A DNA stretch of 64,000 nucleotides from an uncultured bacterium (lineage in GTDB: Bacteria > Patescibacteriota > Minisyncoccia > UBA6257 > UBA9933): positions 2,915-66,914 of the forward strand of contig CAJVXI010000001.1 of assembly GCA_913009635.1 (NCBI GenBank), in the 5' to 3' direction. Each line of letters starts with the position of its first letter. Positions within the stretch are counted from its first letter, which is position 1. A program made the position numbers and the translations under genes. Below the pieces are notes generated by a model. The model worked only from the letters and a program-made list of their open reading frames with translations. It had not been told where the DNA came from and did no database searches. Of this stretch, positions 1 to 64,000 are shown piece by piece.

Positions 1-58
1 CTAATACGGAAAGTCAGCATAAGTCAGTGTTTAGTCTGTGTAAGTCCGCGTTGGTAGT
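1..58. repeat. Repeat family H copy at the window edge. It is about 75% identical to 1050-1108 and carries (r)AGTC-rich motifs.
   Basis: By eye, 'ctaatacggaaagtcag..agtcagtgtt.agtc.gt.t.agtc.gcgtt' is shared between 1-58 and 1050-1108. Confidence 0.5.
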
Positions 59-1247
59 GGCGGTGGCGGTTTTTGTTTTAATTTTCCTTTTGGCCGGATT
101 CTTTGGCTATAATCCATCAGCGTCTTTTTGGTCTAATTTTGAGCGTGGCGAAGGCAGTTTTCAAATGCTTCATCTTTTTATTTTTTTTATTTTATTAATT
201 TTACTTTTTAGAGATAAAGCATCTTGGCGCCGATTGTTTATTATTTCAATAATAGTCGCGAGTTTAGTTATTCTTTACGGAGTTGCCGCTAGCTTAAAAT
301 ATGTTGATGCTGAAATGATTGGCCAAGAATTATCCGGCAAAGGAGGTCCATTTTTTCAAGCTTTTCATAATTTTCCGGGCCAGGCATTTAATGCCCCGGG
401 ATTTCGTTTTGCCGGTTCGCTTGGAAATTCGGCTTATTTGGGCACTTATTTAATTTTTGCCATGTTTTATGCTTTATATCTTATAACAGAATTAAAACGT
501 AAAAAAGTTTTTCGTTATATTTTAATAGGATTAACAGCAGTTTTTATAATATTTTTATTTTTGAGCGGAACAAGAGGCGCGTTTTTGGGATTGGGAGCGG
601 CTGTTTTAGCTGGTCTGTTTTATTTATTTTCTATTTTGCCATCTGGCTGGCTTCGTAAAACAATATTATCTTTTCTTATTGTTTTAATTATTTCCAGTTC
701 ACTCGGTTTTATTTTTCGTCAATCAATACCAATATTAAATAATAGAATTTTTAATATTTCTTTTTTATCAGAAACATTTCAAACAAGATTGTTGCTTTGG
801 CATCAGTCAGTAAAGGCGTTTAATGAGCGGCCGATTTTGGGATGGGGACCTGAAAATTTTCAAGTTTCTTTTGAGAAAAATTACAATCCGTACTTTAGGG
901 TTTGGTTTGATAGAGCTCATAATATATTTTTTGATTATTTAGTTTTTGCGGGAATTTTGGGTTTACTTAGCTTTATGGCGATTTTTGTTGTTTATTATCG
1001 GCAATTCTTCAAGACACGGACTTATGCAGACGAGACACGGACTAATACGGAAAGAAGTCAGTATGAGTCAGTGTTAAGTCCGTATGAGTCTGCGTTATTA
1101 TTCTCTCTGCCTATAGCATATCTTGTCCAAGGACTGGTTCTTTTTGATGTTTTACCAATATATATTAATTTGTTTTTGTTTTTAGCGTTTGCGGTATACA
1201 AATTCCAAGCACCAAGCACCAAATTACAAATAAATTCCAATGACTAA
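27..1247 (+). CDS. O-antigen ligase / Wzy_C-like polytopic membrane protein. The start is uncertain because the 5' end lies in a repeat at the window edge. The C-terminal codons are supplied by a repeat family E fragment.
   Basis: Many TM helices. The 'SGTRGAFLGLGAAVLAGLFYLF' loop is typical of the O-antigen ligase family. It sits directly upstream of the type IV pilus genes. Confidence 0.5.
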   Translation: MFSLCKSALVVAVAVFVLIFLLAGFFGYNPSASFWSNFERGEGSFQMLHLFIFFILLILLFRDKASWRRLFIISIIVASLVILYGVAASLKYVDAEMIGQELSGKGGPFFQAFHNFPGQAFNAPGFRFAGSLGNSAYLGTYLIFAMFYALYLITELKRKKVFRYILIGLTAVFIIFLFLSGTRGAFLGLGAAVLAGLFYLFSILPSGWLRKTILSFLIVLIISSSLGFIFRQSIPILNNRIFNISFLSETFQTRLLLWHQSVKAFNERPILGWGPENFQVSFEKNYNPYFRVWFDRAHNIFFDYLVFAGILGLLSFMAIFVVYYRQFFKTRTYADETRTNTERSQYESVLSPYESALLFSLPIAYLVQGLVLFDVLPIYINLFLFLAFAVYKFQAPSTKLQINSND

Positions 1248-1287
1248 AATTTCTAATTTCTAATTTCTAATTTTTATTAAATTTTTA
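1248..1287. repeat. Short tandem repeat (ttctaat)n that fills an intergenic gap.
   Basis: The sequence reads 'aaatttctaatttctaatttctaattt'. Related copies are at 1683-1721, 7006-7041 and 61223-61262. Confidence 0.8.
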
Positions 1288-1686
1288 ATGGAACAATTTT
1301 CAAACAATAAAAACAGAGAATACGATTTAGAAGAAAGAACTGCTAAATTCGGCGAGGATATAATAGAATTTGTGAGAAATATTAAAAGAGATGATATTAA
1401 CCGCAATATTATTGTTCAATTGGCGCGAGCGGTTACCTCTATAGGTGCTAATTATTGCGAAGCCAACGCCTCCAGCTCTAAACGAGATTTCAGAAATAAA
1501 ATTTATATCTGCAAGAAAGAAACTAATGAAACGAAATATTGGTTAAGAATATTAGCCAAACACCACCCAGAATTAAAAGAAAAAATAAGAAATTTTTGGA
1601 AAGAGGCGCATGAATTGCATCTTATTTTTCAGAAAATCACTAACACTTTGGATAAAAAGCAAAAAAGTTTAGAAATTGAAAATTAG
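1288..1686 (+). CDS. Four-helix-bundle protein (23S rRNA intervening-sequence protein family, TIGR02436-like).
   Basis: The motif pattern 'QLARAVTSIGANYCEA..S.RDF..K......ETNETKYWL' matches this family. Confidence 0.6.
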   Translation: MEQFSNNKNREYDLEERTAKFGEDIIEFVRNIKRDDINRNIIVQLARAVTSIGANYCEANASSSKRDFRNKIYICKKETNETKYWLRILAKHHPELKEKIRNFWKEAHELHLIFQKITNTLDKKQKSLEIEN

Positions 1687-1721
1687 AAATTCAATAGAAA
1701 TTAAAAATTAGAAATTGAAAA

Positions 1722-3437
1722 TTGTCTATGCTTCAAATTCCTCCTCAAAAACTCAAAGAACTTTTAGTTAAACAGGATTTAATTGCTCCGCAACTTTTTG
1801 ACGATTTAGTTTTAGAAGCTGAGCGAATGAAGCAGAACCTTGGCGATATTTTAATTTCCCGCGGAATAATCAGCTATAGTTATTTTTACACTGTTTTAGC
1901 TAATTATTTAGGCGTAGAAAAAACTGATTTAGCCACTCGTTCAATTGACGAAAAAATTTTAAAGTTATTAGATGAAGAAACAGCTCGAAGGAAAAAATTA
2001 ATTCTATTCGCAAAACAGCCGGACGGCGTTTTATCTGTTGCGATGGAAGACCCGAGCGATTTAGAAGCGATTGAATTTTTAGAAAAACGCCTTAATTTAA
2101 AAATCAAACCTTATTTGGCAACCCAAGAAGATTTAGACAGAGGATTCGCGCTTTATGGTCAGCAATTGGTTGAAAATTTCAAAAAAATCGTTGAGGAAAA
2201 TATTTCCGTTTCTCTTAAAGCGCGCGTAAAGAATATTAAAGAAGCAGCTGCTCAAGTACCGATTGTTGCTATTGTTGATAATTTGCTTTCTTATGCTATT
2301 TCACTTCGCGCTTCAGATATTCATATTGAAATCTTAGAAGACGTTATTTTAATTAGATTTAGAATTGATGGAGTGCTTCATGAAATTATCAGAATTCCTA
2401 AAGAGATTCATCCGGCAATTACCGCCCGAATTAAACTTTTGGGTGGTTTAAAAATTGACGAACATATGAAGCCGCAAGACGGACGATTTAGATATAAGAT
2501 AGGGTCCGATTTAATTGATATCCGAGTAGCAATAATGCCCATTTTTTACGGTGAGAAAATTGAAATGCGGCTTTTGTCGTCTACGCAAAAACCATTGTCT
2601 TTTGAGGAATTGGGAATGTTTGAAGATGTGGTAAAAATTGTTGAAGAAAATATTAAAAAAAGTTATGGAATGGTTTTGATTTGCGGGCCAACCGGCTCCG
2701 GAAAAAGCACTACTCTTTATTCAATTTTAAATATTCTTAATAAGCCGGAAGTTAATATTGTTACAATTGAGGACCCAATTGAGTTTGATATAAAATACGT
2801 TAATCAAACACAAATAAATAATTTAGCTGGCATTACTTTTGCAAATGGACTTCGCGCAATTTTAAGGCAAGACCCAAATATAATTATGGTAGGTGAGATT
2901 CGTGATGAAGAAACAGCTGAAATCGCGGTTCATTCAGCGTTAACCGGTCATCTATTACTTTCCAGCTTACACACCAATGATGCTGTTACAGCTATTCCGA
3001 GATTTATTGATATGAAAATTGCTTCGTTTTTGGTTGCTGCTGTTCTTAATATGGTTTTAGCTCAGAGGTTAGTGAGAAAAATTTGTTTGGATTGCATTGA
3101 ATCATTTTCGCCTGATGCCGAAATGATAAAATCTTTAGAAAAACAATTTAAAGAATTAAAAATAGAATCAGGAATCAGTGTTCCAAAAATTCTTTATCGT
3201 GGACGTGGATGTCCAGCTTGCAGCGATACGGGTTATAGGGGTAGATTTGGAATTTTTGAGGTTTTAAGTGTTGATGAAAATATTAGAAAAGTAATTATTG
3301 ACACGAATTTTTCTTTGGATACTTTAAAAGAAGCAGCTAGAAAACAAGGTATGATTACTATGTTTGAAGATAGTTTAAAAAAGGTCGCGAGGGGGTTAAC
3401 AACAATAGAGGAAGTATTGAGAGTTATTAGGGAATAA
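1722..3437 (+). CDS. pilB: Type IV pilus assembly ATPase PilB (GspE family).
   Basis: T2SSE N-domain followed by Walker A 'GPTGSGKST'. The C-terminal tetracysteine 'CLDC...CPAC' is also present. Confidence 0.9.
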   Translation: MSMLQIPPQKLKELLVKQDLIAPQLFDDLVLEAERMKQNLGDILISRGIISYSYFYTVLANYLGVEKTDLATRSIDEKILKLLDEETARRKKLILFAKQPDGVLSVAMEDPSDLEAIEFLEKRLNLKIKPYLATQEDLDRGFALYGQQLVENFKKIVEENISVSLKARVKNIKEAAAQVPIVAIVDNLLSYAISLRASDIHIEILEDVILIRFRIDGVLHEIIRIPKEIHPAITARIKLLGGLKIDEHMKPQDGRFRYKIGSDLIDIRVAIMPIFYGEKIEMRLLSSTQKPLSFEELGMFEDVVKIVEENIKKSYGMVLICGPTGSGKSTTLYSILNILNKPEVNIVTIEDPIEFDIKYVNQTQINNLAGITFANGLRAILRQDPNIIMVGEIRDEETAEIAVHSALTGHLLLSSLHTNDAVTAIPRFIDMKIASFLVAAVLNMVLAQRLVRKICLDCIESFSPDAEMIKSLEKQFKELKIESGISVPKILYRGRGCPACSDTGYRGRFGIFEVLSVDENIRKVIIDTNFSLDTLKEAARKQGMITMFEDSLKKVARGLTTIEEVLRVIRE

Positions 3438-3572
3438 CTCTCAAAAATGTAAAATTTAAAAATCAAAAATCAAAATGCCAATGTAAAATTTCAAAATGAG
3501 TTAAAAAAACGAAAACAATTTTAACATTTTGATCTGTCATTTTCCATTTTGATATTTACATTTTGAATTTTT
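3438..3572. repeat. Repeat family A copy that fills the pilB-pilC gap.
   Basis: It runs from the pilB stop to the pilC ATG and has an internal imperfect palindrome. Confidence 0.8.
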
Positions 3573-4784
3573 ATGAGATTTCATTACATTGCGTCACAGC
3601 CAAACGGTAAAATAGTTGAAGATGAAATTGATGCCCAGGGTCCGGCTGAAGTTTTGGAATTTTTAGCCAATAAGGGTTTAAAGCCAGTTTCTCTTAAACA
3701 AATTAAGGGTTTTGAGCAGACCATTAAACGGCATATTTTCGGTCAGACAATTACGATAGATGATAAAGTTTTTTTAACAAAGTATTTGGCGTTGATGCTT
3801 AAGGTTGGCACTGATCTTTTTAAGGCAATTAATATTTTAATCGCTGATTTTGATAAGCCGTCAGTTAAAGCGTTATTGATCGAAATTCGTAATTCTTTAG
3901 AAAAGGGACAGCCATTTTATACGACTTTTGCTAAATATCCTAAATTTTTCTCACCGGTTTTCGTAAATTTAATTAAATCAGGTGAAGCGTCCGGGAATTT
4001 AGAACAAATTTTTGAAGATTTAAGCAATTCAGTTCAAAAAGAACAGGAGCTTCGCAATCGGATTAAAGCCGCTTTAACTTATCCAATTATTCTTTTAGTG
4101 GTTTCGACAATGATTCTTGTTCTATTGGTAAGTTTTGCTTTGCCGAGAATCGCGAATATTTTTATGTCCAGCGGTTTTGATCCGCCAACTTTTTCAAAAA
4201 TTGTTTTTGCAGTTGGTTTATTTTTTGGTAAATTTGTTTGGATTATTTTAGGCGTAGGAGCGCTTTTGTTATTTGGAAATTGGTTTTTTATTAGTAAAAC
4301 TTTAATTGGTAAAAGATTTATTCAGCGGTTATTTTCTAAGACACCGGTAGTAAAAACAGTTATAAAACGAATCGCCATTCAGCGTTTTGCCACTACCCTT
4401 GCATCGCTTTTAAAAGCAGGTTTGCCCATAACTGATTCTTTAGAGATTACCGCGCAAGCCGTTGGTTTCGAAGAATTAAAGGATGCTCTTTTAAGAATTT
4501 CTCGAGAGGGAATCATTAAGGGAGCGACCATTGGAGAGGCCTTTAAGCGTGAACCGTTTTTCCCAAAGACAGTTTCTAATTTGGTGGCAATTTCTGAAAA
4601 AGCCGGACATATAGAAAATATTTTAGGCGTTTTAGCCCATTTTTATGAATCAGAGATTGATTCGTCAATTAAGTCAATGGTTTCTTTTCTGGAGCCAGTA
4701 TTACTTTTGGTTATTGGATTTATAATTGGCTTAATAGCTCTTTCTATTATCGTGCCGATTTATCAGTTGGTGGGACAGTTCTAA
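3573..4784 (+). CDS. pilC: Type IV pilus platform protein PilC (GspF family).
   Basis: Two GspF-type repeats with TM helices. It lies next to pilB. Confidence 0.85.
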   Translation: MRFHYIASQPNGKIVEDEIDAQGPAEVLEFLANKGLKPVSLKQIKGFEQTIKRHIFGQTITIDDKVFLTKYLALMLKVGTDLFKAINILIADFDKPSVKALLIEIRNSLEKGQPFYTTFAKYPKFFSPVFVNLIKSGEASGNLEQIFEDLSNSVQKEQELRNRIKAALTYPIILLVVSTMILVLLVSFALPRIANIFMSSGFDPPTFSKIVFAVGLFFGKFVWIILGVGALLLFGNWFFISKTLIGKRFIQRLFSKTPVVKTVIKRIAIQRFATTLASLLKAGLPITDSLEITAQAVGFEELKDALLRISREGIIKGATIGEAFKREPFFPKTVSNLVAISEKAGHIENILGVLAHFYESEIDSSIKSMVSFLEPVLLLVIGFIIGLIALSIIVPIYQLVGQF

Positions 4785-4848
4785 TAAATTGCTAAACTGA
4801 TAAATTGTTAAACTGTTGCGCTAACGAATTGATAAAAACAATTTAACA

Positions 4849-5325
4849 ATGAAACAATTCAACAATAGATCATTCACGCTTATAGAGCTTGTAATCGTTA
4901 TTTCTATTACATTACTTCTTTTTTCAGCTGGATTTTTAAAGCTTTTAGATTATCGTCAGCATCAGGCATTAAAGTTGACAAAACAAAATATTGCAGCGGT
5001 TTTAAGAAACGCCCAAAATCTTTCTATTAGTCAGGAATCCGGCAATCGTTGGGGGATTCATTTCGAAAATCCATCTGGAAGCGGTAATGATTTTTACGAA
5101 TTATTTTCAGGAGTGAGCTATAGCACAAGTACTGTTATTTCAAAAAATAATTTAGACCCGGAGCTTCAATTTAACGATCCAGCATCCGGAGTTTCTGAAA
5201 ATATAATTTTTTTGCCTCTTAGCGGAAAATTAAGCGCTGCGGCTTCCATAAATATTTCTTTAGTAAGTGATACTTCGGTTTCCAGTACAATCATTATAAA
5301 TGCTAATGGGCAGATAGAGTATTAA
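4849..5325 (+). CDS. Prepilin-type N-terminal cleavage/methylation-domain pilin.
   Basis: The N-terminus 'NRSFTLIELVIVISI' has F+1 and E+5 of a class III signal. Confidence 0.7.
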   Translation: MKQFNNRSFTLIELVIVISITLLLFSAGFLKLLDYRQHQALKLTKQNIAAVLRNAQNLSISQESGNRWGIHFENPSGSGNDFYELFSGVSYSTSTVISKNNLDPELQFNDPASGVSENIIFLPLSGKLSAAASINISLVSDTSVSSTIIINANGQIEY

Positions 5326-5420
5326 AGACGAGGTTTTAGGATTTAGAATATAGAATATAGGGGTAGGCATTAAAATTTAACAAAACTCCTAAATTCTAAA
5401 TTCTAAATTTTCATAATAAA

Positions 5421-6464
5421 ATGGCAAAACCCCTAAATTCTAAATCCTACCGCGCCCGACATCGCCTTGTGAAGTCAAGGCGGGCGGGTATTCTAAATTC
5501 TTTTAATAAAGGTCAATCTTTTATTGAGATTATTATTGCTTTTTTGATAGGCGCTCTTTTAATTATCGCTTCATCAAGCGCCGTTGTTTTAATAGTTAGG
5601 AATAATTTGGAATCCAAGAATAATCAAATAGCCGCCTTTTTGGTTCAAGAATTAGTTGACAATATTCAGGCAGTTTCTGAATCTGATTGGAATAGTTTTT
5701 ATAACCTTGCTCCAAAAGGCTCGAGTTCACAATATTACGTGAGTTCTACTCGCGCGATTATTAATGACGTGGAAGTTTTAACTATCAAAGAAAGGAATTA
5801 TACTCGATATTTTTCTATTGAGAATGTTAATCGTGATATTTGCGGTACCGGCGATATTAGCAGTGCCGCAACCAGTACTTGTTTGGGTGCTGAGGTTTTA
5901 GAAGACCCATCAACGCAGAAAATTACTGCTTTTGTAAATTGGGCTGGCAATCATTCAATTAGCATAGTTCAATATTTAACTCGGCACCGTGATTCTGTTT
6001 TTGCTCAGAGCAATTGGTCTGGAGGAGTTCTATCGGATGAAATAATTACTTTCTCTAATTACAGATTTTCTACGTCAACTAATATTGATTTTGCCACCAC
6101 CACTGGTTCAATAGTTTTAAGCGCGGGTCAAACAAGCGGTAATTTAACATCCAGCATTTTTGATACTCAAAGAACAGATGGAGCGGCCTTTAATGCCATT
6201 CTTTGGCAGGGCGATATAGGCGACGGAACGGTAAAATTTCGAATTGCTTCGTCAGCCACTTCCACCGATCACTGGAATTATTACGGTTGGGATGGCAGTG
6301 GAAGCACTGATTATCCGGCCAGCGGCTCTGTTGATGACGATACATCGGTTTTAATTATGCCGGAGCATCATAATAATGATAGATACGTTCGTTATAAAGT
6401 ATTTTTAAATAAAACTTCTAATAGTCCGCGAATTGACGACATAATAATTAACTGGAGCTCATAA
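5421..6464 (+). CDS. Large pilin-like protein (minor pilin). The true start is possibly the GTG near 5469.
   Basis: 'KGQSFIEIIIAFLIGALLI' is a prepilin-like signal. The long N-terminal leader includes a GC-rich hairpin and the ctaaattctaaat repeat. Confidence 0.5.
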   Translation: MAKPLNSKSYRARHRLVKSRRAGILNSFNKGQSFIEIIIAFLIGALLIIASSSAVVLIVRNNLESKNNQIAAFLVQELVDNIQAVSESDWNSFYNLAPKGSSSQYYVSSTRAIINDVEVLTIKERNYTRYFSIENVNRDICGTGDISSAATSTCLGAEVLEDPSTQKITAFVNWAGNHSISIVQYLTRHRDSVFAQSNWSGGVLSDEIITFSNYRFSTSTNIDFATTTGSIVLSAGQTSGNLTSSIFDTQRTDGAAFNAILWQGDIGDGTVKFRIASSATSTDHWNYYGWDGSGSTDYPASGSVDDDTSVLIMPEHHNNDRYVRYKVFLNKTSNSPRIDDIIINWSS

Positions 6465-6465
6465 A

Positions 6466-7005
6466 ATGAAACTAAAAACTAAAAACCCCCGCCTGCGCCG
6501 AGGCTTCGGCCTTCGGCCGACGAAGTCGCCTTCGGCCGACGAAGTCGGCGGGCAGGAAAAACTAAAAGCTAATAAAGGTATAATTGCATTGCCGACAATG
6601 CTTTTAATCGGCGGGGTTATTGTGGAAATTGGAATTGCCGGACTTTTAGTTTCTTATTTTTTAATACAGAGCAATCTTGGTATTAGGTTGTCAGCCGAAG
6701 CATTGGCAGTGGCTCGGTCAGGGACCCAGGATGCTATAATTAAAATTATTCGTGATAAAAACTTTACTAGCGGTTCACCTTATTCTTTAACTGTTGGTGA
6801 ATGGTCTGCTCAAATTATTGTTTGTAAAGATTCAAGAACAATTTCCACTGCTTGTGATGACCTAGATCCTTCAAATAAGGGGAAACATGAAATTACATCT
6901 TTGGGGATAGTTCAAAAAAAACAACGTAAAATTCAAACAATTCTTAACGTTAATAGCGCAACTGGAGAAGTTAATGTAGAATCAATAGAAGAGATAGCTA
7001 TTTAA
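6466..7005 (+). CDS. PilX_N-like pilus assembly / minor pilin protein. The N-terminal 40 aa are encoded by a GC-rich tandem hairpin element.
   Basis: 'KGIIALPTMLLIGGVIV...SAEALAVARSGTQDA' resembles the PilX N-domain. Confidence 0.45.
   Translation: MKLKTKNPRLRRGFGLRPTKSPSADEVGGQEKLKANKGIIALPTMLLIGGVIVEIGIAGLLVSYFLIQSNLGIRLSAEALAVARSGTQDAIIKIIRDKNFTSGSPYSLTVGEWSAQIIVCKDSRTISTACDDLDPSNKGKHEITSLGIVQKKQRKIQTILNVNSATGEVNVESIEEIAI
6486..6556. repeat. GC-rich tandem hairpin element (2 x 'ccttcggccgacgaagtcg') inside the 5' end of the ORF.
   Basis: This is a 70 bp GC-rich palindromic segment in a 30% GC genome. A related hairpin 'gccgaaggcgtcgacttcgtc' is at 51387-51412. Confidence 0.7.
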
Positions 7006-7041
7006 AATTTCTAATTTCTAATTTCTAATTTTCAAATATTA
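7006..7041. repeat. (ttctaat)n tandem repeat that fills a stop-to-start gap.
   Basis: The sequence reads 'aaatttctaatttctaatttctaatttt'. Confidence 0.8.
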
Positions 7042-8544
7042 ATGAAAATCAATTTTAAAAAAATACTTAACGCTATAAATCCGCAGCCGGCTATTGGCGG
7101 TCTTGAGATTAATAATTTAGAATTGCGATTTATTAAATTAAAAGGCAATAACCTTTCTTCTATTTCCCAAAAATTACAGCCTGGCATTATTGAAAAGGGA
7201 AAAATAAAAGATCGGGCTAATTTTATAGCAGCTCTTTCAAATCTCCATTTTCAGATTACTCGTAGAAAAAAGAAAAAAATTTACGTAATTGTCGACGTTC
7301 CCAATATTAACGTTTATGCTAAAGTCTTTAATTTACCGAGCGTTGCTTTGGGGAATCTTGAAGAAGCCGCTAAACTTAATCTTCAAATGATTTCACCGAT
7401 TGATTTTGCTGATACATATAATGATTGGCATTCGGTTGGTAATAGTGGATATAATGAGAATCAAATAGAAATTTTGGGAGCTTTGGCGCCGAAATCTATT
7501 ATAGAAGAATTTAGCAGTTCTTTGGAAGAAGCAGGTTTTGGAATAGCGGCAATTGAATTTTCTGCTTTGTCATTAATAAGATTAGCGGTTAATTTTGGGG
7601 TTGGGATTGATATTAAAAATAATTATCTTTTACTTCAGATAGGCAGTGATGGTTTGAATTTTAATATAATGAAGAACGGTAATTTGTATTTCGCGCATTT
7701 TTATTCGTGGGAAACAGACACAAAAAAACAAAAGCAAATATCTTTTTCGGATTTTAAAGAATTAATTACCAGAGAAACTCAAAAAGTATTGAATTTTTAT
7801 GAAACTCATTGGGAAGGAAGAATTAATAAAGTAATTTTAGTAAGCTCAGGACTTGTTAAAGAAACAATTAGTATGCTTTCTGAAAATTTATCACTTGAGG
7901 TTCAGGTATTAACTCTTAAGAAATTTAATAAATTATCTCCAGATTGGTATAGTGCTTTAAGCTCGGCGCTTAGAGGATTAATTCCTCGTTCTCAGGACAC
8001 TATTATTAGCTTAGCAAGCGTCGGCACTGAAGAAGGGTTTAGGCGTTATCGTGTTATTAATTTTATAAATATTTGGCGTAATATTATTTTTGCTTCGCTA
8101 ATTTTCGTTATCGTAGTTTTTGGAGCGTCCGTATGGTTGTTAATAAATACGATGGAATCAGTAAATTTATCGGACATAACTTTGTCGAATGTTTCGGAAA
8201 TCGCAGAATTAAATATACTTCAGGAAAAGGCCAAAAGTTTTAATGAAAAAGTAGAGTTAGCGTTGAAATCACAAAAAACAGGAGCTAATTGGTCTTCATT
8301 TTTTGAGAGAATTAAGGGTTTAATCGGAAATGATATTGTCTTGGAAAGAATTTTTATTCAATCCTTGGAAACTCCGGTCTTGATTAATGCTACGGCAGTT
8401 AGTCAAGAAGCTGCAATAAATTTTAAAAACATTTTAACTCAACAGTCGCAATTTTATGAAATAAATTTGCCTTTATCAAATATTATTTCTTCAACTGAAG
8501 GACCGGTTAAATTCAGTATTAGCTTTAAGATAAGGGGGTTATAA
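7042..8544 (+). CDS. PilM-like actin-fold protein fused to a PilN-like TM/periplasmic segment.
   Basis: A 330-aa cytoplasmic domain is followed by the TM helix 'IIFASLIFVIVVFGASVWLLI' and a ~140-aa tail. The gene sits in the T4P cluster. Confidence 0.45.
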   Translation: MKINFKKILNAINPQPAIGGLEINNLELRFIKLKGNNLSSISQKLQPGIIEKGKIKDRANFIAALSNLHFQITRRKKKKIYVIVDVPNINVYAKVFNLPSVALGNLEEAAKLNLQMISPIDFADTYNDWHSVGNSGYNENQIEILGALAPKSIIEEFSSSLEEAGFGIAAIEFSALSLIRLAVNFGVGIDIKNNYLLLQIGSDGLNFNIMKNGNLYFAHFYSWETDTKKQKQISFSDFKELITRETQKVLNFYETHWEGRINKVILVSSGLVKETISMLSENLSLEVQVLTLKKFNKLSPDWYSALSSALRGLIPRSQDTIISLASVGTEEGFRRYRVINFINIWRNIIFASLIFVIVVFGASVWLLINTMESVNLSDITLSNVSEIAELNILQEKAKSFNEKVELALKSQKTGANWSSFFERIKGLIGNDIVLERIFIQSLETPVLINATAVSQEAAINFKNILTQQSQFYEINLPLSNIISSTEGPVKFSISFKIRGL

Positions 8545-8792
8545 AAATCTTTTTTTCAAAAAAATCTTTTCCCGCCAGCCAACAATAGCGCCTAACAATT
8601 TTTCGTTCATCAGCCGTTGTCACCTCGTTCGCTTTACGATTTTCTGGCGGCTTAAAGGACGCTTCGCTCCCGTCAAAAAATCTACTCACTTCGGAACAAC
8701 GCGTTTGAATTCGCTCAAAACATTAGGCGCTATTATAGTAACAGGCTGGCCACAAAAAAGATTTTTGCTTTTCTTTGGCTACAAAAAGATTT
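8545..8792. repeat. MITE-like or structured element with ~22-bp terminal inverted repeats 'AAAATCTTTTCCCGCCAGCC ... GGCTGGCCACAAAAAAGATTTT'.
   Basis: The termini are conserved with the element at 31249-31470. The inner sequences have diverged but are homologous, and each has a nested inverted repeat. Confidence 0.6.
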
Positions 8793-9356
8793 TTATTTAT
8801 TGGTGGTTGTGTTGAAGAGCTGCGCTTGGGCAGATTGAAAGACCTTGTTAAAAATCGTGAGGTCTTTTTTTGTTATTTTTTTGAGTACAAACTCTCCGGC
8901 TTTCGCTCTTCGAGCTCTTGATACTTGTTTCGGCCTAATACCTATGCGTAAACGCCAGAAATTTTTTGTTTTCAAGGATTTAATTATTGACTCTATGCCT
9001 TTGTGTCCAGCTGAACCGCGTCCATAAGAAAATTTATATTTTTCTAATTCAATATCCGAATCATCATGAACAATTAATATTTCTTTAGGGTCAATTTTAT
9101 TATCTTTAGTGGAGAAATATTTTATTGCTGATAGTACTGCTTTTCCAGATTCATTCATAAAGACAGATGATTTTATGACATGAATTATGAATTGTGAATC
9201 ATGAATTTTGAATTTTGATGCAATAAATAATTTATGTTTTATATTCCAAGCTTCATGTTCTATGAGCCATGATAAAAAAAGTTGCCCCACGTTATGATAA
9301 GTTAAGATGTGTTGGAAATCGGGGTTCCCAAGGCCAATAATCAGCTTGATTTTCAT
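8793..9356 (-). CDS. pth: Peptidyl-tRNA hydrolase.
   Basis: 'IIGLGNPDFQHILTYHNVGQ' is the Pth N-terminal motif. Confidence 0.85.
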   Translation of the reverse strand: MKIKLIIGLGNPDFQHILTYHNVGQLFLSWLIEHEAWNIKHKLFIASKFKIHDSQFIIHVIKSSVFMNESGKAVLSAIKYFSTKDNKIDPKEILIVHDDSDIELEKYKFSYGRGSAGHKGIESIIKSLKTKNFWRLRIGIRPKQVSRARRAKAGEFVLKKITKKDLTIFNKVFQSAQAQLFNTTTNK

Positions 9357-9398
9357 ACAATTTAATTATATAGTATTTATGAAAATATATTAAATTTT

Positions 9399-9947
9399 AT
9401 GAAATCTTTTCTTTATTCAATTTGGGAGATTATTGAAGTTGTTTTAATAGCTATTATCACAGTAATTGTTGTTAGAAATTTTTTAATCCAGCCATTTTTA
9501 GTTAGTGGCGCGAGTATGGAGCCAAATTTTTCAAATGGAGATTATCTCTTGGTTGACGAGATTACTTATCGTTTTCGTAAGCCGCAGAGAGGAGAAGTTA
9601 TTGTTTTTTATTACCCCGGCGATGAAGTTACATATTATATTAAAAGAATTATAGGTCTTCCAGGCGAACGAATTAACATTAAAAACGGGCAGATTACGAT
9701 TTACAGTAATGATTATTCCAGTGAATTGGTTCTTGAAGAATATTATTTGCCGCTTGATATTAAAACTTCTGGAGATAAAGAAATTGCCATTAGTGATAAT
9801 GAGTATTTTGTTTTAGGAGATAATCGTTATTATAGTTTTGATTCGCGTAGTTGGGGTCCTCTTAATGAAGATGAAATTATTGGTTTAGTGCGTTTGCGCC
9901 TTTGGCCATTTAATAATGTGATGGCATTTGAGAAACCAGTTTATTAA
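9399..9947 (+). CDS. lepB: Signal peptidase I.
   Basis: The boxes 'GASMEPNF', 'YIKRIIGLPGERI' and 'VLGDNRYYSFDSRSWGP' are present. Confidence 0.85.
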   Translation: MKSFLYSIWEIIEVVLIAIITVIVVRNFLIQPFLVSGASMEPNFSNGDYLLVDEITYRFRKPQRGEVIVFYYPGDEVTYYIKRIIGLPGERINIKNGQITIYSNDYSSELVLEEYYLPLDIKTSGDKEIAISDNEYFVLGDNRYYSFDSRSWGPLNEDEIIGLVRLRLWPFNNVMAFEKPVY

Positions 9948-10077
9948 AAATTAAAAATGTAAATATCAAAATGGAAAATGACAATGTAAAATTTCAAAAT
10001 GAGTTAAAAAAACGGAAATAATTTCAATATTTTGATTTGTCATTTTGATTTTTGATTTTTTAATTTTACATTTTATT
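9948..10077. repeat. Repeat family A copy (palindromic 'aatgtaaaatttcaaaatgag...tgtcattttg' element).
   Basis: About 85% identical by eye to 3438-3572. Related copies are at 50571-50663, 54637-54746 and 59230-59339. Confidence 0.8.
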
Positions 10078-10131
10078 ATGTTTAAGCCTCAAAAAAAGAA
10101 AATTATTAAAAAAGCAAAGAATAAAAAGAAG

Positions 10132-11406
10132 ATGAAAAAGATGCTATTTCAGTCCCCAAAAGGCATGCATGATATTTTGCCAGAAGAACAGTCATATTGG
10201 GAAAAGATAAGAAAGGTCAGTCGAGAAATTGCTGATTTTTATAATTTTTCAAGAATTGACACTCCAATTTTAGAAACAGCAGAAATTTTTGAACGCTCTA
10301 TCGGAGAAACTACTGATATTGTTGAAAAGCAGATGTTTATTCTTAAAACTAAGAGCGGTGACCGTTTAGCGCTTAGACCGGAAGGCACAGCGCCAATTAT
10401 TAGAGCTTATCTTCAGCATGGTTTAAGTCGAACAGGGCATCCATTAAAACTTTATTATAATGGACCGATGTTTCGCTATGAAAAACCTCAAGCTGGCCGA
10501 TATCGTCAGTTTAATCAAATCGGTTTTGAGATTATTGGCAGTGACGACGATCCAATTTTTGACGCCCAAATAATTTTAGTTACCTACCAATTAATTAAAG
10601 AATTAAAAATTAAAGATTTAACTATTCAGATTAACAGTATTGGTTGTAAGAATTGTCGTTCAACTTACCAAAAAAAATTGCAAAATTATTATAATAAATT
10701 AGGATTAAATAAAATTTGCAAGGATTGCCAGCGTCGTTTGATGATTAATCCGCTGCGCCTACTTGATTGTAAAGATAAAAATTGTGAAGAATTTAAAGAG
10801 CAAGCACCGATTATTCTTGATAACCTTTGTAATTCTTGCAATAATCATTTTAAAGTAACTTTAGAATTTATTGACGAGCTTAAGCTTCCATACAATCTTA
10901 ATCCTACTTTAGTGCGTGGTTTGGATTACTACAATAAAACAGTTTTTGAAATATTTACCGAGGGCGTTGAAGTTGCCATAGCAAGCGGCGGCCGTTATGA
11001 TTATTTGACAGAAATGCTTGGTGGCCGCAAAATAGCGGCAGTTGGCAGTGGTTTGGGCATAGAGCGTATTGTCGAATTAATGAAAGACAGAGAGATTGTG
11101 GTTCCACCGGCAAAAAGCAAGCCAAAGGCCTTTTTAATTCATATCGGAGAACCGGCAAAAAAACAAAGCTTAGGTCTAATTGAGGAGTTTCGGAAAGGCG
11201 GAATTAAAATAATCGAATCGTTGGGAAGAGATTCACTTAAGTCACAGCTTCGTATAGCTGACAAGGAAAAAGTATTTTTTGCTTTGATTTTGGGGCAAAA
11301 AGAAGTTTTTGAAGAATCAATTATTATTAGAGATATGAGAAGTGGAGCTCAAGAGACAGTGCCAATAAGAAAGGCAGTGGAGGAGGTTAAAAGACGACTT
11401 AAGTAA
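10132..11406 (+). CDS. hisS: Histidine--tRNA ligase. The ORF opens at 10045 inside the repeat, so the likely start is 10132 or 10141.
   Basis: The sequence contains 'MHDILPEE', 'ALRPEGTAP' and the class II motifs. Confidence 0.9.
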   Translation: MKKMLFQSPKGMHDILPEEQSYWEKIRKVSREIADFYNFSRIDTPILETAEIFERSIGETTDIVEKQMFILKTKSGDRLALRPEGTAPIIRAYLQHGLSRTGHPLKLYYNGPMFRYEKPQAGRYRQFNQIGFEIIGSDDDPIFDAQIILVTYQLIKELKIKDLTIQINSIGCKNCRSTYQKKLQNYYNKLGLNKICKDCQRRLMINPLRLLDCKDKNCEEFKEQAPIILDNLCNSCNNHFKVTLEFIDELKLPYNLNPTLVRGLDYYNKTVFEIFTEGVEVAIASGGRYDYLTEMLGGRKIAAVGSGLGIERIVELMKDREIVVPPAKSKPKAFLIHIGEPAKKQSLGLIEEFRKGGIKIIESLGRDSLKSQLRIADKEKVFFALILGQKEVFEESIIIRDMRSGAQETVPIRKAVEEVKRRLK

Positions 11407-11504
11407 AGCTATAAATGTTATAATTGTTCTATCGTTTCGTTTGTTGTAATTGTTTCAACTAAAGCAATTATAACAGTTAGAACATTATAACATTATAACA
11501 TTTC

Positions 11505-11909
11505 ATGCCTTGTCTATTTTGTAAAATTATAAATAAAGAAATACAGGCAGATTTAATATATAATGATGATGACACTATTGGAATTTTAGATATTCATCCT
11601 GTAGCACCTGGACATACGATGATAATTCCAAAATTTCACAGCGAGAATATTTTGGACTTACCGGATGATAAAATTGGAGCAGTTTTTTCGGCGGTTAAAA
11701 AAATCACCGAAATTCTTGATAAATCTTTGAATCCCGATGGTTTTACTATAGGTATCAATCATGGTCGGGTAAGCGGACAAGCGGTTGATCATCTTCATAT
11801 CCATATTATTCCAAGATTTAAAAATGACAAAGGAGGGTCGATACATACCATAATTCATAATCCTCCTAAGGAGTCGTTGGAGGAAATAAAGAAGAAAATT
11901 AAAGCGTAA
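11505..11909 (+). CDS. HIT family protein.
   Basis: The histidine triad 'VDHLHIHIIPR' is present. Confidence 0.85.
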   Translation: MPCLFCKIINKEIQADLIYNDDDTIGILDIHPVAPGHTMIIPKFHSENILDLPDDKIGAVFSAVKKITEILDKSLNPDGFTIGINHGRVSGQAVDHLHIHIIPRFKNDKGGSIHTIIHNPPKESLEEIKKKIKA

Positions 11910-12112
11910 TGTCAATATACGAATGCGTACTAATGATACGAATAAATAAATACTAATATATGATGCCAATATACTAATGGATACTAATGATACGAATAAA
12001 TACTAATTCAATTCGTATGTATTAGTATAATTAGTATGAATTCGTATATTAGCATTTCACATAAGTATAATTAGCATGAATTAGTATATTAGTATTTCAT
12101 TAAGCGAAGCGT
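11904..12112. repeat. Repeat family C copy, long form. It contains the HIT stop codon and abuts the rpsU ATG.
   Basis: The element runs 'gcgtaatgycaatatacgaatgcgtactaatgatacg ... cattaagcgaagcg' and has imperfect TIRs. Confidence 0.85.
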
Positions 12113-12322
12113 ATGGAATTAAAACGTAAACAAGGAGAACAAATAAGTTCGTTTTTATACCGCTTTTCTAAAAAAATTCAGCAAAGCGGAATTTTACGCG
12201 AAGCAAAAAAACGTCGGCATAAGGATCGTTCGACGTCTAAAAGACAAAAACGGCTTTCAGCCATTTATCGAGTTAAGAAGAAAAAAGAAGTGGAAAAGGC
12301 GAAGAAAATGGGAACACTATAA
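12113..12322 (+). CDS. rpsU: 30S ribosomal protein S21.
   Basis: The pattern 'LYRFSKKIQQSGILREAKKRRHKDRSTSKRQKR' resembles S21 (RRFKR..GIL.E.RRR..Y). Confidence 0.6.
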   Translation: MELKRKQGEQISSFLYRFSKKIQQSGILREAKKRRHKDRSTSKRQKRLSAIYRVKKKKEVEKAKKMGTL

Positions 12323-12410
12323 TTAGCCACTAGCGACTAGCCACTAGTGAATTAGTGTTGAAATAAAATTTCCTAGTGGCTAAACCCTAGTGGCTAGTGG
12401 TTTTATTTAT
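12323..12410. repeat. Repeat family B copy ('ccactagtgattag...ccctagtggctaaaccctagtggct' palindrome).
   Basis: Other copies are at 20461-20561, 47566-47656, 51937-52022 and 55596-55686. Confidence 0.85.
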
Positions 12411-12872
12411 ATGTCTCTTTTAGAAACCATCAGAGATAATTTAAAAACGGCTATAAAAGAAAAACAGGAATTTAAAACTGGTGTTTTAAGATTGCTTAAC
12501 GCGATTTTCCAAAATAAAGAAATTGAGAAAAAAGGCAAAGGACTGGAAATTGAATTATTAGATGAGGAAGTTGTTGAAATTTTAAGCCGTGAAGCTAAAA
12601 AAAGAAAAGAAGCGATTGAAATGTACAAACAAGGAAGCCGTGATGATTTAGCTCAAAAAGAAAACAATGAATTAGAAATTATTAATAAATATTTGCCAGA
12701 ACAGTTAAGCAAAGAAGAAATCGAAAAAATCGTAGTAAAAGCTATTGAAAAAATTGGCGTCAAAGATTCTAAAGATTTTGGCAAGGCAATGGGTGAATCA
12801 ATGAAAGAATTAAAAGGGCAAGCTGATGCTAAAATAGTAAGTGAGATAGTGAAGAAATTGTTAAATGGTTAA
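12411..12872 (+). CDS. GatB/YqeY domain protein.
   Basis: The full-length YqeY pattern is present ('LKTAIKEKQE..LLNAI....IEKKGKG...DEEVV.IL'). Confidence 0.8.
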   Translation: MSLLETIRDNLKTAIKEKQEFKTGVLRLLNAIFQNKEIEKKGKGLEIELLDEEVVEILSREAKKRKEAIEMYKQGSRDDLAQKENNELEIINKYLPEQLSKEEIEKIVVKAIEKIGVKDSKDFGKAMGESMKELKGQADAKIVSEIVKKLLNG

Positions 12873-12888
12873 TTGTTAGATTGTTAAT

Positions 12889-13446
12889 ATGACGAATAAA
12901 ATATTGGTTGTGAGCTTAGAAAAAGGATTTGAAAAATTTGAGAAAGAAATAAAAAAAACAGTATTTAAAGCGTTAAGAATTTTAAAAAAGAAAAACGTTT
13001 CAGTGGAGATTTATTTGGTTGGAAGCCCAAAAATGCGGTTTTTAAACAAAAAATTTCGTGGTAAAGATAAAACAGCTGATATATTAAGTTTTGAAGAGCC
13101 CAAAAATGGCTTTATTTATCCTTCGTCATCTGCCACTGGCGGAGGCGAATCAAAATTTAAGAGAATTGGTGAAATATACCTCAATCTTGATATATCGCAG
13201 ATAAACGTAGATGAAACGCAGATAAATCCCCCACATATAAATATATGTGGGATAAACGCAAATAAAAAAATCAGCGAAAATCTGCGTAAAAATCTGCGTG
13301 GATCAGTACTTTTAGTGCATGGCTTGCTTCATCTTTTTGGCTATCATCATAATAAGAAAAATGATAAAATTAGAATGGATAAAGCGGAGCAGAAATTACT
13401 CCTTCAAATTACAGATTCCAAACACCAAGCACCAAATAACAAATAA
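12889..13446 (+). CDS. ybeY: rRNA maturation endoribonuclease YbeY carrying an in-frame ~105-bp palindromic insertion. Its C-terminal codons come from a repeat family E copy.
   Basis: The zinc motif 'VHGLLHLFGYHH' is present. The insertion at 13196-13301 encodes 'ISQINVDETQINPPHINICGINANKKISENLRKNLRG', which is not part of the conserved YbeY fold. Confidence 0.7.
   Translation: MTNKILVVSLEKGFEKFEKEIKKTVFKALRILKKKNVSVEIYLVGSPKMRFLNKKFRGKDKTADILSFEEPKNGFIYPSSSATGGGESKFKRIGEIYLNLDISQINVDETQINPPHINICGINANKKISENLRKNLRGSVLLVHGLLHLFGYHHNKKNDKIRMDKAEQKLLLQITDSKHQAPNNK
13196..13301. repeat. Palindromic mini-element (family F, 'acgcagataaa' units around 'cccccacatataaatatatgtggg') inserted in-frame in ybeY.
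   Basis: Left arm 'acgcagataaa' x2 and right arm 'aaatctgcgt' x2. A related unit sits in secF at 20698-20748. Confidence 0.75.
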
Positions 13447-13576
13447 GCACCAAATTCTAATTCGCCAGCTGGCGAACTAAACACGAGTTTCGATAATTGG
13501 AATTTCGGTCATTGAAATTTACCCCTCAGTCCTGAAATTCTCGGGGTTGAAGGATTTGTGATTTGGAATTTGTTAT
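13412..13576. repeat. Repeat family E copy ('caccaagcaccaaataacaaataa ... cgccagctggcg ... acccctcagtcctgaaattctcggggt').
   Basis: Its reverse complement is at 26602-26778. A 5' fragment forms the end of the ORF at 1196-1247. Confidence 0.85.
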
Positions 13577-14815
13577 TTGGGATTTAGTATTATGTACATC
13601 ACTGCCTTAGATATTGGATCAGCTCAAATTAAGACATTGGTAGCTGAAGTTCAGAAGAATGGACAATTAGCTATAATAAATGTTTTTAAAACACCTTCAG
13701 AAGGAATTCGCAAAGGCGAGGTTATTGATATTGAAGACGCTACTCGTTCAATAAATTCTTCTTTAGCAGAAGTAAAACATTTTAATAAATCCGCGCTTAA
13801 AAATATTTTTGTTAATATTGGTGGAAGTAATGTAAAAATTCATAACTCACGTGGAATTATTGCTGTTTCCAGAGCTGATAATGAAATTAGTCAGGATGAT
13901 ATTGATAGAGTTATTAAGGCATCTCAAGCGATTAATCTTTCTCCAAATAGAATGATTCTTCATACTCTTGCTCGTGAGTTTATTATTGATAATATCAGTA
14001 ACATTAAAGAACCGTTAGGAATGATAGGAACTCGTTTAGAGGTAAATACTTTAATTATTGATGCTTTTTCTCCAGCTGTTAAAAATCTTATTAAATGTAT
14101 TGAAACCGCTGGCGGTAATTTGGGCGGTTTAATTTATGGTCCTTTAGCTGCTGCTCGTTCAGTTTTGACAAAGAATCAAAAAATATTAGGCTCAATTTTA
14201 GTGGATATTGGTTTTGGCACTACCGGTATGGCTGTTTATGAAGATAATAAACTTTTGAATGCTTCTGTTTTTCCTGTTGGTACCGGCAATATTACCAATG
14301 ATTTAGCAATTGGATTAAAATGTTCAATTAAAACAGCTGAAAAGGTAAAACTTTCTTTTGGTTCTGCTTTAGCAAGAGAAGTTCCCAGTAAAGAAAAAGT
14401 TGATATGTATGAAATAGACGAAACTATTAAAGCGTCTCCGAGTCGTAAATTTATTTCTGAAATTATTGAAGTTCGTTTGGCTGAGGTTTTTGAATTTATT
14501 AATAACGAGTTAAAATTTATTGGTAAAATGAGACAGTTGCCGGCAGGCATTGTTCTATGCGGCAGTGGCGCTAAAATGCCTGGAATTGCTGAGTTGGCGA
14601 AACGAGAATTAAAACTGCATGTTCAAATTGGTATTCCTGAGACAGATGTTTTAGAATTAACTAATGCCGAATTCAGCAGTCAGATTGAAGATCCGGAATT
14701 TGCTACTGCGGTTGGACTGTTATTGTGGGGCAATGATCAACTTGCCAGGGATAGTAATTGGCTTCCGATAAAAAAGTTTTCAATAATAAATATTTTAAAA
14801 CATTTCAAACCCTAG
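13577..14815 (+). CDS. ftsA: Cell division protein FtsA. The start may be at 13592.
   Basis: 'ALDIGSAQIKTLVAEV' is an actin-fold phosphate-1 motif. The gene is adjacent to ftsZ. Confidence 0.85.
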   Translation: MGFSIMYITALDIGSAQIKTLVAEVQKNGQLAIINVFKTPSEGIRKGEVIDIEDATRSINSSLAEVKHFNKSALKNIFVNIGGSNVKIHNSRGIIAVSRADNEISQDDIDRVIKASQAINLSPNRMILHTLAREFIIDNISNIKEPLGMIGTRLEVNTLIIDAFSPAVKNLIKCIETAGGNLGGLIYGPLAAARSVLTKNQKILGSILVDIGFGTTGMAVYEDNKLLNASVFPVGTGNITNDLAIGLKCSIKTAEKVKLSFGSALAREVPSKEKVDMYEIDETIKASPSRKFISEIIEVRLAEVFEFINNELKFIGKMRQLPAGIVLCGSGAKMPGIAELAKRELKLHVQIGIPETDVLELTNAEFSSQIEDPEFATAVGLLLWGNDQLARDSNWLPIKKFSIINILKHFKP

Positions 14816-14940
14816 AGTAATCATTAATTAGCGAATAATTGTCTGTCCGCAATGCTTAAGCATAGCGATAGCAGGCGGACGAATATGGCGAATAATAAAT
14901 TTGTATATTCGCAGGAATTCGTCAATTCGCGAATACTTTT
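14816..14940. repeat. Repeat family D copy ('gagtaatcaytaattagcgaata...attcgcgaacact') that fills the ftsA-ftsZ gap.
   Basis: Other copies are at 16117-16213, 26215-26295 and 44752-44807. Confidence 0.85.
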
Positions 14941-16116
14941 ATGAAGCATAAAGAAGAAAAATATACTCTTGCCAGAATTAAAGTTATAGGCGTTGGCGGA
15001 GGAGGAAGCAACGCGATTACAAGAATGAATAAAGATTTTCCGCGCGCAGTTGATTTGATTGCGATTAATACGGACGTTCAAGATCTTAATTATTGTAACG
15101 CTAAAAAGAAAATTCATATTGGTCAAGAAGTTACTAAAGGATTAGGAGCAGGAATGAATCCTGATTTAGGGCGTCAGTCAGCCGAAGAGAATCGCTCTGA
15201 AATTGCGGATATACTCAAAGGAGCGGATATGGTTTTTATAACAGCGGGTTTTGGTGGCGGCACTGGAACTGGAGCTTCGCCGATAATTGCCGAAATAGCC
15301 AGAGATTTAGGAATTCTTACAATAGCTGTTGTTACTAAGCCGTTTAGTTTTGAGGGCTCTCAGCGAAATCAAATTGCTCAAGAAGGCATAATTAAGCTTA
15401 AAGACAAAGTTGATACTTTAATTGTTATTCCGAATGATAGAATTTTTTCTTTAATTGATAAAGATACTTCATTAATTAAAGCTTTTGAAAAGATTGATGA
15501 AGTTTTAAATAATTCAGTTAAGGGAATTACAGAATTAATAATGAATCCCGGCATTGTTAACGTAGATTTCGCCGATGTTAAAACAGTGATGGAAGAAGGC
15601 GGTTCCGCGGTTATCGGAATTGGTTTAGCTAGTGGTCAGGAAAGAGCCCTAAGCGCGGCCAATCAAGCTATTAATTCGCCTCTTTTAGAAACTTCTATTG
15701 ACGGCGCCAAAGGAGTTCTTTTTAGTATTTCCGGGCGTCGTGATTTAAAAATGAACGAGGTTAATGAAATTGCCAAATTAATTTCTGAGAACGTTGATTC
15801 AACTGCTAAAATAATTTTTGGAACATATAATGATAGAAGGATTAGAAAGGGGCAAATTAAAGTGACTCTTATTGCCACTGGATTTGATAATATTTTAAAA
15901 AATAATGATATCACCGGCTTATTTAGTTCAGTTAGCTTAGAAGAAGATTCTTCTCCGGCTACTGCTTCTTCTTTGTTGTCAGATAGCAAAAAAGAAGATA
16001 AAAATAAAGAGGAAAAAAGTAAAGAAATAAAAAAGAATAGTAAAATTGAACCAAAAAAGAAAACAGACGATATTTGGGACATACCGACGTTTTTGAGGAG
16101 AAGGAGAAAAAAATAA
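14941..16116 (+). CDS. ftsZ: Cell division GTPase FtsZ.
   Basis: '[10 protein letters not shown]' and '[10 protein letters not shown]' are tubulin signature motifs. Confidence 0.95.
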
Positions 16117-16213
16117 GAGTAATCGCTAATTAGCGAATACTTGCGAATATACAAATCGTGAATAAATTATTCGCTATATTCGCAGGAATTTGCTAATTCG
16201 TGAACACTCCTTT
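16117..16213. repeat. Repeat family D copy that fills the ftsZ-nrdJ gap.
   Basis: It starts at the ftsZ stop and ends 'ttcgtgaacactcctttATG'. Confidence 0.85.
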
Positions 16214-18793
16214 ATGTTCAGAAAGATTTATAAACGAAACGGCCATACAGTGCCGTTTAAAATTGAAAAAATTACGCAGGCCATTTACAGGGCCTCTATT
16301 GCTGTTGGTGATCCAAATTGGCAAATGGCGAATAATTTTTCCAAAGAGGTAATTAAGCGTCTTGAGAAAAAAATAAAAAAAGGAGCTATTCCAAATGTTG
16401 AAGAAGTGCAGGATGTGGTTGAACAAGTTTTAATAGAAAAGGTTCATCCTCGGATAGCTAAAGCGTATATTTTATATCGTCAGCATCGAGCGGAAATTCG
16501 TCAGGAGAAAAAACAAGTTCTTAATAAAACCGAGATTGATGAAGTTGATAAAAAATTTGACATTAATGCTTTGCGGGTTCTTGCTTCTCGTTATCTTAAG
16601 AAAAATGAGGATGGCAAAATTATTGAATCGCCGAAAGAACTTTTTGAAAGAGTTGCTGTTCATGTTGTTTTGTCATCGCTTTTTTATGACTCTAAAATTT
16701 ATAAAAAACAGAGCGGAACAATAGAACATCGAATTGAAGAATTTGATCCGCAGAAATTTGAAGATAAGTTTTCTATCGGTAAATTTAAACTTAATAGATT
16801 TCATCTGGAAGCCGCTAAAAGAGTTTACGATCGATTTGCCAAAGAAAAGAAAATTAAAGTTTCCTGGATTAAATTTTTAGATTTATTAAAGAAAGGTTAT
16901 TTTTCAAAATATGAAAATGAAATTATCTCTTATTATGATTTAATGGTTAGCAGGCGATTTTTGCCAAATACGCCGACTTTAGCGAATTTTGGCAATCATT
17001 TAGGAATGGGTTCCGGTTGTTTTGCTTTAGGCATAGAGGATTCTATAGATTCTATAATGGATACGTTAAAATCCGCGGCTATTATTTTTAAATCCGGCGG
17101 CGGAGTTGGTTATAATTTTTCTAATTTGCGAGCAGAAGGCGATTTTGTTAAAACAACCAGTGGCGTGTCTTCCGGTCCGATTAGTTTTATGTCAATGTTT
17201 GACGTAATGACAGATGTGATAAAACAGGGCGCTATGCGTCGGGGGGCAAATATGGGAATTTTGAATAGTTCACATCCGGACATTGAAAAATTTATTAAAG
17301 CGAAAGAAGGCAATAAAGCGTTGAGAAATTTTAATATTTCAGTAATGCTTATGCCGGAATTCTGGAGGGCCTACAAAGAAAATAAAACATACGATTTGGT
17401 AAATCCGCGAACAGGGAAACCAGTCAAAGAAATAAACAGTCGTCAACTTTTTGATAATATTAGCCATCAGGCATGGGAATCAGCTGAGCCTGGAATTTTA
17501 TTTTTTGACCGAATCAATGAACATAATCCATTTTTGAAATCTTTAGGGCCGATTGAAAACACTAATCCGTGCAGTGAGCTTCCACTTTATCCAAATGAAA
17601 GCTGTAATTTGGGCTCTATTAATGTGTGGGCTTATTTAAAGAAAAATGGCGATAAGAAACCTAAATTTAATTGGTTGCAATTAGAGCGGGACGTTAAATT
17701 TGCCACACGATTTTTGGATGGCGTAATTGATGTTAATAAATATCCATTAAAAGAGATTGAAGAAATGACTTTAAGCACCAGAAAGATTGGGTTAGGCGTG
17801 ATGGGAGTTGGCGATTTACTTTATGAGCTGGAAATTCCGTATGCCTCTAAGAAAAGCATACAATTCATGGAAGAGTTAATGGAATTTATCAACTATCATT
17901 CAAAGGAAGCTTCAGTGGAATTATCCAAAGAACGCGGCCGGCTGCCATATTTTAGTAAATCGTTTTACAAAGAAGGAAAATTGCCGTTTTCCGGTTTAAA
18001 AGATAAAAAATCATGGCATTTTGATTGGGCTGAATTAATTAAAAAGATTAAGAAGTATGGTATTAGAAATGCCGGAACTACTACTGTTGCTCCAACGGGT
18101 TCCATTTCTATGCTTGCTGGCACATCTTCCGGCATTGAACCAGTTTACAGTTTAGTTTTTGAAAAAAATGTGGCTGTTGGCAGTTTTTATTATGTTGATC
18201 CAGTTTTTGAAGAAGAAATGAGGAAAGCTGGCTTAATGGACGAAGATTTAATTACTGACACTTCTCGTTTTAGCGGCAGTATTCGTCATATTTCTTATAT
18301 CCCAGAAAAATATAAAAAGATATTTGTTACCGCGATGGATGTTGCGCCGTCTGACCATATCAAGGTTTTAGCGTCTTTTCAAAAATGGGTTGATTCAGCG
18401 ATTTCTAAGACTAATAATTTTCCGTCCGAAGCAACGGTTGATGATATTAAAAGAGCTTACCTTTTAGCTTACGAGTTGGGTTGCAAAGGTATTTCTGTTT
18501 ATCGTGATAAATCTTTACATACTCAGGTTTTAGTCGGTGGCAGCACCAAAAAGAAACCCAAGGACATTCAAAGATTGTCTGTTGTTAAAAAAGATGAAAA
18601 AACTAAGGGCTTAGTTGTTTATCATGAATCCGGGACTCAAACAGAGGTCAGTTCTTTAGAATTGCCTCCTATTGAAACAAATAATTCTTTTGAAATTAAA
18701 GAAATTAAAGATTGTCCTAGTTGTAAAATTCCTTTAGTGCGTCAGGAGGGCTGTAAAAAATGTCCGTCATGCGGATGGGGAATGTGTTCGTAA
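16214..18793 (+). CDS. nrdJ: Class II (adenosylcobalamin-dependent) ribonucleotide reductase with an N-terminal ATP-cone and a C-terminal zinc ribbon.
   Basis: ATP-cone 'MFRKIYKRNGHTVPFKIEKI', active-site 'NTNPCSELPL' and C-terminal 'CPSCK...CKKCPSCG'. Confidence 0.8.
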   Translation: MFRKIYKRNGHTVPFKIEKITQAIYRASIAVGDPNWQMANNFSKEVIKRLEKKIKKGAIPNVEEVQDVVEQVLIEKVHPRIAKAYILYRQHRAEIRQEKKQVLNKTEIDEVDKKFDINALRVLASRYLKKNEDGKIIESPKELFERVAVHVVLSSLFYDSKIYKKQSGTIEHRIEEFDPQKFEDKFSIGKFKLNRFHLEAAKRVYDRFAKEKKIKVSWIKFLDLLKKGYFSKYENEIISYYDLMVSRRFLPNTPTLANFGNHLGMGSGCFALGIEDSIDSIMDTLKSAAIIFKSGGGVGYNFSNLRAEGDFVKTTSGVSSGPISFMSMFDVMTDVIKQGAMRRGANMGILNSSHPDIEKFIKAKEGNKALRNFNISVMLMPEFWRAYKENKTYDLVNPRTGKPVKEINSRQLFDNISHQAWESAEPGILFFDRINEHNPFLKSLGPIENTNPCSELPLYPNESCNLGSINVWAYLKKNGDKKPKFNWLQLERDVKFATRFLDGVIDVNKYPLKEIEEMTLSTRKIGLGVMGVGDLLYELEIPYASKKSIQFMEELMEFINYHSKEASVELSKERGRLPYFSKSFYKEGKLPFSGLKDKKSWHFDWAELIKKIKKYGIRNAGTTTVAPTGSISMLAGTSSGIEPVYSLVFEKNVAVGSFYYVDPVFEEEMRKAGLMDEDLITDTSRFSGSIRHISYIPEKYKKIFVTAMDVAPSDHIKVLASFQKWVDSAISKTNNFPSEATVDDIKRAYLLAYELGCKGISVYRDKSLHTQVLVGGSTKKKPKDIQRLSVVKKDEKTKGLVVYHESGTQTEVSSLELPPIETNNSFEIKEIKDCPSCKIPLVRQEGCKKCPSCGWGMCS

Positions 18794-18819
18794 ATAAAAA
18801 AGGGCTATTACCCCCCTTT

Positions 18820-19140
18820 TTATTTCATTGATTCACTTGCTTCGTCTATTAGTTTTGGAGAAGAATTAGCGTAAAAGATAATCGCGATTACAAGAGTAAT
18901 GTGATGCAAGGCGTTAAATAGAAAGCCAAGCGGCGCTTCTACTAAATGATCAATTATTGCCAAAAGAAAAGAAAAAGTGAAAATAATTGATCCTAAAACT
19001 AAATAATTAAAAGGTTTTTTAAAAATTGAACCAACAAGCGAAGCTCTGATTTTTCGGCTTTTAAAAATAAAGATTAATCCTATTAAAAAACCAATAAAGT
19101 TAAGAATTAAAACCATTAATTCAAAATAATTTTCATTCAT
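18820..19140 (-). CDS. Hypothetical small membrane protein (3 TM helices).
   Basis: The hydrophobic profile is the only evidence. Confidence 0.35.
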   Translation of the reverse strand: MNENYFELMVLILNFIGFLIGLIFIFKSRKIRASLVGSIFKKPFNYLVLGSIIFTFSFLLAIIDHLVEAPLGFLFNALHHITLVIAIIFYANSSPKLIDEASESMK

Positions 19141-19210
19141 AATTTTTTTACGTATTTTAACGACCTTTGCTTTTTATTATATTATATGATATTTTTATGT
19201 AATAAAACAA

Positions 19211-20476
19211 ATGAGTAAGAAATATTCTATAATTTTATTATTATTGATTATTATTCTGGCAATAGGAGCCGGGATTTTTATTTACCCTTTATTCAATAAA
19301 TTAAACGTTCGTCCTTGGCGTTTAGGTTTGGATTTGGTTGGTGGCAGCCATTTAATATACGAAGTGGATATGTCTCAAGTTGATAAAAAAGACAAGGATT
19401 CAGTAATGAACGGCTTAAGGGAAGTAATTGAAAAAAGAGTTAATTTATTCGGCGTTAGCGAACCTAGAGTAACTGCCAGTAAGATAGGAGAATCTTTTCG
19501 TTTAATCGTTGAATTAGCTGGCATTAAGGATATTGGAGAAGCCGTAAAAGAGATTGGCTCAACTCCACTCTTGGATTTTCGAGAAGTTATATATACACAA
19601 ATAGAAGAAAAGACGAATGATAATACAAAAGAAAGCATTCAATTCATTCCGACAAATTTAACTGGTCGTTATATGGAAGGGGCTCAACTTGATTTTAATC
19701 AAACAACAGGTGCTGCTCAAATAAATATTCAATTTAATAGCGAAGGAGCAAAAATTTTTGAAGAGTTAACTGAAAAAAATGTTGGGCAGCCATTGGCAAT
19801 TTTTCTTGATAATCAACTTATTGAAATGCCTATGGTTAGAGAAAAAATTACTGGCGGTCGGGCGCAAATTACCGGGAAATTCACGATTGATGAAGCTAAA
19901 AAAATGGTGGAGCGTTTCAATGCAGGCGCTTTACCAGCTCCAATTAATTTAATTAGTCAGTATACTATTGGAGCTAGTTTAGGTGCTAGGTCTTTGGATA
20001 GCGCAATCAAGGCAGGGGCATGGGGAATACTTCTGATAATGATTTTTATGGTTCTTTATTATAGGAGTTTTGGAGTTTTTGCTTCGCTAGCGCTTTTAAT
20101 TTACGTTATTTTGACTTTATCTGTATTTAAGAGCCTATCGATTACCATGACTTTAGCTGGTATTGCAGGATTTATTCTTTCTATTGGAATGGCAGTTGAT
20201 GCTAATATTTTAATTTTTGAAAGAACTAAAGAAGAAATCAAAAAAGGCCTTTCACGAATTTCAGCTGTTGAGGAAGGATTCAAGCGGGCTTGGTCATCAA
20301 TTCGTGATTCCAATATTGCTACTATTATTAGTTCAGTTATTTTGTATTATTCTACCTCAAGTTTTGTAAAGGGATTTGCTTTAGCGCTTTTAATCGGAGT
20401 TTTAGTTTCAATGTTTAGCGCAATAACAGTGACAAGAACAATGTTGAGAGTGTTCACGCGAGCCACTAGCGACTAG
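19211..20476 (+). CDS. secD: Protein translocase subunit SecD. Its last codons and stop lie in the repeat family B copy.
   Basis: N-terminal TM and periplasmic domain 'LGLDLVGGSHLIYEV', followed by a C-terminal 6-TM bundle. Confidence 0.9.
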   Translation: MSKKYSIILLLLIIILAIGAGIFIYPLFNKLNVRPWRLGLDLVGGSHLIYEVDMSQVDKKDKDSVMNGLREVIEKRVNLFGVSEPRVTASKIGESFRLIVELAGIKDIGEAVKEIGSTPLLDFREVIYTQIEEKTNDNTKESIQFIPTNLTGRYMEGAQLDFNQTTGAAQINIQFNSEGAKIFEELTEKNVGQPLAIFLDNQLIEMPMVREKITGGRAQITGKFTIDEAKKMVERFNAGALPAPINLISQYTIGASLGARSLDSAIKAGAWGILLIMIFMVLYYRSFGVFASLALLIYVILTLSVFKSLSITMTLAGIAGFILSIGMAVDANILIFERTKEEIKKGLSRISAVEEGFKRAWSSIRDSNIATIISSVILYYSTSSFVKGFALALLIGVLVSMFSAITVTRTMLRVFTRATSD

Positions 20477-20561
20477 CCACTAGTGATTAGTGTTGACAAC
20501 AAAGTTTTTTAGTGACTAACTCCCTAGTGGCTAGTGGCTAATTTACTAGTGGCTTAAATTT
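20461..20561. repeat. Repeat family B copy between secD and secF.
   Basis: The sequence runs 'agccactagcgactagccactagtgattag...ccctagtggctagtggctaatttactagtggc'. Confidence 0.85.
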
Positions 20562-21470
20562 ATGAATATAATAGGACATCGTAAAATTTTTCTTTCTATT
20601 TCCGGCATTTTAGTCATTGCTAGTATTATTGCTGTTGTAGTTTTTGGTCTTAAACCGGGAATTGATTTTGTTGGCGGTACTTTATGGCAACTTCGATTAA
20701 CGCAGACAAACGCAGATGGTACGCGGATAAACGCAGATTTAATAAAAAATTTTTTTGAAGAAGAATTAGCAGTAAAAAATATAACTATTTATCCATCAGA
20801 AGATAAGAGTTTTCTGATTCGATTTGGTCATATTTCTGAAATTGAACATCAGCAATACATTCAAGCGTTTAATAATAAATTTGGAGAAATTGAGGAGATG
20901 CGTTATGAAACAATCGGACCGACAATAGGCGTAGAGCTTAAGAAAAAAGCTATTTGGGCGATTATTTTGGTACTTTTGGGAATTTCTTTGTATATTTCTT
21001 TTGCTTTTAGAAAAGTATCTTATCCGATTAAATCTTGGAAATACGGAATTATTGCTTTAATTACGCTTTTTCATGATGTTTCTATTTCTGTTGGATTTTT
21101 GGCTATTTTTGGCTGGCAATTAGGAATCGAATTAGATACAAATTTTATAGTGGCTCTTTTGGTAATTATGGGTTTTTCAATTCATGACACTATCGTAGTT
21201 TTTGACCGAATTAGAGAGAATGTTTTAATCAATCGTCATCGTCTTAAATTAGATGAAATTATTAATCAAAGCGTTAACCAGACAATAATGCGTTCAATTA
21301 ATACTTCATTTACTTTAATATTGGTATTATTAACTTTATTCTTTATTGGTCCTGCTTCATTAAAATATTTTATTTTAGTGATATTGTTGGGTACAATTAT
21401 TGGCACTTATTCTTCAATCTTTGTAGCTTCACCGCTATTGACAATTTGGCACAAATCTGATAAAAAGTAG
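20562..21470 (+). CDS. secF: Protein translocase subunit SecF with a small tandem-unit insertion at 20698-20748.
   Basis: 'GIDFVGGT' followed by a C-terminal TM bundle. The insertion 'acgcagacaaacgcagatggtacgcggataaacgcagat' encodes 'TQTNADGTRINAD'. Confidence 0.9.
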   Translation: MNIIGHRKIFLSISGILVIASIIAVVVFGLKPGIDFVGGTLWQLRLTQTNADGTRINADLIKNFFEEELAVKNITIYPSEDKSFLIRFGHISEIEHQQYIQAFNNKFGEIEEMRYETIGPTIGVELKKKAIWAIILVLLGISLYISFAFRKVSYPIKSWKYGIIALITLFHDVSISVGFLAIFGWQLGIELDTNFIVALLVIMGFSIHDTIVVFDRIRENVLINRHRLKLDEIINQSVNQTIMRSINTSFTLILVLLTLFFIGPASLKYFILVILLGTIIGTYSSIFVASPLLTIWHKSDKK

Positions 21471-21494
21471 AAAGAGTACGAAATACTAAATAAT

Positions 21495-22532
21495 ATGAAA
21501 GTTATGATTAATCTTAATGAAATAATCAACAATTTAATCAGTGATTTGACTCCGCGACAAAAAGAAATCCTAGAAGGAAGATTTGGATTAAAGACGGGAC
21601 ATAAAATGACTTTAGCTGCTTTAGGGGAAAAGTATGGTCTTACTCGGGAGAGAGTGAGGCAGATAGAAGAAGAAGTTTTGAAGTCAATTGCCAAGAAAAT
21701 TAAATTAGGTCCAACAGCTAAAATTTTAACGGAGATAACTAATTATTTTAAAAAAATTGGCAATGTACGTCGTGAAGATTTTTTAGTTGAAGATCTTAGA
21801 AAATTATTAAAAGATAAAACTTTAACGACTTGGCAGCTCAAGTTTATTTTTGAGGCGGCTGGTTATCCTAATTATCACATTGAGGATAAAAATTTTTATA
21901 GTTTTTGGTATAAAGATAAGGCAATATTTAAGAAAGTTAATGATTTTATTAATAAATTGACAAAATTTTTCAGTAACAAAAAAGAAGATTTGATTACTCA
22001 TAAAAAATTTGACAAACTCTTTACTCAAATAATTAAACCTCACGCTTTACAAGATGTAATTGCATTAAATTATATTTCGGTTTCCAAAAAATTTGACACT
22101 AATAGTTATGGTGATTTTGGATTGAGCCATTGGGAAGAAATTAGACCTAAAACAATGAGAGCTAAGGCATACTTGGTGATAAGAAAACATCAAAAACCAA
22201 TGCATTTTAAGAAAATAACAGAATCAATTAATAAAGCTAATTTTGATAAACGAGTGGCTTTGCCTCAGACTATTCATAATGAATTAATTAAAGATCCACG
22301 ATTTGTTTTGGTTGGCCGTGGAATGTACGGTCTTAAAGAATTTGGCCTTATGCCTGGAACTGCCAGAGAAGTTATTGCTCGGCTGCTAAAAACTAAAGGA
22401 CCACTTTTATCTTCTGAAGTAATAAATTTAACTCTTCAACAAAGAGTTCTTAAGAAATGCACTATTCTTCTTAATCTCCAAAATAAAAAGCATTTCAAGC
22501 GATTGCCTGATGGAAGATATCACGTAGCATAA
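21495..22532 (+). CDS. Sigma-70 region-4-like HTH protein with an uncharacterised C-terminal domain.
   Basis: 'LTPRQKEILEGRFGL.....TLAALGEKYGLTRERVRQIEEEVLKSI' matches sigma region 4. The remaining ~250 aa are unassigned. Confidence 0.5.
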   Translation: MKVMINLNEIINNLISDLTPRQKEILEGRFGLKTGHKMTLAALGEKYGLTRERVRQIEEEVLKSIAKKIKLGPTAKILTEITNYFKKIGNVRREDFLVEDLRKLLKDKTLTTWQLKFIFEAAGYPNYHIEDKNFYSFWYKDKAIFKKVNDFINKLTKFFSNKKEDLITHKKFDKLFTQIIKPHALQDVIALNYISVSKKFDTNSYGDFGLSHWEEIRPKTMRAKAYLVIRKHQKPMHFKKITESINKANFDKRVALPQTIHNELIKDPRFVLVGRGMYGLKEFGLMPGTAREVIARLLKTKGPLLSSEVINLTLQQRVLKKCTILLNLQNKKHFKRLPDGRYHVA

Positions 22533-22630
22533 AGAATTGTTAAATTGTTATATTGTTATTTATTTAATAAAAAAAAACTCGTAAAATTCATTTCAACAAT
22601 TTAATAATTTAACAATTTAGCAATAAATTT

Positions 22631-23998
22631 ATGTCCGAGCTGTTTATAGAGCCTTTTTCTCTTATTGTAGATTTCTTCAGGACTTACTCAGTAATTTTTC
22701 AATGGCTGGGGATTTTTATTTTATTAATAGTGTTGTTTAAAGTATTTGAGCAGGCATGGCTTTTTCATCGACGATCACTTTATAAAAATAATATTAAATG
22801 GATTCTTTTAGAAATTAAGATTCCTCGGGAAGTTCAAAAAACGCCTTTGGCAATGGAGCAGTTTTTTATGAGTATTCATAGTTTAAAAAATACCCCAGGT
22901 AATTTTTTTGAAAAATATATTGAAGGAGTAGTAACTATGTGGTGGAGTATGGAAATAGTGAGTTTTGGCGGTGAGATTCATTTTTATATTAGAACTTCTG
23001 AAAGACACAAGAAAATAATTGAGGCAGGTCTTTATGCTCAATATCCATACGTAGAGGTGTCTGAGGCAAAGGATTATATAGATGAATTTTCAAAAGAAAC
23101 TAAAGAGATTTACCAGAAAGGATATGATATTTTTGGAGGCGAATTTATTTTGGATAAAGAAGATGTTTATCCAATTACCACTTATGAATATTTTGAAAAA
23201 GACAAAGAAGAGTTGGCTATTGATCCGATTTCCACGCTTTTAGAAACTTTTTCTAATATTCATAAAGAAGAGACGGTGTTTATGCAAATTCTTATTCGGC
23301 CGATTGGGTCTGAATGGCATGATGCAGGAAAGAAATTAGTGGATAAGCTAGTTGGCAGAAAAGAGCAGAAAAAAGGCGGCGGAGGAGATACTTTAGCTGA
23401 TACAGCAAGGAACGTATTTATGGCGCCGATTGAACATCCGGCATGGTCTGAAAAAGCAGATAATAAAGAAGAAAAAGATTTGATGAAAAAGTTAACTCAC
23501 GGCGAACAGGAAATTATTAAAGCAATTGAAAGAAATATTTCAAAACCGGGTTTTGATACTGTAATTCGTTATGTTTATTACGCGCAAAACTCTGTTTTTA
23601 ACGCTAATTTCGCCAAAATGGGTCTTTTGGGAGCAATAAATCAATATGCCTCACAATCTCTTAATTCTTTTAAGGGAAATAAAATGATTGAAACACGAAG
23701 CCGCTGGATTTTTTTTCCGTATCTTTTTGTTAATAAAAGAATTGAAGCCAGAAAACAGCGGCTTTTATATAATTACCGTAATAGGAAAATGCCGGAAGAA
23801 TTAAAATTAGGCAGAGTTTATACGTCGCATCCTTTAAATTTTAATACTAAATCAAAGAGTTTTATTTTAAGCACCGCGGAATTAGCCACTATTTATCATA
23901 TCCCAGCTGAAGGGGTTTTGACTGCTCCGCATACCAAAAGAGCTGAAAGCAAGAAAATGGGTCCTCCGGCTGGCTTGCCAATATTTACAGAAGAATAA
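22631..23998 (+). CDS. Hypothetical N-terminally membrane-anchored protein (455 aa).
   Basis: One TM helix 'VIFQWLGIFILLIVLF' and no recognisable motifs. It lies upstream of the ATPase island. Confidence 0.35.
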   Translation: MSELFIEPFSLIVDFFRTYSVIFQWLGIFILLIVLFKVFEQAWLFHRRSLYKNNIKWILLEIKIPREVQKTPLAMEQFFMSIHSLKNTPGNFFEKYIEGVVTMWWSMEIVSFGGEIHFYIRTSERHKKIIEAGLYAQYPYVEVSEAKDYIDEFSKETKEIYQKGYDIFGGEFILDKEDVYPITTYEYFEKDKEELAIDPISTLLETFSNIHKEETVFMQILIRPIGSEWHDAGKKLVDKLVGRKEQKKGGGGDTLADTARNVFMAPIEHPAWSEKADNKEEKDLMKKLTHGEQEIIKAIERNISKPGFDTVIRYVYYAQNSVFNANFAKMGLLGAINQYASQSLNSFKGNKMIETRSRWIFFPYLFVNKRIEARKQRLLYNYRNRKMPEELKLGRVYTSHPLNFNTKSKSFILSTAELATIYHIPAEGVLTAPHTKRAESKKMGPPAGLPIFTEE

Positions 23999-24048
23999 AA
24001 CTTTGAAACTCTGAAATTTTTAAACTCTGAAACTTTAAACTTTTAAGC

Positions 24049-24570
24049 ATGGTCACATTTTTTTCTATTCTAAAAATTATCATTACTGTTTTATTAGCCG
24101 GACTTTTAACCGGTATCTTGGTTTTATTTGTAAAATCGTTTCATTTTGGGCCTAAAATAAGAATTTTTCATGCAATGAATTTTGCTAAGGAGTCTAAGGT
24201 TTCTGATAGCCGATATCAAGAAATTATGCGTCATCGGGAAATTATTCGTAGAAAATGGGAAAAATTGTTAGAGAAAATAAAATCCGGCGATGAACGAGAT
24301 TTACGTTTGGCAATTATTGAGGCTGACAATTTAGTTGATGAGATTTTAATTAGACATGGCTATTCGGGGAAAGATATGGGAGAGCGTTTAAAATCTATTC
24401 ATCCCAGCGAAATTGAAAATCTTGACGATTTATGGAAAGCGCATAAAATTAGGAATAGAATAGCTCATGAGTCGGAATTTCATATTGCTCAAGTAGAAGC
24501 TAAAAAAATAATTACTGTTTATCATAAGACATTAAAAGATTTAACGTCAAAAGATTTGGAGCTTGTGTAA
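24049..24570 (+). CDS. Hypothetical small membrane-anchored protein.
   Basis: One N-terminal TM helix. Its stop codon lies in the repeat family C copy. Confidence 0.35.
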   Translation: MVTFFSILKIIITVLLAGLLTGILVLFVKSFHFGPKIRIFHAMNFAKESKVSDSRYQEIMRHREIIRRKWEKLLEKIKSGDERDLRLAIIEADNLVDEILIRHGYSGKDMGERLKSIHPSEIENLDDLWKAHKIRNRIAHESEFHIAQVEAKKIITVYHKTLKDLTSKDLELV

Positions 24571-24774
24571 AGCGTAATGCCAATATACGAATGCGTACTA
24601 ATGATACAAATAAATAAATACTAATATATGATGCCAATATACTAATGGATACTAATGATACAAATAAATACTAATTCGTATGTATTAGTATAATTAGCAT
24701 GAATTCGTATATTAGCATTTCACATAAGTATAATTAGCATGAATTAGTATATTAGCATTACATTAAGCGAAGCA
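24571..24774. repeat. Repeat family C copy, long form.
   Basis: Nearly identical to 11904-12112. It ends 'cattaagcgaagcaATG'. Confidence 0.85.
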
Positions 24775-26214
24775 ATGAGAGAAGGTAAAATCCAAATAAT
24801 TAAATACGCTCCGCCTCCACCGGATTTACCAATCTATGGTCAGGTAGATCCAAATGAAACTTCTTTTTTTGGCAGGACCAATTACGAGGCAGGTTTAGAA
24901 TCAAAAAGATTCATTTTTGGCATTAAAAGACGAGATAGGCGTCGCCATTTTTATGTTGTTGGTAAATCAGGGGTTGGTAAATCAAAACTTTTAGAATTAT
25001 TAATTCGTCAGGACATTACTTATGGACATGGTTTGTGTCTGATGGACCCGCACGGTGATGTTATTGCTAATATTCTTGATTTTATTCCCGAGCATAGAAT
25101 AAAAGACGTAGTTTTAATTGACCCTTCGGATACTCAATGGCCGGTTTCTTTTAATCCATTGATGAATATTACTCCTGAACTGAAGCATCAAGTTACTCAA
25201 GGTTTGATTGAGGTAATGGAAAAACAGTTTGGCGCTAATTGGACTCCACGGTTGGAGCATGTTTTTAGATTTACATGTTTGGCTTTATTGGATTATCCAG
25301 GTGCAACAATGAGAGGGATGATTTTAATGTTAACTGACAGGAATTATCGTCACAAAGTTATTGAATATATTGAAGATGAAATGGTTAAGCGGTTCTGGGC
25401 GATTGAATTCGCTGATTGGTCAGAGAAATTTGATACAGACGCTATTATCCCTTTAGTAAATAAATTAGGACAATTTCTTTCAAATCCTTTACTTCATTAT
25501 ATTTTTGGCCAAAAAGACAATAAAGTTGATATTCAAAAGATAATGAATGAAGGAAAAATTCTTTTAATTAATTTGTCTAAAGGAAAGTTAGGAGAAGAAA
25601 ATTCCAGTTTTTTCGGTTCAATGTTTATTACTAAAATTCATCAGGCAGGCATGGCAAGAGCTGATATATCCGAAGAAGAGCGAAAGGATTTTTATCTGTA
25701 TGTTGATGAGTTTCATAATGTAGTTACTGATACTTTTATCAATGTTATAACTGAAGCGAGAAAATACGGTATTTGCGCAACTTTAGCTCATCAATATCGA
25801 GCCCAGCTTCCTATACAGATTATGGCAACTATTTTGGGTAATGTCGCTAATATTGTTATTTTTAGAGTTGGCGGAGATGATGCCAAGTTTTTTGAGAAAG
25901 AAATGACACCTGTTTTTAAAGATAAAGATATGATTAATCTGGGAATGCAGGAATTTTATATCAAGATGACTATTGACGGTGAAACTCATGATCCTTTTTC
26001 AGCTGAAACTTTAAAAATTCTTTCACCTACGCATCCTTCTTATAAAAATGAAATTATTGAATATAATCACAAAACGTATTGTTTGCCATTAGAAGAAGTA
26101 AAAAGAAAAATTACTGAAGCAGAAGGATTAACTGTACAGCAGCAGTCAAAGGTCGCAGAAACCACTCCTGGCGAGTCTCGTTCTGATGAACGGAAAGAAG
26201 AGCCAATCGTGTAA
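24775..26214 (+). CDS. TraG/TraD/VirD4-like (type IV coupling protein family) P-loop ATPase, soluble form without N-terminal TM helices.
   Basis: Walker A 'VGKSGVGKSKLL', Walker B 'FYLYVDEFHN', then 'EARKYGICATLAHQYRAQL', which resembles the VirD4 'DEF.N...E..R.YG....QS..QL' region. It is a paralogue of 28852-30501. Confidence 0.5.
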   Translation: MREGKIQIIKYAPPPPDLPIYGQVDPNETSFFGRTNYEAGLESKRFIFGIKRRDRRRHFYVVGKSGVGKSKLLELLIRQDITYGHGLCLMDPHGDVIANILDFIPEHRIKDVVLIDPSDTQWPVSFNPLMNITPELKHQVTQGLIEVMEKQFGANWTPRLEHVFRFTCLALLDYPGATMRGMILMLTDRNYRHKVIEYIEDEMVKRFWAIEFADWSEKFDTDAIIPLVNKLGQFLSNPLLHYIFGQKDNKVDIQKIMNEGKILLINLSKGKLGEENSSFFGSMFITKIHQAGMARADISEEERKDFYLYVDEFHNVVTDTFINVITEARKYGICATLAHQYRAQLPIQIMATILGNVANIVIFRVGGDDAKFFEKEMTPVFKDKDMINLGMQEFYIKMTIDGETHDPFSAETLKILSPTHPSYKNEIIEYNHKTYCLPLEEVKRKITEAEGLTVQQQSKVAETTPGESRSDERKEEPIV

Positions 26215-26295
26215 GAGTAATCACTAATTAGCGAATACTCGCGAATATAGCGAATTCGCCATATTCGCAAAGATTTGTAATTCGCGAACACTCCC
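26215..26295. repeat. Repeat family D copy.
   Basis: It fills the gap to cutA. The antisense ORF 26067-26297 is partly its translation. Confidence 0.85.
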
Positions 26296-26601
26296 ATGAT
26301 ATTTATTTATACAACTTGCCAAACTGCTGATGAAGCTAAGAAAATCGGCAAAATGATTATTGAAAAGAAATTAGCTGGCTGCGTTAATATTTGGCCTATC
26401 AATTCAATGTATTTTTGGAAAAACGAATTTAAAGAAGAGGAGGAAACAGTGCTTTTAATAAAGACAATTGAAGCAAGACTTCAAGAGATTGAAGATTTAA
26501 TTCAGGGCAGTCATAGCTATAGTGTTCCTTGTATTGCAACTATAGATATTAAGCGGATAAACCGTCCATATAAGGAATGGTTGGCGCAATGCATTGAGTA
26601 G
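26296..26601 (+). CDS. cutA: Divalent-cation tolerance protein CutA.
   Basis: The full-length CutA1 pattern is present ('IYTTCQTADEAKKIGKMIIEKKLAGCVNIWP'). Confidence 0.75.
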   Translation: MIFIYTTCQTADEAKKIGKMIIEKKLAGCVNIWPINSMYFWKNEFKEEEETVLLIKTIEARLQEIEDLIQGSHSYSVPCIATIDIKRINRPYKEWLAQCIE

Positions 26602-26778
26602 AAATTTCAAATAACAAATTCCAAATCTCAAATCCTTCAACCCCGAGAATTTCAGGACCGAGGGGTAAATTCCAATGACCGAAACGTGTTTGAAATTTTA
26701 AATTTAGAATTTGGTGCTTATTTGTTATTTGGTGCTTGGAATTTGGTGCTTTTTAATACTTAGATTTAGCAATATATT
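26602..26778. repeat. Repeat family E copy, reverse orientation.
   Basis: It is the reverse complement of 13412-13576. Confidence 0.85.
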
Positions 26779-28518
26779 ATGTCAAATACTCCCCAATTTA
26801 ATAAAGCTCTAAACGACATTTTAACTACCCTTACGCCTCATCAAAAAACCTGCCTTCAATGCAACAGTGTTTTTGATATTTTTCAGGAAGATATTGATTT
26901 TTATAAAAAACTGAAAGTGCCTCCTCCAACATTGTGTCCAGAATGTAGAAAGCAAAGAAGATTTGCTTTTTATAATACTATTTTAAAATTTTATAAAAAG
27001 GATTGTTCTGCTCATAAGGATGAGAAGCCCATTTCTACTTTTTATTCTCAAAGTCCGTATAAAATATTTGATTTAAAATATTGGTGGTCTGACAAGTGGG
27101 GTGGGGAAGATTATTCCAGAGATTACGATTTTAATAAGACGTTTTTTGAACAATTTCAAAAATTTAATTTATTGGTTCCGCATCCTGCAATTACTCATTA
27201 TTGGAAAGGAGTAATTAACAGCCCTTATACGATTTCTATTATTGATGTTAAAAATTGTTATTTTACGTCTTTAGGAGGGTATCTTGAAAACGTCCATTAT
27301 TCGCATTGGATGGGTGAATCAAAAGATTGTTTAGATTCTTTAAATTTTGGCAGGTGTGAGAACTGCTACGAACTTATAACTTCCGATAACTGCTATAATT
27401 GCAAATTTTGTCATGATTCTTTTAGTTGCGTTGACAGTACTTTTTTGTATGATTGTAAAAATTGTCAAAGTTGTTTTGGATGCGCGAATTTAAGGCATAA
27501 ATCGTATTGTTTTTTTAACGAACAATTAACAAAAGAAGAATACAATAAAAGAATTCAGGAAATTAATTTAGGGAATAGAGATACTGTTAATGAGTACATC
27601 AAGAAATTTGAAGCTCTTATTAAAAAATCAATTAGAAGAAATTTACTTAATGATAAGAAGAATGTTGATTGCGTTGGGGATAGGATATGGGAATCAAAAA
27701 ATTGTTATCAGGTTTTTAGGGCTGAACAAACGGAAAATTTGCGTTATTGCGTGGATGTAGCGCATGAAATAAAAGATTCAATGGATATCTGGGTAATTGG
27801 TCCACATGTTGGTTTATCTTACGAACTTATAGAGGCGTATGATTGTTCTAATATCAAATTTTCTTATTTTATTAAAGACGGCATAGACCTGGAATATTGC
27901 CTTGAATGCCACAATTGTCAGAATTGTTTTGGATGTGTAGGTTTGCGTAATAAAAAATATCACATTTTTAACAAATCATATTTAGAAGAAGATTATTGGA
28001 AAAAATTAGATGAAATTAAAGTAAAGATGTTGAAAGACGGCGAATATGGCGAATTTTTTCCAGCATCAATAGCGCTTCATCCATATAATAATACTTATGC
28101 TTCAGTGGAATTTCCTTTATCAGAAAAAGAAGCAAAACAAAATGGCTGGGATTGGCACGAAGATGAATTAGGAGCAGATATTGGAAATTTAGAGTTAATT
28201 GAGGCAAAAGACGTGCTAAAAGATATTAAAGATGTTGATGATGATATTCTTAATAAAGCAATAATTTGCGAGACATCAAAAAAACCATTTAGAATTATAA
28301 AAGCAGAACTGGATTTTTATAGAAAGAATAATTTACCTCTTCCCATAAAACATCCATATAATAGATTACTTGAAAGATTCCAAAAAAGAAATCCTTCAAA
28401 AATCTGGAAATCATCCTGTTTTAGATGTCATAATGATATGTACACTTCCTATCCGCTTAAAAAACAGGAAGAACTAAAGATTTACTGTGAAAAGTGTTAC
28501 CAGGAGGAAGTTGTGTAA
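26779..28518 (+). CDS. Large cysteine-rich repeat protein with an N-terminal zinc ribbon and repeated 'NC..C.GC..LR.K.Y' modules.
   Basis: 'CLQCN...CPECRK', then modules 'CENCYEL..DNCYNCKFCHDS.SCVDS..LYDCKNCQSCFGCANLRHKSYCFFN' and 'CLECHNCQNCFGCVGLRNKKYHIFN', ending 'CFRCHN...CEKCYQ'. Confidence 0.45.
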   Translation: MSNTPQFNKALNDILTTLTPHQKTCLQCNSVFDIFQEDIDFYKKLKVPPPTLCPECRKQRRFAFYNTILKFYKKDCSAHKDEKPISTFYSQSPYKIFDLKYWWSDKWGGEDYSRDYDFNKTFFEQFQKFNLLVPHPAITHYWKGVINSPYTISIIDVKNCYFTSLGGYLENVHYSHWMGESKDCLDSLNFGRCENCYELITSDNCYNCKFCHDSFSCVDSTFLYDCKNCQSCFGCANLRHKSYCFFNEQLTKEEYNKRIQEINLGNRDTVNEYIKKFEALIKKSIRRNLLNDKKNVDCVGDRIWESKNCYQVFRAEQTENLRYCVDVAHEIKDSMDIWVIGPHVGLSYELIEAYDCSNIKFSYFIKDGIDLEYCLECHNCQNCFGCVGLRNKKYHIFNKSYLEEDYWKKLDEIKVKMLKDGEYGEFFPASIALHPYNNTYASVEFPLSEKEAKQNGWDWHEDELGADIGNLELIEAKDVLKDIKDVDDDILNKAIICETSKKPFRIIKAELDFYRKNNLPLPIKHPYNRLLERFQKRNPSKIWKSSCFRCHNDMYTSYPLKKQEELKIYCEKCYQEEVV

Positions 28519-28545
28519 TTATAATAAAAAAGTATAATTATAAAA

Positions 28546-28848
28546 ATGCATAATTTTCTTTCTTCTTTGGTTAAATATATAGTTGCCTTACTTGAACTCT
28601 TGTTGGGAATTAGATTGGTTTTAAAATTTTTAGGAGCTAGCGAAAGAGCGATGATAGTTGATTGGCTTTATAAAATAAGCGATGTAATTGTTTCGCCTTT
28701 TGATTTTATATTTTCTAATATTTACACACGACAGGGGATGATTGATATTGTGGCAATTTCAGCAATAGTAGGATATTTTATTTTAACACTTATAATTTTA
28801 AAATTATTAGACGTTCTTTTTAATAAAAAACTGACACCCGAAACTTAA
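28546..28848 (+). CDS. Hypothetical small membrane protein (2 TM helices).
   Basis: Hydrophobic N- and C-termini. Confidence 0.35.
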   Translation: MHNFLSSLVKYIVALLELLLGIRLVLKFLGASERAMIVDWLYKISDVIVSPFDFIFSNIYTRQGMIDIVAISAIVGYFILTLIILKLLDVLFNKKLTPET

Positions 28849-28851
28849 TAC

Positions 28852-30501
28852 TTATCCTTCCAACGCTTTCTTAATACTTTCTTTTAGTCCCTCAATATCT
28901 GGGGATTTTTTTTCAGATGGTTCTTTTTTATATTGCCTTTCTTGTTGAGTCGGTTCTTGCGTTTTTGGCAATTCTTTTAAAGAGATAAATTTTTTTGGTT
29001 TGTTCTGATTTTGCTGAGGAGTTTCTTCTTTTTTAGCATTTTTTTCTTCTACGGTTTTCAGAATTGAAGTTTGTCTTTTTTGCGGTTCAAATTCTATGCC
29101 TATATCTCTTAAACTTTCAGCGTATTTAAATCTTGGCTCGGCTTCTTTTCGTGAAAATCTTTTTTTATCTTTATCTGGGAATTTACCTCTGGACATTGAT
29201 ATTCTAGAGCCCATAAATCCGCTCCATTGATTAATGTCCGCCTCTACTTTTTCTCGTGGCTGAGAATAACGCTCTCTTGATATTTTAATTACTTTTTCTT
29301 TATTATCGCTATGAGTAGCCATTGCAAACGGCGGTAAAGTAGAGGCAGAAAAAGGACGACTGGTTATTCCGTCAACCATTAATTTAAGATAGATATTATA
29401 GTTTGGCAGATTAATTATGTCTTGAGCATTAAATTCCGGCTCAAATTCTTTTTCAAGAAATTCCGCATCAGCTGCTCCGACTCTAAAAACGAGCATTGTG
29501 CCGACATTGCCAAAAATAGCATCTCTAACCTTAGTTGACGTTTCGGTTAATAATTGGCCAACGTATTGGTGGGCAATAGTAATGTTAAGCCGATATTTCC
29601 TGGCTTCTGAAAGAATGCCGGCAAATGACTCTGTAACAAAGTTTTGGAATTCATCGACATATAAGTAAAAATCTTTTCTTTCTGTTTCCTGAATTCTTAC
29701 TCTTTCCATTGCCGCTAATTGAATTTTAGTAATAAGCATTGCTCCTAAAAGCGCGGAATTATCTTCGCCGATTCTTCCTTTTGACACGTTAATAAGCAGA
29801 ATTTTTTCTTCATTCATTATTTTTTGGATATTAATAGTGCTTTTGGTTTGTCCTACCACGTTTCTAATAAGAGGCGTTGATAAAAATTGGCCTACTTTAT
29901 TTTGAATAGGCACAATAGCTTCATTTCTGAATTGGTCTCGCCAGCCCTCATATTCGTGAATCCAAAATGATTTAACAATTGGGTCTTTGATATTAGCGAC
30001 TATTTGTTGACGGTAATCTTTATCAACTAAAATTTTAGGAACACCCAAGAGAGTAGTACCTGGAGTGTCAAGAAGAGCAAGTATGCAATTGCTTAAAATA
30101 TATTCCATTCGCGCTGACCAAACTCCAGCCCAAATTTTAGTAAAAATTCCCATTAAATCCGAGACAACCAAATGTTTATATTTAGGGTCAGGAACTTCTA
30201 AAATATTAAAACCAATAGGATAATCCATATCAGCCGGATTAAAATAAATAACATCATTAATCCGGTTTTCAGGTATTTTATCAATAATACTTTCAACAAA
30301 TTCACCATGCGGGTCAACAATACAGATACCTTTGCCGTTCATAACGTCTTGGATGGCTAAATTAGCCAATAGAACACTTTTTCCGGTTCCGGTTTTTCCG
30401 ATGACGTATATATGCTGCCTGCGGTCAGCTTGTTTGATGCCAAAAGTTTTTTCTTGATTCCTAAAGTTTGTTTTAGCGAATAGAGTTATCTGATTCGTCA
30501 T
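28852..30501 (-). CDS. TraG/TraD/VirD4-like P-loop ATPase, paralogue of 24775-26214, with a K/E-rich C-terminal tail.
   Basis: 'HIYVIGKTGTGKSVLL', 'FYLYVDEFQNF' and 'EARKYRLNITIAHQYVGQL'. Roughly 45% identical by eye to the + strand copy. Confidence 0.5.
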   Translation of the reverse strand: MTNQITLFAKTNFRNQEKTFGIKQADRRQHIYVIGKTGTGKSVLLANLAIQDVMNGKGICIVDPHGEFVESIIDKIPENRINDVIYFNPADMDYPIGFNILEVPDPKYKHLVVSDLMGIFTKIWAGVWSARMEYILSNCILALLDTPGTTLLGVPKILVDKDYRQQIVANIKDPIVKSFWIHEYEGWRDQFRNEAIVPIQNKVGQFLSTPLIRNVVGQTKSTINIQKIMNEEKILLINVSKGRIGEDNSALLGAMLITKIQLAAMERVRIQETERKDFYLYVDEFQNFVTESFAGILSEARKYRLNITIAHQYVGQLLTETSTKVRDAIFGNVGTMLVFRVGAADAEFLEKEFEPEFNAQDIINLPNYNIYLKLMVDGITSRPFSASTLPPFAMATHSDNKEKVIKISRERYSQPREKVEADINQWSGFMGSRISMSRGKFPDKDKKRFSRKEAEPRFKYAESLRDIGIEFEPQKRQTSILKTVEEKNAKKEETPQQNQNKPKKFISLKELPKTQEPTQQERQYKKEPSEKKSPDIEGLKESIKKALEG

Positions 30502-30564
30502 ATTGGCATAATTATACCATAAATTTAGTTGTTTACAATTAACGGGAAAATGGCTATATTATAA

Positions 30565-30675
30565 AGCGTGATATCAATATACGAATGCGTACTAATGATA
30601 CGAATAAATACTAATTCGTATCCATTAGTATAATTAGCATGAATTAGTATATTAGCATTACATTAAGCGAAACGT
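30565..30675. repeat. Repeat family C copy, short form.
   Basis: It ends 'cattaagcgaaacgtATG' at efp. Confidence 0.8.
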
Positions 30676-31248
30676 ATGTTGTCTTATACCGATTTAAAAT
30701 CAGGTGTTTATATAGTGGTTGATTCACAGCCTTATTTAGTGGTGGAGTCAGAGTTTGTGAGAATGCAGCAAAGAAAGCCAGTAATGAAAACGAAAATTAA
30801 GAATTTAATAACTGGCAAAACAGCAGAGAGGTCATTTCAGCCAAGTGACAATATTGAAGAAGCTGAACTTGAAAAGATGAAAGTAATTTTCATTTACGAG
30901 AGCCGCGGAGAATACTGGTTTAGCGAGCTAAACAATCCAAAGAATAGATTTTTATTAAAAGAAGAAGAAATTGGCGAATTAGCCAAGTTTTTAAAGCCAA
31001 ATTTGGAAATTACAGCATTAAAATTCAAAGACAAAATTATTAACATTGAATTGCCAATTAAGGTTGACTATAAAGTAGTTGAAGCGCCGCCTGCCATTAA
31101 GGGTGATACTGCGCAGGGCGGAACTAAAACCGCGGTTATTGAAACTGGTGTTAAAATTACTGTTCCGCTTTTTATTCAAGAAGAAGATATAATTCGTATT
31201 AATACTCAAACTGGTGAGTATGCGGAGAGAGTAGAGAAGGGATCGTAG
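30676..31248 (+). CDS. efp: Elongation factor P.
   Basis: The N-terminal KOW-like domain has 'KPGKG'-region analogues and the three-domain length is correct. Confidence 0.85.
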   Translation: MLSYTDLKSGVYIVVDSQPYLVVESEFVRMQQRKPVMKTKIKNLITGKTAERSFQPSDNIEEAELEKMKVIFIYESRGEYWFSELNNPKNRFLLKEEEIGELAKFLKPNLEITALKFKDKIINIELPIKVDYKVVEAPPAIKGDTAQGGTKTAVIETGVKITVPLFIQEEDIIRINTQTGEYAERVEKGS

Positions 31249-31470
31249 AAAATCTTTTCTTGCCAGCCAAGCTAAGTAAAAATCTTTTCTCGTTCGTAGT
31301 GCTACACCAAATGAAAATCTTACTTCGCTCATAACTAGAAAATACCACCCTGCTACGCGGGTACCCGGTATTTTCTCTATTCGCTCAGAGATTTTCTATT
31401 CGGCTCCGCAATACTCTCTGTGAAAAGATTTTTGCTTAGTTAGTTAACGGGCTGGCTACAAAAAGATTTT
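31249..31470. repeat. MITE-like or structured element, second copy, with termini 'AAAATCTTTTCTTGCCAGCC ... GGCTGGCTACAAAAAGATTTT'.
   Basis: The termini match 8545-8792. It has the nested inverted repeat 'gctaagtaaaaatcttttc ... gaaaagatttttgcttagtt'. Confidence 0.6.
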
Positions 31471-31502
31471 CTACTAGTCTTAATTGAGAAAAATAAGAAA
31501 AT

Positions 31503-31530
31503 AAAAAAGCCGGCTTTAGAGGTAGCCGGC
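31503..31530 (-). terminator. Rho-independent terminator-like hairpin on the minus strand (gccggc..gccggc followed by a T-run on the - strand).
   Basis: On the + strand it reads 'aaaaaagccggctttagaggtagccggc'. Confidence 0.4.
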
Positions 31531-31800
31531 AACCTTTAATTTGTGGTGCTTACGCATTTCTTCTTCGTTCGAAGCACCAATTAACGAAGAATATCTCTGT
31601 CTAGTATACTCGCACGGCCGAGAAACGCCATTGTGCGATAATCTATATCTTTTGTATTGGATAACTCGCTGAGCGATTATTCAAGCAATTTCAGTGTACT
31701 ATTAATAGTATACACATATTAAAACATTTGTCAATAGTGCGCCAAAACATCTCATTTTTAGCCCAAATAAATCCCACACTTTTCATTCGAGAGGTGCGGG

Positions 31801-31840
31801 ATAAACGGCTCACACGGCGTGTGAGCCGTTTATTTTCTAA
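31801..31840 (+). terminator. Perfect hairpin 'aaacggctcacacggcgtgtgagccgttt' followed by a T-run. An identical hairpin is at 42080-42112.
   Basis: A 12-bp GC-containing stem is followed by 'attttc'. No + strand CDS lies upstream within 550 bp. Confidence 0.55.
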
Positions 31841-31980
31841 ATTTTCAATTTATCATAATTTAACGTAATCAAATTACGTTAAATTATTTAATACAAAGCG
31901 TCATTTGAATGACACTTTATTTATTGGTTAAGTTTGATAATTTGAGAAAAAAAATTTCTGATGATATAGTTTAGTTAATT

Positions 31981-33219
31981 ATGAAAGCAAAAGATAAAAA
32001 AATCGTATTCGTAGCGCTATCAGGCGGCGTTGATTCAAGTGTTGCGGCTTTATTATTAAAAAAACAGGGCTATTATGTAGTTGGTGTTTTTATGCGTTGT
32101 TGGAGAGATGAAAGCCCCGACGCTTCGGTCGGGGCAAGCTGTATGGAAAAAGATGCTGAAGATGCCAGAAAGGTGGCGGAAAAATTGGAAATTCCTTTTT
32201 ATGTTTGGGATTTTGAAAAAGAGTATAAGAAAAGAGTGGTTGATTATATGGTTAATGGTTATAAAAAAGGCATCACTCCTAATCCTGATGTAATGTGCAA
32301 TAAAGAAATCAAGTTTGGTTTGTTTTTGGAAAAAGCGCTGAAGATGGGAGCGGATTATGTGGCAACGGGACACTATGTCCGGCTTTACAGCGTTGTAAAT
32401 GTTCAAAATGTTGTAGATGTTGTAAATGAAAAACAATTACAACAAGCGAAGCGATCCAACAAGCGAAGCGATACAGCATTACAACTTTTTGAGGCTAAGG
32501 ACAAGAATAAAGACCAATCTTATTTTCTTTGGACCTTAACGCAAAAACAATTACAGCATTGCCTTTTTCCTATTGGTGATTATTTGAAGTCCGAAGTTCG
32601 GAAAATCGCTAAAAAAGCTGATTTATTAACAGCTGAGAAAAAGGATTCTCAGGGTATTTGTTTTTTGGGCAAAGTAACACTTGATGATTTTTTGGGTAAA
32701 TATATTCCTAAAAAGAAAGGGGATATTATTAATATTTCAGGGGAAAAAATCGGCGAACACAAAGGCGCTTATTTTTATACTATTGGCCAGCGGCGCGGAC
32801 TTGGAATTGGCGGCCGCCCAATAAAATTGGGCGAGTCTCGTCCCAAAGGGACGGGAGGCGCACCTTATTATGTCGTTGAAAAAGACGTTAAGAAAAACAT
32901 TATTAAAGTTGCCGAAGGAAAAAGCGAAGCGCTTTATAAAAAAGAAATTGAATTATCGGATGTTAATTTTATCAATCCTATAATTCATAATTCAAAATTC
33001 ATAATTCCAGTGTTGGCTCGGGTGCGTTATAGGCAGCCTTTAATAAAAGCCAAATTAGTAATTAGTAATCAGGAATTAGTAAATAGGAAAAACAAAAAGT
33101 CCCTAGTTACTAGTTACTATTTACTATTTACTGAGCCCATTAAATTCATCGCTCCTGGCCAGTCAGCAGTGTTTTATAGTTCAAAAGGTGAAATGTTGGG
33201 CGGAGGTGTGATAAAATAA
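31981..33219 (+). CDS. mnmA: tRNA-specific 2-thiouridylase MnmA with small repeat insertions.
   Basis: PP-loop 'VALSGGVDSSV' and the region 'CNKEIKFGLFLEKA'. In-frame repeats are at 32108-32135, 32441-32473 and 33095-33135. Confidence 0.85.
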   Translation: MKAKDKKIVFVALSGGVDSSVAALLLKKQGYYVVGVFMRCWRDESPDASVGASCMEKDAEDARKVAEKLEIPFYVWDFEKEYKKRVVDYMVNGYKKGITPNPDVMCNKEIKFGLFLEKALKMGADYVATGHYVRLYSVVNVQNVVDVVNEKQLQQAKRSNKRSDTALQLFEAKDKNKDQSYFLWTLTQKQLQHCLFPIGDYLKSEVRKIAKKADLLTAEKKDSQGICFLGKVTLDDFLGKYIPKKKGDIINISGEKIGEHKGAYFYTIGQRRGLGIGGRPIKLGESRPKGTGGAPYYVVEKDVKKNIIKVAEGKSEALYKKEIELSDVNFINPIIHNSKFIIPVLARVRYRQPLIKAKLVISNQELVNRKNKKSLVTSYYLLFTEPIKFIAPGQSAVFYSSKGEMLGGGVIK

Positions 33220-33223
33220 TATT

Positions 33224-33760
33224 ATGATTATTATTTTTACGGGAAACGGAAAAGGTAAAACAACTGCAGCATTGGGGCAGGCGATTCGTGCTTTGGGGCA
33301 GGAGAAGAAAGTTTTGATTATTCAGTTTATAAAAAATATTTCTAGCGGCGAACATAAATTTTTTTCCTCTTTCCTCTTTCCTCTTTCCTCTTTTAGAATC
33401 ATTAAAGGAGGTAAAGGGTTTGTAGGAATTTTAGGCGACAAGCTTCCATTTTCCGAACATAAAAAAGCCGCGCAAAAAATATTAAAATTAGCAGCCCAAA
33501 AAATTAATCCGCCAGCTGGCGGAAAAAAATACGATTTGATTGTTTTAGACGAAATAAACGTGGCTGTAAATTTGAAATTGTTAAGCGCTAAAAAAGTATT
33601 GGATATTTTAAAAAATTTTCCTAAAGACAAAGACATAATTTTAACTGGCCGTAGCGCGCCAAAAAGTTTTATAAAAATAGCTGATTTAGTGACTGAAATG
33701 AAAGAAGTTAAGCACCCGTTTAAAAAAGGCGTGAGGGCAAAAAAAGGAATTGAATTTTAA
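33224..33760 (+). CDS. Cob(I)yrinic acid a,c-diamide / cob(I)alamin adenosyltransferase (CobA/CobO/BtuR family) with an in-frame (cctcttt)n insertion.
   Basis: P-loop 'IIFTGNGKGKTTAALG' and 'LIVLDEI'. The insertion at 33359-33394 'tcctctttcctctttcctctttcctctttt' encodes 'FSSFLFPLSSF'. Confidence 0.7.
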   Translation: MIIIFTGNGKGKTTAALGQAIRALGQEKKVLIIQFIKNISSGEHKFFSSFLFPLSSFRIIKGGKGFVGILGDKLPFSEHKKAAQKILKLAAQKINPPAGGKKYDLIVLDEINVAVNLKLLSAKKVLDILKNFPKDKDIILTGRSAPKSFIKIADLVTEMKEVKHPFKKGVRAKKGIEF

Positions 33761-33782
33761 AGATTTTCTATAAATTTGGCAT

Positions 33783-35252
33783 ATGCGCATATATGATATT
33801 GCTTTTTATGTAGTTGTTTTCTTTTTGCTTGGAATATTGGCAGCGAGTTTAAAAATAGATTTTATAATTATTGTATTGGCTGCTGTTTTGGTGGCAGCCA
33901 TATTTTTATTTTCCACCTATTTTCAATCTTACGAGGTTCAACCTCGTAAGATTGAGAGAAAGCTTTTTTGGTTTGCTGGCTTGTCTTTATTTATTATTGT
34001 CGGCGCTCTCTATTATTTTGTGGATGATTATCGTTCCAGAAATATCAATATTACTTTTGATCAGAAAATAAGTTTTGAGGGGATAGTGACAAGAAATCCT
34101 GCGAGAGGCAATCAACAAAAATTAACAATTGAACTTCAACTGCCTTATTCTGGAAGAGTTTTGGTAAAACTTAAAAATTATCCGAGTTTTAATTATGGAG
34201 ATTTAATAAGTTTTGAAGGACAAATCAAAAAACCAGAAAAGGGCTCATATGCCAATTATTTAGCCAAGGATAAAATTTTCGGTACCATCAGTTATCCAAA
34301 AACTAATTTTATTAGTAGTGGTCACGGTTCAAAAATTAAATCAACACTTTTTTCTTTGAAAGAAAGAACAGTCAGTAATTTTCAGAAGGTTTTACCCGCG
34401 GAAAACGCCGCTTTTTTATCCGGAATTACTTTAGGTGAACGAGCCGAATTTTCCAAAGAATTCAAGGAAGCAATGAGTAAAAGCGGTACTACTCATCTGG
34501 TGGCGCTTTCAGGATACAATATTACTATTTTAGTGGTTGCTATCGCTTATATTTTGAGTTCTTTTGTATCACGCCGTTTAGTTTTTTGGTTAACGCTTCT
34601 TATAATAATTGGTTTTGTAATAATGACAGGTGCCGAGGCCTCAGTAGTGCGAGCAGCTGTAATGGGTGGAATTATTCTGTTAGCAAAGCGTGCTAACCGA
34701 CTTTATAGTTTTCGCAATGCTATTGCTATCGCTGGTTTTTTAATGGTTTTGGAAAATCCAAAAGTTTTGAGTTTTGATATTGGTTTTCAGCTCTCTTTTA
34801 TGGCTTTATTGGGTATAGTTTATTTGCGGCCGGCTATTCAAAAATTCTTTAAATTTAGCGAAAAGCCAGGATTTCTTTTATGGAAAGAAAATTTTTTAAC
34901 TACTTTCTCAGCTCAGTTATTTGTTTTGCCGCTGCTTGTTTTGTATTTTGGCAATTTTTCTCCAATATCTTTATTGTCCAATATTTTAATTCTTAGCGTT
35001 ATTCCCTTAACAATGACTTTGGGTTTTATTATCGGGTTCTTGGGATTTATTCATTATTATTTTTCCCTGATTTTTGGATGGCTCACCAACTTACTTTTAT
35101 CTTATGAGACATTTGTAATTAAGTTTTTGGGAGAGTTGAATATTTTACAAATTAATTCATTAAGTGTTCCTTTGGTAATTACTTATTATTTTATTTTAAT
35201 CGTTTTTATTTTGTATGCTCGCCGCCTTCCGAAGCCGCGCCAAAATTTTTAA
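33783..35252 (+). CDS. comEC: ComEC/Rec2 competence (DNA internalisation) channel domain protein.
   Basis: DUF4131-like N-terminal domain plus the competence-domain motif 'GTTHLVALSGYNITIL'. It has multiple TM helices. Confidence 0.8.
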   Translation: MRIYDIAFYVVVFFLLGILAASLKIDFIIIVLAAVLVAAIFLFSTYFQSYEVQPRKIERKLFWFAGLSLFIIVGALYYFVDDYRSRNINITFDQKISFEGIVTRNPARGNQQKLTIELQLPYSGRVLVKLKNYPSFNYGDLISFEGQIKKPEKGSYANYLAKDKIFGTISYPKTNFISSGHGSKIKSTLFSLKERTVSNFQKVLPAENAAFLSGITLGERAEFSKEFKEAMSKSGTTHLVALSGYNITILVVAIAYILSSFVSRRLVFWLTLLIIIGFVIMTGAEASVVRAAVMGGIILLAKRANRLYSFRNAIAIAGFLMVLENPKVLSFDIGFQLSFMALLGIVYLRPAIQKFFKFSEKPGFLLWKENFLTTFSAQLFVLPLLVLYFGNFSPISLLSNILILSVIPLTMTLGFIIGFLGFIHYYFSLIFGWLTNLLLSYETFVIKFLGELNILQINSLSVPLVITYYFILIVFILYARRLPKPRQNF

Positions 35253-35416
35253 AACATAATTAGTTAATGTATATAGCAATGTATGTTATGATTTGATTTT
35301 AACATATCAATCAAATGACACTATGTCATTTGATTGACATATTGCTATGGTTGATAATAAAATATAAATAGAATTAAGATGAAATTAAAATTAGAAGCTA
35401 AAGATAAAAAATAAAA

Positions 35417-35803
35417 ATGGTTAATGTTAATAAAAAATATTTAGATAAAGAATTTAAGAAATCTATTTGGTATGCTTTTGTTAGCGAGCTTAAAAAAGCG
35501 AAAACCGAAAAAGAGATAAAGAAAATAATTGGCAAAATTATTACTCTTTCAGAGATGACGATGATTGAGAAACGATTAGGAATTTTAGCTTTACTTAAAA
35601 AAGGGTTTAATCAAAGAGAGATAGGAAGAATTCTTGATGCTGTGCCGGGTACGGTTAGATTTGTTAAAAGAGGATTAGATAGAACTTCGCGTAATTTACG
35701 GCCACATACACCATGGCCAAGCAAGAAAAAACGTCCAGTTTCAAATTCAAAATTTCCAGCTTATACAGGAAAAGGAAGATGGCGATTTTTGGATAATTAT
35801 TAA
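35417..35803 (+). CDS. TrpR-like YerC/YecD family DNA-binding protein.
   Basis: 'LSEMTMIEKRLGILALLKKGFNQREIGRILDAVPGTVRFVKRGL' matches the YerC/YecD HTH. Confidence 0.6.
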   Translation: MVNVNKKYLDKEFKKSIWYAFVSELKKAKTEKEIKKIIGKIITLSEMTMIEKRLGILALLKKGFNQREIGRILDAVPGTVRFVKRGLDRTSRNLRPHTPWPSKKKRPVSNSKFPAYTGKGRWRFLDNY

Positions 35804-36012
35804 ATTTTTAGCCAAGAGTTTATTATTTTATAGGATGTGTTTTTTATGGGTATGTTTGTGTAAATATGTTGGTTAATTAATTTAAATGTGTCATTCGAAT
35901 GACACACTGAATTATTTTTTACATCAATTTATGTTAATTTTTACAATTATATTATTATATTAAGCTTATATATTATTATATTAACTTACAGTATATTGAT
36001 TAATTTACAATA

Positions 36013-36864
36013 ATGAAAATTGATAATTGGGTTATTTTGTTGGTTTTGTTTTTAATTCTTTTTGATGTTTTTGTTTGGAAGCAGGTTGTTTTTGACAGTC
36101 CGAATGAAAATCTGGAAGTTTATTTCTTGGAAGTTGGACAAGGCGACAGTGAATTGGTTTTTTTGCCGGGCGGGGTCAAAATCCTGATTGACGGAGGTCC
36201 TAATAGCAAAATTCTTGATGAATTATCGTCAATTTTAAGGCCAACTGACCGCTATATTGATTTAGCGGTTCTTTCTCATCCGGAGTTAGATCATTTTGGC
36301 GGTTTGATAGATGTTTTAAAAAGATATCAAATTGGCGCTTTTATTTTTAACGGTCGACGCGGCACAGCTCCAGCTTTCCATGATTTAGAGAAAATCATAA
36401 AAGAAAATAACATCGCAGCCGTTGTTCTTGGCGAAGGAGACGGCATTAAATATATTGAAAATCAGTTTAGTATTCTATCTCCATCAGAGGAATTTTTAAG
36501 CAGTTATGAATTAAATGACACGACTTTAGTAATGAAGTTTGAGAATGAAAGCGTTAAAATTTTATTTACCGGAGATATTGATAAGAAAATTGAATATTAT
36601 TTAATTGAAAAATACGACTTAAATGTTGATATTCTTAAGGTCGCTCATCATGGCTCAAGATTTTCTTCAAGTGAGGGGTTTATAAAAGAAACAAGCCCGA
36701 AAGTATCAGTTATTGAGGTTGGTAAGAATTCTTATGGTCATCCAACAAAGTATGTTTTAAATAAATTAGCTTCAATTGGTTCCCAGATTTTTCGTACTGA
36801 CAAAAACGGAACTGTGAAATTAGTAATAGACGCAGAAAATATAAGTATTTTTAATAAATATTAA
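36013..36864 (+). CDS. ComEC-type metallo-beta-lactamase domain protein. This is the C-terminal ComEC domain encoded as a separate gene.
   Basis: 'VYFLEVGQGDSELVFLPGGVKILIDGG', 'SHPELDHFGGL', 'LFTGDID' and 'KVAHHGSRFSS'. Confidence 0.75.
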   Translation: MKIDNWVILLVLFLILFDVFVWKQVVFDSPNENLEVYFLEVGQGDSELVFLPGGVKILIDGGPNSKILDELSSILRPTDRYIDLAVLSHPELDHFGGLIDVLKRYQIGAFIFNGRRGTAPAFHDLEKIIKENNIAAVVLGEGDGIKYIENQFSILSPSEEFLSSYELNDTTLVMKFENESVKILFTGDIDKKIEYYLIEKYDLNVDILKVAHHGSRFSSSEGFIKETSPKVSVIEVGKNSYGHPTKYVLNKLASIGSQIFRTDKNGTVKLVIDAENISIFNKY

Positions 36865-36892
36865 TCTATGGACATTCGATGTCCTTAAATTA

Positions 36893-36925
36893 GAAAAGAA
36901 AATAAAACATTGACAAGCCCTCTTT
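36893..36925 (+). promoter_or_regulatory. Sigma70-like promoter with -35 TTGACA, a 17-nt spacer and -10 TATAAA.
   Basis: 'cattgacaagccctcttttatatgctataaat' lies upstream of the small ORF at 36990. Confidence 0.4.
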
Positions 36926-36989
36926 TATATGCTATAAATAAATTTAATAGGAAATAGAAAATTAAAAAATAAATAAAGAGGGACAGGAG

Positions 36990-37142
36990 ATGAATACGAA
37001 TGAAAGAACGAAGTCGTTAATACCAGCATTAATCGTTGTTGCGGTTTGTTTGACAGTGGCTTTTATTGGAATGGTATCTGGCCGTGAAGTGTTAACCATA
37101 TCAGCTTTAGTTGGAGCATTGATGTCTTTGATATGGGCATAG
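36990..37142 (+). CDS. Unannotated 50-aa hydrophobic peptide (MNTNERTKSLIPALIVVAVCLTVAFIGMVSGREVLTISALVGALMSLIWA). It is below the 60-aa cut-off of the ORF track.
   Basis: It has its own promoter and a purine-rich 'agagggacaggag' stretch before the ATG. It predicts two TM helices. Confidence 0.3.
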   Translation: MNTNERTKSLIPALIVVAVCLTVAFIGMVSGREVLTISALVGALMSLIWA

Positions 37143-37197
37143 ACAAAGATAACGGCCTAGAAAAATTTAAACGCTCAAGTATTATACTTGAGCGTTT

Positions 37198-38148
37198 TTA
37201 TTTTTTTAAAGCTAATGAAATAATTTTATCTAAGAGTTTTGGAAATTCAAGACCTACCAATGCGGCAGATTGCGGTAAGAGGGATGTTTCAGTCATTCCT
37301 GGCAAGGTATTTAATTCTAAAATATAAATTTTGTCTTTATTTATCCTATTAGAAATTCCATTTCTAATTGGGTTAATTATAAAATCAGAGCGTGAATAAT
37401 GACGGCATTTTAATATTTTATGCGCGATAATTGATTGTTTTTGAATTTCTTTGGTTAATTTATTTGATATTTTTGCCGGCGTTATCTCATTGGAAGCGCC
37501 TTTTTTATATTTGGCTTCATAATCAAAGAATTTATATTTTTTATTAGGGATTATCTCTGTTATTGGCAAAGCAAAGAATTTTTTGCCTTTATAATTTTCA
37601 ATAATACCGCATGTAAATTCTCGACCAGATAAATATTCTTCCGCCAGAATTTTCTTATCGTATTTTTTTGCCAGATTTATGGCTTTTTTTAGTTGAGATT
37701 TTTTATAGACAATTGTCATTCCAATACTTGAACCGCGGCCAATTGGCTTAACGATCAACGGAGGATTAGTGGTTATCATTGGTATATTTAATCCGGCAGA
37801 TTTAAATAATTTTCTACTGGCGATTTTATCCATTGCAAGTCGTGATGATTTCGGTCCCGAACCAGTATAGGCAATTTTATATTGTTCAAGTAGTTTTTGA
37901 ATTACACCGTCTTCGCCAAATTCACCGTGCATTGCGTTAAATATTAAATCAACTTTTTTTAGGAATTTTTTAGCAGGAATTTTTTTACCATTTTCAAGCC
38001 AAATTTCTTTTTTAGAAATAACACAAGGAAAAATAAAATATTTATCTTTATTTAAGTTTTTAATAATCATTTCGCCGGTTTTTAACGAGATGTCATGTTC
38101 AGCCGAAGGCCCTCCCATCAATACGCCGATTTTAAGCTTCTTTTTCAT
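37198..38148 (-). CDS. ddl: D-alanine--D-alanine ligase.
   Basis: 'KIGVLMGGPSAEHDISLKTG' and the ATP-grasp C-terminal domain. Confidence 0.9.
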   Translation of the reverse strand: MKKKLKIGVLMGGPSAEHDISLKTGEMIIKNLNKDKYFIFPCVISKKEIWLENGKKIPAKKFLKKVDLIFNAMHGEFGEDGVIQKLLEQYKIAYTGSGPKSSRLAMDKIASRKLFKSAGLNIPMITTNPPLIVKPIGRGSSIGMTIVYKKSQLKKAINLAKKYDKKILAEEYLSGREFTCGIIENYKGKKFFALPITEIIPNKKYKFFDYEAKYKKGASNEITPAKISNKLTKEIQKQSIIAHKILKCRHYSRSDFIINPIRNGISNRINKDKIYILELNTLPGMTETSLLPQSAALVGLEFPKLLDKIISLALKK

Positions 38149-38189
38149 AATTGTTGTTTTTTAATTGAGATGTTATTATTATAAACACA

Positions 38190-39578
38190 ATGCGTACTTT
38201 AGTTAAGGATATTATAAATAAGGAAGGCGAGAAGGTTGAATTGGCAGGGTGGGTAGCAGTGCGACGTGACCATGGCAAGGTTATTTTTATTGATTTGCGG
38301 GACAGGAGCGGAATAGTTCAAATGGTTTTTACGCCATCCAATAAAAAACTTTATGAAGTAGTTGAACAACTACGACCTGAGTGGGTGATAAAAGTAATTG
38401 GTAAAGTAAGCCGTCGGCCGGAAAAAATGAAAAATCCTAACATAGAAACGGGTGAATTTGAAATTCAGGCCGAAGGATTGGAAATTTTAAATCTAGCTGA
38501 AACTCCGCCATTGGCTGTTGATACTGATGGCTATGAAATTGGAGAAGATGTTAGGATGAAATATCGCTATTTGGACTTGCGCAGGCCGCGTTTACAGAAG
38601 AATCTAAAATTACGGGCTAATATTATTAAATTTATACGTGATTTTTTGATTGATAAAGAATTTATTGAAGTGGAAACGCCTGTTTTGGGTAAATCAACTC
38701 CTGAAGGAGCAAGGGATTATCTAGTGCCTTCGCGTCTTCAGTCGGGTAAATTTTACGCTTTACCTCAATCACCGCAGCAATACAAACAGCTTTTAATGGT
38801 GGCTGGTTTAGAGAGGTATTTTCAGATTGTTAAGTGTTTTCGAGACGAAGATACGCGTGGTGATCGTCAGCCGGAATTTACACAGCTTGATATAGAGATG
38901 AGCTTTACTAATCAGGAAGAGATTTTGAAATTAGTAGAAGATCTTTACGTAGAAGCCGTTAAGAAGTTTATGCCGGAGAAGAAAATTAAAGAAATTCCTT
39001 TTCCGAGAATATCTTACAAAGAAGCGATGGAAAAATACGGCAATGATAGGCCTGATTTACGCGAGGATAAAAACAATAAAAGTGAATTAGCTTTTGCTTT
39101 TGTTGTTGATTTTCCGATGTTTGAATGGCGCGAAGAGGAAAAACGCTGGGACGCGGTTCATCATCCATTTACCAAGCCGAAAGTTGAAAAAATAGAAGAA
39201 TTAAAAGATGACCCTTCTAAAGTCGGCGCTTATCAATATGACCTTGTATTAAACGGAGAAGAAATTGGAGGAGGAAGTATTAGAAGTCATGATCCAGAAA
39301 TTCTTAAAGCAGTATTTGAAATAATGGGGCATAGTAAAGAAAACATTAATAAACAGTTTGGTCATTTAATGGAAGCATTTAAATATGGTACGCCTCCACA
39401 CGGAGGAATTGCATTGGGGCTTGATAGATTACTGGCAGTTTTATTGGATGAACCAAATATCCGTGAAGTAATTGCTTTTCCAAAAACCGGAGACGGAAGA
39501 GATTTAATGATGCAAGCGCCCAGTGAGGTCGATGAAAAACAATTAAATGAATTAAATATAAAAATAAACAAAAAATGA
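38190..39578 (+). CDS. aspS: Aspartate--tRNA ligase, compact form lacking the GAD insertion.
   Basis: OB-fold N-domain and motif 2 'FRDEDTRGDRQPEFTQLDIEMSF' (compare E. coli 'FRDEDLRADRQPEFTQID'). Confidence 0.8.
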   Translation: MRTLVKDIINKEGEKVELAGWVAVRRDHGKVIFIDLRDRSGIVQMVFTPSNKKLYEVVEQLRPEWVIKVIGKVSRRPEKMKNPNIETGEFEIQAEGLEILNLAETPPLAVDTDGYEIGEDVRMKYRYLDLRRPRLQKNLKLRANIIKFIRDFLIDKEFIEVETPVLGKSTPEGARDYLVPSRLQSGKFYALPQSPQQYKQLLMVAGLERYFQIVKCFRDEDTRGDRQPEFTQLDIEMSFTNQEEILKLVEDLYVEAVKKFMPEKKIKEIPFPRISYKEAMEKYGNDRPDLREDKNNKSELAFAFVVDFPMFEWREEEKRWDAVHHPFTKPKVEKIEELKDDPSKVGAYQYDLVLNGEEIGGGSIRSHDPEILKAVFEIMGHSKENINKQFGHLMEAFKYGTPPHGGIALGLDRLLAVLLDEPNIREVIAFPKTGDGRDLMMQAPSEVDEKQLNELNIKINKK

Positions 39579-40171
39579 AAACAGAAAAAACATTTATTAT
39601 AATTAAACCAGACGGCGTGCAGAGATCTTTGATTGGAGAAATTATTCAACGACTTGAAAGGACGGGGCTGAAACTTGTTGCCGTAAAAATGATTGTCCCA
39701 GACGAAAATTTTATTGAAAAGCATTACACAATTGACCCAGAGTGGAAAGGGACTGTTGGAGAAAAAACAATTAAAAGCTATCGCGAAAAGGGGCTGAAAC
39801 CGCCGTATGACGATCCGCATAAAGTAGGAAATATAGTTCTTGGTAATCTTAAAAAATTTATGACTTCAGGTCCAGTGATTGCCATGGTTTTGCAGGGGCT
39901 TCATGCCGTGAAACTTGTCAGAAAATTGGTTGGCGGCACCGAACCGTTCGCTTCTGATGTAGGCACAATCCGCGGTGATTTTGTTTTAGATTCGTATCAG
40001 CTGGCTGATATTGATGGAAGAGCTATTAGAAATCTTGTACATGCATCCGGTTCAATTGAAGAAGCAAATAAAGAAATCGCTTTGTGGTTTAAGCCGGAAG
40101 AAATCATAAATTATCGTCTGATTCAGGAAAGGATTTTATATGATGTTAATTTAGATGAGATTTTGGAATAA
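39575..40171 (+). CDS. ndk: Nucleoside diphosphate kinase, a long form with an insertion.
   Basis: 'TFIIIKPDGVQRSLIGEII' and 'NLVHASGSIEEANKEIALWF'. Confidence 0.85.
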   Translation: MKTEKTFIIIKPDGVQRSLIGEIIQRLERTGLKLVAVKMIVPDENFIEKHYTIDPEWKGTVGEKTIKSYREKGLKPPYDDPHKVGNIVLGNLKKFMTSGPVIAMVLQGLHAVKLVRKLVGGTEPFASDVGTIRGDFVLDSYQLADIDGRAIRNLVHASGSIEEANKEIALWFKPEEIINYRLIQERILYDVNLDEILE

Positions 40172-40204
40172 GCGGCTATTGACTCTTTATTTTTATGTTA
40201 TAAT

Positions 40205-40357
40205 TATAGCGAGTTCCAGTTAGTGATTTCTCGGATCAAATCGGATTTTCAGGGAGAACAACAGCGCTTTGGCTCTTGGGCTAAAGTTGAGTTCACCCAC
40301 TTGGCGAATAGCCGAGAGAATCCAACGGCTGGAACTCATGAAAAAGCAGTGGAATGA
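40205..40357 (+). ncRNA. Candidate structured RNA or leader. It has the long-range pairing 'gagttccag...ctggaactc', nested 'ttctcgg/ccgagaa' pairing and an intrinsic terminator hairpin 'aaaaagcagtggaatgactgcttttt'.
   Basis: The pairing was read by eye. It lies in a 330-bp gap upstream of rpmB. No family was recognised. Confidence 0.3.
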
Positions 40358-40503
40358 CTGCTTTTTCGTTTCTAAACTTACCGAAGGATTGATACTTCGG
40401 AAATGTGCTCAGTATCAATCTCCTCGAGTCTGAGTCTCGGAGTCGAAGATCTGAGCTTACCGAAGGATTGATATTTTATAAATTATTTGTAATACTTATT
40501 GTT

Positions 40504-40689
40504 ATGAAACAATGCGAAATATGTGGGAAGGGTTCAATTATGCGAAATGCCAGAAAAAAACTTCGTGGTATTTATAACCCGACCGGCAAAAAAAGAAAAT
40601 ATCCCAATATTCAGAAAACTCGTTGTTCGGAAGGGAAGCGAATTTTAGCATGCACAACTTGTATTAAAAAAATAACTAAACCCCGTTAG
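40504..40689 (+). CDS. rpmB: 50S ribosomal protein L28. The ORF track opens at 40405, so the likely start is 40504.
   Basis: 'MKQCEICGKGSIMRNARKKLRGIYNPTGKKRKYPNIQKTR...ACTTCIKK' shows the L28 pattern (C..TGK....GN.......PTGK.R..PNLQK.R) with Zn-ribbon cysteines. Confidence 0.6.
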   Translation: MKQCEICGKGSIMRNARKKLRGIYNPTGKKRKYPNIQKTRCSEGKRILACTTCIKKITKPR

Positions 40690-40811
40690 AAAAAGGAGAG
40701 TTTAACTCTTTTTTAATATTTTTTAATATATGCGAATAACTTTACCTATAGAGAGTTGTGATGTTTTTTCTAACGGGGTAAATCTAAATAGGACTTAGTT
40801 ATTTTTTATTT

Positions 40812-41270
40812 ATGGATAGATATCAAATTATCAGTTTAATAATTCAAGGATTAATAGCTTTTGGAGCTTTTGGCGGTTGGCAGTTGATTGTCAGCAAGCG
40901 CAAGAAAAGATTACAGGAAATTATTACAGTATCAATAGAATCGGATAAAGATTTTATAAAATTTTTTAATACTGGAAAGATAAATTTATATATTCATAAC
41001 ATAGAAGTTAAAGATGAGAAGACCCGTCAGTTAATTGGAGAAGATAGTGTTTTTGACGAGCCACGGCTTTTGGTTGCCGGAACCGCGGAATCAAGTTATT
41101 ACGAGTATCCAATTTCCAAAGATTTACTGGAATACAAGAAAATTAGATTTTGTTTGTTTTTAACAGATGAACTTGGCAAGAAATGGTTTTCTGAACATGG
41201 CGGTGAGATTAATAATGGAGAGATAAGAGTTTGGTCTTATAAAAATTACGAAAAAGAGTGGAGTTTGTGA
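40812..41270 (+). CDS. Hypothetical protein with an N-terminal TM helix.
   Basis: No recognisable motifs. Confidence 0.35.
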   Translation: MDRYQIISLIIQGLIAFGAFGGWQLIVSKRKKRLQEIITVSIESDKDFIKFFNTGKINLYIHNIEVKDEKTRQLIGEDSVFDEPRLLVAGTAESSYYEYPISKDLLEYKKIRFCLFLTDELGKKWFSEHGGEINNGEIRVWSYKNYEKEWSL

Positions 41271-41273
41271 ATT

Positions 41274-41741
41274 ATGAAAAAAATTTTAACACTTTGCATG
41301 ATTCATAATGACACTCATATGCTTTTAGGAATGAAGAAGCGTGGTTTTGGCGAAGGCAGATGGAATGGTTTTGGAGGCAAGGTAACAGACGGAGAAGCAA
41401 TAGAAGAAGCAACAAAAAGAGAATTAAAAGAAGAAGCAGGAATAACTGTGGTAGATATAGATAAAAGAGGAATAATAGGTTTTTCTTTTGAAAATAATTC
41501 TGAAATGATAGAAGTTCATATTTTTAGCGCTTGTAATTTTGAGGGAGAACCCACGGAAAGCGAAGAAATGAGGCCACAATGGTTTGCGAAAGATGAAATT
41601 CCTTTTGACACGATGTGGATAGATGATGAGCATTGGATACCCATGTTTTTAGAGGGGAAGAAGTTTCGCGGTAATTTTCATTTTACAGAAGATGAAAAAA
41701 GTATAATTAGTTATAATATTGAGGAAGTATTAGAGTTATAA
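41274..41741 (+). CDS. NUDIX hydrolase (MutT-like).
   Basis: Nudix box 'GGKVTDGEAIEEATKRELKEEAGI'. Confidence 0.85.
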   Translation: MKKILTLCMIHNDTHMLLGMKKRGFGEGRWNGFGGKVTDGEAIEEATKRELKEEAGITVVDIDKRGIIGFSFENNSEMIEVHIFSACNFEGEPTESEEMRPQWFAKDEIPFDTMWIDDEHWIPMFLEGKKFRGNFHFTEDEKSIISYNIEEVLEL

Positions 41742-41749
41742 ATTAATCT

Positions 41750-42076
41750 ATGAAATACTTAATTTTAATTATTGCCGGGATTTTGGGGATTTGGGTTGGC
41801 AGGAAGTTGGCGATGTGCAGGACGATGAATAAAGGTAGTACGGTTGGCAAGGGAAATTTAATGGAATTGAATGAAGCGAAAAAAATTGCCAAAGAGAAAA
41901 ACAAAGAGAAAATACTTGAATTATTAAAAGAAAAGGACCAAATCACAAATAACGATATTGAAAGCGCCTTAGGTGTTTCTGACGCGACAGCTACTCGTTA
42001 TTTTGAGGAATTAGAACAAGAGGGAAAGATAATCCAAAAAGGAGAAGGAAGAGGAGTTTATTATATAAAAACTTAA
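41750..42076 (+). CDS. Winged-helix DNA-binding protein, possibly with an N-terminal TM helix.
   Basis: The C-terminal wHTH is 'KILELLKEKDQITNNDIESALGVSDATATRYFEELEQEGKIIQKG'. Confidence 0.4.
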   Translation: MKYLILIIAGILGIWVGRKLAMCRTMNKGSTVGKGNLMELNEAKKIAKEKNKEKILELLKEKDQITNNDIESALGVSDATATRYFEELEQEGKIIQKGEGRGVYYIKT

Positions 42077-42077
42077 T

Positions 42078-42118
42078 AAATAAACGGCTCACACGGCGTG
42101 TGAGCCGTTTATTGTGGG
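42078..42118 (+). terminator. Hairpin 'aaacggctcacacggcgtgtgagccgttt' plus 'attgtgggtaattttt'. It is identical to the hairpin at 31801-31840.
   Basis: It sits immediately 3' of the CDS that ends at 42076. Confidence 0.5.
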
Positions 42119-42187
42119 TAATTTTTATATCTCTAATTCGCGCGAATGGTAGAATGAAGAAAGTTTTTGTTATATAATAATTGAGAT

Positions 42188-42448
42188 ATGCGAAATTTAG
42201 AAAAAAATTTAAAAGTGTTAGCTAATCGGCGGCGCTTGGCCATACTTAAGTATTTAAAACGCAATAAGGAGGCACCAGTGGCAGAAATTGCTCATGAAAT
42301 CAATTTATCATTTAAAGCCACTTCAAAACACCTTTGTATTTTAGCTGCTGTTGATATTATTAAGAAAGACCAGAGAAATTTACAAATGTTTTATCGTTTG
42401 TCTACTAGTCAAAACCCAGTAGTTAAACATATTTTTTCTCTTCTTTAA
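42188..42448 (+). CDS. ArsR/SmtB-family HTH transcriptional regulator.
   Basis: 'LANRRRLAILKYLKRNKEAPVAEIAHEINLSFKATSKHLCILAAVDII'. Confidence 0.6.
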   Translation: MRNLEKNLKVLANRRRLAILKYLKRNKEAPVAEIAHEINLSFKATSKHLCILAAVDIIKKDQRNLQMFYRLSTSQNPVVKHIFSLL

Positions 42449-42512
42449 TTATTTTTTAATTTCTTTTTAACCTTCTCTAATTCGCGCGAATTAGAGAATA
42501 GTAAAGAATAGT

Positions 42513-42821
42513 ATGGATAAAATAAAAATTAATTGGCTTACTAAAATATTTTTAAAACTTTGGCCAAAATTGGCAATGAAGCATTTCGCAAAAAAGATGG
42601 GTATCAATAATTCATTATTTGACCAAGCCCACGAAGTTTTTTCTCAAACTAACCGCATTGATATTTTGCCATTAAAATCCGGGCATCGTGGCTTTATGAT
42701 TATTATGGACAGGAAAACCGCTCTTTATTTTTATCAAGACAACGACCATTTTATTTATGATGGTTTTGAGATGAGGAAATATAACAAAGGCGATGTGATA
42801 ATATTTGATAATGTTAAATAA
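42513..42821 (+). CDS. Hypothetical protein.
   Basis: ORF only, with no motif. Confidence 0.3.
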   Translation: MDKIKINWLTKIFLKLWPKLAMKHFAKKMGINNSLFDQAHEVFSQTNRIDILPLKSGHRGFMIIMDRKTALYFYQDNDHFIYDGFEMRKYNKGDVIIFDNVK

Positions 42822-42853
42822 GGAGGAATTAATAATTATGGTAAATTAAATTT

Positions 42854-43420
42854 ATGAAAAGAGCGGTTATCATACATTGTTGGGGAGGGAAACCGAATTA
42901 TTGCTGGTATCCAAATACCAAAAAAGAATTAGAGGATAAAGGGTATGAGGTTGCTGTTCCTGAAATGCCGGACACTGATTATCCCAAATTTGATAAATGG
43001 TTTTCAAAATTAAAAGAAGTTATTGGAGATCCGGATGAGAATCTTTATTTAATCGGGCACAGCTTGGGGTGTATTACTATTTTAAGATATTTGGAATCTT
43101 TAAAAGAAGGAGAGAAAATCGGTGGAGCTGTTTTAGTGGCGGGTTTCGCAGGCGGTATAGACATTGAAGAAATTGAAAGCTTTATAAATAAGCCGGTTGA
43201 TTTTAAAAAAATTAAATCGCATTGTAAAAATTTCATTGCTATTCATTCTGATAATGATCCTTTTGTTCCATTGAAACACGGAGATATTCTTAAAGAAAAG
43301 CTTGGCGCTAAATTAATTATTAAGAATAATATGAAGCATTTTTCAGGCGAGATAGATAAAGAAGAAAATTGTATTGAATTGCCTGATGTTGTAGAGAATT
43401 TATTAGAGATTAGTAAATAA
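42854..43420 (+). CDS. Serine hydrolase of the RBBP9/YdeN alpha/beta-hydrolase family.
   Basis: 'AVIIHCWGGKPNYCWYP' and the nucleophile elbow 'GHSLGC'. Confidence 0.7.
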   Translation: MKRAVIIHCWGGKPNYCWYPNTKKELEDKGYEVAVPEMPDTDYPKFDKWFSKLKEVIGDPDENLYLIGHSLGCITILRYLESLKEGEKIGGAVLVAGFAGGIDIEEIESFINKPVDFKKIKSHCKNFIAIHSDNDPFVPLKHGDILKEKLGAKLIIKNNMKHFSGEIDKEENCIELPDVVENLLEISK

Positions 43421-43481
43421 AAATTTTACGATTATTTAGTGGAAAACATTTTTTATATAATGTACTATTAGGGAATATATT

Positions 43482-44111
43482 ATGGATGTTTTTTCTATAA
43501 AAATATTTTTGTATCTTATAATCGTTCTTTCAGCGGTTTTTCACGAATATGCCCATAGTTGGGTAGCTTATCGTTTGGGGGATATGACGGCTAAAAATGC
43601 CGGCCGACTGACTTTGAATCCATTGGTCCATTTGGATTTATTTGGTACTGTTATTATGCCGTTATTTCTTTTATTTACTTCGGGAATTTTTCTTGGTTGG
43701 GCAAAGCCGGTTCCTTATAATCCTTTTAATTTAAGAGATAAGAAATACGGCACTTTGAAGGTTGGAATTGCCGGGCCTTCTGCTAATTTATTAATTGCTT
43801 TGTTTTTTGGATTGTTTTTGAGATTTTTCAGCGGCTATTTTTTGGCAGCTGCTATTCTTCCGCCGATTTTTATTCAGTTCTTAGGGTTGATTATTTACAT
43901 TAATATTTTTCTGGCTTTGTTTAATCTTTTGCCGTTTCCGCCGCTTGATGGTTCAAAGGTATTTGCAACTTTATTCCCACGACAATGGCGATCTTTTAGC
44001 CGACTTGGCTTTATGGGAATCTTTTTGGCTTTATTTATCGCATTTTTTATTCTTTCTCCGATAGCTCAATTTATTTTTTGGCTGATTACAGGAGTTGGGT
44101 TTAGTTTTTAG
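43482..44111 (+). CDS. Site-2 protease family (peptidase M50) membrane metalloprotease.
   Basis: HExxH 'HEYAHS' and 'NLLPFPPLDG'. Confidence 0.8.
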   Translation: MDVFSIKIFLYLIIVLSAVFHEYAHSWVAYRLGDMTAKNAGRLTLNPLVHLDLFGTVIMPLFLLFTSGIFLGWAKPVPYNPFNLRDKKYGTLKVGIAGPSANLLIALFFGLFLRFFSGYFLAAAILPPIFIQFLGLIIYINIFLALFNLLPFPPLDGSKVFATLFPRQWRSFSRLGFMGIFLALFIAFFILSPIAQFIFWLITGVGFSF

Positions 44112-44337
44112 ATTATTGACAATTATCAGCTTATTTTGTTATTATTTATAGGCCTTTAATGAGGTTTTTATTTTTCCCGATTTTATATGAGCGTAGCGAA
44201 TTAATAAAATTGAGGACCACGTTAGATAAAGCCCTGTCCCATTAGATATTTATCTAACGGGGTGGACTCATCTAACGGGGTGCTTAATTTTATAGATAAA
44301 TTTTATCGCTTTGCTCAAAAATTTATACAAAATTCGT

Positions 44338-44751
44338 ATGCCAACATTAAATCAATTAATTAAAAATAAAAGAAAGAAAGCCAAAAAGAAATCCAAATCA
44401 CCTGCGATGGGTTTTTATTTTAATACTATACAAAATAAACCTGTTTATTCTAATTCGCCTTTTAAAAGAGGTGTTTGCCTGAAGGTGTTTACAACAACGC
44501 CAAAAAAACCGAATTCCGCTTTGCGAAAAGTTGCAAGAGTGCGGTTAACCAACGGAATGGAAGTAACGGCTTATATTCCAGGCCAAGGACATCAACTTCA
44601 GGAACATTCAGTAGTAATGCTTAGGGGAGGGCGAGTTAAGGATTTGCCTGGAGTGAGATACCATATTGTTAGAGGAGTTTTGGATACAACCGGCGTAGAG
44701 GGTAGAAAGCAAGAAAGGAGCAAATATGGAACAAAGCGTTCCAAAGAGTAA
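44338..44751 (+). CDS. rpsL: 30S ribosomal protein S12. The ORF opens at 44311 and the canonical MPTLNQL start is at 44338.
   Basis: '[14 protein letters not shown]' and '[16 protein letters not shown]'. Confidence 0.95.
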
Positions 44752-44807
44752 TCACTAATTAGCGAATACTTGCGAATATAGCGAATTCGCCATATTCGCG
44801 AACACTC
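44752..44807. repeat. Repeat family D copy, short form, that fills the rpsL-rpsG gap.
   Basis: 'gagtaatcactaattagcgaatacttgcgaatatagcgaattcgccatattcgcgaacactcATG'. Confidence 0.85.
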
Positions 44808-45281
44808 ATGAGAAGAAAACGTAAATATAAAAAACAATATAGTTCTGATATTCAATATGACAGTATTGCTGTTGGTCGTTTTATTAATTATTTAATGGAA
44901 GACGGTAAAAAATCAGTGGCTGAAAAAGTTCTTTATGGTGCTTTTAAAAATATAGAGAAAGAAATAAAGCATGTGAATAACGCACTTTCGGTTTTTGAGA
45001 AGGCACTTGAGAACGTTTCGCCAGTATTGGAAGTAGTTTCGCGTCGCGTCGGCGGTGCTAATTATCAGGTCCCAAGAGAAGTAAGGCCGGAACGAAAGTT
45101 TTTTTTGGCTTGTAATTGGATTCTTGAAGCAGCTCGGTCGCGTAAGGGGAAGCCAATGGCGCAGAAATTGGCCGAAGAATTAATTATGGCATCCAATAAT
45201 GAAGGAGCGGCCATTAAGAAAAAAGAAAATGTTCGAAGAATGGCGGAAGCTAATAGGGCGTTCGCTCATTTCGCCAGATAG
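44808..45281 (+). CDS. rpsG: 30S ribosomal protein S7.
   Basis: The S7 pattern is present, including 'LENVSPVLEVVSRRVGGANYQVP'. Confidence 0.95.
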   Translation: MRRKRKYKKQYSSDIQYDSIAVGRFINYLMEDGKKSVAEKVLYGAFKNIEKEIKHVNNALSVFEKALENVSPVLEVVSRRVGGANYQVPREVRPERKFFLACNWILEAARSRKGKPMAQKLAEELIMASNNEGAAIKKKENVRRMAEANRAFAHFAR

Positions 45282-45423
45282 GCTATAAATTTACAATTTT
45301 CAATTATCAATTTCTATTAAATTTACAATGACTTAATTTTCAATGACTAAACTTTTAGTCGTGTTTGCAAAATTATTGAATTAAAGATTCAATGAAAATT
45401 AAAAATTAGAAATTAAAAATTCT

Positions 45424-47565
45424 ATGCGAATGTATCCATTAGAAAAATACAGAGACATAGGCATTATTGCTCATATTGATGCTGGAAAAACTACCGTTAC
45501 AGAACGGGTTCTTTTTTATACTGGAATTTCTCATAAAATTGGTGAAGTTCATGAAGGTCAGGCAATTATGGATTGGATGGAACAAGAACGAGAGCGCGGT
45601 ATTACTATTACTTCAGCTGCTACAACTTGTTTTTGGGTTTCATCTCGTTATTTAGAAGGCGTTGATGATGATAAAGAAAAACATAAAATTCGTGAAGTTA
45701 ATGAGCATCGAGTTAATATTATTGATACACCAGGCCATGTTGATTTTACAGTTGAGGTTGAGAGATCGTTACGTGTTTTAGACGGCGGAGTAGTCGTTTT
45801 TGATGGAGTTGCCGGAGTAGAACCGCAATCAGAAACAGTTTGGCATCAGGCGGATAAGTATAAGGTACCGAGAATTTGTTTTATTAATAAACTTGATCGA
45901 ATAGGAGCGAGTTTTGAAAATTCTCTCCTTTCTATTCAAGAGCGCCTTAATTCTAATGCTGTAGCAGTCCAAATACCAATTGGTTCAGAGGCTAATTTTG
46001 AAGGCGTTATTGATTTAATTCAACTCAAGGCATTTAATTTTGATGGAGAGAGGGGTGAAAAAATTATCAAAAAAGACATTCCAGAGAATCTTAAAGAAGA
46101 AGTTGAAAAATACAGGCATATTTTAGTTGAAAAAATTGTTGAGCATGATGAAAATTTAATGACAAAATATTTAGATGGCAAGGAAGTTTCTGAAGACGAA
46201 CTCCGTTCTGTTTTAAGGAGAGCTACTATAGATAATAAATTAATTCCGGTGCTTTGCGGTTCAGCTTTAAAAAATAAAGGAGTTCAATTGGTGCTTGACG
46301 CGGTTTTGGATTATTTGCCGTCTCCTTTGGATATATCGGAATCAAAAACAATAAAAGGAATTGATCCGAAAACCGACAAAGAAATTGTACGTCAACCAAA
46401 AGATGATGAGCCGTTTACAGCTTTGGCTTTTAAAATTGCTACTGATCCTTTTGTGGGAAGTTTAACTTATTTTAGAATTTATAGCGGTGCTCTTAAACGC
46501 GGAAGTTATATTTTAAATTCATCTAAAGGAAAACAGGAACGGATAGGTAGAATTGTTAGAATGCACGCTGACAAAAGAGAAGAGGTTGAAGAAATGTACG
46601 CAGGCGACCTTGGAGCTATTGTTGGATTAAAAGGAACTACTACCGGCGATACGCTTTGCGATATTGATAACCAAATTATTTTAGAAAAAATTATTTTTCC
46701 TGAACCGGTAATTTCTATTAGAATTGAACCAAAAACAAAAGCTGACCAAGAAAAAATGGGAATAGCAATGAGACGTTTAGCTGAGGAAGATCCGACTTTT
46801 AAAGTAGGAGGTGATCCTGATACTGGTGAAACAATTATTTCCGGAATGGGAGAGCTTCATTTAGAAATTCTTGTTGATAGAATGAAAAGAGAGTTTAGTG
46901 TTGAGGCCAATATCGGTCGTCCACAAGTTGCTTATAGAGAAACAATTAAGGGAACTGCTGAAGCTGAAGGAAAATATATTCGTCAGTCTGGCGGTCGCGG
47001 TCAATATGGTCATGTTTGGCTAAAAGTAAATACATTAGAAATGGGCAAAGGATTTATTTTTGTCAATAAAATAAAAGGTGGAATTATTCCCCAAGAATTT
47101 ATTCCTGCCATTGAAAAAGGCGTTAAAGAAGCAACAAATAAAGGGGTTTTAGCCGGATATCCCGTAACTGATATTGAAGTGACTCTTTATGACGGTTCTT
47201 TTCATGATGTTGATTCTTCAGAAGCAGCTTTCAAGATTGCCGGTTCAATGGCTTTTCAAGAAGCAACCAGAAGAGCTAAGCCAGTTATTTTAGAGCCAGT
47301 AATGAAGATTCAAGTAATTGCGCCAGCGGAATTTCTTGGTGATATTACAGGTGATCTTAATGCTAAGCGCGCTAAAATTGAATCAATGGGAGACAGAGGC
47401 AATATAAAAATTATTGATTCTAAGGTTCCTTTAGCTGAAATGTTTGGTTACGCAACAAAATTACGTTCTATGACTCAGGGTCGAGGAAGTTTTTCAATGG
47501 AATTTGATCATTATGAAGCAGTGCCGAATAATATTGCTCAGATGATAATAGAAGGGAAAAAGTAG
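45424..47565 (+). CDS. fusA: Elongation factor G.
   Basis: G-domain 'AHIDAGKTT' and 'DTPGHVDF', at full length. Confidence 0.95.
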
Positions 47566-47656
47566 AATAGCCACTAGCCACTAGTGATTAGGGTTTAGGG
47601 TTTTAATTTAAGTATTTTAACCCTAGTGGCTAAACCCTAGTGGCTAATCACTAAAA
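47566..47656. repeat. Repeat family B copy.
   Basis: It fills the gap from the fusA stop to the ATG at 47657. Confidence 0.85.
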
Positions 47657-47860
47657 ATGGATACTTATTTAAAAATTAAACAAACCTTAAATAATAGCAG
47701 TGGCTCTTGTGTTGTTCTTCGTAAAGGCGATCCTTATTGCGTAGTAATGACTTGGCAAGAGTATGAAAAATTTGCTAATATAATTAATGATAATAAAAAA
47801 TTAAAAAACGGTCGAGAAAAAATTGGAAATGGGGTTGACATAAATAGTATCCCCGTGTAA
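47657..47860 (+). CDS. Small Phd/YefM-like (antitoxin-fold) protein inserted between fusA and tuf.
   Basis: 'GSCVVLRKGDPYCVVMTWQEYEKFANI' resembles the Phd/YefM 'vitr.gkpvaVlms.eeye'. Confidence 0.35.
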   Translation: MDTYLKIKQTLNNSSGSCVVLRKGDPYCVVMTWQEYEKFANIINDNKKLKNGREKIGNGVDINSIPV

Positions 47861-47939
47861 AATTAAAAATTATGAAACATGAAGTATGAAGCGTGAAACA
47901 TAAAGTTTCAAGTTTCAAGTTTCAAGTTTCAATAGAAAT

Positions 47940-49139
47940 ATGGCAGAAAAAGCAAAATTTGATAGATCCAAGACGCATATTAATATTGGGACCATTGGCC
48001 ATGTTGACCACGGTAAGACAACTTTAACCGCGGCAATTATGCATGTTCTTAAATTAAAAGGTTTAATTGAAAAAACAGAATCAGTTGACCAAATTGATAA
48101 TGCTCCCGAGGAAAAAGCTCGAGGCATTACTATTGCTCTCCATCATTCTGAATATCAAACAGACAAACGGCATTACGCTCATATTGATACTCCAGGGCAT
48201 GCTGACTACATTAAAAATATGATTACAGGCGCCGCACAGATGGACGGTGCAATTTTGGTAGTTTCAGCGGCTGACGGTCCAATGCCTCAGACAAGAGAAC
48301 ACATTCTTTTAGCGCGTCAGGTTGGTGTACCGGCAATTATAGTTTTTCTTAATAAAATTGACCAAGTTGACGATCCTGAATTAATAGATTTAGTTGAAGC
48401 TGAAATTAGGGAACTTTTAAAGAAATATAATTTCCCAGGAGATGAAACTCCAATTATTAGAGGTTCAGCCATTAAAGCATTGGAAACAAAATCTATTGAT
48501 GATGAAGCAGCTAAACCAATTTTGGAATTAGTTAAAGCGCTTGACGAATACATTCCGGAGCCAACAAGAGAAACTGATAAACCATTTTTGATGCCAGTTG
48601 AAGATGTTTTTTCAATTGAGGGCAGAGGAACAGTGGTAACCGGAAAGGTTGAACGCGGCATTGTTAAAATTAACGAAGAGATTGAAATTATTGGCATTAA
48701 AGCAACTCAAAAAACCGTTGTTACTGGTATTGAAATGTTTAATAAATTGCTTGACGAAGGCAGTGCTGGCGACAATATTGGAATTCTTTTAAGAGGTATT
48801 AAAAAAGAAGACATTGAGCGCGGTCAGGTTATTGCTAAACCAGGCAGTGTTACTCCTCATACTGAATTTGATGCAGAGATTTACGTGCTTAATAAAGAGG
48901 AAGGTGGACGTCACACCCCATTCTTCAAAGGGTATAAACCGCAATTCTATATCAGAACAACTGATGTAACTGGTGAAGCAATTTTGCCAGAAGGAATGGA
49001 AATGGTTATGCCAGGCGATACTGTTAACTTATCAATTAAATTAATCGCGCCAGTAGCCTTAGAAGAAAAGCAAAGATTTGCTATTCGAGAAGGCGGTAAG
49101 ACAGTTGGAGCAGGAGTGGTTACTAAAATAAATAAATAA
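47940..49139 (+). CDS. tuf: Elongation factor Tu.
   Basis: '[10 protein letters not shown]', 'DTPGHADY' and 'NKID'. Confidence 0.97.
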
Positions 49140-49164
49140 TCATTGTTTAAAATAGTTCTTTGTT

Positions 49165-49500
49165 ATGCCTAAGAAGAAAGAAGAAGTTGTACAAACTAAA
49201 TTAAGAATAAGGATTCGTTCTTATGATCATAAACTTATTGATAATTCTGTAAAACAGATTATTGATACGGCTATTCGTAATGGCGCTGAGATAGTAGGTC
49301 CAATTCCTTTACCAACAGAGTTTAAGCGTTATACTGTAAATCGCTCAACGTTTATTTTTAAAGACGCGAGAGAACAGTTTGAATTAAGAATTCATAAACG
49401 TTTAATAGATATTCTTAATCCAAGCCAAAAAATAATTGAATCGTTATCTAATCTTAATTTACCGGCTGGAGTGGATATTGAGATTAAAATGACTTCATAA
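49165..49500 (+). CDS. rpsJ: 30S ribosomal protein S10.
   Basis: 'LRIRIRSYDHKLID'. Confidence 0.95.
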   Translation: MPKKKEEVVQTKLRIRIRSYDHKLIDNSVKQIIDTAIRNGAEIVGPIPLPTEFKRYTVNRSTFIFKDAREQFELRIHKRLIDILNPSQKIIESLSNLNLPAGVDIEIKMTS

Positions 49501-49946
49501 ATTAAGCAAAATCCTCCTAAATGGTGGATTTTGTTTATATGAATAATTTATTTAGTTAGAAATAATACACATCCGCTCTGCGGCGCAAGTTATCGCTTAT
49601 AGTAATTTCTACGGCAATCTAAATACTCAGCGGGAATTTCTAACGGGATTTATTGACAAAAAATTTGATATTTGTTAACTTTAACTAAAGTTGAACAATG
49701 ATTAGATTATCATTAAATTTAGAATAATATAGGAAATATACGACAGATTTAGCCAAAATTTTTTAAAAAATAGCTAGGCTATGTCTGGCTGTTTTTTTGT
49801 TGTTACGTCCAATATGAGGATTTTAAAAGCGTTTTTCTAAAAGAAAAACATAGAGTTCTTTATTGGGTATGAGATTTAAGCATTAATCAAGAAAAGGAAT
49901 TCAAATAAAATTTAAGTATTTTCTATTTGAAATTTTTCTACTGGGT

Positions 49947-50570
49947 ATGGCGTTTATATTAGGTAAAAAACTGAATATGTCTCAGATTTGGAAAGACGAT
50001 AAAGTGATTCCTGTTACGGCTGTTAAGGCCGGACCAATAACTATAACTCAAATTAGAATAGAAGAAAAAGATGGTTATGAAGCAATGCAAGTTGGATTTG
50101 ACGCGACAAAAAAGAAATTAAATAAGCCGATGAAAGGACATTTAAAAGATTTAGGGAATTTCAGATATCTAAAAGAATTTAAAAGTGAACAGGAGAAAAA
50201 GTATAAAGTAGGTGATATTCTGGATGTTAGTCAGTTTCAAGAAGGTGATAAAGTAAAAGTTAGCGGTTTAAATAAAGGCAGAGGATTTCAAGGGGTAGTC
50301 AAGCGACATGGTTTTCATGGTGGACCCAAGAGTCATGGCCAAAAAGATCGTTTGCGGGCGCCGGGCTCAATTGGTTCTACTGATCCGCAAAGAGTAATAC
50401 CAGGTAAGAAAATGGCCGGTCATATGGGTCAAGAAAGAATAGCGATAAAAAATTTGAAAATAGTTAATATTGATAAAGAGAACAACATTTTAATGATTAA
50501 AGGCGCGGTGCCTGGAATGAGAGGGACACTTTTAGAAATTCAAAATGTAAAAATTAAAAATTCAAAATGA
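49947..50570 (+). CDS. rplC: 50S ribosomal protein L3.
   Basis: The L3 pattern is present ('GKKLNMSQIW', 'KGRGFQGVVKRHGF'). Confidence 0.95.
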   Translation: MAFILGKKLNMSQIWKDDKVIPVTAVKAGPITITQIRIEEKDGYEAMQVGFDATKKKLNKPMKGHLKDLGNFRYLKEFKSEQEKKYKVGDILDVSQFQEGDKVKVSGLNKGRGFQGVVKRHGFHGGPKSHGQKDRLRAPGSIGSTDPQRVIPGKKMAGHMGQERIAIKNLKIVNIDKENNILMIKGAVPGMRGTLLEIQNVKIKNSK

Positions 50571-50663
50571 CAAATCAAAATGTTAAAATTGTTTCCGTTC
50601 GTTTTAATCCATTTTGAAATTTTACACTGTCATTTTCCATTTTGATATTTACATTTTACATTT
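50571..50663. repeat. Repeat family A copy that fills the rplC-rplD gap.
   Basis: '...aatgttaaaattgtttccgttcgttttaat...cactgtcattttccattttgatatttacattttacatttATG'. Confidence 0.8.
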
Positions 50664-51332
50664 ATGAACGTTGATGTATTTGATAAACAAAACAATAAGG
50701 TAGGCAAGGTTGAGTTGCCAGACAGGATATTTGCCATAAAGTGGAATGCTGATTTAGTTCATCATGCTTTGCAGGCGCAAATTGCTAATTCCAGACAGAA
50801 TTTGGCGCATGCAAAAACTCGCGCTGAAATTCGTGGAGGTGGACGTAAACCATGGCGTCAGAAAGGAACTGGGAGAGCTAGGCATGGTTCAATACGTTCG
50901 CCAATTTGGATTGGCGGAGGAGCGACCCATGGTCCGTTGAAAGAAAAAATATTTGAGAAGAAAGTAAATAAAAAAATGAGACGGTTGGCGATTTTTAGCG
51001 CACTTTCCAAAAAATTAAAAGATGGAGAACTAAAAGTTATTGATTCGTTGAAATTAACCGATTTTAAAACAAAGGAATTATTTCAAGTATTAAAAAGTGT
51101 TTTAAGTTCACAACCAAACGTTATTTTGATTTCATCCTTGGATACTAAAAATATTCATCAAGCAATTTCCAATATTAAAAAAGTAGATGCAATTAGTTCA
51201 CGATCATTAAATGTTTATGATTTGTTAAAATATAAAAATATTATTTTAGAGAAAGATGCAATTAAAGAAATAGAGGAACATTATAAAGGGCTTGGTATAA
51301 ATTTTGGAGCCAAAGGCGAACAAAATTTATGA
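50664..51332 (+). CDS. rplD: 50S ribosomal protein L4.
   Basis: Position in the operon and L4 pattern. Confidence 0.9.
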   Translation: MNVDVFDKQNNKVGKVELPDRIFAIKWNADLVHHALQAQIANSRQNLAHAKTRAEIRGGGRKPWRQKGTGRARHGSIRSPIWIGGGATHGPLKEKIFEKKVNKKMRRLAIFSALSKKLKDGELKVIDSLKLTDFKTKELFQVLKSVLSSQPNVILISSLDTKNIHQAISNIKKVDAISSRSLNVYDLLKYKNIILEKDAIKEIEEHYKGLGINFGAKGEQNL

Positions 51333-51340
51333 ACCAAACC

Positions 51341-51458
51341 TTTACCCGCCTAAATTTTTATACCAAATATGAAATATTACAAAAATAGAGCCGAAGGCGT
51401 CGACTTCGTCTCCTAATATGCTAAAAGTAAAAGTTTTTGACAAAAATTTAGGCGGGTG
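51341..51458 (+). other. Structured intergenic element. The long-range stem 'tttacccgcctaaattttt / aaaaatttaggcgggtg' encloses the GC hairpin 'gccgaaggcgtcgacttcgtc'.
   Basis: Read by eye. It lies between rplD and rplW, where these genes usually abut. Confidence 0.4.
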
Positions 51459-51516
51459 CTCAAATTTCTAGATAAATTTGACTTCGCTCCACTCGTAAAA
51501 TTTATAAAAATTTGAC

Positions 51517-51936
51517 ATGTCTATTTTAGATAAATTTAAAAAAGAAAAATCAAAAAAGAAAGAGCCGAAGAAAATAACAGAGAAGAAAGTGAAAGAAGCA
51601 GAAAAAGAAGTAAAAGAAGTAAAAGAAATAGGTGAAATTAAAGAAAGCAAAGGAATTTCGCCGGCATCTCTTATTAAACACGTTTGGATTACAGAGAAAG
51701 CAGGTAATTTGGTTAATTTAAGACAATATACTTTTATTATTAAAAGAGAAGCTAATAAACCGAGAATAAAAAAGGCGGTTGAAATAATTTATGGAGTAAA
51801 AGTAATTTCAGTTAATATTGTTAATATAAAAGGTAAACCAAGGCGAATGGGACGAACTCTCGGTAGAACTTCATCATATAAAAAAGCAATTGTTACATTA
51901 AAAGAAGGGCAGAAGATTGACGTAATGCCAACGTAA
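51517..51936 (+). CDS. rplW: 50S ribosomal protein L23 with a K/E-rich N-terminal extension.
   Basis: C-terminal L23 core 'HVWITEKAGNLVNLRQYTFIIKREANKPRIKKAVEIIYGVKV'. Confidence 0.85.
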   Translation: MSILDKFKKEKSKKKEPKKITEKKVKEAEKEVKEVKEIGEIKESKGISPASLIKHVWITEKAGNLVNLRQYTFIIKREANKPRIKKAVEIIYGVKVISVNIVNIKGKPRRMGRTLGRTSSYKKAIVTLKEGQKIDVMPT

Positions 51937-52022
51937 CTAGCCACTAGCCACTAGCCACTAGTGATTAGGGTTTAGGGTTTTAATTTTTAACCCTAGTGGC
52001 TAAACCCTAGTGGCTAATCACT
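51937..52022. repeat. Repeat family B copy that fills the rplW-rplB gap.
   Basis: 'ctagccactagccactagccactagtgattagggtttagggtttta...ctaatcactATG'. Confidence 0.85.
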
Positions 52023-52844
52023 ATGAAAAAATACAAGCCAACAACTCCATCAAGAAGACAAATGACAACCGTTGATTACGGTGTTTTAAGTGCGGTTAAA
52101 CCGTTTAAGAAATTGTTAAAAAGATTACCTAAGCGCGCTGGTCGGAATAAACAAGGAAAAATAACCATGAGGCACCAGGGCGGAGGTAATAAAAAACTTT
52201 ACAGAATTATTGATTTCTGTCAAAATAAATTGGACGTTCCGGCAAAAGTTGAATCATTGGAATATGACCCTTACCGAACTGCTTTTATTGCCTTGATTTT
52301 ATATCGGGATGGCGATAGAAAATATATTTTAGCTTCAAAAAATTTGAAAGTTGGAGATGAAATAATTTTTTCTCAAAACACGCCTCTCAAAGACGGGAAT
52401 CGGTTAGAATTGAAGAATATTCCAGTTGGCTATTTAATTTATAATATTGAATTGAATAAAGGAAAAGGTGGACAGTTGGCGAGGTCAGCCGGTTCTTATG
52501 CTGAAATTTTGGCACAAGACGGTGATTTTACGCATTTGAAATTATCCTCTAAAGAAGTAAGAAAAGTGCGTGGAGAAAATTTTGCTTCTTTAGGACAAGT
52601 TTCTAATTCTGACCATAATTTAGTAGTTATTGGTAAAGCAGGTCGTTCAAGGTGGCTTGGTATTAGGCCAACGGTGCGAGGTTCAGCAATGAATCCATGT
52701 GATCATCCATACGGTGGAGGCGAAGGTAGATCTAAACGCGGTACCAAAAAGCCAAAAACAAAATGGGGTAAAGTTACTGGCGGCAGGAAAACAAGAAATA
52801 AAAAGAAATGGAGTAATAAATTAATTATTAAACGCAGGAAGTAA
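52023..52844 (+). CDS. rplB: 50S ribosomal protein L2.
   Basis: 'GRNKQGKITMRHQGGG' and 'HPYGGGEGR'. Confidence 0.95.
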   Translation: MKKYKPTTPSRRQMTTVDYGVLSAVKPFKKLLKRLPKRAGRNKQGKITMRHQGGGNKKLYRIIDFCQNKLDVPAKVESLEYDPYRTAFIALILYRDGDRKYILASKNLKVGDEIIFSQNTPLKDGNRLELKNIPVGYLIYNIELNKGKGGQLARSAGSYAEILAQDGDFTHLKLSSKEVRKVRGENFASLGQVSNSDHNLVVIGKAGRSRWLGIRPTVRGSAMNPCDHPYGGGEGRSKRGTKKPKTKWGKVTGGRKTRNKKKWSNKLIIKRRK

Positions 52845-52934
52845 TATCAGCAAAAATCCGCATAAATCAGCGTAAGGACATCATAAACGCTGATTAATGC
52901 TGATACGGCTGATTTATGCTGATAAATTATAAAA

Positions 52935-53228
52935 ATGTCACGTTCATCAAAAAAAGGTCCATACGTTGATCCTAAGTTATTGAAGAAAATAGCTAATTTA
53001 AAGCCGGGCGATAGAACGGCTATTAAAACGTGGTCGCGAGAATCTGAAATTGCACCAGAAATGGTTGGTTTTATTTTTGATGTTCATAATGGAAAAGATT
53101 TTATTTCAGTTAGGGTTTCCGAAGAAATGGTTGGCCACCGTTTAGGTGAATTTTCACCGACAAGGAAATTTACAAGGCATGGAGGCAAAATACAAAGAGA
53201 ATTAGAGCAAAAATCCCAACAGAAATAA
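52935..53228 (+). CDS. rpsS: 30S ribosomal protein S19.
   Basis: '[12 protein letters not shown]' and 'GHRLGEF'. Confidence 0.95.
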
Positions 53229-53311
53229 GTATGAATTATGAATTGGAAATTAAGAATTAGAGGTAATAATTTATAATTCAAAAATCAATATTTTTAATTA
53301 AAACCAACAAT

Positions 53312-53866
53312 ATGACAAAAAGCAATTCAAAAGAACAAATCGCAAAATTAAGATATTTACGGATAGCGCCACGAAAAGTGCGTTTGGTTACTAATGTTGT
53401 AAAAAAATTATCAATCAATGAAGCCGAAGCTCGACTTTTAACGAGTCCCAAAAGAGTTGCGGAACCAATTTTAAAACTTTTGCGTTCGGCGATTGCTAAT
53501 GCCAAGAATAATAAACAGATGGAAATTAATCATCTTTTTATTAAAGAAATTAAAGTGGATCAAGGGCCAGTGATTAAAAGATTGATGCCGAGAGCTCGAG
53601 GTCAAGCAGGAATGATTCAAAAGAAAGAAAGTCATATTACTTTAATTTTAGCGGAATCAAATAAATTAAAAGCACCGAGATTTAATATTATCAAGCCAGA
53701 AAGAATTAAAAAAACAGAGTTTGAAAAAATAAAAAAACAAAAAGAAACAGACATAAAAAAAGAAAAACCAAAAGAAACATTAAAAGTAGAAACTAAAAAA
53801 ACGGAAATTAAGTCCCAAAAGGGTCAGGGATTTATTAAAAGAATGTTTAGAAGAAAAAGTATTTAA
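53312..53866 (+). CDS. rplV: 50S ribosomal protein L22 with a K-rich C-terminal extension.
   Basis: 'LRYLRIAPRKVRLV'. Confidence 0.9.
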   Translation: MTKSNSKEQIAKLRYLRIAPRKVRLVTNVVKKLSINEAEARLLTSPKRVAEPILKLLRSAIANAKNNKQMEINHLFIKEIKVDQGPVIKRLMPRARGQAGMIQKKESHITLILAESNKLKAPRFNIIKPERIKKTEFEKIKKQKETDIKKEKPKETLKVETKKTEIKSQKGQGFIKRMFRRKSI

Positions 53867-53952
53867 AATAACTAACGACTAACGACTAACAACTAACGAC
53901 TAATAATTTTTTAAGTCGTAGGTTATAAGTCGTGAGTCATAAGTCAAATAAA
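53867..53952. repeat. Palindromic tandem repeat: (taacgac)n followed by its inverse (gtcgt..taagtc)n.
   Basis: 'aactaacgactaacgactaacaactaacgactaa...ttaagtcgtaggttataagtcgtgagtcataagtc'. Confidence 0.7.
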
Positions 53953-54636
53953 TTGGCGCAGAAAATTAAACCAAATTCATTTAGATTAGGGATAATTAGA
54001 GATTGGGATGCGCGTTGGTTCCCTAAAAAAACTAATTATAAATCTTCTTTAGAAGAGGATGTTTTGTTAAGAGAAATAATTCGTGAAAAAATCGGTAAAG
54101 CTGGTATTGATAGAATTATTATAGAGAGAACTGGAAATAGTTGTAAAATTTTTATTAAAGCTGCCAGACCTGGATTAATTATCGGACGGGGGGGAAAGGG
54201 AATTGAAGAATTGACTAAATTATTAGAAAGCAAATTAAGTGAATTAAGAAAGAATAGAAAATTTACTGAATTGATTTCTTTGAGTTTAAATATAGAGGAG
54301 TTAAAACGTTCAGAGATTTCAGCTTCAGTGGTTGCGCAAAATATTGCCTGGGATTTAGAAAAAAGATTGCCATTTCGTCGGATGATTAAAAGATCTTTAG
54401 ATCAAATTATTCAAAATAAAGACGTTAAAGGCGCGAAGATTGAAGTTTCTGGCAGATTGAATGGAGCAGAAATTGCTCGTAGAGAACATTTAAATAAAGG
54501 AGAAATGCCTCTTCAGAATCTTAGGGCCAATATTGACTATGGAGAAGCTACTGCTTTTACTACTTTCGGAACTGTCGGAGTGAAAATATGGATATATAAA
54601 GGAGAAGTGTTCGCCGATAAAATCGGCTCAAATTAA
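53953..54636 (+). CDS. rpsC: 30S ribosomal protein S3. The likely start is TTG at 53953, and the ATG at 53932 lies in the palindromic repeat.
   Basis: '(L)AQKIKPNSFRLGIIRDWDARWF' aligns with the E. coli '[23 protein letters not shown]'. Confidence 0.9.
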   Translation: MAQKIKPNSFRLGIIRDWDARWFPKKTNYKSSLEEDVLLREIIREKIGKAGIDRIIIERTGNSCKIFIKAARPGLIIGRGGKGIEELTKLLESKLSELRKNRKFTELISLSLNIEELKRSEISASVVAQNIAWDLEKRLPFRRMIKRSLDQIIQNKDVKGAKIEVSGRLNGAEIARREHLNKGEMPLQNLRANIDYGEATAFTTFGTVGVKIWIYKGEVFADKIGSN

Positions 54637-54746
54637 AAAATCAAAAATCAAAATAACAAATCAAAATTTCAAAATGGTTTAAATTAAAAATTTAACATTT
54701 TACACTGTCATTTTCCATTTTGATATTTATATTTTACATTTTTAAC
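54637..54746. repeat. Repeat family A copy that fills the rpsC-rplP gap.
   Basis: About 95% identical to 59230-59339. Confidence 0.85.
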
Positions 54747-55157
54747 ATGTTAATTCCAAAAAAAGTAAAACATCGCAAATGGCATAAGGGACGTTCTAGG
54801 AAACGGCAAGTTGAAACTAGAGGGATTACTCTAAGTTTTGGCGCTTTTGGATTACAAGCATTGGAAAGCGCGTGGATTAATTCAAGACAAATAGAGGCCT
54901 CTAGAAGAACGATTACTCACTTTACTAAAAGAGGAGGAAAAGTTTGGATAAGAATTTTCCCCGATAAACCAGTAACTAAGAAACCACCAGAAGTAACTTT
55001 AGGCGGCGGTAAAGGGGCAGTAGATCATTATGTGTTCCCAGTGAAACCCGGCAGGATATTATTTGAAATTGATGGAGTAGATGAAGAGATGGCAAAGGAG
55101 GCATTACGGAGAGCTGGACATAAATTGCCAATTAAAACTAGAGTCATATCTAAATAG
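54747..55157 (+). CDS. rplP: 50S ribosomal protein L16. The ORF track opens at 54720 inside the repeat.
   Basis: '[16 protein letters not shown]'. Confidence 0.95.
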
Positions 55158-55170
55158 TTATTAAGTTATT

Positions 55171-55368
55171 ATGAAACAGAAAGACAATCAACAATTTAAA
55201 AACAAACCTTTGCCGGAGCTTAGGGAAAATTTAGCTGATTATCATGAAAAATTGAGGAAATTGAAATTTGACTTAGCTGCGGGCAAGGTGAAAAATATTA
55301 GAGAGATTAAAGCGATTAAAAAGTCAATCGCCAGAGTTTTAACTGCAACAAGTAATAACAATCAATAA
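55171..55368 (+). CDS. rpmC: 50S ribosomal protein L29.
   Basis: Size, position and the 'ELRE...LRKLKFDLA' pattern. Confidence 0.85.
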   Translation: MKQKDNQQFKNKPLPELRENLADYHEKLRKLKFDLAAGKVKNIREIKAIKKSIARVLTATSNNNQ

Positions 55369-55369
55369 T

Positions 55370-55606
55370 ATGAAACGTAAATTACAAGGAATAATAGTTT
55401 CAGATAAAATGAATAAAACTAGAGTGGTAAGCACTACTCGGCTTAAAAAACATTCAAGATATTTGAGGCGTTATAAAGTAACCCAAAAATTTAAGGCGCA
55501 TGATGAAAATAACGAATATAAAATTGGTGATAAAGTTATTATTGAAGAAACGAAACCAATAAGTAAAGATAAACGGTGGATTATAAAAAGCAAAATTAGC
55601 CACTAG
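55370..55606 (+). CDS. rpsQ: 30S ribosomal protein S17. Its last codons and stop lie within the repeat family B copy.
   Basis: 'KLQGIIVSDKMNKTRVV'. Confidence 0.9.
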   Translation: MKRKLQGIIVSDKMNKTRVVSTTRLKKHSRYLRRYKVTQKFKAHDENNEYKIGDKVIIEETKPISKDKRWIIKSKISH

Positions 55607-55686
55607 CCACTAGTGATTAGGGTTTAGGGTTTTAATTTAAGTATTTTAACTCTAGTGGCTAAACCCTAGTGGCTAATCACTAATAT
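55596..55686. repeat. Repeat family B copy that fills the rpsQ-rplN gap.
   Basis: 'ttagccactagccactagtgattagggtttagggtttta...ggctaatcactaatatATG'. Confidence 0.85.
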
Positions 55687-56052
55687 ATGATTCAAGAACG
55701 TTCAATATTAAAAGTAGCTGATAACAGTGGCGCTAAAGTCATACGTGTTTTTAGGATTTTAGGCGGCACCAGACGACGTTATTCAAGAATAGGCGATCTT
55801 GTTGTTGCCTCAGTAAGAGAAGTTGAACCAAGAAAAGCAGTAAAAAAGAAAGATATAGTTAGGGCAGTAATCGTAAGGCAACGCCAACCATTTCGTCGTT
55901 CTGATGGTTCTTATATTAGATTTGATGAAAATGCAGCAGTTTTAATTGAAAAGAAAGAACCGCGAGGAACAAGGATTTTTGGACCAATACCAAGAGAATT
56001 AAAAGAAAAAGGTTTTGAAAAAATAGTAACTATGGCGGAGGAAATAGTGTAA
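55687..56052 (+). CDS. rplN: 50S ribosomal protein L14.
   Basis: '[17 protein letters not shown]'. Confidence 0.95.
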
Positions 56053-56158
56053 GCGTAATGCCAATATACAAATGCGTACTAATGATACGAATAAATACTA
56101 ATTCGTATCCATTAGTATAATTAACATGAATTAGTATATTAGCATTTCATTTATTAGT
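56053..56158. repeat. Repeat family C copy, short form, that fills the rplN-rplX gap.
   Basis: 'gcgtaatgccaatatacaaatgcgtactaatgatacg...'. Confidence 0.85.
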
Positions 56159-56467
56159 ATGCGAATCAAAAAAGGAGATATGGTAAAAATAATTACCGGT
56201 AAAGACAAGGGTAAGGCTGGTAAAATTATAAAGGTTTTTCCTGATAAGGGTTCAATTTTGATTGATGGATTAAATATTTACAAAAAACATGCTAAACCGA
56301 AAAAACAAGGAGAAAAAGGGCAGACGGTTTTGGTGCCGAGACCGATTAATGCTTCAAATACAATGATTGTATGCTCGGCTTGTAATAAAAATACTAAAAT
56401 CGGATACCGGTTAGAGAATAAAAATAAAATTAGATATTGTAAAAAATGTTCTGCCGCTCTACGTTAA
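56159..56467 (+). CDS. rplX: 50S ribosomal protein L24 with a C-terminal Cys4 ribbon.
   Basis: The KOW motif 'IKKGDMVKIITGKDKGKAGKI' and 'CSACN...CKKC'. Confidence 0.9.
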   Translation: MRIKKGDMVKIITGKDKGKAGKIIKVFPDKGSILIDGLNIYKKHAKPKKQGEKGQTVLVPRPINASNTMIVCSACNKNTKIGYRLENKNKIRYCKKCSAALR

Positions 56468-56518
56468 TAAAACTAACGTTTAATGTGAGAGAAATTTTCC
56501 ACTTATTTATACAAAATT

Positions 56519-57070
56519 ATGGCAAGTTTAAAAGCAAAATATAATACGGAAATAGTGAAAAAAATGAAAAAATCTTTTGGCTATAAAAATGATTTAGCCG
56601 TACCTAAATTAAGTAAGGTGGTTATTAATGTTGGCGTGGGAAGGTTAAGCCAGCAGCCAAATTTTGAAGAGAAAATTTTGCCGGAAATAAGTAAAGAATT
56701 ATCATTTATTACAGGACAGAAACCTTTATTTACAGCTGCTAAAAAATCAATTGCTGGATTTAAAACGCGAGCTGGTCAAACTATTGGGCTAAAGACAACA
56801 CTAAGGCGCCAAAGAATGTATGATTTTTTAGAAAGATTGATTAATATTACTATGCCGCGAGTCAGAGATTTTAGGGGCATTAATCTGAAAAGTGTTGATA
56901 AAAAAGGAAATTTAACTATTGGGATGAAAGATCAATTGGCATTTCCGGAAATTAATCTTGAATTCTCAAAAATTGACTTTGGCTTGGAAATCACTATTGT
57001 AAGTAATGCCGCAAAAAGAGAAGAGGCAATAGAATTGTATAGATTATTGGGAATACCATTAAAGAAATAA
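56519..57070 (+). CDS. rplE: 50S ribosomal protein L5.
   Basis: The L5 pattern is present. Confidence 0.95.
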
Positions 57071-57074
57071 AATT

Positions 57075-57260
57075 ATGGCAAAAAAATCAGTAATAGCTCG
57101 AGCAAAAAAGAAGCCAAAATTTTCTACAAGAGACGTGAAAAGATGTTTTCGTTGCGGTCGAAAACGAGGTTATATGCGCGATTTTGGTCTTTGTCGCATT
57201 TGTTTCAGGGAAATGGCGAGTAGAGGTGAAATACCCGGAGTGAAAAAAGCAAGCTGGTAA
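57075..57260 (+). CDS. rpsZ: 30S ribosomal protein S14, type Z (zinc-binding).
   Basis: '[23 protein letters not shown]'. Confidence 0.9.
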
Positions 57261-57265
57261 AAATT

Positions 57266-57649
57266 ATGTACATCAATTTATTAACAAACATAAAAAATGC
57301 TCAAGCGGTGAAAAAAGAGAATATCAAAGTGCCTTACTTAAAAATGGACGAGGGCGTTCTTAGTGTTTTAAAGAAAAATAAATATATAGAAACTTATACA
57401 AAAAAAGGAAGAGGCATAAAGAGATTTCTTGATATTAAATTAGATTATCTTGATAATAAAGAAGGAGTAATTAATGGCGTTAAATTTATTAGCAAACCAT
57501 CTCGACGGATTTATATTGGTTATCATGAATTAAGGCCAATAAAACATGGTTATGGATTGTTAGTTATATCTACGTCCAAAGGTATTATGAGCGGTAAGGA
57601 AGCAAAAAAGTCGAAATTGGGCGGAGAGATATTATTTGAAATCTGGTAA
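57266..57649 (+). CDS. rpsH: 30S ribosomal protein S8.
   Basis: Position in the operon and S8 pattern. Confidence 0.95.
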   Translation: MYINLLTNIKNAQAVKKENIKVPYLKMDEGVLSVLKKNKYIETYTKKGRGIKRFLDIKLDYLDNKEGVINGVKFISKPSRRIYIGYHELRPIKHGYGLLVISTSKGIMSGKEAKKSKLGGEILFEIW

Positions 57650-57651
57650 TT

Positions 57652-58197
57652 ATGAGTAAAATAGGTAAAAAACCAATAGAGATTCTAGAAGGAATTGAAG
57701 TCAAAATTAATGGCGGCGAATTAGAATTGAAAGGAAAAAAAGGAGAAATGTCAGTAAAAATTCTTCCGTATGTTAAAATAGAAATTAAAGACAACCAAAT
57801 CCTTTTTGATATTCAAGTCAATTCTAAACAAGCGCGGGCTAATTGGGGGACAATACGGTCATTAGTTCAAAACGCTGTTTTGGGATTAAATGAAGGGTTT
57901 ACAAAGATTTTAGAAATTAATGGTGTTGGCTATCGTGCGGAAATGCAAGGAGATGACTTAATTCTTAATATTGGCTTAAGCCACTCCGTAAAAGTAAGCT
58001 CACCTGAAAATATTAAAATTTCCGTTGAAAAAAACATTATCAAGGTTTTTGGGGTTGATAAAAGTATAGTAGGAGAAATAGCGGCTAAAATTAGAGCTTG
58101 CAAGAAACCAGAGCCGTATAAAGGAAAAGGAATTAGGTATCAAGGAGAAGTGGTGCAAAGAAAGGCAGGGAAGAAGGTAGCTGGAACCGCAACATAG
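57652..58197 (+). CDS. rplF: 50S ribosomal protein L6.
   Basis: 'SKIGKKPIEI'. Confidence 0.95.
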   Translation: MSKIGKKPIEILEGIEVKINGGELELKGKKGEMSVKILPYVKIEIKDNQILFDIQVNSKQARANWGTIRSLVQNAVLGLNEGFTKILEINGVGYRAEMQGDDLILNIGLSHSVKVSSPENIKISVEKNIIKVFGVDKSIVGEIAAKIRACKKPEPYKGKGIRYQGEVVQRKAGKKVAGTAT

Positions 58198-58399
58198 CGT
58201 AATGCCAATATACAAATGCGTACTAATGATACGAATAAATAAATACTAATATATGATGCCAATATACTAATGGATACTAATGATACGAATAAATACTAAT
58301 TCGTATATATTAGTATAATTAGCATGAATTCGTATATTAGCATTTCACATAAGTATAATTAGCATGAATTAGTATATTAGTATTTCATTAAGCGAAGCG
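58198..58399. repeat. Repeat family C copy, long form, that fills the rplF-rplR gap.
   Basis: Nearly identical to 11904-12112 and 24571-24774. Confidence 0.85.
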
Positions 58400-58723
58400 A
58401 TGAATTCAAGAAAAACATTAAATAAAATAATACAGAGAAGAAAGATGAGGACTCGAAGTAAAATACACGGTACTGCTAGTAGGCCGCGATTTTCGATTTT
58501 TAGAAGCAACCAAACTGTTTATGTTCAATTAATTGATGACAAAGAAGGTAAAACTTTAGTCAGCGCGTCAACAAAAGAGTCAAAGAATTTAGGAGAATTA
58601 ATTGGTAAAAAGGCGTTTGAAAAAGGTATTAAAAAAGTGGTTTTTGATAGAGGTTCATACAAGTTTCATGGTCGAATAAAAAAAATAGCCGAAGAAGCGC
58701 GAAAAGCAGGACTACAAATATAA
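58400..58723 (+). CDS. rplR: 50S ribosomal protein L18.
   Basis: '[20 protein letters not shown]'. Confidence 0.9.
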
Positions 58724-58779
58724 TTTTTTGAATTTAAAATAATTCGAGGTGTTTTTGAGATAATTTAAGAAATAAATTT

Positions 58780-59229
58780 ATGAGAGAATTAAAACCTAAA
58801 AGTGAATTTAAGGATAAGGTATTAGATTTGCGTCGAGTGACGCGTGTTGTTGCTGGCGGTAAGCGTTTTCGTTTTAGAGCAACAGTGATAATTGGAAATG
58901 AAAAAGGTAAGGTTGGAGTAGGTGTTGCTAAGGGGCTAGATGTAGCTCAAGCAGTTAATAAAGCTAAAACTAATGCTAAGAAAAAAATAATTATTATTAA
59001 TCTTAAAAATAAAACTATTGCGCATGAGGTTGAAGCAAAGTATAGCGCTGCTAAAGTAATGATTAAGCCGGCTAAAATTGGACACGGTCTTAAGGCAGGA
59101 GGCGCTGCAAGAGTAGTATTGCTTTTAGCCGGCGTTAGAGACGCTACTGCAAAGTGTTTAGGAGGAACTAAAAATAAATTAACTAATGCTTTGGCGACGA
59201 TAGAAGCGTTGAAAAAATTAAAAAATTAA
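58780..59229 (+). CDS. rpsE: 30S ribosomal protein S5.
   Basis: 'RVTRVVAGGKRFRFRA'. Confidence 0.95.
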   Translation: MRELKPKSEFKDKVLDLRRVTRVVAGGKRFRFRATVIIGNEKGKVGVGVAKGLDVAQAVNKAKTNAKKKIIIINLKNKTIAHEVEAKYSAAKVMIKPAKIGHGLKAGGAARVVLLLAGVRDATAKCLGGTKNKLTNALATIEALKKLKN

Positions 59230-59339
59230 AAATCAAAAATCAAAATAACAAATCAAAATTTCAAAATGGTTTAAATTAAAAATTTTAACATTTTACACTG
59301 TCATTTTATATTTTGATATTTACATTTTACATTTTTAAC
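59230..59339. repeat. Repeat family A copy that fills the rpsE-rplO gap, where rpmD (L30) normally sits.
   Basis: It ends 'ttacatttttaacATG'. Confidence 0.85.
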
Positions 59340-59753
59340 ATGCAATTACATCAATTAAAACCAAAAACTAAATCAAAAAATAAAAAACGCATAGGTAGAG
59401 GCGGAAAGCGCGGTACTTATTCTGGTCGTGGGATAAAAGGTCAGAAGTCCAGGGCCGGTCACAAAATTAGGCCAGCTGAGCGAGATTTGATTCAGCGTTT
59501 GCCGAAACTGAGGGGCATTAAGAATAAACCGCTTAAATCAAAGCCTGTAGTGGTTAATTTTAGCGATTTGGAAAAGAAAATTAAAGGTAATATAATTAAC
59601 AGAGACGTTTTATTAAAAGCTGGATTAATCAGAAAGTCAGATAAGCGAGTAAAAATTCTTGGTCCAAAGAGCGGAAAGATAAAACGGACTTTTCAGATAG
59701 AGGGGCTAGAGGTGTCAAAAAAACTCAAACATGAACAATCTAATTTTTCTTAA
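59340..59753 (+). CDS. rplO: 50S ribosomal protein L15.
   Basis: 'MQLHQLKPK...RIGRGGKRGTYSGRG'. Confidence 0.9.
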   Translation: MQLHQLKPKTKSKNKKRIGRGGKRGTYSGRGIKGQKSRAGHKIRPAERDLIQRLPKLRGIKNKPLKSKPVVVNFSDLEKKIKGNIINRDVLLKAGLIRKSDKRVKILGPKSGKIKRTFQIEGLEVSKKLKHEQSNFS

Positions 59754-59952
59754 AAATTTTGCTACTTACTCTGAAGCAGAACTTGCAAAAAACCTTTTAG
59801 AAAACAATGATATTAAATCAATGCTTCAAAAGGGGGATATTGCAGTTGCGGGAGAATTTAGTGGATATGCTGGTGACGCGAATTTATTTGTTTTAGAAAA
59901 AGATCACAATAAAGCAAAAGAAATTTTAGGAATTAAAGATAATAGGGATTAA
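59731..59952 (+). CDS. DUF2007-like small protein inserted between rplO and secY. It overlaps the rplO 3' end by 23 nt.
   Basis: 'YSEAELAKNLLENNDIKSMLQKGDIAVAGEFSGYAGDANLFVLEKDHNKAKEIL' matches the DUF2007 pattern. Confidence 0.4.
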   Translation: MNNLIFLKNFATYSEAELAKNLLENNDIKSMLQKGDIAVAGEFSGYAGDANLFVLEKDHNKAKEILGIKDNRD

Positions 59953-59953
59953 C

Positions 59954-61222
59954 ATGAACAAAATCCTCCAAATATTTAAAATCAAAGACCTTCGCAATAA
60001 AATTTTAATTGTTGCTTTTTTATTGCTGTGTTTTCGAGCATTATCTGTTGTTCCTATTCCTGGAGTTGATGTTTCCAAATTGCAGGAATTTTTTTCTTCT
60101 AACCAGCTTTTAGGTTTTCTTAATATTTTTTCTGGAGGCGCTTTGGCGAATTTGTCAATTGTTATGTTGGGAGTTGCTCCTTATATTACAGCTACTATTA
60201 TAATGCAGCTTTTAACAATGATTTTCCCAAAATTGAAGGCAATATATTATGAAGAAGGAGCTGCTGGTCGTGCAAAGTTTAATCGTTTATCTCGTTATTT
60301 AACAGTACCTTTGGCTGGACTTCAATCTTACGGATTTTTAAACTTATTAATTTCTCAAAACGTAATTTCACAATTAGGGATTTTTGACACCATAAGAAAT
60401 GTATTGATTATTTCAGCTGGTTCAATGATTTTAGTTTGGATAGGAGAATTAATTAGCGAACAAAAAATTGGTAATGGTATTTCTTTGATTATTTTTGCCG
60501 GTATTATTAGTGGACTTCCTAATATTATAAGAGGAGCAATTATTTCTTACAACCCGACTGTTTTATCCACTTATTTTACTTTTTTAGTAGTAGCTATTTT
60601 AGTTATTGCCGGCGTGGTTTTTATCAACGAAGGAGAAAGAAAGATACCTATTGCTTATGCCAAGCGCGTAAGAGGTATGAAAATGTACGGTGGTGTTTCC
60701 AGCTATTTGCCGCTTAAAGTTAACCAAGCTGGCGTTATCCCGATTATTTTCGCGATTTCAATCTTACTTTTTCCGCAGTTTGCAGCTCAAATTAGCACAA
60801 TAATTTCACAGGATTTTGCTTTAAAATTTAATGAATTAGTTAATCGTCTTTTTAATAATCAGTATTTTTATACTGCTGTTTATTTTGCTCTAGTAATGGT
60901 TTTTACTTATTTTTATACAGCAGTTACGTTTGATCCTAAAGAAATTTCTAAAAATCTTCAACGCGCAGGCGGATTTATTGCCGGCATTAGACCAGGTGAG
61001 TCAACTTCAATATTTTTAGGAAAAATTATTAGCAGAATAACATTATTTGGCGCTATTTTCTTGGGCTTGATAGCTATTTTACCAAACTTAACCAGGATGG
61101 TTACTGGAGTTACCATGCTTACAATTGGTGGAACAGCTCTTTTGATTGTGGTTTCGGTTGTTTTGGATTCAATGAAACAGATAAATTCGCAGTTGGTGAT
61201 GAGAGAATATGAGGAAATATGA
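59954..61222 (+). CDS. secY: Preprotein translocase subunit SecY.
   Basis: 10-TM topology and 'GGTALLIVVSV'. Confidence 0.97.
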   Translation: MNKILQIFKIKDLRNKILIVAFLLLCFRALSVVPIPGVDVSKLQEFFSSNQLLGFLNIFSGGALANLSIVMLGVAPYITATIIMQLLTMIFPKLKAIYYEEGAAGRAKFNRLSRYLTVPLAGLQSYGFLNLLISQNVISQLGIFDTIRNVLIISAGSMILVWIGELISEQKIGNGISLIIFAGIISGLPNIIRGAIISYNPTVLSTYFTFLVVAILVIAGVVFINEGERKIPIAYAKRVRGMKMYGGVSSYLPLKVNQAGVIPIIFAISILLFPQFAAQISTIISQDFALKFNELVNRLFNNQYFYTAVYFALVMVFTYFYTAVTFDPKEISKNLQRAGGFIAGIRPGESTSIFLGKIISRITLFGAIFLGLIAILPNLTRMVTGVTMLTIGGTALLIVVSVVLDSMKQINSQLVMREYEEI

Positions 61223-61262
61223 TAAAAAATTTCTAATTTCTAATTTCTAATTTCTAATCAAT
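61223..61262. repeat. (ttctaat)n tandem repeat.
   Basis: 'aaaaatttctaatttctaatttctaatttctaatc'. Confidence 0.8.
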
Positions 61263-61330
61263 TTTTAATGTTCTAATGTTTAAAAATTAAAGAATTATAA
61301 ATTTATTAAAAATTAATAATTAAAAATTCT

Positions 61331-62023
61331 ATGATCGCCATTATATTATACGGTTCGCCGGGTTCTGGAAAAGGAACTCAAGCCAAGCTAATAGCTGATA
61401 AATTAGGTTTGGTGCATTTTGATACTGGCCAATATCTTCGCGAGCTGCTTTATAATCCTAAATTTCAGAAAAATAAAATTATTCAAAGAGAGCTGAAGCT
61501 TAATAAGGCAGGTAAACTTAATACTCCCTCCTGGGTTTTAAAGATAATTAGTCAAAGAGTTAAAAAAATAGCTAGCTTAGATCAAGGAGTCGTTTTTAGT
61601 GGTTCGCCACGAACTATTTTTGAAACTTTTGGTACAGGTAAAAAACAAATAGGTTTAATGAAATTATTAGAAAAACTTTATACTAAAAAGAATATTTTTA
61701 TTTTTACGCTAAATATTTCTGCTAAAGAATCAATTAATAGAAATACTTCACGATTATCTTGCTTAGTTTGTCATACTCCTATAATGGGCACAAAAGTATC
61801 AAGTATGAAGTATAAAGTATTAAGTTGTCCGTTTTGCGGCGGAAAAATAAAACGAAGAAAAGATGATAGAAAAGAAATTATTTTAATAAGATTAAAAGAA
61901 TATCAAGAAAGAACTAAACCGATTTTTAAAAAACTTAAAGAAAAAGGATACCAAATTAAGCAACTTGACGGCACTTCGCTACCGTACAAAATTCATCAGA
62001 AAATTATTAAGTTATTGGATTAG
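61331..62023 (+). CDS. adk: Adenylate kinase, a long form with a Zn-ribbon lid.
   Basis: P-loop 'GSPGSGKGTQA' and lid 'CLVCH...CPFCGG'. Confidence 0.85.
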   Translation: MIAIILYGSPGSGKGTQAKLIADKLGLVHFDTGQYLRELLYNPKFQKNKIIQRELKLNKAGKLNTPSWVLKIISQRVKKIASLDQGVVFSGSPRTIFETFGTGKKQIGLMKLLEKLYTKKNIFIFTLNISAKESINRNTSRLSCLVCHTPIMGTKVSSMKYKVLSCPFCGGKIKRRKDDRKEIILIRLKEYQERTKPIFKKLKEKGYQIKQLDGTSLPYKIHQKIIKLLD

Positions 62024-62812
62024 ATGACCGTAAAATTAAAGAATCAAGAAGAAATTGAGATGATTGCTGCTTCTGGCAGGATTTTGGCTAAGGTTTTTAA
62101 AAAAGTTCTAAAAGAAGTTAGAGTCGGAACAAGCTTAGAGTATTTAGATAAATTGGCGCGGCAGTTAATTATAGAATATGGCGGTAAACCGGCATTTTTA
62201 GGTTATCAGCCAGATGGAGCGAGCTGTCCTTATCCTGCAACGATTTGCGCTTCAGTTAATAGTACGGTTGTTCATGGTCTTCCATTGAATTATCAATTGA
62301 AATCCGGAGATGTTTTTAAGCTTGATTTCGGAGTAATTTACCCTTCAATAATCTCAGGGCAAGTTAAAAATTTTTATTCTGACGCCGCTAAGACAATAGC
62401 AGTTGGAAAAATTTCTAAAACAGCAAAAAAATTAATTAAAGTTACCAAAAAAGCTCTTGAACAAGCAATAAAACAAGCAAAACCTGGTAATCATATTGGT
62501 GATATTGGTTATATAATCAACAAATGCGTTGAGAAAACTGGCTTTAAGGTAATTTATGGATTAACAGGGCATGGCACTGGTTTTAATCTTCACGAAGAGC
62601 CAACTGTTTATAATTTTGGTAAAAAGGGCGATGGAATAGAATTAAAGCCCGGAATGGTTTTAGCGATTGAACCAATGGTAAGTGTTGGTAACGGCCGAAT
62701 AGTTAAAAAACCAGACAATAGCTATGTTACTGCTGACGACACTTTATCAGCTCATTTTGAACATACAGTTGCCATTACTGAAAAAGGACCAAAAATTTTA
62801 ACAAAATTGTAG
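62024..62812 (+). CDS. map: Methionine aminopeptidase type I.
   Basis: 'DFGVIYP..', 'GHGTGFNLHEEP' and 'EPMVS'. Confidence 0.9.
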   Translation: MTVKLKNQEEIEMIAASGRILAKVFKKVLKEVRVGTSLEYLDKLARQLIIEYGGKPAFLGYQPDGASCPYPATICASVNSTVVHGLPLNYQLKSGDVFKLDFGVIYPSIISGQVKNFYSDAAKTIAVGKISKTAKKLIKVTKKALEQAIKQAKPGNHIGDIGYIINKCVEKTGFKVIYGLTGHGTGFNLHEEPTVYNFGKKGDGIELKPGMVLAIEPMVSVGNGRIVKKPDNSYVTADDTLSAHFEHTVAITEKGPKILTKL

Positions 62813-62843
62813 TGTTGTAATATTCTAATGTTATAATGTTTGT

Positions 62844-63605
62844 ATGAAAAACCCATACCTTTCGGTTATAATTCCTGCTTATAACGAGGCAAAAAATTTA
62901 CCTTTTACTTTAATTGATGTTAATAAGCATCTTTTAGAAATGAAGTTTCTTTCAGTAAATTCAGGACAAGCTTACGAAATTATTGTTATTAATGATGGAT
63001 CAAAAGATGCTACTGTTGAAATTGTCAGACGTTTTTCTTATTTAATAAAAAATTTGCGATTAATTGACAATAAAAAAAATCACGGTAAGGGATGGGTAGT
63101 GCGGCAGGGCATGCTTGAGGCAAAAGGCGACATCCGTTTATTTATGGATGCTGATAATGCTACTTCAGTTGATCAGTTTAATAAGATGATTCCACATTTA
63201 AAGGAAGGATATCAAGTAGTTATTGGCTCAAGAGATATTGAGGGAGCGAAATTAATTCCACCACAGCCATTTTATAGAAGATTTTTAGGCAATATTGGCA
63301 ATGCGATTATTCAAGTTTTACTTTTGCCTGGATTTTGGGATACCCAGTGTGGTTTTAAAGCATTTACCAAAGAAGCAGCAGAAAAGATTTTTTCTTTGAC
63401 TAAGATTGATAAATGGGGCTTTGATCCCGAGGTCTTGGCATTAGCAAAAATATTTGGGTATAAGATTAAGGAAATCCCGGTTGTTTGGGTTAATAACCCT
63501 GTTTCTCGAGTAAAAATCACTTCTTATATTCAAATGTTATTGGAAGTTTTTAAAATAAAATGGTGGATTATAACAAAAAAATATAAAACAAGGGCTAATA
63601 ATTAG
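62844..63605 (+). CDS. Family 2 glycosyltransferase (polyprenyl-phosphate sugar synthase-like).
   Basis: 'LSVIIPAYNEAKNL', 'VINDGSKD' and 'FMDADN'. Confidence 0.8.
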   Translation: MKNPYLSVIIPAYNEAKNLPFTLIDVNKHLLEMKFLSVNSGQAYEIIVINDGSKDATVEIVRRFSYLIKNLRLIDNKKNHGKGWVVRQGMLEAKGDIRLFMDADNATSVDQFNKMIPHLKEGYQVVIGSRDIEGAKLIPPQPFYRRFLGNIGNAIIQVLLLPGFWDTQCGFKAFTKEAAEKIFSLTKIDKWGFDPEVLALAKIFGYKIKEIPVVWVNNPVSRVKITSYIQMLLEVFKIKWWIITKKYKTRANN

Positions 63606-63664
63606 TAAATAGTAAACAGGGTTATATCCCTAGTTCCTAGTTACTGATTCTTATTTACTTAATT

Positions 63665-64000
63665 CATGAAACATTACCTTACTATCGAACGTCTCAAAGA
63701 ATTAAAAATTGAATTGGAGCGTTTGAAAAAAGATGCGCGTTTGGAAATTGCCGAAAGATTAAAGCATGCTAAAGAACTTGGCGATCTTTCGGAAAATTCG
63801 GAATATTCAGATGCTAAAGACACTCAAGCAAAGGTTGAAAGCCGGATCTTTGAATTGGAGGACATATTAAGAAATACCTCTATAATCAAGAAGAAAGTAG
63901 GTCAGGAAATTGTTCATATCGGCTCAACGATTGAGATTAAAAGAGACGGTAAACGTTTTACTTATACGATTGTCGGTTCTCAAGAAGCCAGGCCGGAAGC
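63665..64000 (+). CDS. greA: Transcription elongation factor GreA, truncated by the window end.
   Basis: 'LGDLSENSEYSDAKD'. Confidence 0.8.

Follow-up and report, generated by a model that had tools for sequence, protein, structure and literature searches.

Correia elements and ERIC/IRU repeats are co-transcribed into long hairpins, which RNase III can process, and the stability of the mRNA that carries them is altered. The genomes of Patescibacteria (CPR) are small (~1 Mb), streamlined, and usually called poor in mobile DNA. At small scale, the 64,000-nucleotide stretch of Patescibacteria DNA analyzed here (hereafter, the window; GC content 33%) shows the opposite, with hairpin repeats in most of its intergenic spacers and a wealth of other hairpin repeat families besides the one described below. 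Strong anonymous hairpins also lie within three window genes, namely ybeY, a Wzy_C-domain gene and comEC. We investigated two intergenic elements in this window, el1 and el2, whose nearest analogues appear to be the RPEs of Rickettsia, the Correia elements of Neisseria, ERIC and REP; the likeness is one of behavior and architecture, and we claim membership in none of these families. A literature search found no description of MITEs or palindromic elements of this sort in Patescibacteria. On balance, we consider that el1 and el2 are probably Patescibacteria-specific, non-coding, rod-forming palindromic insertion elements, i.e., orphan hairpin repeats, for which both a mode of spread and an effect on the host can be proposed.

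Direct reading of the sequence confirmed two ~230-bp elements at the positions given by the original prediction (Table 1). El1 and el2 have in common interrupted terminal inverted repeats of the form AAAATCTTTTC-yy-GCCAGCC / GGCTGGC-yac-AAAAAGATTTT, and each is predicted to form a long rod (z = -4.5 for el1 and -8.9 for el2). These termini had been described as a 22-bp repeat, but they actually consist of 10 + 7 bp split by an asymmetric loop and are not contiguous. The second, nested inverted repeat reported for each element was present in both. As had also been noted, el2 begins right behind the efp stop codon, and its stem is extended by four further pairs, one strand of which includes that codon. 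The ends assigned to el1 (8545 and 8792) were correct as sequence; they belong, however, to an additional, outer, partial arm pair and not to the proper arms, which lie at 8561-8580 and 8744-8766. The outer arms adjoin two convergent genes at their stop codons, one PilM-like (weak Pfam PilM_2 match) and the other pth (Pfam, 9e-37), and el1 fills the whole spacer between them. The 20-nt arm pattern had 2 matches where 0.23 were expected, even allowing 3 mismatches, and AAAAATCTTTT was counted 9 times vs. 1.7 expected. Two independent assemblies hold identical copies, el2 being unchanged in both, and the products of efp and pth are 100% identical to proteins of NCBI/ENA MAG assemblies, the Pth protein being labeled "Candidatus Wolfebacteria bacterium" in one source.

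Table 1. Coordinates of el1, el2 and their parts, of adjoining genes, and of covariance-model matches in the window.
Feature	Position	Strand	Remarks
PilM-like gene	7042..8544		Stop codon 8542-8544
el1, full extent	8543..8794		
el1 outermost 5' arm remnant (AAAAATCTTTTTTTC)	8543..8557	+	Overlaps last two bases of the PilM-like TAA stop; direct reading
el1, match to model R1	8555..8771		
el1 5' arm	8558..8580	+	A-run + AAAATCTTTTC (8561-8571), CC loop, GCCAGCC (8574-8580)
el1 nested stem, 5' half (AGCGCCTAA)	8587..8595	+	Partner 8723-8731
el1 interior rod, pyrimidine-rich loops	8596..8722	+	TTCGCTC at 8663-8669 and 8710-8716
el1 nested stem, 3' half (TTAGGCGCT)	8723..8731	+	Partner 8587-8595
el1 3' arm	8744..8766	+	GGCTGGC (8744-8750), CAC, AAAAAAGATTTTT
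el1 outermost 3' arm remnant (GGCTACAAAAAGATTTTT)	8777..8794	+	2-nt overlap with the pth stop codon (minus strand)
pth	8793..9356	-	Stop codon 8793-8795
el2, full extent	31245..31474		
el2 outer shell, 5' arm	31245..31268	+	GTAG (31245-31248, including the efp stop TAG, 31246-31248; pairs with CTAC), AAAATCTTTTC (31249-31259), TT, GCCAGCC (31262-31268)
el2 nested repeat, 5' half	31271..31289		GCTAAGT+AAAAATCTTTTC; partner 31422-31440
el2 linker stem, 5' half (GCTAAGT)	31271..31277	+	Partner 31434-31440
el2, match to model R1	31273..31438		
el2 inner complete element	31278..31433	+	Own arms AAAAATCTTTTC / GAAAAGATTTTT
el2 inner-element motifs	31324..31330, 31380..31386, 31348..31361	+	TTCGCTC (first two); apical hairpin CCCTGCTACGCGGG (third)
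el2 nested repeat, 3' half	31422..31440		GAAAAGATTTTT+GCTTAGT
el2 linker stem, 3' half (GCTTAGT)	31434..31440	+	
el2 outer shell, 3' arm	31450..31474	+	GGCTGGC (31450-31456), TAC, AAAAAGATTTT (31460-31470), CTAC (31471-31474)

The interiors of the two elements had been proposed to be homologous and 60-70% identical. The identity did not hold, since we measured 52% (58% overall), about what shuffled sequences give (49.7 ± 1.9). The homology itself was supported by a covariance model (R1) made from foreign copies, i.e., from the type-B copies described below, with window sequences excluded. R1 matched the inner element of el2 end to end (69.6 bits, E = 1.7e-16) and also matched el1 (35 bits, E = 3e-7), and the conserved loop motifs fell at homologous positions in both matches. 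Since the match in el2 covers its inner arms, el2 is a complete unit nested within a second arm "shell"; el1, correspondingly, has its unit enclosed by the remnant of an arm. The same nesting was seen in two copies from other genomes (L071a and L044), and the linker stem joining shell to unit shows compensatory change, being GCTAAGT/GCTTAGT in el2 and CAAAGG/CCTTTG in L071a. Truncated, nested and clustered partial copies are common. Units insert into, or duplicate within, one another, giving rise to nested, "Russian-doll" copies.

The expectation that el1 and el2 would have further relatives was borne out by many additional copies in other Patescibacteria. In a scan for the 5' arm across one genome per species, all hits with a partner arm 160-220 nt downstream were in Patescibacteria MAGs; most of the matches were chance, one-armed occurrences in unrelated phyla (e.g., a conserved Prochlorococcus site) and were discarded because the partner arm was missing. 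Two-armed copies came from Wolfebacteria, Portnoybacteria, Paceibacteria and the unclassified "Patescibacteria group", with four contigs hit in one Wolfebacteria MAG, and with counts of at least 5 copies in one MAG of that group and of 2 each in several others, and a two-armed pattern scan of metagenomes yielded more. The arm-pattern scan of viral contigs found no copies, its 16 matches being all one-armed and apparently coding sequence, and blastn of el2 against phage and plasmid collections returned no match. The arms, 19-20 nt long, are identical between distant lineages. The basic unit, ~170-210 bp in length, has AAAATCTTTTC...GAAAAGATTTT as its boundaries, in most cases with the second GC clamp GCCAGCC/GGCTGGC, and contains covarying stems in series that are parted by pyrimidine-rich, G-poor loops. 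Rods of 180-250 nt were predicted for all copies. By interior, four types at least can be told apart: type A comprises el2, L071a and L044; type B, seven or eight copies that share a conserved apical motif, GCGAACTCAACC-hairpin-GGGATTCAAACAGCGC; type C, L003, L093 and L099; and type D, L130, L136 and L141. El1 is nearest to L071b and L073, with which it has in common the apical motif GACGCTTCGCTCCCGTC and the apical loop GNCGCTTCGCTCCCG. Searches with Rfam models at the gathering score gave no match in the window or in 12 loci, relaxing the threshold to E ≤ 10 for el1 and el2 gave nothing overlapping them except short chance matches at their edges, and a tRNA/tmRNA scan found none. Initial likenesses of interior motifs to SRP RNA, 6S RNA and T-loops were dropped, as no model matched. 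Apparently, then, el1 and el2 belong to a multi-copy family of Patescibacteria that has so far gone undescribed.

The original prediction had pointed to covariation as a check on the fold, and the stems do clearly covary. Covariation was counted on the type-B set alone, because other alignments misplaced sequences: when all subtypes were aligned at once with MAFFT, the 3' arms of nested copies came out of register, and an alignment with el1 misplaced el1. In the type-B alignment, 91% of cells were paired, and both-sided changes occurred in 20 of 50 pairs, as compared with 8.2 ± 2.0 after shuffling (none of 500 shuffles reached 20) and with 4-7 when partners were slid out of register. The stem runs 3-6 bp past the conserved arms, with bases that differ by copy (GTAG/CTAC, CAG/CTG, AGAAT/ATTCT, CAAT/ATTG). 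Considering that a top-strand RNA is expected to tolerate G:U but not A:C, we also compared these two mispairs. Within copies there were 1036 Watson-Crick pairs, 14 isolated G:U and 19 isolated A:C, and between related copies there were 34 double compensations, 17 single top-strand changes to G:U and 12 to A:C; a strand-specific wobble signal was therefore absent both within and between copies, and we take the hairpin to be maintained as DNA.

The loops, on the other hand, are strongly asymmetric between strands. TCGCTC is counted 17 times on the top strand, in 9 of 12 non-redundant interiors, whereas the bottom strand has none, and the motif is not enriched elsewhere in the window. Unpaired positions are 71% C/U and just 5.7% G, and the R1 score of the top strand exceeds that of the bottom strand by about 20 to more than 180 bits. 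Since the loop motifs lie opposite each other across internal loops, the top strand would form Y·Y mismatches around a GC core, while the bottom strand would form tandem G·A pairs, owing to which the bottom strand is the more stable fold in 16 of 17 copies. A double-stranded palindrome alone has no reason for such asymmetry in its loops, and we therefore infer that recognition is of a single strand in its folded form, be it RNA or ssDNA. The original suggestion that conserved closing stems around diverged interiors point to function was thus partly right, in that conserved, strand-asymmetric loop motifs exist.

Recognition of one strand would also be expected if these were a genuine family of structured ncRNAs, acting in cis in 3' UTRs or in trans, in which the rod and its pyrimidine loops bind a Patescibacteria protein, the top-strand RNA is functional, and copies arise by duplication. 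The covariation, coupled with conserved loops and apical motifs, and the extreme strand asymmetry both argue for such a family. So does the 89% identity, loops included, between el2 and L071a, which comes from a different host, a groundwater MAG of different GC content whose locus shares no genes with the window, and so do the neighborhoods of copies in tandem-gene contexts, where 8 of 10 are sense to transcription and lie 0-16 nt after stop codons. The lack of a target duplication and of a transposase, for which the evidence is given below, argues for it as well. Against it stand, first, the sites themselves. The efp-mnmA spacer is 733 bp long in the window, shrinks to 30 bp at 81% efp identity, and is replaced by overlapping genes at 77%; at exactly this site, relatives with 90% efp identity carry an element whose arms are the same but whose interior, of type C, defies alignment with el2. 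Likewise, a relative with a 60%-identical Pth has nothing at the PilM-like/pth site, which is filled in the window lineage alone. Relative to the gene upstream, 10 copies point the same way and 7 the opposite way, and two copies that are 95% identical (L020 and L095) reside in one MAG, one sense and the other antisense to its own operon. A structured RNA would be expected to keep its locus and orientation, and these elements keep neither. Nesting and truncation of copies, the nearly pure Watson-Crick stems with no top-strand excess of G:U, the greater stability of the bottom-strand fold, the lack of a visible conserved promoter or terminator, and the lack of an Rfam relative further count against an RNA gene, and several of these results favor an insertion-prone DNA palindrome instead, as do the likeness of el2 to a copy from a genome of different GC content, the related hairpin module within a gene (described below), and the abundance of other hairpin repeats in the spacers and genes of the window. 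We consider the ncRNA family unlikely, though it is the alternative to be taken most seriously. Several observations also weigh against the insertion-element explanation that we prefer: no mobilizing enzyme was found; filled and empty alleles, by which insertion boundaries could be defined, were not seen in very close strains; a consistent target duplication is lacking; the asymmetric loop and apical motifs, such as that of type B, resemble protein-binding or tertiary motifs of functional RNAs; covariation of the stem extends past the conserved arms; the copies in tandem contexts have the sense bias given above; the arms make poor canonical terminators; and the in-frame insertion concerns a module other than the arms family.

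A related module shows that hairpins of this kind may also enter genes. The type-C core is found without arms as well, Saccharibacteria included, and a GC-rich type-C core lies in frame within an iscS-like gene (L007), where it matches exactly a ~44-residue gap (query residues 86-135) relative to solved cysteine desulfurases. This in-frame case concerns a different interior module and not the arms family, and no copy bearing AAAATCTTTTC arms was seen inside a gene.

Terminal inverted repeats and dispersed copies that differ in presence or absence are characteristic of MITEs, and el1 and el2 could accordingly be deletion derivatives of an IS, mobilized in trans by a DDE transposase with affinity for the arms. 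Conservation of the arms between lineages around different interiors and the occurrence of copies in both orientations agree with this, as do the AT/AT flanks of many copies, which are compatible with a 2-bp duplication, and an 8-bp flanking direct repeat (TTGATTAA), found in 1 of 20 copies, the short copy L015. However, there is no fixed target-site duplication, the best flanking direct repeat averaging 2.7 bp vs. 2.17 ± 0.32 for mismatched flanks, and several flanking pairs (AC/GT, CAG/CTG and GTAG/CTAC) are complementary and not direct repeats. Among 118 loci of 8 kb each that the arm pattern retrieved, no arm pair enclosed a transposase; the sole candidate composite transposon, two inverted arms 1.4 kb apart in L099, was rejected since the enclosed gene encodes the HtpX protease (htpX). 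Neither were transposases found beside copies, and a scan of 38 window genes, located between 27 and 49139, turned up no transposase, RAYT, reverse-transcriptase or Nop domain. Moreover, the interior stems are kept by compensatory change, for which a transposase would have no need. With no fixed target duplication, and with no transposase found in the fetched loci or the window genes scanned, these do not appear to be ordinary MITEs, and we regard the classical TIR-type explanation as doubtful. The first suggestion was of either a MITE or a new structured-RNA family. Of it, the multiple copies and the covariation have stood and the ordinary MITE has not, while a dedicated ncRNA gene is disfavored by empty or differently filled sites, both orientations, nesting and Watson-Crick stems.

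It is also very improbable that the elements are bidirectional terminator or insulator hairpins that evolved locally, are neither homologous nor mobile, and resemble each other by convergence of A/T-rich arms. El1 does occupy an entire convergent spacer, its arms end in T-runs on both strands, and strong hairpins are frequent in the window, with z < -3 for the folds of 26 of the 44 spacers that are 60 nt or longer. Identical arms in distant lineages, positionally homologous loop motifs, and the el2/L071a identity all oppose convergence, and the matches to a covariance model made from foreign copies largely refute it. A consensus scan for intrinsic terminators called neither element, and there is no canonical GC-stem/U-tract, with yAC-AAAAAG coming between the GC clamp and the T-run. 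An array of guide RNAs in the manner of TIGR-Tas stem-loops, or of another RNA-guided system known from CPR bacteria, is hardly credible and was rejected on its defining features: although TIGR-Tas systems occur in Parcubacteria and some of their arrays are palindromic stems with conserved loop motifs, their dual spacers are flanked by box C/D motifs, in units that follow one another in tandem beside a Nop-domain Tas gene (PMC12045711), and here boxes C (RUGAUGA) and D (CUGA) are absent, copies are single and scattered with neither a tandem array nor paired 8-12 nt spacers, and no Nop-domain gene was found among the scanned window genes.

On the reading that we prefer, the elements spread as DNA into the few places that a compact genome tolerates, i.e., directly after stop codons and between convergent genes, and the related hairpin module can also insert in frame within a gene. 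Spread may proceed via a folded, single-stranded (top-strand) intermediate that a protein recognizes at the conserved loops and arms, and a classical transposase of the cut-and-paste kind, which leaves target duplications behind, would play no part; the targets would be stop-codon-proximal and inter-operon sites. Once inserted, the rod would be co-transcribed with the upstream gene as a long 3'-UTR hairpin, the most likely effects on the host being protection of the 3' end, processing by RNase III, or insulation between neighboring transcription units. A bolder version, which we put forward as a rather unlikely but conceivable one, is that the family is a mobile, structured nucleic acid of a class not seen before, in which the strand-specific pyrimidine loops of the rod ((Y)UCGCUC; in type B, AACUCAACC/GGGAUUCAAACA) and the arms are recognized as single-stranded RNA or DNA by a putative Patescibacteria protein, so that the same fold propagates the element and acts on host transcripts. 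Were this true, it would be a bacterial analogue of a SINE or of a viroid-like rod, in genomes thought to be nearly free of mobile DNA.

The elements matter under the plainer readings as well. One family with nearly invariant arms is common to Wolfebacteria, Portnoybacteria and other Paceibacteria. If confirmed genome-wide, it could serve as a marker for recent DNA exchange among uncultured epibionts, could explain many of the "insertions" in CPR proteins and long 3' UTR hairpins, and, in its arms and TCGCTC loops, would offer a defined bait for the recognizing protein. Even if it is merely an orphan palindromic repeat, it has value for annotation, since such rods may pass for ncRNA genes or for terminators and break assemblies.

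Of the described systems, the RPEs of Rickettsia (roughly 100-200 bp) are similar in being intergenic, multi-copy hairpin repeats of a reduced genome, with no transposase identified and no regular target duplication, and the present family shows each of these traits. In-frame insertion into genes may be a further parallel, which here would apply to the related module in the iscS-like gene, and perhaps to the hairpins within ybeY, the Wzy_C-domain gene and comEC, and not to the arms family. Unlike the RPEs, our elements belong to another phylum, and, to our knowledge, nested units, a common arm "shell" around different interiors and strand-asymmetric loop motifs have not been described for RPEs. 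Correia and ERIC/IRU elements (~100-170 bp) are likewise imperfect palindromes with conserved inverted ends that lie between genes in either orientation, and whose mobilizing enzyme is not identified. Correia elements differ in their TA duplication and 26-bp contiguous TIRs, as compared with arms of 10 + 7 bp and no fixed duplication here, and the present family covers diversity at the level of a phylum, with several interior types. With the REP/BIME-RAYT systems (Y1/HUH), our elements would have in common hairpins recognized as single strands and the lack of a target duplication, and the tetranucleotide GTAG, which is conserved strand-specifically 5' of REPs, precedes three of 20 copies here (el2, L003 and L071b) and is thus not general. 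REPs are palindromes of 20-40 nt, unlike units of 170-250 nt, and a RAYT gene was not seen in the scanned window genes. TIR-type MITEs such as RUP, Nezha and bcr1 are similarly short, non-coding, dispersed and variably present, with terminal inverted repeats, but here the fixed duplication and partner IS are absent and the entire interior is kept paired by compensatory change. Finally, 6S RNA rods are also hairpins of ~200 nt with closing 5' and 3' ends and conserved internal loops, from which our elements differ in having no Rfam match and in being multi-copy, non-syntenic, nested and present in both orientations. The unusual feature of the family is its strand-specific conserved loops within nested, modular rods.

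The armed, rod-forming palindromic elements at 8543-8794 and 31245-31474 (el1 and el2) are accompanied, between the genes of the window, by at least six more families of palindromic repeats, each present in 3-5 copies and often filling a whole spacer. These further families are composed of short reiterated words, e.g., AATTTCT, AGCCACTAG/TTAGGGT and TACGAATGCGTACTAATGATAC. Among the 44 window spacers of at least 60 nt, 26 had a fold z < -3. Two spacer segments were unusually structured and relatively GC-rich. One (40172-40404; fold z = -7.2, GC 42%) lies upstream of a 94-aa ORF, and the other (31731-31900) has perfect 18-bp hairpins that occur again at 42068-42112.

Downstream of el2, a near-consensus promoter on the minus strand (TTGACA-16-TATACT, 31734-31707) faces a strong terminator on the same strand (31530-31509), and a minus-strand transcript of ~190 nt is therefore possible within 31509-31734. 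We did not find a convincing small ORF in this interval. When the corresponding spacer of L003, a locus from a relative with 90% efp identity, was read by eye, it appeared to hold instead a putative ORF for a small membrane protein, with a Shine-Dalgarno site.

The window is rich in machinery for DNA uptake and transfer: it carries comEC, type IV pilus genes and two paralogous TrwB/TraG-like coupling-ATPase genes. The two paralogues (24775-26214 and 28852-30501) are 4 kb apart in opposite orientation, with inverted repeat arms at 25526-25660 and 29700-29834. A member of the '23S rRNA intervening-sequence protein' family (PF05635, 4e-15) is encoded at 1288-1686, flanked by an O-antigen-ligase-like (Wzy_C-domain) gene and a pilus ATPase gene.

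Beyond the window, the core of the type C interior, one of the interior types of the armed elements, proved to be a conserved module of ~140 nt common to Paceibacteria and Saccharibacteria, in which the AAAATCTTTTC arms may be present or absent. Its parts follow a set order, i.e., GGAACC, a hairpin with a UCCAGCG loop, a stem with GACCAAGC, and then GCGGGAUGUUC. Compensatory changes were seen in this core, and it had no match in Rfam. A 20-nt GC-rich palindrome, CCTGCCTGCCGGCAGGCAGG and its variants, was inserted at differing positions into other hairpin elements of one Wolfebacteria MAG, and looks like a mobile hairpin of a second, much smaller kind.

Positions of repeats, hairpins and core modules in the window and in loci from other genomes (L-numbers, own coordinates)
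Feature	Locus	Positions
Further palindromic repeats (list not exhaustive)	window	3438-3572, 9946-10074, 11902-12110, 24570-24778, 30511-30718, 47557-47654, 50536-50664, 51927-52024, 54621-54749, 55586-55683, 56051-56151, 58195-58403, 59207-59335
Type C core	L068	3532-3705
Type C core	L063	6371-6500
Type C core	L065	6778-6993
Type C core	L044	1671-1788
Type C core	L031	6133-6216
Type C core	L003	1236-1435
Type C core	L093	1248-1444
20-nt GC-rich palindrome	L070	about 4785-4825
20-nt GC-rich palindrome	L099	about 1706-1725
20-nt GC-rich palindrome	L031	about 6170-6190
Hairpin inside ybeY	window	13190-13310
Hairpin inside Wzy_C-domain gene	window	985-1115
Hairpin inside comEC	window	about 33920-33965
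Hairpin at start of gene 6466-7005	window	6485-6560

Hairpins also occur within coding genes. In L007, a locus from a relative whose efp is 77% identical, the gene for an iscS-like cysteine desulfurase carries two long in-frame hairpin insertions (7332-7482 and 7700-7815). The first of these, which is GC-rich, is homologous to the type C core, and it matches a gap of ~44 residues that appears when the protein is aligned to solved structures (query residues 86-135). Strong palindromic hairpins were likewise present at four places in window coding sequences, and Pfam alignments showed residues extra to the profile in YbeY, FtsA, the RNR N-domain and NDK; together, these observations suggest that the window genome too carries in-frame hairpin insertions. 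Those of the L007 gene are an insertion into a coding gene like that of the Rickettsia palindromic elements (RPE), known for in-frame insertion inside genes.

Follow-up and report, generated by a model that had tools for sequence, protein, structure and literature searches.

The 110-nt palindrome inside ybeY, and most of the other in-gene hairpins that we examined in a 64,000-nucleotide stretch of Candidatus Wolfebacteria DNA (hereafter the window), are probably in-gene copies of dispersed hairpin-repeat DNA elements. In the explanation that we favour, an element would consist of two inverted arms, each built of 2–4 tandem units of 7–11 nt, and its full-length relatives would enclose a small gene, of either the GxxExxY PD-(D/E)xK type or the four-helix-bundle ‘S23p’ type, which the in-gene copies here lack. 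Residing in the DNA, the element would be transcribed and then translated within the host protein, and the survivors would be only in-frame, stop-free copies in permissive places, i.e. disordered loops on the protein surface, loops that join membrane helices or leader peptides that can be cleaved off. These sites might be inserted into or remodelled repeatedly and so become hypervariable hotspots, new hairpins could nest within older ones, and alleles may be swapped through short recombination tracts. The features are collected in Table 1.

Table 1. Palindromic, tandem and gene-bearing features of the window, with their host gene or location
Feature	Position	Strand	Evidence
Wzy_C-family ORF 27–1247, CGGACT-type palindrome in the loop that joins its last two membrane helices	1020..1100	+	
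Gene-bearing hairpin cassette: (AATTTCT)n arm, four-helix-bundle gene 1288–1686, (AGAAATT)n arm	1248..1723	+	
Heptamer arm copy plus GC hairpin, leader of pilin-like ORF 5421–6464	5430..5488	+	−21.6 kcal/mol
GC-rich nested hairpin, N-terminal leader peptide of ORF 6466–7005 (‘PilX-like’)	6486..6560	+	DNA series
ybeY CDS, palindrome host	12889..13446	+	185 aa; Pfam YbeY 3.4e-20
ybeY small GC-rich hairpin, encodes SSSATGGGES	13108..13150 (about)	+	−15.5 kcal/mol, 48-nt scan
ybeY in-frame palindromic element	13195..13304	+	110 nt; repeats, fold z, disordered in model
Intergenic palindromic element at ybeY 3′ end	13418..13585	+	inverted repeats I2 (83 nt, 94%), I20 (43 nt, 95%)
secF tandem array, four ACGCAGA-type decamer units, no inverted arm	20695..20741	+	spacing 10/11/10 nt
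mnmA GC hairpin (site 1), CCCCGAC GCTTCG GTCGGGG, encodes SPDASVGA	32108..32135	+	−20.6 kcal/mol
mnmA composite: four GTTGTAAAT 9-mers, two 17-mers, ATTACAAC complements	32392..32485	+	tandem repeats
mnmA double GC hairpin, encodes RPIKLGESRPKGT	32810..32860	+	DNA fold z = −5.35; −26.2 kcal/mol
mnmA heptamer palindrome: (AATTAGT)n, loop, (CTAGTTA/CTATTTA)n	33053..33135	+	DNA fold z = −3.9
cobA (CCTCTTT)4 tandem repeat	33359..33394	+	no net length change (14 orthologues aligned)
cobA small GC palindrome CCGCCAGCTGGCGG, encodes PPAGG	33506..33525 (about)	+	48-nt fold scan
comEC perfect 33-nt palindrome, 16-bp stem, between transmembrane segments	33923..33955	+	−24.3 kcal/mol
rplB–rpsS spacer, relative of the ybeY element with AATCAGCGT / ACGCTGATT units	52845..52925	+	DNA fold z = −4.5

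The sequence-only reading had described a palindrome of ~105 bp that adds residues to YbeY, and the element was determined here as a 5′ arm of three ACGCAGAT-type units (at 13195, 13205 and 13216), a centre formed by a perfect 10-bp hairpin (13230–13239 / 13242–13251) and a 3′ arm (13266–13300) with three ATCTGCGT-type units (at 13271, 13281 and 13293). Its RNA fold reached −42.1 kcal/mol versus −19.8 ± 3.5 in 200 dinucleotide shuffles (z = −6.4), and 0/200 shuffles folded as well. The full element has no second whole copy in the 64 kb, where its units alone recur. The repeats agree across five assemblies from four samples, and ERZ1742238, DRR093004, DRR093005 and GCA_011039985.1 share 99.97% identity with the window across the ybeY palindrome; by this agreement an assembly artefact was ruled out for that palindrome.

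In the host protein H144, H148 and H154 are invariant among the aligned homologues, and its AlphaFold model gave target-normalised TM-scores of 0.70–0.81 against solved YbeY structures. A pLDDT below 50 was confined to element-encoded segments, namely residues 104–127 (the palindrome insert), residues 74–86 (the SSSATGGGES hairpin) and residues 178–185 (the tail). The insert is thus modelled as a disordered loop with the rest of the fold intact, in line with the surface-loop position expected of it; structure prediction covers YbeY alone, while MnmA was placed by alignment to solved structures. The SSSATGGGES segment is extra relative to most YbeY homologues, and strain L001 has a G-to-E variant in its hairpin. 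The C-terminal tail comes from the palindromic element at the 3′ end of the gene, whose left arm encodes the final residues together with the stop codon, and which has an inverted copy at 26602–26746. An example of the peptides predicted from translated hairpin sequence is SQINVDETQINPPHINICGINANK.

YbeY has 185 aa in the window versus 135–148 aa in most Wolfebacteria homologues, and the GEI-to-HGLLHL stretch has 47 aa versus 13–20 aa in 81 of 114 homologues (71%). All variable regions available from this site (5/5) fold as hairpins (z −4.2 to −7.4), with sequences that differ from one another. The ybeY site is a hotspot with a palindrome in about 29% of the homologues, and not a simple empty-or-filled site. 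Strain L001, near-identical to the window, matches it exactly for ~760 nt before and ~270 nt after this site and carries there a different 81-nt palindrome, the mismatches being concentrated at the borders; this palindrome is 81.5% identical to that of species L086, while the flanking ybeY is only 64–69% identical. Because the palindrome differs even in a near-identical strain, turnover is fast, and the window element replaced an older one that this strain still keeps. The anticipated polymorphism between strains was hence found at ybeY, as presence or replacement. It was the search for YbeY homologues that brought up this sole allele swap; when eight window proteins were clustered at 90% identity, the clusters yielded substitutions only, with no presence/absence variants. 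L001 is covered 2× and still has adapter at each end; in L086 the stem of the ybeY hairpin extends into the conserved LLV codons.

Of the three insertions claimed for mnmA, all sequences are present, but site 1 is shared with relatives and more sites exist than were listed. Site 1 is common to the window and the two closest species, L006 and L007, and absent in most other Paceibacterota; its standing as a clear insertion is weakened by this sharing and by a gain of only 3 aa over solved MnmA structures. The tandem repeat at 32441–32473 is real but belongs to the longer composite, which adds 24 aa versus solved MnmA in a loop that is hypervariable among 79 species. Likewise, the repeat at 33095–33135 is only the 3′ arm of the heptamer palindrome, which adds 13 aa and has a T-to-P strain variant inside, and the double GC hairpin, with no counterpart in L006, adds 9 aa, both gains being counted against solved structures. 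Among 84 MnmA inserts of at least 8 aa, the encoding DNA folded with a median z of −1.9 versus +0.2 in matched core segments (Mann-Whitney p = 1e-10). Since the insert DNA folds better than its own shuffles and the core segments do not, hairpin inserts are a general rule in this protein.

The secF unit was found as a tandem array, as described, but without an inverted partner and at a site common to the L087 orthologue, which has the same ACGCAGA-type unit and shares the QTNAD repeat with the window. In the cobalamin adenosyltransferase gene cobA the (CCTCTTT)4 repeat is genuine but was rejected as an insertion, the length being equal in 13 of 14 orthologues and shorter there in L006; the repeat pairs locally with the downstream AAAGGAGGTAAAGGG, i.e. 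the conserved KGGKG codons, but the 131-nt region as a whole folds with z = +0.4. For this no-gain repeat and for the tandem-only arrays of secF and of L087 secD, local slippage is simpler. The PPAGG palindrome adds 4 aa to cobA versus the closest orthologues and has a G-to-D strain variant inside, and the comEC palindrome adds 7–8 aa versus L008 and L022.

The hairpin reported in the PilX-like gene proved to lie in the leader peptide and forms a series, being absent in L093, 36 nt long in L092 and 75 nt long in the window. The 39 nt by which the window exceeds L092 lie within the loop of the older hairpin, which grew via a 2 × 19-nt tandem. No target-site duplication was found when the empty L093 site was compared with the filled L092 and window sites, the single informative site; a KLKTK...KLK direct repeat is already present in the empty allele. 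The leader hairpin of the neighbouring pilin-like ORF is absent in both L092 and L093, as are some intergenic hairpins of the window, and it encodes PLNSKSY, the peptide of the right arm of the L090 cassette. The palindrome of the Wzy_C-family ORF (RNA scan z = −6.1; DNA fold weaker, z = −2.4) lies in a reading frame truncated by the window edge, its homologues starting ~65 aa earlier, and at the orthologous L089 site the same arm type surrounds an in-frame GxxExxY domain.

Gene-bearing and gene-less versions share their arms. The window cassette has arms of 42 nt, 86% complementary, around a gene that matches PF05635 (4e-15) and TIGR02436 (3.9e-21). Its gene-less relatives lie at 61222–61338 (80% identical to the joined ends), 45282–45428 (72%) and 7002–7045, and gene-less copies altogether are 72–84% identical to joined cassette ends; heptamer arrays (AATTTCT, AGAATTT, AAATCTC) occupy the stem regions. 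In 660 kb of related Paceibacterota loci searched with phmmer, every four-helix-bundle or GxxExxY gene (4/4) was flanked by 30–42-nt tandem-unit inverted arms, and 3/4 stand at, or orthologous in position to, window hairpin sites, an association of four genes in all. Such genes are not known transposases. By phmmer, no GxxExxY gene was found in ybeY or in the whole 64-kb window. Intergenic copies of 59–208 nt are 94–97% identical at unlinked window loci.

The decamer unit of ybeY connects the window to a much wider set of sequences. The 17-mer ACGCAGATAAACGCAGA matched at least 120 metagenomic contigs with GC contents of 0.32–0.71, a range that is a mere proxy for taxonomic breadth, and in 77 of 120 the match is joined by a third unit or by an inverted partner; the other matches, about 43, have no further family feature and could be chance 17-mer matches. 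In the metagenomic copies of this ACGCAGAT family, 249 of 285 unit spacings are of 10 nt and none is of 11 nt, the arms mostly have 3 units, and the forward-then-reverse polarity prevails over the opposite one (44 versus 4). GxxExxY accompanies only 5 of the 120 copies, and 5/6 of the GxxExxY genes in these contigs lie at most 125 nt from an arm. The ybeY element likewise has 3 + 3 units in the forward-then-reverse order, and the ACGCAGAT-type unit is also present in secF, in cobA of L006, in secD and secF of L087 and in the P0165 Wzy gene. Judged by unit and layout, the ybeY/secF unit belongs to this decamer-armed hairpin family of many metagenomic contigs.

Strict 10-nt phasing is not kept in the window, where the spacing is 10/11 and 10/12 in ybeY and 10/11/10 in secF. 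A perfect 10-nt array produces a TAA stop in each forward frame, and all forward in-gene arrays (4/4), that of secF included, show the 10/11 alternation with units in codon phases 0 and 1 only. The 10/11 spacing avoids an in-frame TAA, which indicates that the in-gene copies are translated; and since the deviation from the family rule is that needed to avoid TAA, it argues for an adapted family member rather than a non-member.

A census of perfect stems was too strict and missed imperfect arms, so sliding-window folding was used instead, which identified 46 in-gene 48-nt windows folding at −16 kcal/mol or below versus 10–21 after codon shuffling. At least five in-gene sites lie beyond those listed earlier, including mnmA 32810–32860, comEC, cobA ~33508–33523 and the leader of ORF 5421. 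The repeats listed in the sequence-only reading all exist, each at or within a few bases of its claimed position, and they do comprise several unit types, i.e. decamer, heptamer, CGGACT-type and GC hairpins. The elements preserve the reading frame as asserted, being in frame and stop-free in host frames that are intact with their catalytic motifs. Their status as insertions was upheld for most, which are absent or different in orthologues, but not for the shared secF array and mnmA site 1, nor for cobA with no gain. The tRNA and Rfam scans yielded nothing at any family's gathering threshold, and no transposase or known mobility gene was found in the part of the window's ORFs scanned against Pfam.

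The elements may well be mobile now or have been so formerly, with movement driven perhaps by the enclosed genes or by the host recombination system, and they would bring the host no benefit. GxxExxY proteins and four-helix-bundle proteins are not known to mobilise DNA. Tentatively, and with considerable doubt, the in-gene hairpins could be gene-less derivatives of a class of mobile cassettes of many, probably diverse, bacterial lineages. The arms of these cassettes would be 8-nt sites phased at one helical turn, putatively protein-binding, and their cargo a GxxExxY PD-(D/E)xK or four-helix-bundle S23p/Avd-like protein; the same cassettes would constitute intervening sequences when in 23S rRNA, and would have colonised essential Patescibacteria genes as translated loops. 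Entry would be preferentially into existing palindromes or hairpin loops, which would produce nested copies and recurrent hotspots.

Local origin without any mobility appears unlikely. It holds that slippage generates the tandem 7–11-mers and that template switching or fold-back synthesis adds the inverted arm, in an AT-rich, repair-poor genome that keeps the products where a loop tolerates them. Several sites suit it, i.e. the cobA repeat complementary to adjoining KGGKG codons, the tandem-only secF and secD arrays, the pilin-leader hairpin enlarged by a tandem within an older hairpin, the L086 ybeY stem reaching into conserved codons, and the one informative site without target-site duplication. 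But independent local events do not readily give a 3 + 3 architecture that recurs, phased at 10 nt and with constant polarity, in 77 or more unrelated metagenomic contigs whose GC differs widely, nor one ACGCAGAT-type unit in different genes and species, nor near-identical intergenic copies of up to 208 nt at unlinked loci, nor L001 and L086 palindromes that are more alike than their own flanks.

A functional nucleic-acid structure, with hairpins selected as RNase III sites, as stabilisers or terminators, or as translational pauses and with the protein insert as a by-product, is quite improbable. The CUUCGG and CGAAG loops of the GC hairpins are of an unusually stable kind, hairpins follow very many genes, also within ribosomal-protein operons, and the ybeY site keeps a hairpin in several species though its sequence changes; in addition, RNase III acts on intervening sequences that are built in the same way (PMC4990558). 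Such selection is at odds with the 71% of YbeY homologues that do without an extended insert and with the hairpins missing from pilin leaders and intergenic spacers of close relatives. Position, length and family vary freely with no Rfam family matched, and stop avoidance places the constraint at translation. We hold it very unlikely that these are lineage-specific functional protein loops, whose residues are selected at the protein level and whose palindromic DNA is incidental: the inserts are modelled as disordered, are wholly different between near-identical strains and contain two of the few strain substitutions, and one DNA unit gives different peptides by frame and orientation, even if mnmA site 1 and the secF QTNAD repeat are common to more than one species. 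An assembly or sequencing artefact, or decay into pseudogenes, deserves practically no credence, for despite the low coverage and terminal adapters of L001, the five assemblies agree base for base over the repeats and all host reading frames are intact.

Dispersed hairpin-repeat elements, the explanation preferred here, would mean that beyond Rickettsia, too, translated selfish DNA is tolerated, and gained again and again, by essential enzymes, here in a Candidate Phyla Radiation bacterium with a reduced genome, and that element insertion is a source of rapid protein-loop variation. For these lineages, translated elements would inflate and confuse protein alignments, gene calling and the comparison of strains. 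The 10/11-nt spacing rule offers a clean signature of in-gene translation that can be read from DNA alone, and the family is easily searched by its arms of three ACGCAGAT units, their 10-nt phasing and the GxxExxY cargo, so that it could serve to test how intervening sequences arose and spread and what their small genes do. The mobile cassette reading, if true, would assign a mobility role to the long-enigmatic intervening-sequence genes.

Among known systems, the Rickettsia palindromic elements (RPEs) were the likeness first proposed. They comprise several palindrome families, with many copies inserted in frame in unrelated housekeeping genes, translated and fold-compatible (Ogata et al. 2000, as summarised in PMC10969869). 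The likeness holds for in-frame palindromes in unrelated genes (ybeY, mnmA, comEC, the Wzy-family ORF and two pilin-like genes), for the want of an own transposase, for the fold compatibility modelled in YbeY, and for the ybeY element, a stable hairpin whose 110 nt fall within the RPE range of ~100–150. It fails in several respects: the window elements measure 30–110 nt (most sites 28–95 nt) versus ~100–150 nt, the phylum is another, the arms are tandem 7–11-nt units, gene-enclosing relatives exist, loops are hit repeatedly with alleles swapped between strains, and the DNA unit rather than the peptide is conserved. The window elements thus behave like RPEs and are not claimed as members of any of the ten described RPE families, which encode a conserved peptide, being set apart by taxon and unit structure. 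Miniature transposable elements (MITEs) such as ERIC, BOX and Correia (PMC10969869) are similar in being short, non-autonomous and multi-copy with inverted arms and some in-frame fusions. The window elements differ in having no target-site duplication at the one informative site, gene-bearing relatives that share the arms but whose genes are not known transposases, and arms that are tandem-unit arrays instead of unique terminal repeats. REP/BIME sequences with RAYT are abundant intergenic imperfect palindromes, often after genes or in operons, and are targets of further insertions; REP elements are 20–40 nt long, have a conserved GTAG head and are essentially extragenic. By inspection, no GTAG head is shared among the arm sequences examined.

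By the arrangement of arms and genes, the closest known architecture is that of the 23S rRNA intervening sequences and not that of RPEs. Intervening sequences with an S23p (PF05635) gene, e.g. in Coxiella burnetii, form a stem-loop with terminal inverted repeats, with a variable-number heptamer GACAGAT in the stem region in Coxiella, where the enclosed gene tends to decay (PMC4990558). The window cassette, L089 and L090 resemble them in inverted arms around four-helix-bundle or GxxExxY genes and in heptamer arrays. They differ in that the window elements lie in CDSs and intergenic spacers, not in 23S helix 25 or 45 (an Rfam scan found no rRNA in the 64-kb window), and in that the in-gene copies are translated and would not be excised, the ybeY copy enclosing no gene. 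In-frame palindromic elements and rRNA intervening sequences, so far treated apart, here share one architecture. The literature searched held no description of palindromic or in-frame elements in the Candidate Phyla Radiation or Patescibacteria.

The palindrome that a sequence-only reading had described inside ybeY was recovered as a strong hairpin, folding at −42.1 kcal/mol versus −19.8 ± 3.5 for shuffled sequences (z = −6.4; none of 200 shuffles was as good). Four assemblies from other samples were 99.97% identical to the window across 3–20 kb, all repeats included, which rules out that the repeats are an artefact. The encoded YbeY, 100% identical to the ENH26_01885 protein of a Candidatus Wolfebacteria metagenome-assembled genome, has 47 residues in the GEI to HG.LHL stretch, the second longest among 114 homologues; 81 of these have 13–20 residues there and 33 have 23–51, many of the latter being unrelated low-complexity sequences. 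DNA was obtained for five ybeY variable regions; all of them fold as hairpins (z −4.2 to −7.4), and their sequences differ. In an AlphaFold model based on an 18-sequence alignment (mean pLDDT 72), the core was predicted confidently and pLDDT fell below 50 only at residues 74–86 (the small GC hairpin), 104–127 (the 5′ arm and central hairpin of the element) and 178–185 (a tail encoded by an intergenic repeat), in keeping with the extra loops that had been proposed; the 3′ arm was modelled as the beginning of the catalytic helix. The model matched solved YbeY structures with target-normalised TM-scores of 0.70–0.81, and all three zinc-binding histidines are invariant in the homologue alignment. 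The metal-binding motif (13318–13350) reads HGLLHLFGYHH, with H replacing the canonical D ahead of the last histidine, a position occupied by N or D in close homologues.

Strain-level turnover was found at the same site. L001, a near-identical strain from a sister sample represented by an ENA contig of 2x coverage with Illumina adapter at both ends (1–13 and ~1150–1222), is identical to the window over about 760 nt on the upstream side and 270 nt on the downstream side, and carries a different 81-nt heptamer palindrome in place of ~13172–13318, the few mismatches being clustered at both borders of the replaced stretch. This palindrome is 81.5% identical to, and as long as, that of the related species L086, whose ybeY flanks are only 64–69% identical, and peptides resembling the L001 insert are present in several further YbeY homologues. 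A presence or absence polymorphism had been envisaged; the variation found is a replacement, L001 not being an empty site. The palindrome resident in L001 and its similarity to that of L086 suggest that the window element has recently replaced an older one, most likely through a short recombination tract.

The ybeY-type unit also occurs in secF, in the rplB–rpsS spacer (as AATCAGCGT), in cobA of the related locus L006, in secD and secF of L087, and apparently, judged from the LINAD peptide repeat only, in the Wzy-family homologue P0165. A metagenome scan with the 17-mer ACGCAGATAAACGCAGA, for which chance matches are possible in so large a collection, returned at least 120 contigs (GC 0.32 to 0.71), and 77 of the 120 listed had either a third unit or a partner in inverted orientation. 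Among the listed matches, arms mostly comprised three units, the forward-then-reverse order outnumbered the opposite by 44 to 4, and inter-arm gaps were mostly 2–190 nt, with four of 440–620 nt; unit spacing was 10 nt in 249 of 285 and 11 nt in none, about 120 of the 10-nt spacings being a consequence of the query itself. The ends typically have the form CCGCAGAT nn ACGCAGAT aa ACGCAGAT ... ATCTGCGT tt ATCTGCGT nn ATCTGCGG, with a few more complementary bases outside. The listed contigs contain six genes of the PD-(D/E)xK-type protein GxxExxY, five of them within 125 nt of an arm, and family members inside genes elsewhere include those in a DnaG-type primase (34% GC contig) and a glucosaminidase (gut contig). 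With its 3 + 3 units in the family arrangement, the ybeY element is a gene-less member of this ACGCAGAT-unit hairpin family.

Read forward, a perfect 10-nt array encodes TQINADKRR*, and no frame runs for more than 30 nt before a TAA stop; the reverse arm has no stop in any frame. In all four in-gene forward arrays (ybeY, secF, and secF and secD of L087), 10- and 11-nt spacings alternate, by which the units occupy only codon phases 0 and 1 and the stop phase is skipped. Such alternation, set against the lack of 11-nt spacings in the listed metagenomic matches, indicates that selection has preserved the host reading frame in in-gene copies, the frame retention itself having been noted from the sequence alone; this preservation is evidence for translation of these copies and argues against hairpin removal from mRNA.

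The remaining sequences listed in the sequence-only reading are all present in the window, and a folding scan revealed further in-gene hairpins (Table). Totally 46 in-gene 48-nt windows reached −16 kcal/mol or lower versus 10–21 after codon shuffling, being 2–4 times commoner. Orthologue alignment supported insertions in YbeY, MnmA, ComEC and ORF 6466, and spoke against three others: the cobA (CCTCTTT)4 repeat, whose length equals that of 13 of 14 orthologues, L006 being shorter there; the secF array, where a related unit does exist, in tandem without an inverted arm, and L087 carries the same unit at that place; and mnmA site 1, common to the window and its two closest species. Across 79 Patescibacteria orthologues MnmA has five hypervariable loops, at four of which the window protein exceeds solved structures by 3, 24, 9 and 13 residues. 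The DNA of MnmA inserts of at least 8 residues (n = 84) folds better than shuffles (median z −1.9 versus +0.2 for matched core, p = 1e-10), so that hairpin-encoded inserts are a rule among these Patescibacteria and no quirk of a single genome. The comEC palindrome adds 7–8 residues relative to L008 and L022. Strain substitutions are few, two of them inside inserts (MnmA T to P, CobA G to D).

Repeat elements and associated genes in the window
Feature	Coordinates	Description
Four-helix-bundle ORF	1288-1686	PF05635 '23S rRNA intervening sequence protein' 4e-15; TIGR02436 3.9e-21
Heptamer-armed cassette	1248-1723	42-nt inverted arms (AATTTCT)n, (AGAAATT)n around ORF 1288-1686
ORF 5421 leader hairpin		folding scan
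ybeY	12889-13446	185 aa; Pfam YbeY 3.4e-20
ybeY small GC hairpin	~13108-13150	folding scan
ybeY palindrome	13195-13304	3 ACGCAGAT-type units (5′ arm), perfect 10-bp central hairpin, 3 ATCTGCGT-type units (3′ arm)
Inverted copies of one intergenic element	13418-13585, 26602-26746; also 1205-1251	94-95% identical
208-nt intergenic repeat family	24571-24778, 58196-58403; also 11903-12110, 30511-30718	two copies 34 kb apart, 97% identity
Stretch without ORF of at least 100 aa	31249-31980	730 nt; two perfect 33-nt palindromes, 31801-31833 and 31855-31887
mnmA hairpin	32810-32860	folding scan
cobA hairpin	~33508-33523	folding scan
comEC palindrome	33923-33955	folding scan; perfect, 33 nt
Ribosomal-protein operon spacer repeats	40000-64000, e.g. 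52845-52925, 47557-47654, 51927-52024, 55586-55683	palindromic; e.g. rplB-rpsS spacer
Strongly structured stretch	40172-40500	no convincing gene; upstream of L28-like small ORF 40405-40689

In related species (L086–L088), other repeat-encoded inserts were seen in pth, ftsA, yqeY, ftsZ and secD orthologues, those in pth of L087 and L088 encoding SLRGAKRGSN… / …CEERSDEAI…-type peptides, and NNQQPTT repeats being present in secD of L086 and also in ybeY of L087. The 198-aa nucleoside diphosphate kinase (39575–40171) matched its Pfam model in two stretches, implying a ~40-aa insert after the first third, which does not look repeat-derived. Two divergent paralogues of the TraG/VirD4-like coupling ATPases, which face each other (24775–26214, +; 28852–30501, −), share 135 nt at 76% inverted similarity (25526–25660 / 29700–29834), and enclose cutA (26296–26601), a 579-aa ORF without Pfam match (26779–28518) and a YGGT-like ORF (28546–28848).

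In ORF 6466, the 'PilX-like' gene, the hairpin is absent from L093, 36 nt long in L092 and 75 nt in the window, whose additional 39 nt are nested in the older hairpin's loop, upholding its reading as an insertion. L092 and L093 lack the window's hairpins in two intergenic spacers and in the adjacent ORF 5421, likewise pilin-like; in both pilin-like proteins the insert falls within the N-terminal leader, before the KG|QSFIE-type cleavage motif. For the Wzy-family ORF (27–1247), the loop joining the last two membrane helices is a further hotspot. The window edge truncates this ORF: the GTG at 27 is not its real start, since the alignment with homologues begins at about residue 65.

The window (GC 32–36%) carries tightly spaced genes on the + strand, including a type IV pilus cluster, cell-division genes, secDF and ribosomal-protein operons, and tRNA and Rfam scans of it returned none. 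Palindromes of tandem 7–10-nt units fill its intergenic spacers, those of ribosomal-protein operons, normally tightly packed, included. Several families have distant-locus copies 94–97% identical, and the identity between the 208-nt repeat copies is the clearest sign of recent within-genome dispersal. The CCAAGCA / CACCAAAT arm of the intergenic element with copies at 13418–13585, 26602–26746 and 1205–1251 encodes the C-terminal tail and stop of ybeY (…SKHQAPNNK*) as well as the end and stop of the Wzy-family ORF (…QAPSTKLQINSND*), and YbeY of other Wolfebacteria has comparable tails (…KHEIRNNI). The palindrome at 31801–31833 was found again at 42079–42113; Rfam gave no match at the gathering threshold for 31249–31980 / 42079–42113, and none at E ≤ 0.1 for 40172–40500.

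Gene-less hairpins at 61222–61338, 45282–45428 and 7002–7045 are 72–84% identical to the joined ends of the heptamer-armed cassette and retain its ATTTTTAATG start context. The Wzy gene of the related locus L089 (4001–6004) contains a complete in-frame GxxExxY domain (PDDEXK_3; TIGR04256 1.6e-32) between the last two membrane helices, with CGGACT-type arms as in the window's short palindrome 1020–1100, and directly downstream is a four-helix-bundle gene bearing arms of its own. The pilin-like gene of L090 is fused, at precisely the window's hairpin site, to a four-helix-bundle gene whose arms are AGAATTT / AAATTCT. A search of 660 kb of related DNA turned up four genes of the four-helix-bundle or GxxExxY type, all of them flanked by tandem-unit inverted arms; heptamer, decamer and CGGACT-type arms were observed, bearing out the several unit types reported earlier.

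The best-supported mechanism is that these are selfish hairpin elements, which would be passively carried and translated, selection filtering them for frame, stop-codon absence and permissive location; hotspots, nesting and allele exchange would be the outcome of this filtering. Candidate routes of spread are the enclosed PD-(D/E)xK-type protein working on phased arm sites, host recombination among dispersed copies, and local slippage and template switching, which clearly play a part both in growth and in tandem-only arrays, those of cobA and secF being examples. More speculatively, existing palindromes might be preferred targets, as weakly hinted by the complementary bases outside the ends and the nested hairpins.

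A literature search found, within the searched library, no description of such elements for Patescibacteria, nor of the ACGCAGAT family. A classical miniature inverted-repeat element is expected to have a target-site duplication and a transposase, whereas no target-site duplication was found at the one informative empty site (L093 compared with L092 and the window), and no transposase was seen in the window. The proposed likeness to Rickettsia palindromic elements holds for behaviour, and membership is not claimed; in architecture, rRNA intervening sequences are closest. The 23S rRNA intervening sequence of Coxiella is described as an RNase III-excised stem-loop that has terminal inverted repeats, an S23p four-helix-bundle gene and a varying number of tandem heptameric repeats (PMC4990558). 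The window elements match it in architecture but lie outside rRNA, and their fate may differ from the excision seen in Coxiella.

Follow-up and report, generated by a model that had tools for sequence, protein, structure and literature searches.

The stretch of DNA analysed here, called the window, covers 64,000 nt of a Candidatus Wolfebacteria genome; it has 33% GC and nearly all of its genes lie on the + strand. Its FtsZ shows 100% identity to a protein whose annotation assigns it to a Candidatus Wolfebacteria MAG, while a look-up of the protein encoded at 1288-1686 gave no record. Coverage of the source genome amounts to ~74 kb, that is, the window and the 9.6 kb that adjoin it on the right (L026). 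Four junctions between same-strand genes are occupied by copies of one palindromic repeat, family D, each read on the + strand. Copy 1 (14814-14940, 127 nt) runs from the stop codon of ftsA to the ATG of ftsZ, overlapping the TAG by 2 nt and ending 2 nt short of the ATG, and copy 2 (16116-16213, 98 nt) runs from the ftsZ stop to the ATG of a ribonucleotide reductase gene. Copy 3 (26214-26295, 82 nt) joins the stop of a TrwB/TraG-like ATPase gene to the ATG of cutA, and copy 4 (44745-44807, 63 nt) lies between rpsL and rpsG, where it abuts the rpsG ATG. The flanking genes were identified by Pfam: FtsA (13577-14815), FtsZ (14941-16116), ribonucleotide reductase (16214-18793), the TrwB/TraG-like ATPase (24775-26214), CutA (26296-26601), and ribosomal proteins S12 (rpsL, 44311-44751) and S7 (rpsG, 44808-45281). 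The gene rpsL takes its last codon and its stop from the head of copy 4 (AAA GAG TAA); apart from this 7-nt overlap with the end of rpsL, the D copies are all extragenic.

A preliminary description of this DNA had reported repeats at these four sites, each spanning exactly from stop to start. The sites stand, and the whole spacer is indeed filled, but the boundaries had to be moved: the copies start 1 to 2 nt earlier than had been given, on or inside the upstream stop codon, their 3' ends lie 0 to 4 nt ahead of the next ATG, and copy 4, whose part in forming the rpsL stop had been missed, begins at 44745, not at 44752. That the four copies are real is borne out by several counts. The exact head GAGTAATCRYTAATTAGCGAATA occurs in the whole window at 14815, 16117, 26215 and 44746, four times out of four on the + strand, and was matched in none of 100 dinucleotide-preserving shuffles; the invariant head of the four copies, AGAGTAATC..TAATTAGCGAATA, has a chance expectation of 0. 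An nhmmer profile built from the D copies matched the window at the four known sites only, and no further copy was found in the 9.6 kb to its right. Also upheld was the remark that two antisense open reading frames, 26067-26297 and 44598-44855, share a peptide, RIWRIRYIR[E/K]YSLISDYS.

D elements are AT-rich single units of 56 to 127 nt. A full copy consists of a near-perfectly palindromic head, a second, inner palindrome (GCGAATATA...TATATTCGC) whose loop varies, and a tail complementary to the head; owing to this head-tail complementarity, the entire spacer folds as a single long hairpin. The most complete hairpin, with 38 pairs, is that of copy 2. Its head (16117-16142, +) is a near-perfect palindrome by itself (AGTAATCGCTAA/TTAGCGAATACT) and, in the long hairpin, the pairing partner of the tail; its inner palindrome (16143-16183, +) is made of GCGAATATA, the variable loop and TATATTCGC, and its tail (16184-16209, +) ends in AATTTGCTAATTCGTGAACACTC and belongs to the part that varies more among copies. 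The words CGAAT and ATTCG recur every 9 to 10 nt in D, and the complementarity of the element's ends (GAGT...ACTC, extending imperfectly) exists only within the whole-length palindrome. Each of the four copies is more stably folded than its shuffled counterparts (z-scores from -3.6 to -8.5): the predicted energies are -39.7 kcal/mol for copy 1 (z -3.6), -40.7 kcal/mol for copy 2 (z -8.5), -27.4 kcal/mol for copy 3 (z -5.2) and -19.2 kcal/mol for copy 4.

The copies differ by short segments. An extra, GC-richer hairpin of 40 nt (14841-14880, +) is present in copy 1 and missing from copies 2 to 4, both in the alignment and in the folds; it has no convincing match elsewhere in the window or in the loci fetched from other genomes. 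Copy 4 equals copy 3 minus 17 nt lying between ATTCGC direct repeats, with one substitution over the first 49 nt, and the 3' arm, or tail, is missing in copy 4 as well as in the copy of locus L018. The exact inner-palindrome pattern found no match in the fetched loci because the length of the loop varies. Across the nine D copies that could be aligned, the head provides 22 of the 32 invariant columns. The D copies are derived from one another and have later gained or lost short segments between word repeats.

Copies 1, 2 and 4, the ones scanned, contain on the + strand neither a sigma-70-like promoter (-35/-10, 16-18 nt spacing) nor an intrinsic terminator (GC-rich stem and U tract), and the tails end in ACACTC(C); the window does have canonical terminators at other places, one of them after 42077. 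Since rpsL has a good str promoter upstream of it, copy 4 falls within the operon transcript. No match to Rfam 15 was obtained at gathering score over the whole window, and ARAGORN found neither tRNA nor tmRNA there. No transposase was detected by Pfam among 29 window ORFs, and none is listed for the remainder in the precomputed gene tables (L026, L028). Nor do the flanks that were read show a target-site duplication, the left flanks being ...T, ...ATA, ...GTA and ...CAA and the right flanks ATG, CCATG and CTTTATG. Two specific candidates were rejected: a TIGR (tandem interspaced guide RNA) array of the kind found in CPR bacteria and phages, since TGATGA...CTGA box C/D motifs are missing from the sequences read, the copies are dispersed and not tandem, and Pfam and the gene tables show no Nop-domain Tas gene; and an NrdR box or ribosomal-protein S7 leader, since the same element stands at unrelated genes.

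D is one among many word-built hairpin families in the window. Among the 61 co-directional spacers, 45 are at least 40 nt long, with a median of 86 nt, and most such spacers are imperfect hairpins that carry words of 7 to 10 nt on one arm and their complements on the other; AATTTCT, TAGCCAC/TTAGGGT, ACTAACG, AAGTTTC and ATTGTTAT are examples of the word families. Copies of one spacer family of 204 nt are 97% identical, and hairpin repeats fill nearly every junction of the S10/spc cluster. Word arrays with a period of 7 to 10 are pervasive in spacers and occur within some coding regions; mnmA contains in-frame word-hairpins that belong to families other than D. At different sites, other genomes have these word families too. 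Of 70 genes in the window, only 3 have a Shine-Dalgarno core ahead of them.

Comparison with syntenic relatives covered three of the D-bearing junctions. At ftsA-ftsZ, where the window has 125 nt of D, L024 has 5 nt (FtsZ 84% identical), L022 has 182 nt of unrelated hairpins (84%) and L025 has 84 nt built of AATTTTCAATTTACA words (72%). At ftsZ-nrd, the 97 nt of D correspond to 10 nt in L022 and L024 and to a 182-nt hairpin of GAATTTAG words in L025. At rpsL-rpsG, the 56 nt of D correspond to 2 nt in L029 and L031 and to 181 nt of the GGATTTAG family in L030. The profile search, which covered the syntenic stretches L022 to L025, found no D copy in them, and L024 has spacers of 3 to 12 nt at most junctions. 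The syntenic relatives show that the junctions now bearing D were tiny (2-10 nt) to begin with. The element is thus polymorphic for presence or absence at orthologous junctions, and it is small, non-coding and multi-copy, as MITE-like elements are. A 95.6-kb contig, NODE_89, is 99.95% identical to the window with no indels, and is therefore uninformative on the micro-evolution of the element.

Further D copies were found, in several unrelated contigs, by scanning metagenomes with the head pattern. In L005/L012 the element lies between the genes of a small membrane protein and of a 594/703-aa protein; in L013/L018 it lies between two genes, the upstream ORF ending ...K E * through the GAG TAA of the head. 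Two loci place it in a 5' leader: in L008 it stands 17 nt downstream of a TTGTCA-N17-TAAGAT promoter, and in L010/L014/L016 it separates the 16S rRNA gene from a TTGACA-N17-TATAAT promoter, the copies of L008 and L010 lying 17 to 34 nt downstream of the -10 box. L010 holds a further, diverged D-like copy; its junction is the orthologue of 3438-3572 in the window, which is occupied there by another family. The proteins of L010, where measurable, are only 46-72% identical to their window orthologues, and yet the D heads are identical. These copies show that D occupies non-orthologous sites in more distant relatives. When assembled-genome contigs were scanned for the head pattern, only three single matches came up, each due to chance and from Bacteroidota, and neither the source genome nor a D-bearing relative was among them; a scan of viral contigs gave zero matches, hence no sign of a phage vector. 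On present evidence, D is neither a relative of classical transposons nor phage-borne. What suggests that it is 'mobile' is its distribution, as the analysis revealed neither a mobilising enzyme nor a target-site duplication, nor any terminal inverted repeats other than the overall palindrome.

The eight independent D copies, and the diverged D-like copy of L010 as well, are all in the sense orientation relative to transcription. Function, and not tolerance, might account for this orientation; just as well, it might be a replication-strand bias, given that nearly all window genes lie on one strand.

Whether the palindrome is a selected RNA structure or arose in DNA can be approached through its stems. 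In the alignment of nine copies, 86% of cells are paired in the common long hairpin; sliding the 3' partners by 1 to 3 columns lowers this to 31-47%. A covariation check across copies for conserved hairpins, which had been put forward in the preliminary description, showed no covariation: the stems hold a single compensatory pair and the covariation score does not rise above that of shuffles. With an invariant head and one compensatory pair, the covariation analysis is itself uninformative. Mismatches in the D stems comprise 24 G·U, 21 A·C and 14 others, with no strand bias, and the sense RNA is more stable than the antisense in 20 of 40 spacers. Absence of a G·U excess, together with this even split, implies that transitions on either arm erode a palindrome that was once better, and that wobble on the sense strand is not favoured; this favours a palindrome that arises at the DNA level and then decays neutrally over a selected sense-RNA hairpin. 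The identity of the heads despite protein identities of only 46-72% calls for recent or horizontal spread or for selection on sequence, as neutral non-coding DNA is not expected to survive such divergence, and near-identical heads in divergent genomes are hard to reconcile with pure neutrality. Finding copies through the head pattern biases the apparent excess in conservation of head over tail, and leaves unaffected the existence of near-identical distant copies.

The reading that we think probable, with some reserve, is that D is a non-autonomous dispersed palindromic DNA repeat that was copied into minimal intergenic gaps, its hairpin being tolerated and not selected as RNA. D would have been copied into gaps of 2 to 10 nt between co-transcribed genes of this Candidatus Wolfebacteria genome and, in related genomes, also into 5' leaders just downstream of promoters. 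Each copy would be transcribed as part of the operon mRNA and fold as a long stem-loop, the base of which may bring the upstream stop and the downstream ATG together. Such a compact fold could make D tolerable where initiation is nearly free of Shine-Dalgarno sites and probably depends on the proximity of stop and start. The most likely secondary effects would be as a substrate for RNase III-type double-strand processing, as a barrier to 3' exonucleases and as a modulator of coupling. The palindrome itself would have been created in DNA and left to neutral decay, and would not be maintained as a structure of the sense-strand RNA.

Four other explanations were weighed against this one. D might be an adaptive cis-acting RNA element that joins stop and start for Shine-Dalgarno-independent re-initiation, with the terminating ribosome melting the head and so freeing the tail beside the ATG, or that sets segmental mRNA stability or RNase III processing, a role known for some elements of the REP, ERIC and Correia types. 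In copies 1 to 3 the base of the hairpin is 0 to 2 nt from the stop and 0 to 4 nt from the ATG, which fits such a role, as do the uniform sense orientation, the near lack of Shine-Dalgarno sites in the genome, the presence of D in an rRNA leader, where processing hairpins are usual, and the conservation of the sequence among divergent genomes. We nevertheless hold it to be rather unlikely: close relatives manage without D at the same junctions, covariation is absent and G·U pairs do not exceed A·C in the stems, for copies 3 and 4 a better fold is predicted for the antisense than for the sense RNA, copy 4 and the L018 copy have no stop-start bridge, as they lack the tail, and with spacers of 2 to 10 nt any insertion would span stop to start. 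Another possibility is that D is a DNA operator cassette whose 24-nt palindromic head and GCGAAT/ATTCGC words, 9 to 10 nt apart, are candidate sites for a dimeric DNA-binding protein, perhaps a global regulator or a nucleoid protein, acting on the downstream genes. The head is unchanged in nine aligned copies from several genomes while the tail varies, the word period is close to 10 nt, palindromy is strand-symmetric, the copies of L008 and L010, 17 to 34 nt past the -10 box, are at a typical operator position, and a related perfect palindrome, TCTCTAATTCGCGCGAATTAGAGA, adjoins small HTH genes at 42130-42497; small HTH proteins are encoded at 41750-42076 and 42188-42448, and a hypothetical protein at 42513-42821. 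Conservation of the head is, however, partly a matter of ascertainment; the copies of the window are internal to operons and far from any promoter, the downstream genes have no common function, close relatives lack the site at these genes, the enrichment of AATTCGCG is weak (8 matches for 3.7 expected), and dozens of word families of the same architecture would each require a protein of their own. An operator is accordingly a doubtful proposition, and decidedly improbable in our estimate.

The two remaining explanations fare worse. Independent origin of the copies in place, by slippage or template switching of short words and with no copying between sites, has in its favour the abundance of period 7-10 word arrays in spacers and even within coding regions, and the fact that indels of D fall between word repeats; but convergence cannot produce a head of 24 to 35 nt that is identical in all four copies of the window and in other genomes, so slippage is effectively refuted as the origin of D, with a chance that we regard as very slight, and is viable only as a mechanism of diversification. 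As for a conserved ftsZ regulatory region, promoter or leader, with the other copies misjudged, it has in its favour that in model bacteria ftsZ promoters lie upstream of the gene, within ftsA. The ftsA-ftsZ junction of related genomes had been set beforehand as the test able to refute the repeat, and the relatives (FtsZ 72-84% identical) have no D there: the junctions are tiny or hold unrelated sequence, and D stands elsewhere. This, with the lack of a promoter-like site in the element and the three other copies, which are unambiguous, led us to reject an ftsZ control region, the least credible of all the readings, and agrees with the initial view of a dispersed repeat filling whole spacers.

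Beyond the dispersed DNA repeat that we prefer, a wider proposal can be sketched, which we consider speculative and unlikely as it stands. D and the dozens of other word palindromes might form one system common to the Paceibacteria/Wolfebacteria, arising and spreading independently of transposases, with a preference for stop-start junctions and RNA leaders of a genome free of Shine-Dalgarno sites, providing bridging or RNase III hairpins, and consisting of the same elements as the short insertions of CPR rRNA genes. Inside the 16S rRNA gene of L010 there are word-hairpins whose family is also found filling intergenic spacers; no rRNA gene was seen to contain D.

Extreme streamlining is considered typical of CPR bacteria, yet the 45 long same-strand junctions of the window hold hairpin repeats of at least 40 nt, and in close relatives the gaps at most of those junctions measure 2 to 12 nt. 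The density of hairpin elements in a streamlined genome was unexpected. Family D makes plain that the hairpins are inserted and turn over fast between relatives, yet are common to fairly distant genomes. Gene calling is affected, as spurious antisense ORFs arise from the repeats and a stop codon comes from one of the copies. The elements also bear on translation initiation and operon expression without Shine-Dalgarno sites, and may shed light on where the short insertions in CPR rRNA genes come from. The searchable literature yielded no account of elements of this sort in CPR bacteria.

Several known systems offer points of comparison. Rickettsia palindromic elements (RPE) are palindromes that have multiplied within a reduced genome, where they are tolerated at unusual sites. 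The window likewise has palindromic repeats in unusual places, here the word-hairpins of other families in frame in mnmA; RPEs differ from D in being 100-150 nt long and typically in frame within coding genes, whereas D is extragenic. Intergenic direct repeats of the heptamer TAACTGA occur in Beggiatoaceae, Cyanobacteria and Bacteroidetes, with a patchy distribution among distant lineages, and are the closest published parallel for word repeats that abut start codons in Shine-Dalgarno-poor genomes (PMC4679880). They are pure direct tandem arrays with no complementary arm, whereas the words of D, spaced by ~10 nt, form a palindrome with a unique conserved head. Intervening sequences of rRNA are, like D, hairpin insertions in a transcribed essential RNA, either tolerated or removed by RNase III, a cleavage that is conjectural for the elements considered here. 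In CPR bacteria, rRNA genes contain many short (<200 bp) ORF-less insertions without similarity to introns, located at the tops or bases of stem-loops (PMC11270868). L010, with word-hairpins inside its 16S gene and D in the leader, is parallel to them.

In size and behaviour, D comes close to the Correia/NEMIS elements of Neisseria, the ERIC/IRU elements of Enterobacteria and the RUP/BOX elements of Streptococcus pneumoniae, which are non-coding, ~60-150 nt long and form an RNA hairpin over the whole element; their presence at a site varies between relatives, and internal deletion variants exist. D shares with them its size, a long and probably co-transcribed hairpin, presence/absence polymorphism and internal deletions. 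Correia and ERIC elements, however, have TA duplications and well-defined inverted repeats at their termini, and promoters or IHF sites are present in some of them, whereas D has no duplication and no promoter-like site, and is terminally complementary only within its overall palindrome. MITEs in general are treated in an overview (PMC3184786). The REP/BIME/REPIN family of Enterobacteria and Pseudomonas is described as multi-copy imperfect extragenic palindromes, often located in operons or after stops, co-transcribed and without target-site duplication, which through their RNA hairpins may influence the decay of the mRNA and how the upstream gene is translated (PMC3116915, PMC3333891, 10.64898/2026.03.23.713779). 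D is similar in being an imperfect multi-copy palindrome found in operons and after stops with no target-site duplication. REPs are otherwise 20-40 nt long, GC-rich, with a 5' GTAG, often in inverted pairs and tied to the RAYT (Y1) transposase, whereas D is 56-127 nt long, AT-rich and made of single units that begin with AGAGTAATC... in the head, and the window showed no RAYT; D thus lacks the size, GC content and 5' GTAG of a REP. An effect of REP proximity to the stop codon was reportedly the subject of work by Liang and Deutscher in 2015. The best-supported placement of D is therefore beside REP, ERIC, Correia and BOX elements, which it resembles in behaviour, while it stands apart from REPs by its size and want of GTAG and from classical MITEs by its want of a target-site duplication.

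Nearly all co-directional spacers in the window are imperfect hairpins, one arm carrying repeated words of 7 to 8 nt and the opposite arm the complementary words, examples being found at 1248-1287, 5326-5420, 11407-11504, 20477-20561, 22533-22630, 24571-24774, 47566-47654, 51937-52022, 52845-52934, 53867-53931, 56053-56158, 58198-58399 and 61223-61330. These word-hairpins belong to many families, distinct from one another; in the 204-nt spacer family, the copies at 24571-24778 and 58196-58403 are 97% identical. Spacers of at least 40 nt, with nearly every junction in the S10/spc ribosomal-protein cluster among them, make up 45 of the 61 in the window, a count that slightly overestimates non-coding DNA because short genes fell below the 80-amino-acid cut-off of our ORF map. 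Such genes are hidden in several long 'spacers' (11910-12389, 47655-47939, 55158-55590, 57071-57265 and 59754-59953), where the tables of L026, a source-genome locus reaching beyond the window, and of L028, another fetched locus, call L29, S17, S14, a 67-amino-acid ORF after fusA and a DUF2007-like ORF.

Word-hairpins are also inserted in the 16S rRNA gene (896-3793) of L010, a metagenomic contig from a relative bearing repeat family D. These insertions, at about 968-1110 and 1215-1400, are of the AATTCTAAAT/ATTTAGAATT family; a LAGLIDADG ORF (1644-2159) lies within the same gene span. The family also fills intergenic spacers, both in the window (5326-5420) and in three syntenic loci of relatives (L025, L030 and L031), and thereby links the short, unexplained insertions of CPR rRNA genes to intergenic hairpin repeats.

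A GGAG, GAGG or AGGA core occurs at -20 to -4 in only 3 of the 70 window genes, and start codons are preceded by A/T-rich sequence whose last base (position -1) is T in 45 of the 70; judging from these contexts, translation initiation in the window appears essentially independent of Shine-Dalgarno sites. Bacteroidota are another Shine-Dalgarno-poor phylum, and chance matches to the search motif for the D head were found there in three Rikenellaceae-like contigs (L001, L006 and L015) and in Mucilaginibacter (L003). Since these matches sit in arrays of heptamer words or in hairpins that belong to the contigs themselves (GGTAATCGGTAGTCGGTAATCAGTAATCAGTAATTAG…), that phylum too seems to have intergenic elements of a similar word-built kind.

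At 44116-44310, about 165 nt of structured leader, with repeated ATCTAACGGGGTG words, separate rpsL from a strong sigma-70-like promoter upstream (TTGACA-18-TATTAT with TG); this leader may represent a str operon leader element. TCTCTAATTCGCGCGAATTAGAGA is a perfect 24-bp palindrome, whose partial copies share a ATTCGCGCGAAT core; its half-site resembles the D tail (TAATTCGCG). Palindrome and partial copies occupy 42130-42146 and 42474-42497 in the window and about 14170 and 14440 in L026. The genes 3' of these sites are both small (42188-42448, HTH_5/HTH_20; 42513-42821, with no Pfam family on record), and the palindrome upstream of them is probably an operator. The non-coding blocks at 8545-8792 and 31249-31490, each some 240 nt long and alike in internal layout, share the frame AAAATCTTTT…GCCAGCC … GGCTGGC…AAAAAGATTTT; neither matched Rfam, and they may be a structured RNA or else a further class of repeat.

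Word repeats extend into coding regions. Within mnmA (ORF 31981-33219), word repeats and a word-hairpin with a complementary arm (AATTAGTAATTAGTAATCAGGAATTAGTAAATAGG … CCTAGTTACTAGTTACTATTTACTATTTACT) at 32980-33132 are read in frame and lengthen the C-terminal barrel of MnmA, and the next gene, a CobA/BtuR-like ORF (33224-33760), contains a (TTTCCTC)x4.4 array at 33363-33393. In this location the repeats are similar to the Rickettsia palindromic elements, which also lie within genes.

Follow-up and report, generated by a model that had tools for sequence, protein, structure and literature searches.

Predictors such as SIPHT and sRNAPredict seek bacterial small-RNA genes as intergenic units that end in an orphan terminator, and REP/BIME palindromes and Correia-type MITEs are elements that can act as terminators or insulators. 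To our knowledge, the regulatory RNAs of Wolfebacteria-type genomes are essentially uncharted. We analyzed the spacer between efp (elongation factor P) and mnmA (tRNA 2-thiouridine synthase) in a stretch of 64,000 nt, hereafter the window, from the genome of an uncultured bacterium of the Patescibacteriota (contig CAJVXI010000001.1), in which a sequence-only reading had proposed an independent plus-strand small RNA at 31531-31840. A comparison of this locus with described systems showed that: 1) Like orphan promoter-terminator small-RNA genes, it holds an ORF-free unit of ~200 nt whose predicted sigma-70-like promoter and Rho-independent terminator share one strand; unlike them, the candidate comes without conservation, covariation or a predicted target, and lies on the strand opposite to the one first proposed. 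2) As in REP/BIME and Correia elements, the plus-strand hairpin of the locus is a dispersed intergenic palindrome with flanking modules, and a MITE-like palindrome adjoins the region; however, it is unrelated in sequence to REP or Correia elements, and the 270-nt core of the region is single-copy in the ~80 kb of this genome available to us. 3) It resembles cis-antisense and type I toxin-antitoxin loci in having a short predicted minus-strand transcript that would overlap plus-strand read-through, and in the membrane-protein ORF that a sister genome carries at the site, but unlike type I systems the window has neither a toxin-like ORF here nor a convincing second promoter for a partner RNA. 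4) Interleaved perfect stems of 8 and 9 bp, with loops compatible with folding on the minus strand, recall H-type pseudoknots such as those of SAM-II, preQ1-II and the fluoride riboswitch, yet no Rfam pseudoknot family matches and the same interleaving is seen in ten intergenic DNA repeats of the window. The candidate fits known kinds, namely orphan small-RNA-like units and REP-like terminator repeats, without membership in any family.

Table 1. Features of the efp-mnmA gap and of related sites elsewhere in the window. Promoters, terminators and the minus-strand RNA are predicted.
Feature	Position	Strand	Remarks
efp (elongation factor P)	30676-31248	+	ORF; Pfam EFP_N and Elong-fact-P_C
MITE-like imperfect palindrome	31245-31474		termini TCGTAGAAAATCTTTTCTTGCCAGC ... 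GGCTACAAAAAGATTTTCTAC; adjoins efp stop codon
Minus-strand intrinsic terminator	31497-31530	-	stem 31530..31509, then U-tract TTTTTTATTTTC at 31508..31497
Predicted ~200-nt RNA, body	31531-31700	-	promoter and terminator on one strand
Stem TGGTGCTT / AAGCACCA	31544-31551 with 31572-31579		8 bp, perfect
Stem TTCTTCGTT / AACGAAGAA	31561-31569 with 31583-31591		9 bp, perfect
Stem TCGCAC / GTGCGA	31610-31615 with 31633-31638		
14-nt palindrome TACTATTAATAGTA	31698-31711		perfect; overlaps the -10 box and predicted start of the minus-strand promoter
Sigma-70-type promoter TTGACA-16-TATACT	31734..31707	-	near-consensus, 11/12
Hairpin E	31772-31801	+	11 pairs, two of them G-U
Plus-strand intrinsic terminator	31798-31848	+	18-pair stem at 31798-31836, -25.6 kcal/mol; tail TTTATTTTCTAAATTTT
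Two extra hairpins	31855-31918	+	31855-31887 and 31895-31918; module travelling with the repeat hairpin
mnmA promoter TTGAGA-17-(TGa)TATAGT	31942-31970	+	10/12; extended -10 with TG
mnmA (tRNA 2-thiouridine synthase)	31981-33219	+	ORF; Pfam tRNA_Me_trans
Conserved structured RNA	40179-40372	+	promoter, ~130-nt body at 40209-40340, terminator at 40341-40372
Second copy of the plus-strand hairpin	42080-42113	+	starts 3 nt past the stop of a winged-HTH ORF (41750-42076)

The gap between efp and mnmA measures 732 nt (31249-31980), in agreement with the ~730 non-coding bp first reported, and the longest ORFs with a start codon in the region are of 46, 43 and 40 aa, which bears out the earlier statement that none reaches 60 aa. 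No ORF bearing a Shine-Dalgarno sequence was found in the candidate region; those on the minus strand downstream of the minus-strand promoter are 13-16 aa long and not hydrophobic. Searches of every stop-to-stop frame of the region against Pfam and PHROGs retrieved no family, and tblastn searches of the window gap with all ORFs located between efp and mnmA in relatives gave no match. A search of the whole window against Rfam 15 returned nothing at gathering thresholds, so the cmscan proposed as a check of the candidate placed it in no family. A permissive search of 31200-32000 gave only hairpin-driven matches at E >= 0.13, the best being rpsL_ricks at 31.9 bits (E = 0.13; threshold, 60). ARAGORN detected no tRNA or tmRNA, and the visual impression that the region resembles none of tmRNA, SRP RNA, RNase P RNA and 6S RNA is upheld by these Rfam and ARAGORN results. 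Tandem repeats and guide-RNA-like arrays were not found in the region. A phage or mobile origin was rejected, as the hairpin and pseudoknot patterns had no match in viral contigs. At ~1.5-3.6 kb to the left of the window (L170:2816-4953) there are two LAGLIDADG homing-endonuclease ORFs together with ORFs for '23S rRNA intervening sequence protein', which suggests an intron-bearing rRNA gene nearby.

Terminator-like sites are crowded around the gap, with nine in 30600-32300 against 1.1 expected, and the minus- and plus-strand terminators rank among the few strong ones found over 60 kb. Each has a GC-rich stem-loop followed by a U-tract, as predicted from sequence, and each was called by the scan; the bracketing of the region by opposing terminator-like hairpins, as first described, is therefore real, and the stems named at that time are all present. 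Thus, the region is non-coding and is bracketed by two genuine-looking terminators. Short-read assemblies made independently from the same population break within the gap: one contig stops in the center of the MITE-like element (31374), and others start at 31766 and at 31801, where the plus-strand hairpin begins; these breaks are consistent with palindromes and repeats disrupting assembly.

A structured, terminator-ended region directly upstream of mnmA and on its strand might be taken for a cis-regulatory leader, attenuator or riboswitch of that gene. However, mnmA has a predicted extended -10 promoter of its own beyond the terminator, with 10 nt left to the ATG, which would make the mRNA nearly leaderless, and the closest relative (locus L001) has an analogous TTGAAG-17-TATAGT that ends 6 nt ahead of its mnmA ATG. 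Further, a stretch of 145 nt with repeat hairpins separates the end of the terminator from the ATG. In relatives, mnmA is coupled to efp at the level of translation and has no leader, and no cis-regulatory family of Rfam matches. We hence regard a leader function as scarcely credible.

The gene order traG (on the minus strand), efp, mnmA and cobO is kept in relatives, and comparison of the efp-mnmA spacing across them bears directly on the history of the gap. In L001, whose EF-P and MnmA are 90% and 74% identical to those of the window, the gap is likewise ~700 nt, and these two are the only such gaps among the relatives compared. In the next-closest relatives the spacing is -4, -4 and +3 nt, such that the genes overlap or abut, and many others have gaps of 11-100 nt. 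Judging from these spacings, the whole gap is a lineage-specific insertion. Its first component is the MITE-like element, which is 67% self-complementary across ~230 nt and whose first terminal repeat contains the efp stop codon (TAG). The 25-nt termini (TCGTAGAAAWTCTTTTCTYGCCAGC) at the stop codon of efp are conserved between the window and L001 (L001:2609-2822), the interiors of the two elements are unalignable, and further copies of the terminus occur at 8561-8793 of the window, in the spacer given as 8545-8792. Beyond the MITE termini, the two gaps have in common that a terminator follows the MITE, that a unit lies on the minus strand and that the mnmA promoter is leaderless; apart from these termini and this layout, nothing in the L001 gap aligns with that of the window. 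A direct repeat, TTGAGAAAAATAA at 31484-31496 and TTGAGAAAAAAAA at 31942-31954, flanks a block of 458 bp containing the candidate region. The second of these copies is the -35 region of the mnmA promoter, and TTGAGAAATAAAA follows directly after the MITE of L001 (L001:2830-2842). This repeat may stem from duplication of a target site or promoter, or from chance in A-rich sequence (estimated p ~0.2-0.4).

The minus-strand unit of L001 (L001:2887-3054) is a 55-aa ORF, MIIVSVILAIIFSIFQFLQGMRLVQATERKKKKETIFWGIVNVVAIAILVMLGRM, which has an AGGAGG Shine-Dalgarno sequence and two predicted transmembrane helices, matches no Pfam family above threshold, and runs up to a bidirectional terminator. It takes the place, between the MITE and terminator on one side and mnmA on the other, that the candidate region takes in the window. 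The window retains a minus-strand promoter and terminator, and its gap might be what remains of a gene for a small protein or a type I toxin-antitoxin-like system in which a comparable minus-strand ORF has decayed. Against this, the L001 peptide is untraceable in the window by tblastn, no frame of the region has a hydrophobic stretch or a family match, and the ORFs that remain on this strand are the 13-16 aa ones without Shine-Dalgarno sequences noted above. Independent assemblies agree on the sequence, so a frameshift artefact does not account for the lack of a longer frame. Such a relic is, in our estimate, very unlikely.

Conservation in relatives, another check proposed for the candidate, also came out negative, and its absence had been named beforehand among the grounds for refuting the candidate: L001 cannot be aligned, efp and mnmA overlap in the next relatives, and neither blastn nor nhmmer nor a covariance model built on the single sequence of the minus-strand RNA (R1) recovered a homologue from ~0.8-1.05 Mb of syntenic loci in relatives. 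Scans of genome contigs and of metagenome contigs with MnmA, a search of 5.8 billion proteins and look-ups of contigs by exact protein yielded strains at 99.9% identity and relatives whose MnmA is at most 74% identical, with nothing between 74% and 100%. Assemblies of the same population (ERZ1742238 NODE_89 of 95.6 kb, ERZ1742235, ERZ909563-6 of PRJDB5792, GCA_011039985.1 and SRR7787004) are 99.8-100% identical and differ in the interval by one SNP, 31696 G to T. An NDK protein identical to that of the window carries the NCBI label 'Candidatus Wolfebacteria bacterium', and the relatives found through MnmA are MAGs of Paceibacterota and Patescibacteria. As a positive control, we used an RNA encoded at 40209-40340 of the window, which is 85% identical in Hain-H41, a genome where efp and mnmA overlap, and which is detectable even in relatives at 53-55% MnmA identity. 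Because this RNA is easily found at an equal distance, the negative result for the gap carries weight.

The earlier argument for a plus-strand transcript was that a terminator without an upstream coding sequence implies an independent RNA. The copy of the plus-strand hairpin that had been noticed beside the gene at 41750-42076 is indeed exact over a 34-nt core (31801-31834), and two more copies were detected in L166, ~10 kb of the same contig outside the window, giving four in ~80 kb. One of these (L166:14296-14327) has a loop shortened by one nt, and the other (L166:14118-14150) has diverged by a compensatory change of CA..TG to AA..TT that keeps the stem. The family follows the pattern ATAAACGGCT-CACAC-GGC-GTGTG-AGCCGTTTAT, a TTCGCGCGAA palindrome recurs after two of its copies, and the copies other than that in the gap sit after plus-strand genes or between convergent genes. 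The two extra hairpins downstream of the terminator accompany it as a module, with 73% identity across 71 nt to L166:14331-14396. Multiple near-identical intergenic copies are a property of the plus-strand hairpin only; the core (31531-31797) and the minus-strand terminator each occur once in the ~80 kb. As a member of a dispersed family the plus-strand hairpin requires no upstream gene of its own. Moreover, no strong terminator for efp is seen on the plus strand ahead of 31798, the hairpin at 31509-31530 being followed there by just a weak T tail, and efp read-through can therefore explain the terminator. Its simplest role would be that of halting such read-through ahead of the leaderless mnmA. 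The best plus-strand promoter-like site, TTAACG-18-TATACT, scores 9/12, a level reached by chance (~80 per 20 kb). Hence, with a repeat for a hairpin, a promoter at chance level and read-through sufficing, the step from terminator to independent transcript does not hold. Elsewhere in the window, a perfect 13-bp bidirectional terminator at 37169-37197 lies between a convergent gene of the metallo-beta-lactamase fold (36013-36864) and ddl (37198-38148, minus strand), and illustrates a terminator serving real genes in this genome.

What could still speak for an independent plus-strand RNA of ~220-300 nt ending at this terminator, beyond the strength of the terminator itself, is its folding. The plus strand of the 310-nt interval folds with z = -7.2 relative to shuffled sequences, mostly on account of the terminator; the core without it gives z = -3.15 on the plus and -0.72 on the minus strand. 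G-U pairs likewise favor the plus strand, both in a hairpin at 31694-31743 and in hairpin E, which on account of its two G-U pairs is stabler on the plus strand (-16.4 versus -13.4 kcal/mol). However, when all 25 intergenic regions of at least 120 nt in the window were folded in the same way, the other 24 had a median z of ~-3.7, and 14 of them scored -3.15 or lower; the fold of the core thus matches the intergenic background. One pair of the hairpin at 31694-31743 is lost through the strain SNP at 31696. Taken with the chance-level promoter, the repeat-derived terminator, the blank Rfam searches and the lack of conservation, this leaves the plus-strand small RNA as first proposed distinctly improbable.

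The same background applies to the interleaved stems. The 8-bp and 9-bp stems (31544-31591) have the topology of an H-type pseudoknot, and the loop lengths (4 nt for loop 1 and 9 nt for loop 3) favor the minus strand. Eleven such interleaved pairs are present in the window against 0.7 in shuffles, and the other ten are all in intergenic repeats. An arm motif, AAGCACCAA, occurs nine times against 0.8 expected, mostly in intergenic repeats. As spacers elsewhere fold alike and interleave in their repeats, neither folding nor the pseudoknot discriminates an RNA gene from a repeat-rich spacer, and we rejected the folding z-score as evidence for an RNA and regard that from the interleaved stems as weakened. 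The repeats themselves are diverse: a ~170-nt element built of AAGCACCAA(AT) oligomers is present in inverted copies 94-95% identical at 1205-1251, 13418-13585 and 26602-26751; the spacers at 44-59 kb, including 49501-49946, are long, repeat-filled and strongly folding and lie between genes of the ribosomal-protein operon, that between rpsJ (S10) and rplC (L3) being of 446 nt; and repeat families D1-D8 recur between ribosomal-protein genes.

The strongest positive signal of the region is on the minus strand. Here, a near-consensus promoter lies 177 nt upstream of the stem of the minus-strand terminator, and this terminator, which has a GCCGGCT/AGCCGGC stem of 7 bp with six GC pairs (-14.1 kcal/mol) and a run of six T, is unique in the window and among the loci compared. 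A promoter aimed at a unique terminator on the same strand predicts an ORF-free RNA of ~200 nt, running from ~31700 to ~31497, which would contain hairpins at 31661-31680 and 31610-31638 in addition to the interleaved stems. The perfect 14-nt palindrome over the -10 box might be an operator. An 11/12 promoter site arises in 1.2% of shuffles of 31531-31800. Across the whole window there are five such sites against 5.05 expected from shuffles, so that the minus-strand promoter could be a chance match; three of the four others are correctly oriented upstream of rpsL, tuf and a trpR-like gene. The predicted RNA is no better folded than shuffled sequences (z = -1.9 with the terminator, -0.72 without), and its duplex energies with 68 translation-start regions are no better than those of shuffled RNAs. 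Having no homologue, it is without covariation support. The sequence elements, their repeated or unique state, the course of insertion and the lack of coding potential and of homologues are shown by the present data, whereas firing of the promoter, accumulation of the RNA and any action that it may have are inferred.

The above observations are best accommodated if efp and mnmA were ancestrally fused and then separated by a lineage-specific insertion mosaic of ~730 bp, which left a minus-strand non-coding unit next to a repeat-derived plus-strand insulator; this is a tentative reading, to which we assign a probability of roughly 40%. In such a mosaic, the MITE-like palindrome would have come to lie against the efp stop codon. 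Next to it, transcription on the minus strand would begin at ~31700, cross ~170 nt rich in hairpins and devoid of ORFs, and terminate at 31530..31497, and its product would be a non-coding RNA of ~200 nt, antisense to any efp read-through. The repeat-family hairpin would then stop read-through from efp, or any other on the plus strand, before mnmA, and mnmA would be expressed from its own promoter as a nearly leaderless mRNA. The simplest role of the minus-strand RNA, if it has any, would be cis-antisense action or transcriptional insulation of efp and mnmA from each other. Two further findings go against the minus-strand RNA: L001 holds a protein-coding ORF, not a similar RNA, at the equivalent place, and the stem arms resemble repeat motifs of this genome, as would be expected of repeat-derived filler.

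In its alternative form the gap would be just such filler, with the 270-nt core being decayed insertion or repeat DNA, the terminators insulators or relics, the promoter a chance match, and no stable RNA being made. The intergenic regions of this genome are inflated by palindromic repeats that fold as well as the core, the interleaved stems carry the signature of such repeats, the arm motif and the plus-strand hairpin are both repeats, there is no conservation whatever, and the count of 11/12 promoter sites equals chance. Against these stand the single-copy state of the core in ~80 kb of the same genome, the correct order, orientation and ~177-nt distance of the minus-strand promoter and terminator, and the fact that this unique terminator has no minus-strand gene to serve in the window, whereas its counterpart in L001 serves one. 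We accordingly treat non-functional filler as a real possibility, though one that falls short of even odds. A bolder version of the preferred mosaic reading is that the minus-strand RNA (31700 to 31497) is private to the species, is controlled through a palindromic operator, folds into an H-type pseudoknot before its terminator, and has replaced the membrane-protein gene of the sister lineage as an antisense or insulator element that uncouples mnmA from efp; taken as a whole, this version is speculative and we think it unlikely.

The RNA used above as a positive control is conserved and structured. It has a predicted extended -10 promoter (TGTTATAAT at 40196-40204), a body in which an 11-bp helix closes a multi-way junction, and a strong terminator. 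Relatives of it were found at L173:3101-3301, L176:1335-1535, L032:2295-2460 and L023:8492-8625, with 85% and 79% identity in two genomes and detectable similarity in two distant ones. Compensatory changes are seen in 9 of 39 consensus pairs, and pairing extends to 91.6% of the cells, a share that falls to 25-55% on sliding the partners. No match was obtained in Rfam even at E <= 10. In four genomes the gene order is aspS-ndk-RNA-rpmB, and in L032 the RNA is instead followed by rpsP, a KH-domain gene, efp and mnmA. These differing contexts suggest either an independent housekeeping RNA, perhaps a divergent SRP RNA or 6S RNA, or an element associated with ribosomal-protein genes.

Hence, the interval singled out at first adds at most one unconserved small-RNA candidate in an uncultured CPR genome. 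It also carries a lesson of method, in that where palindromic repeats pack the spacers, orphan terminators and good folds are poor evidence for RNA genes. The RNA at 40209-40372, absent from Rfam and supported by covariation, is a far better candidate.
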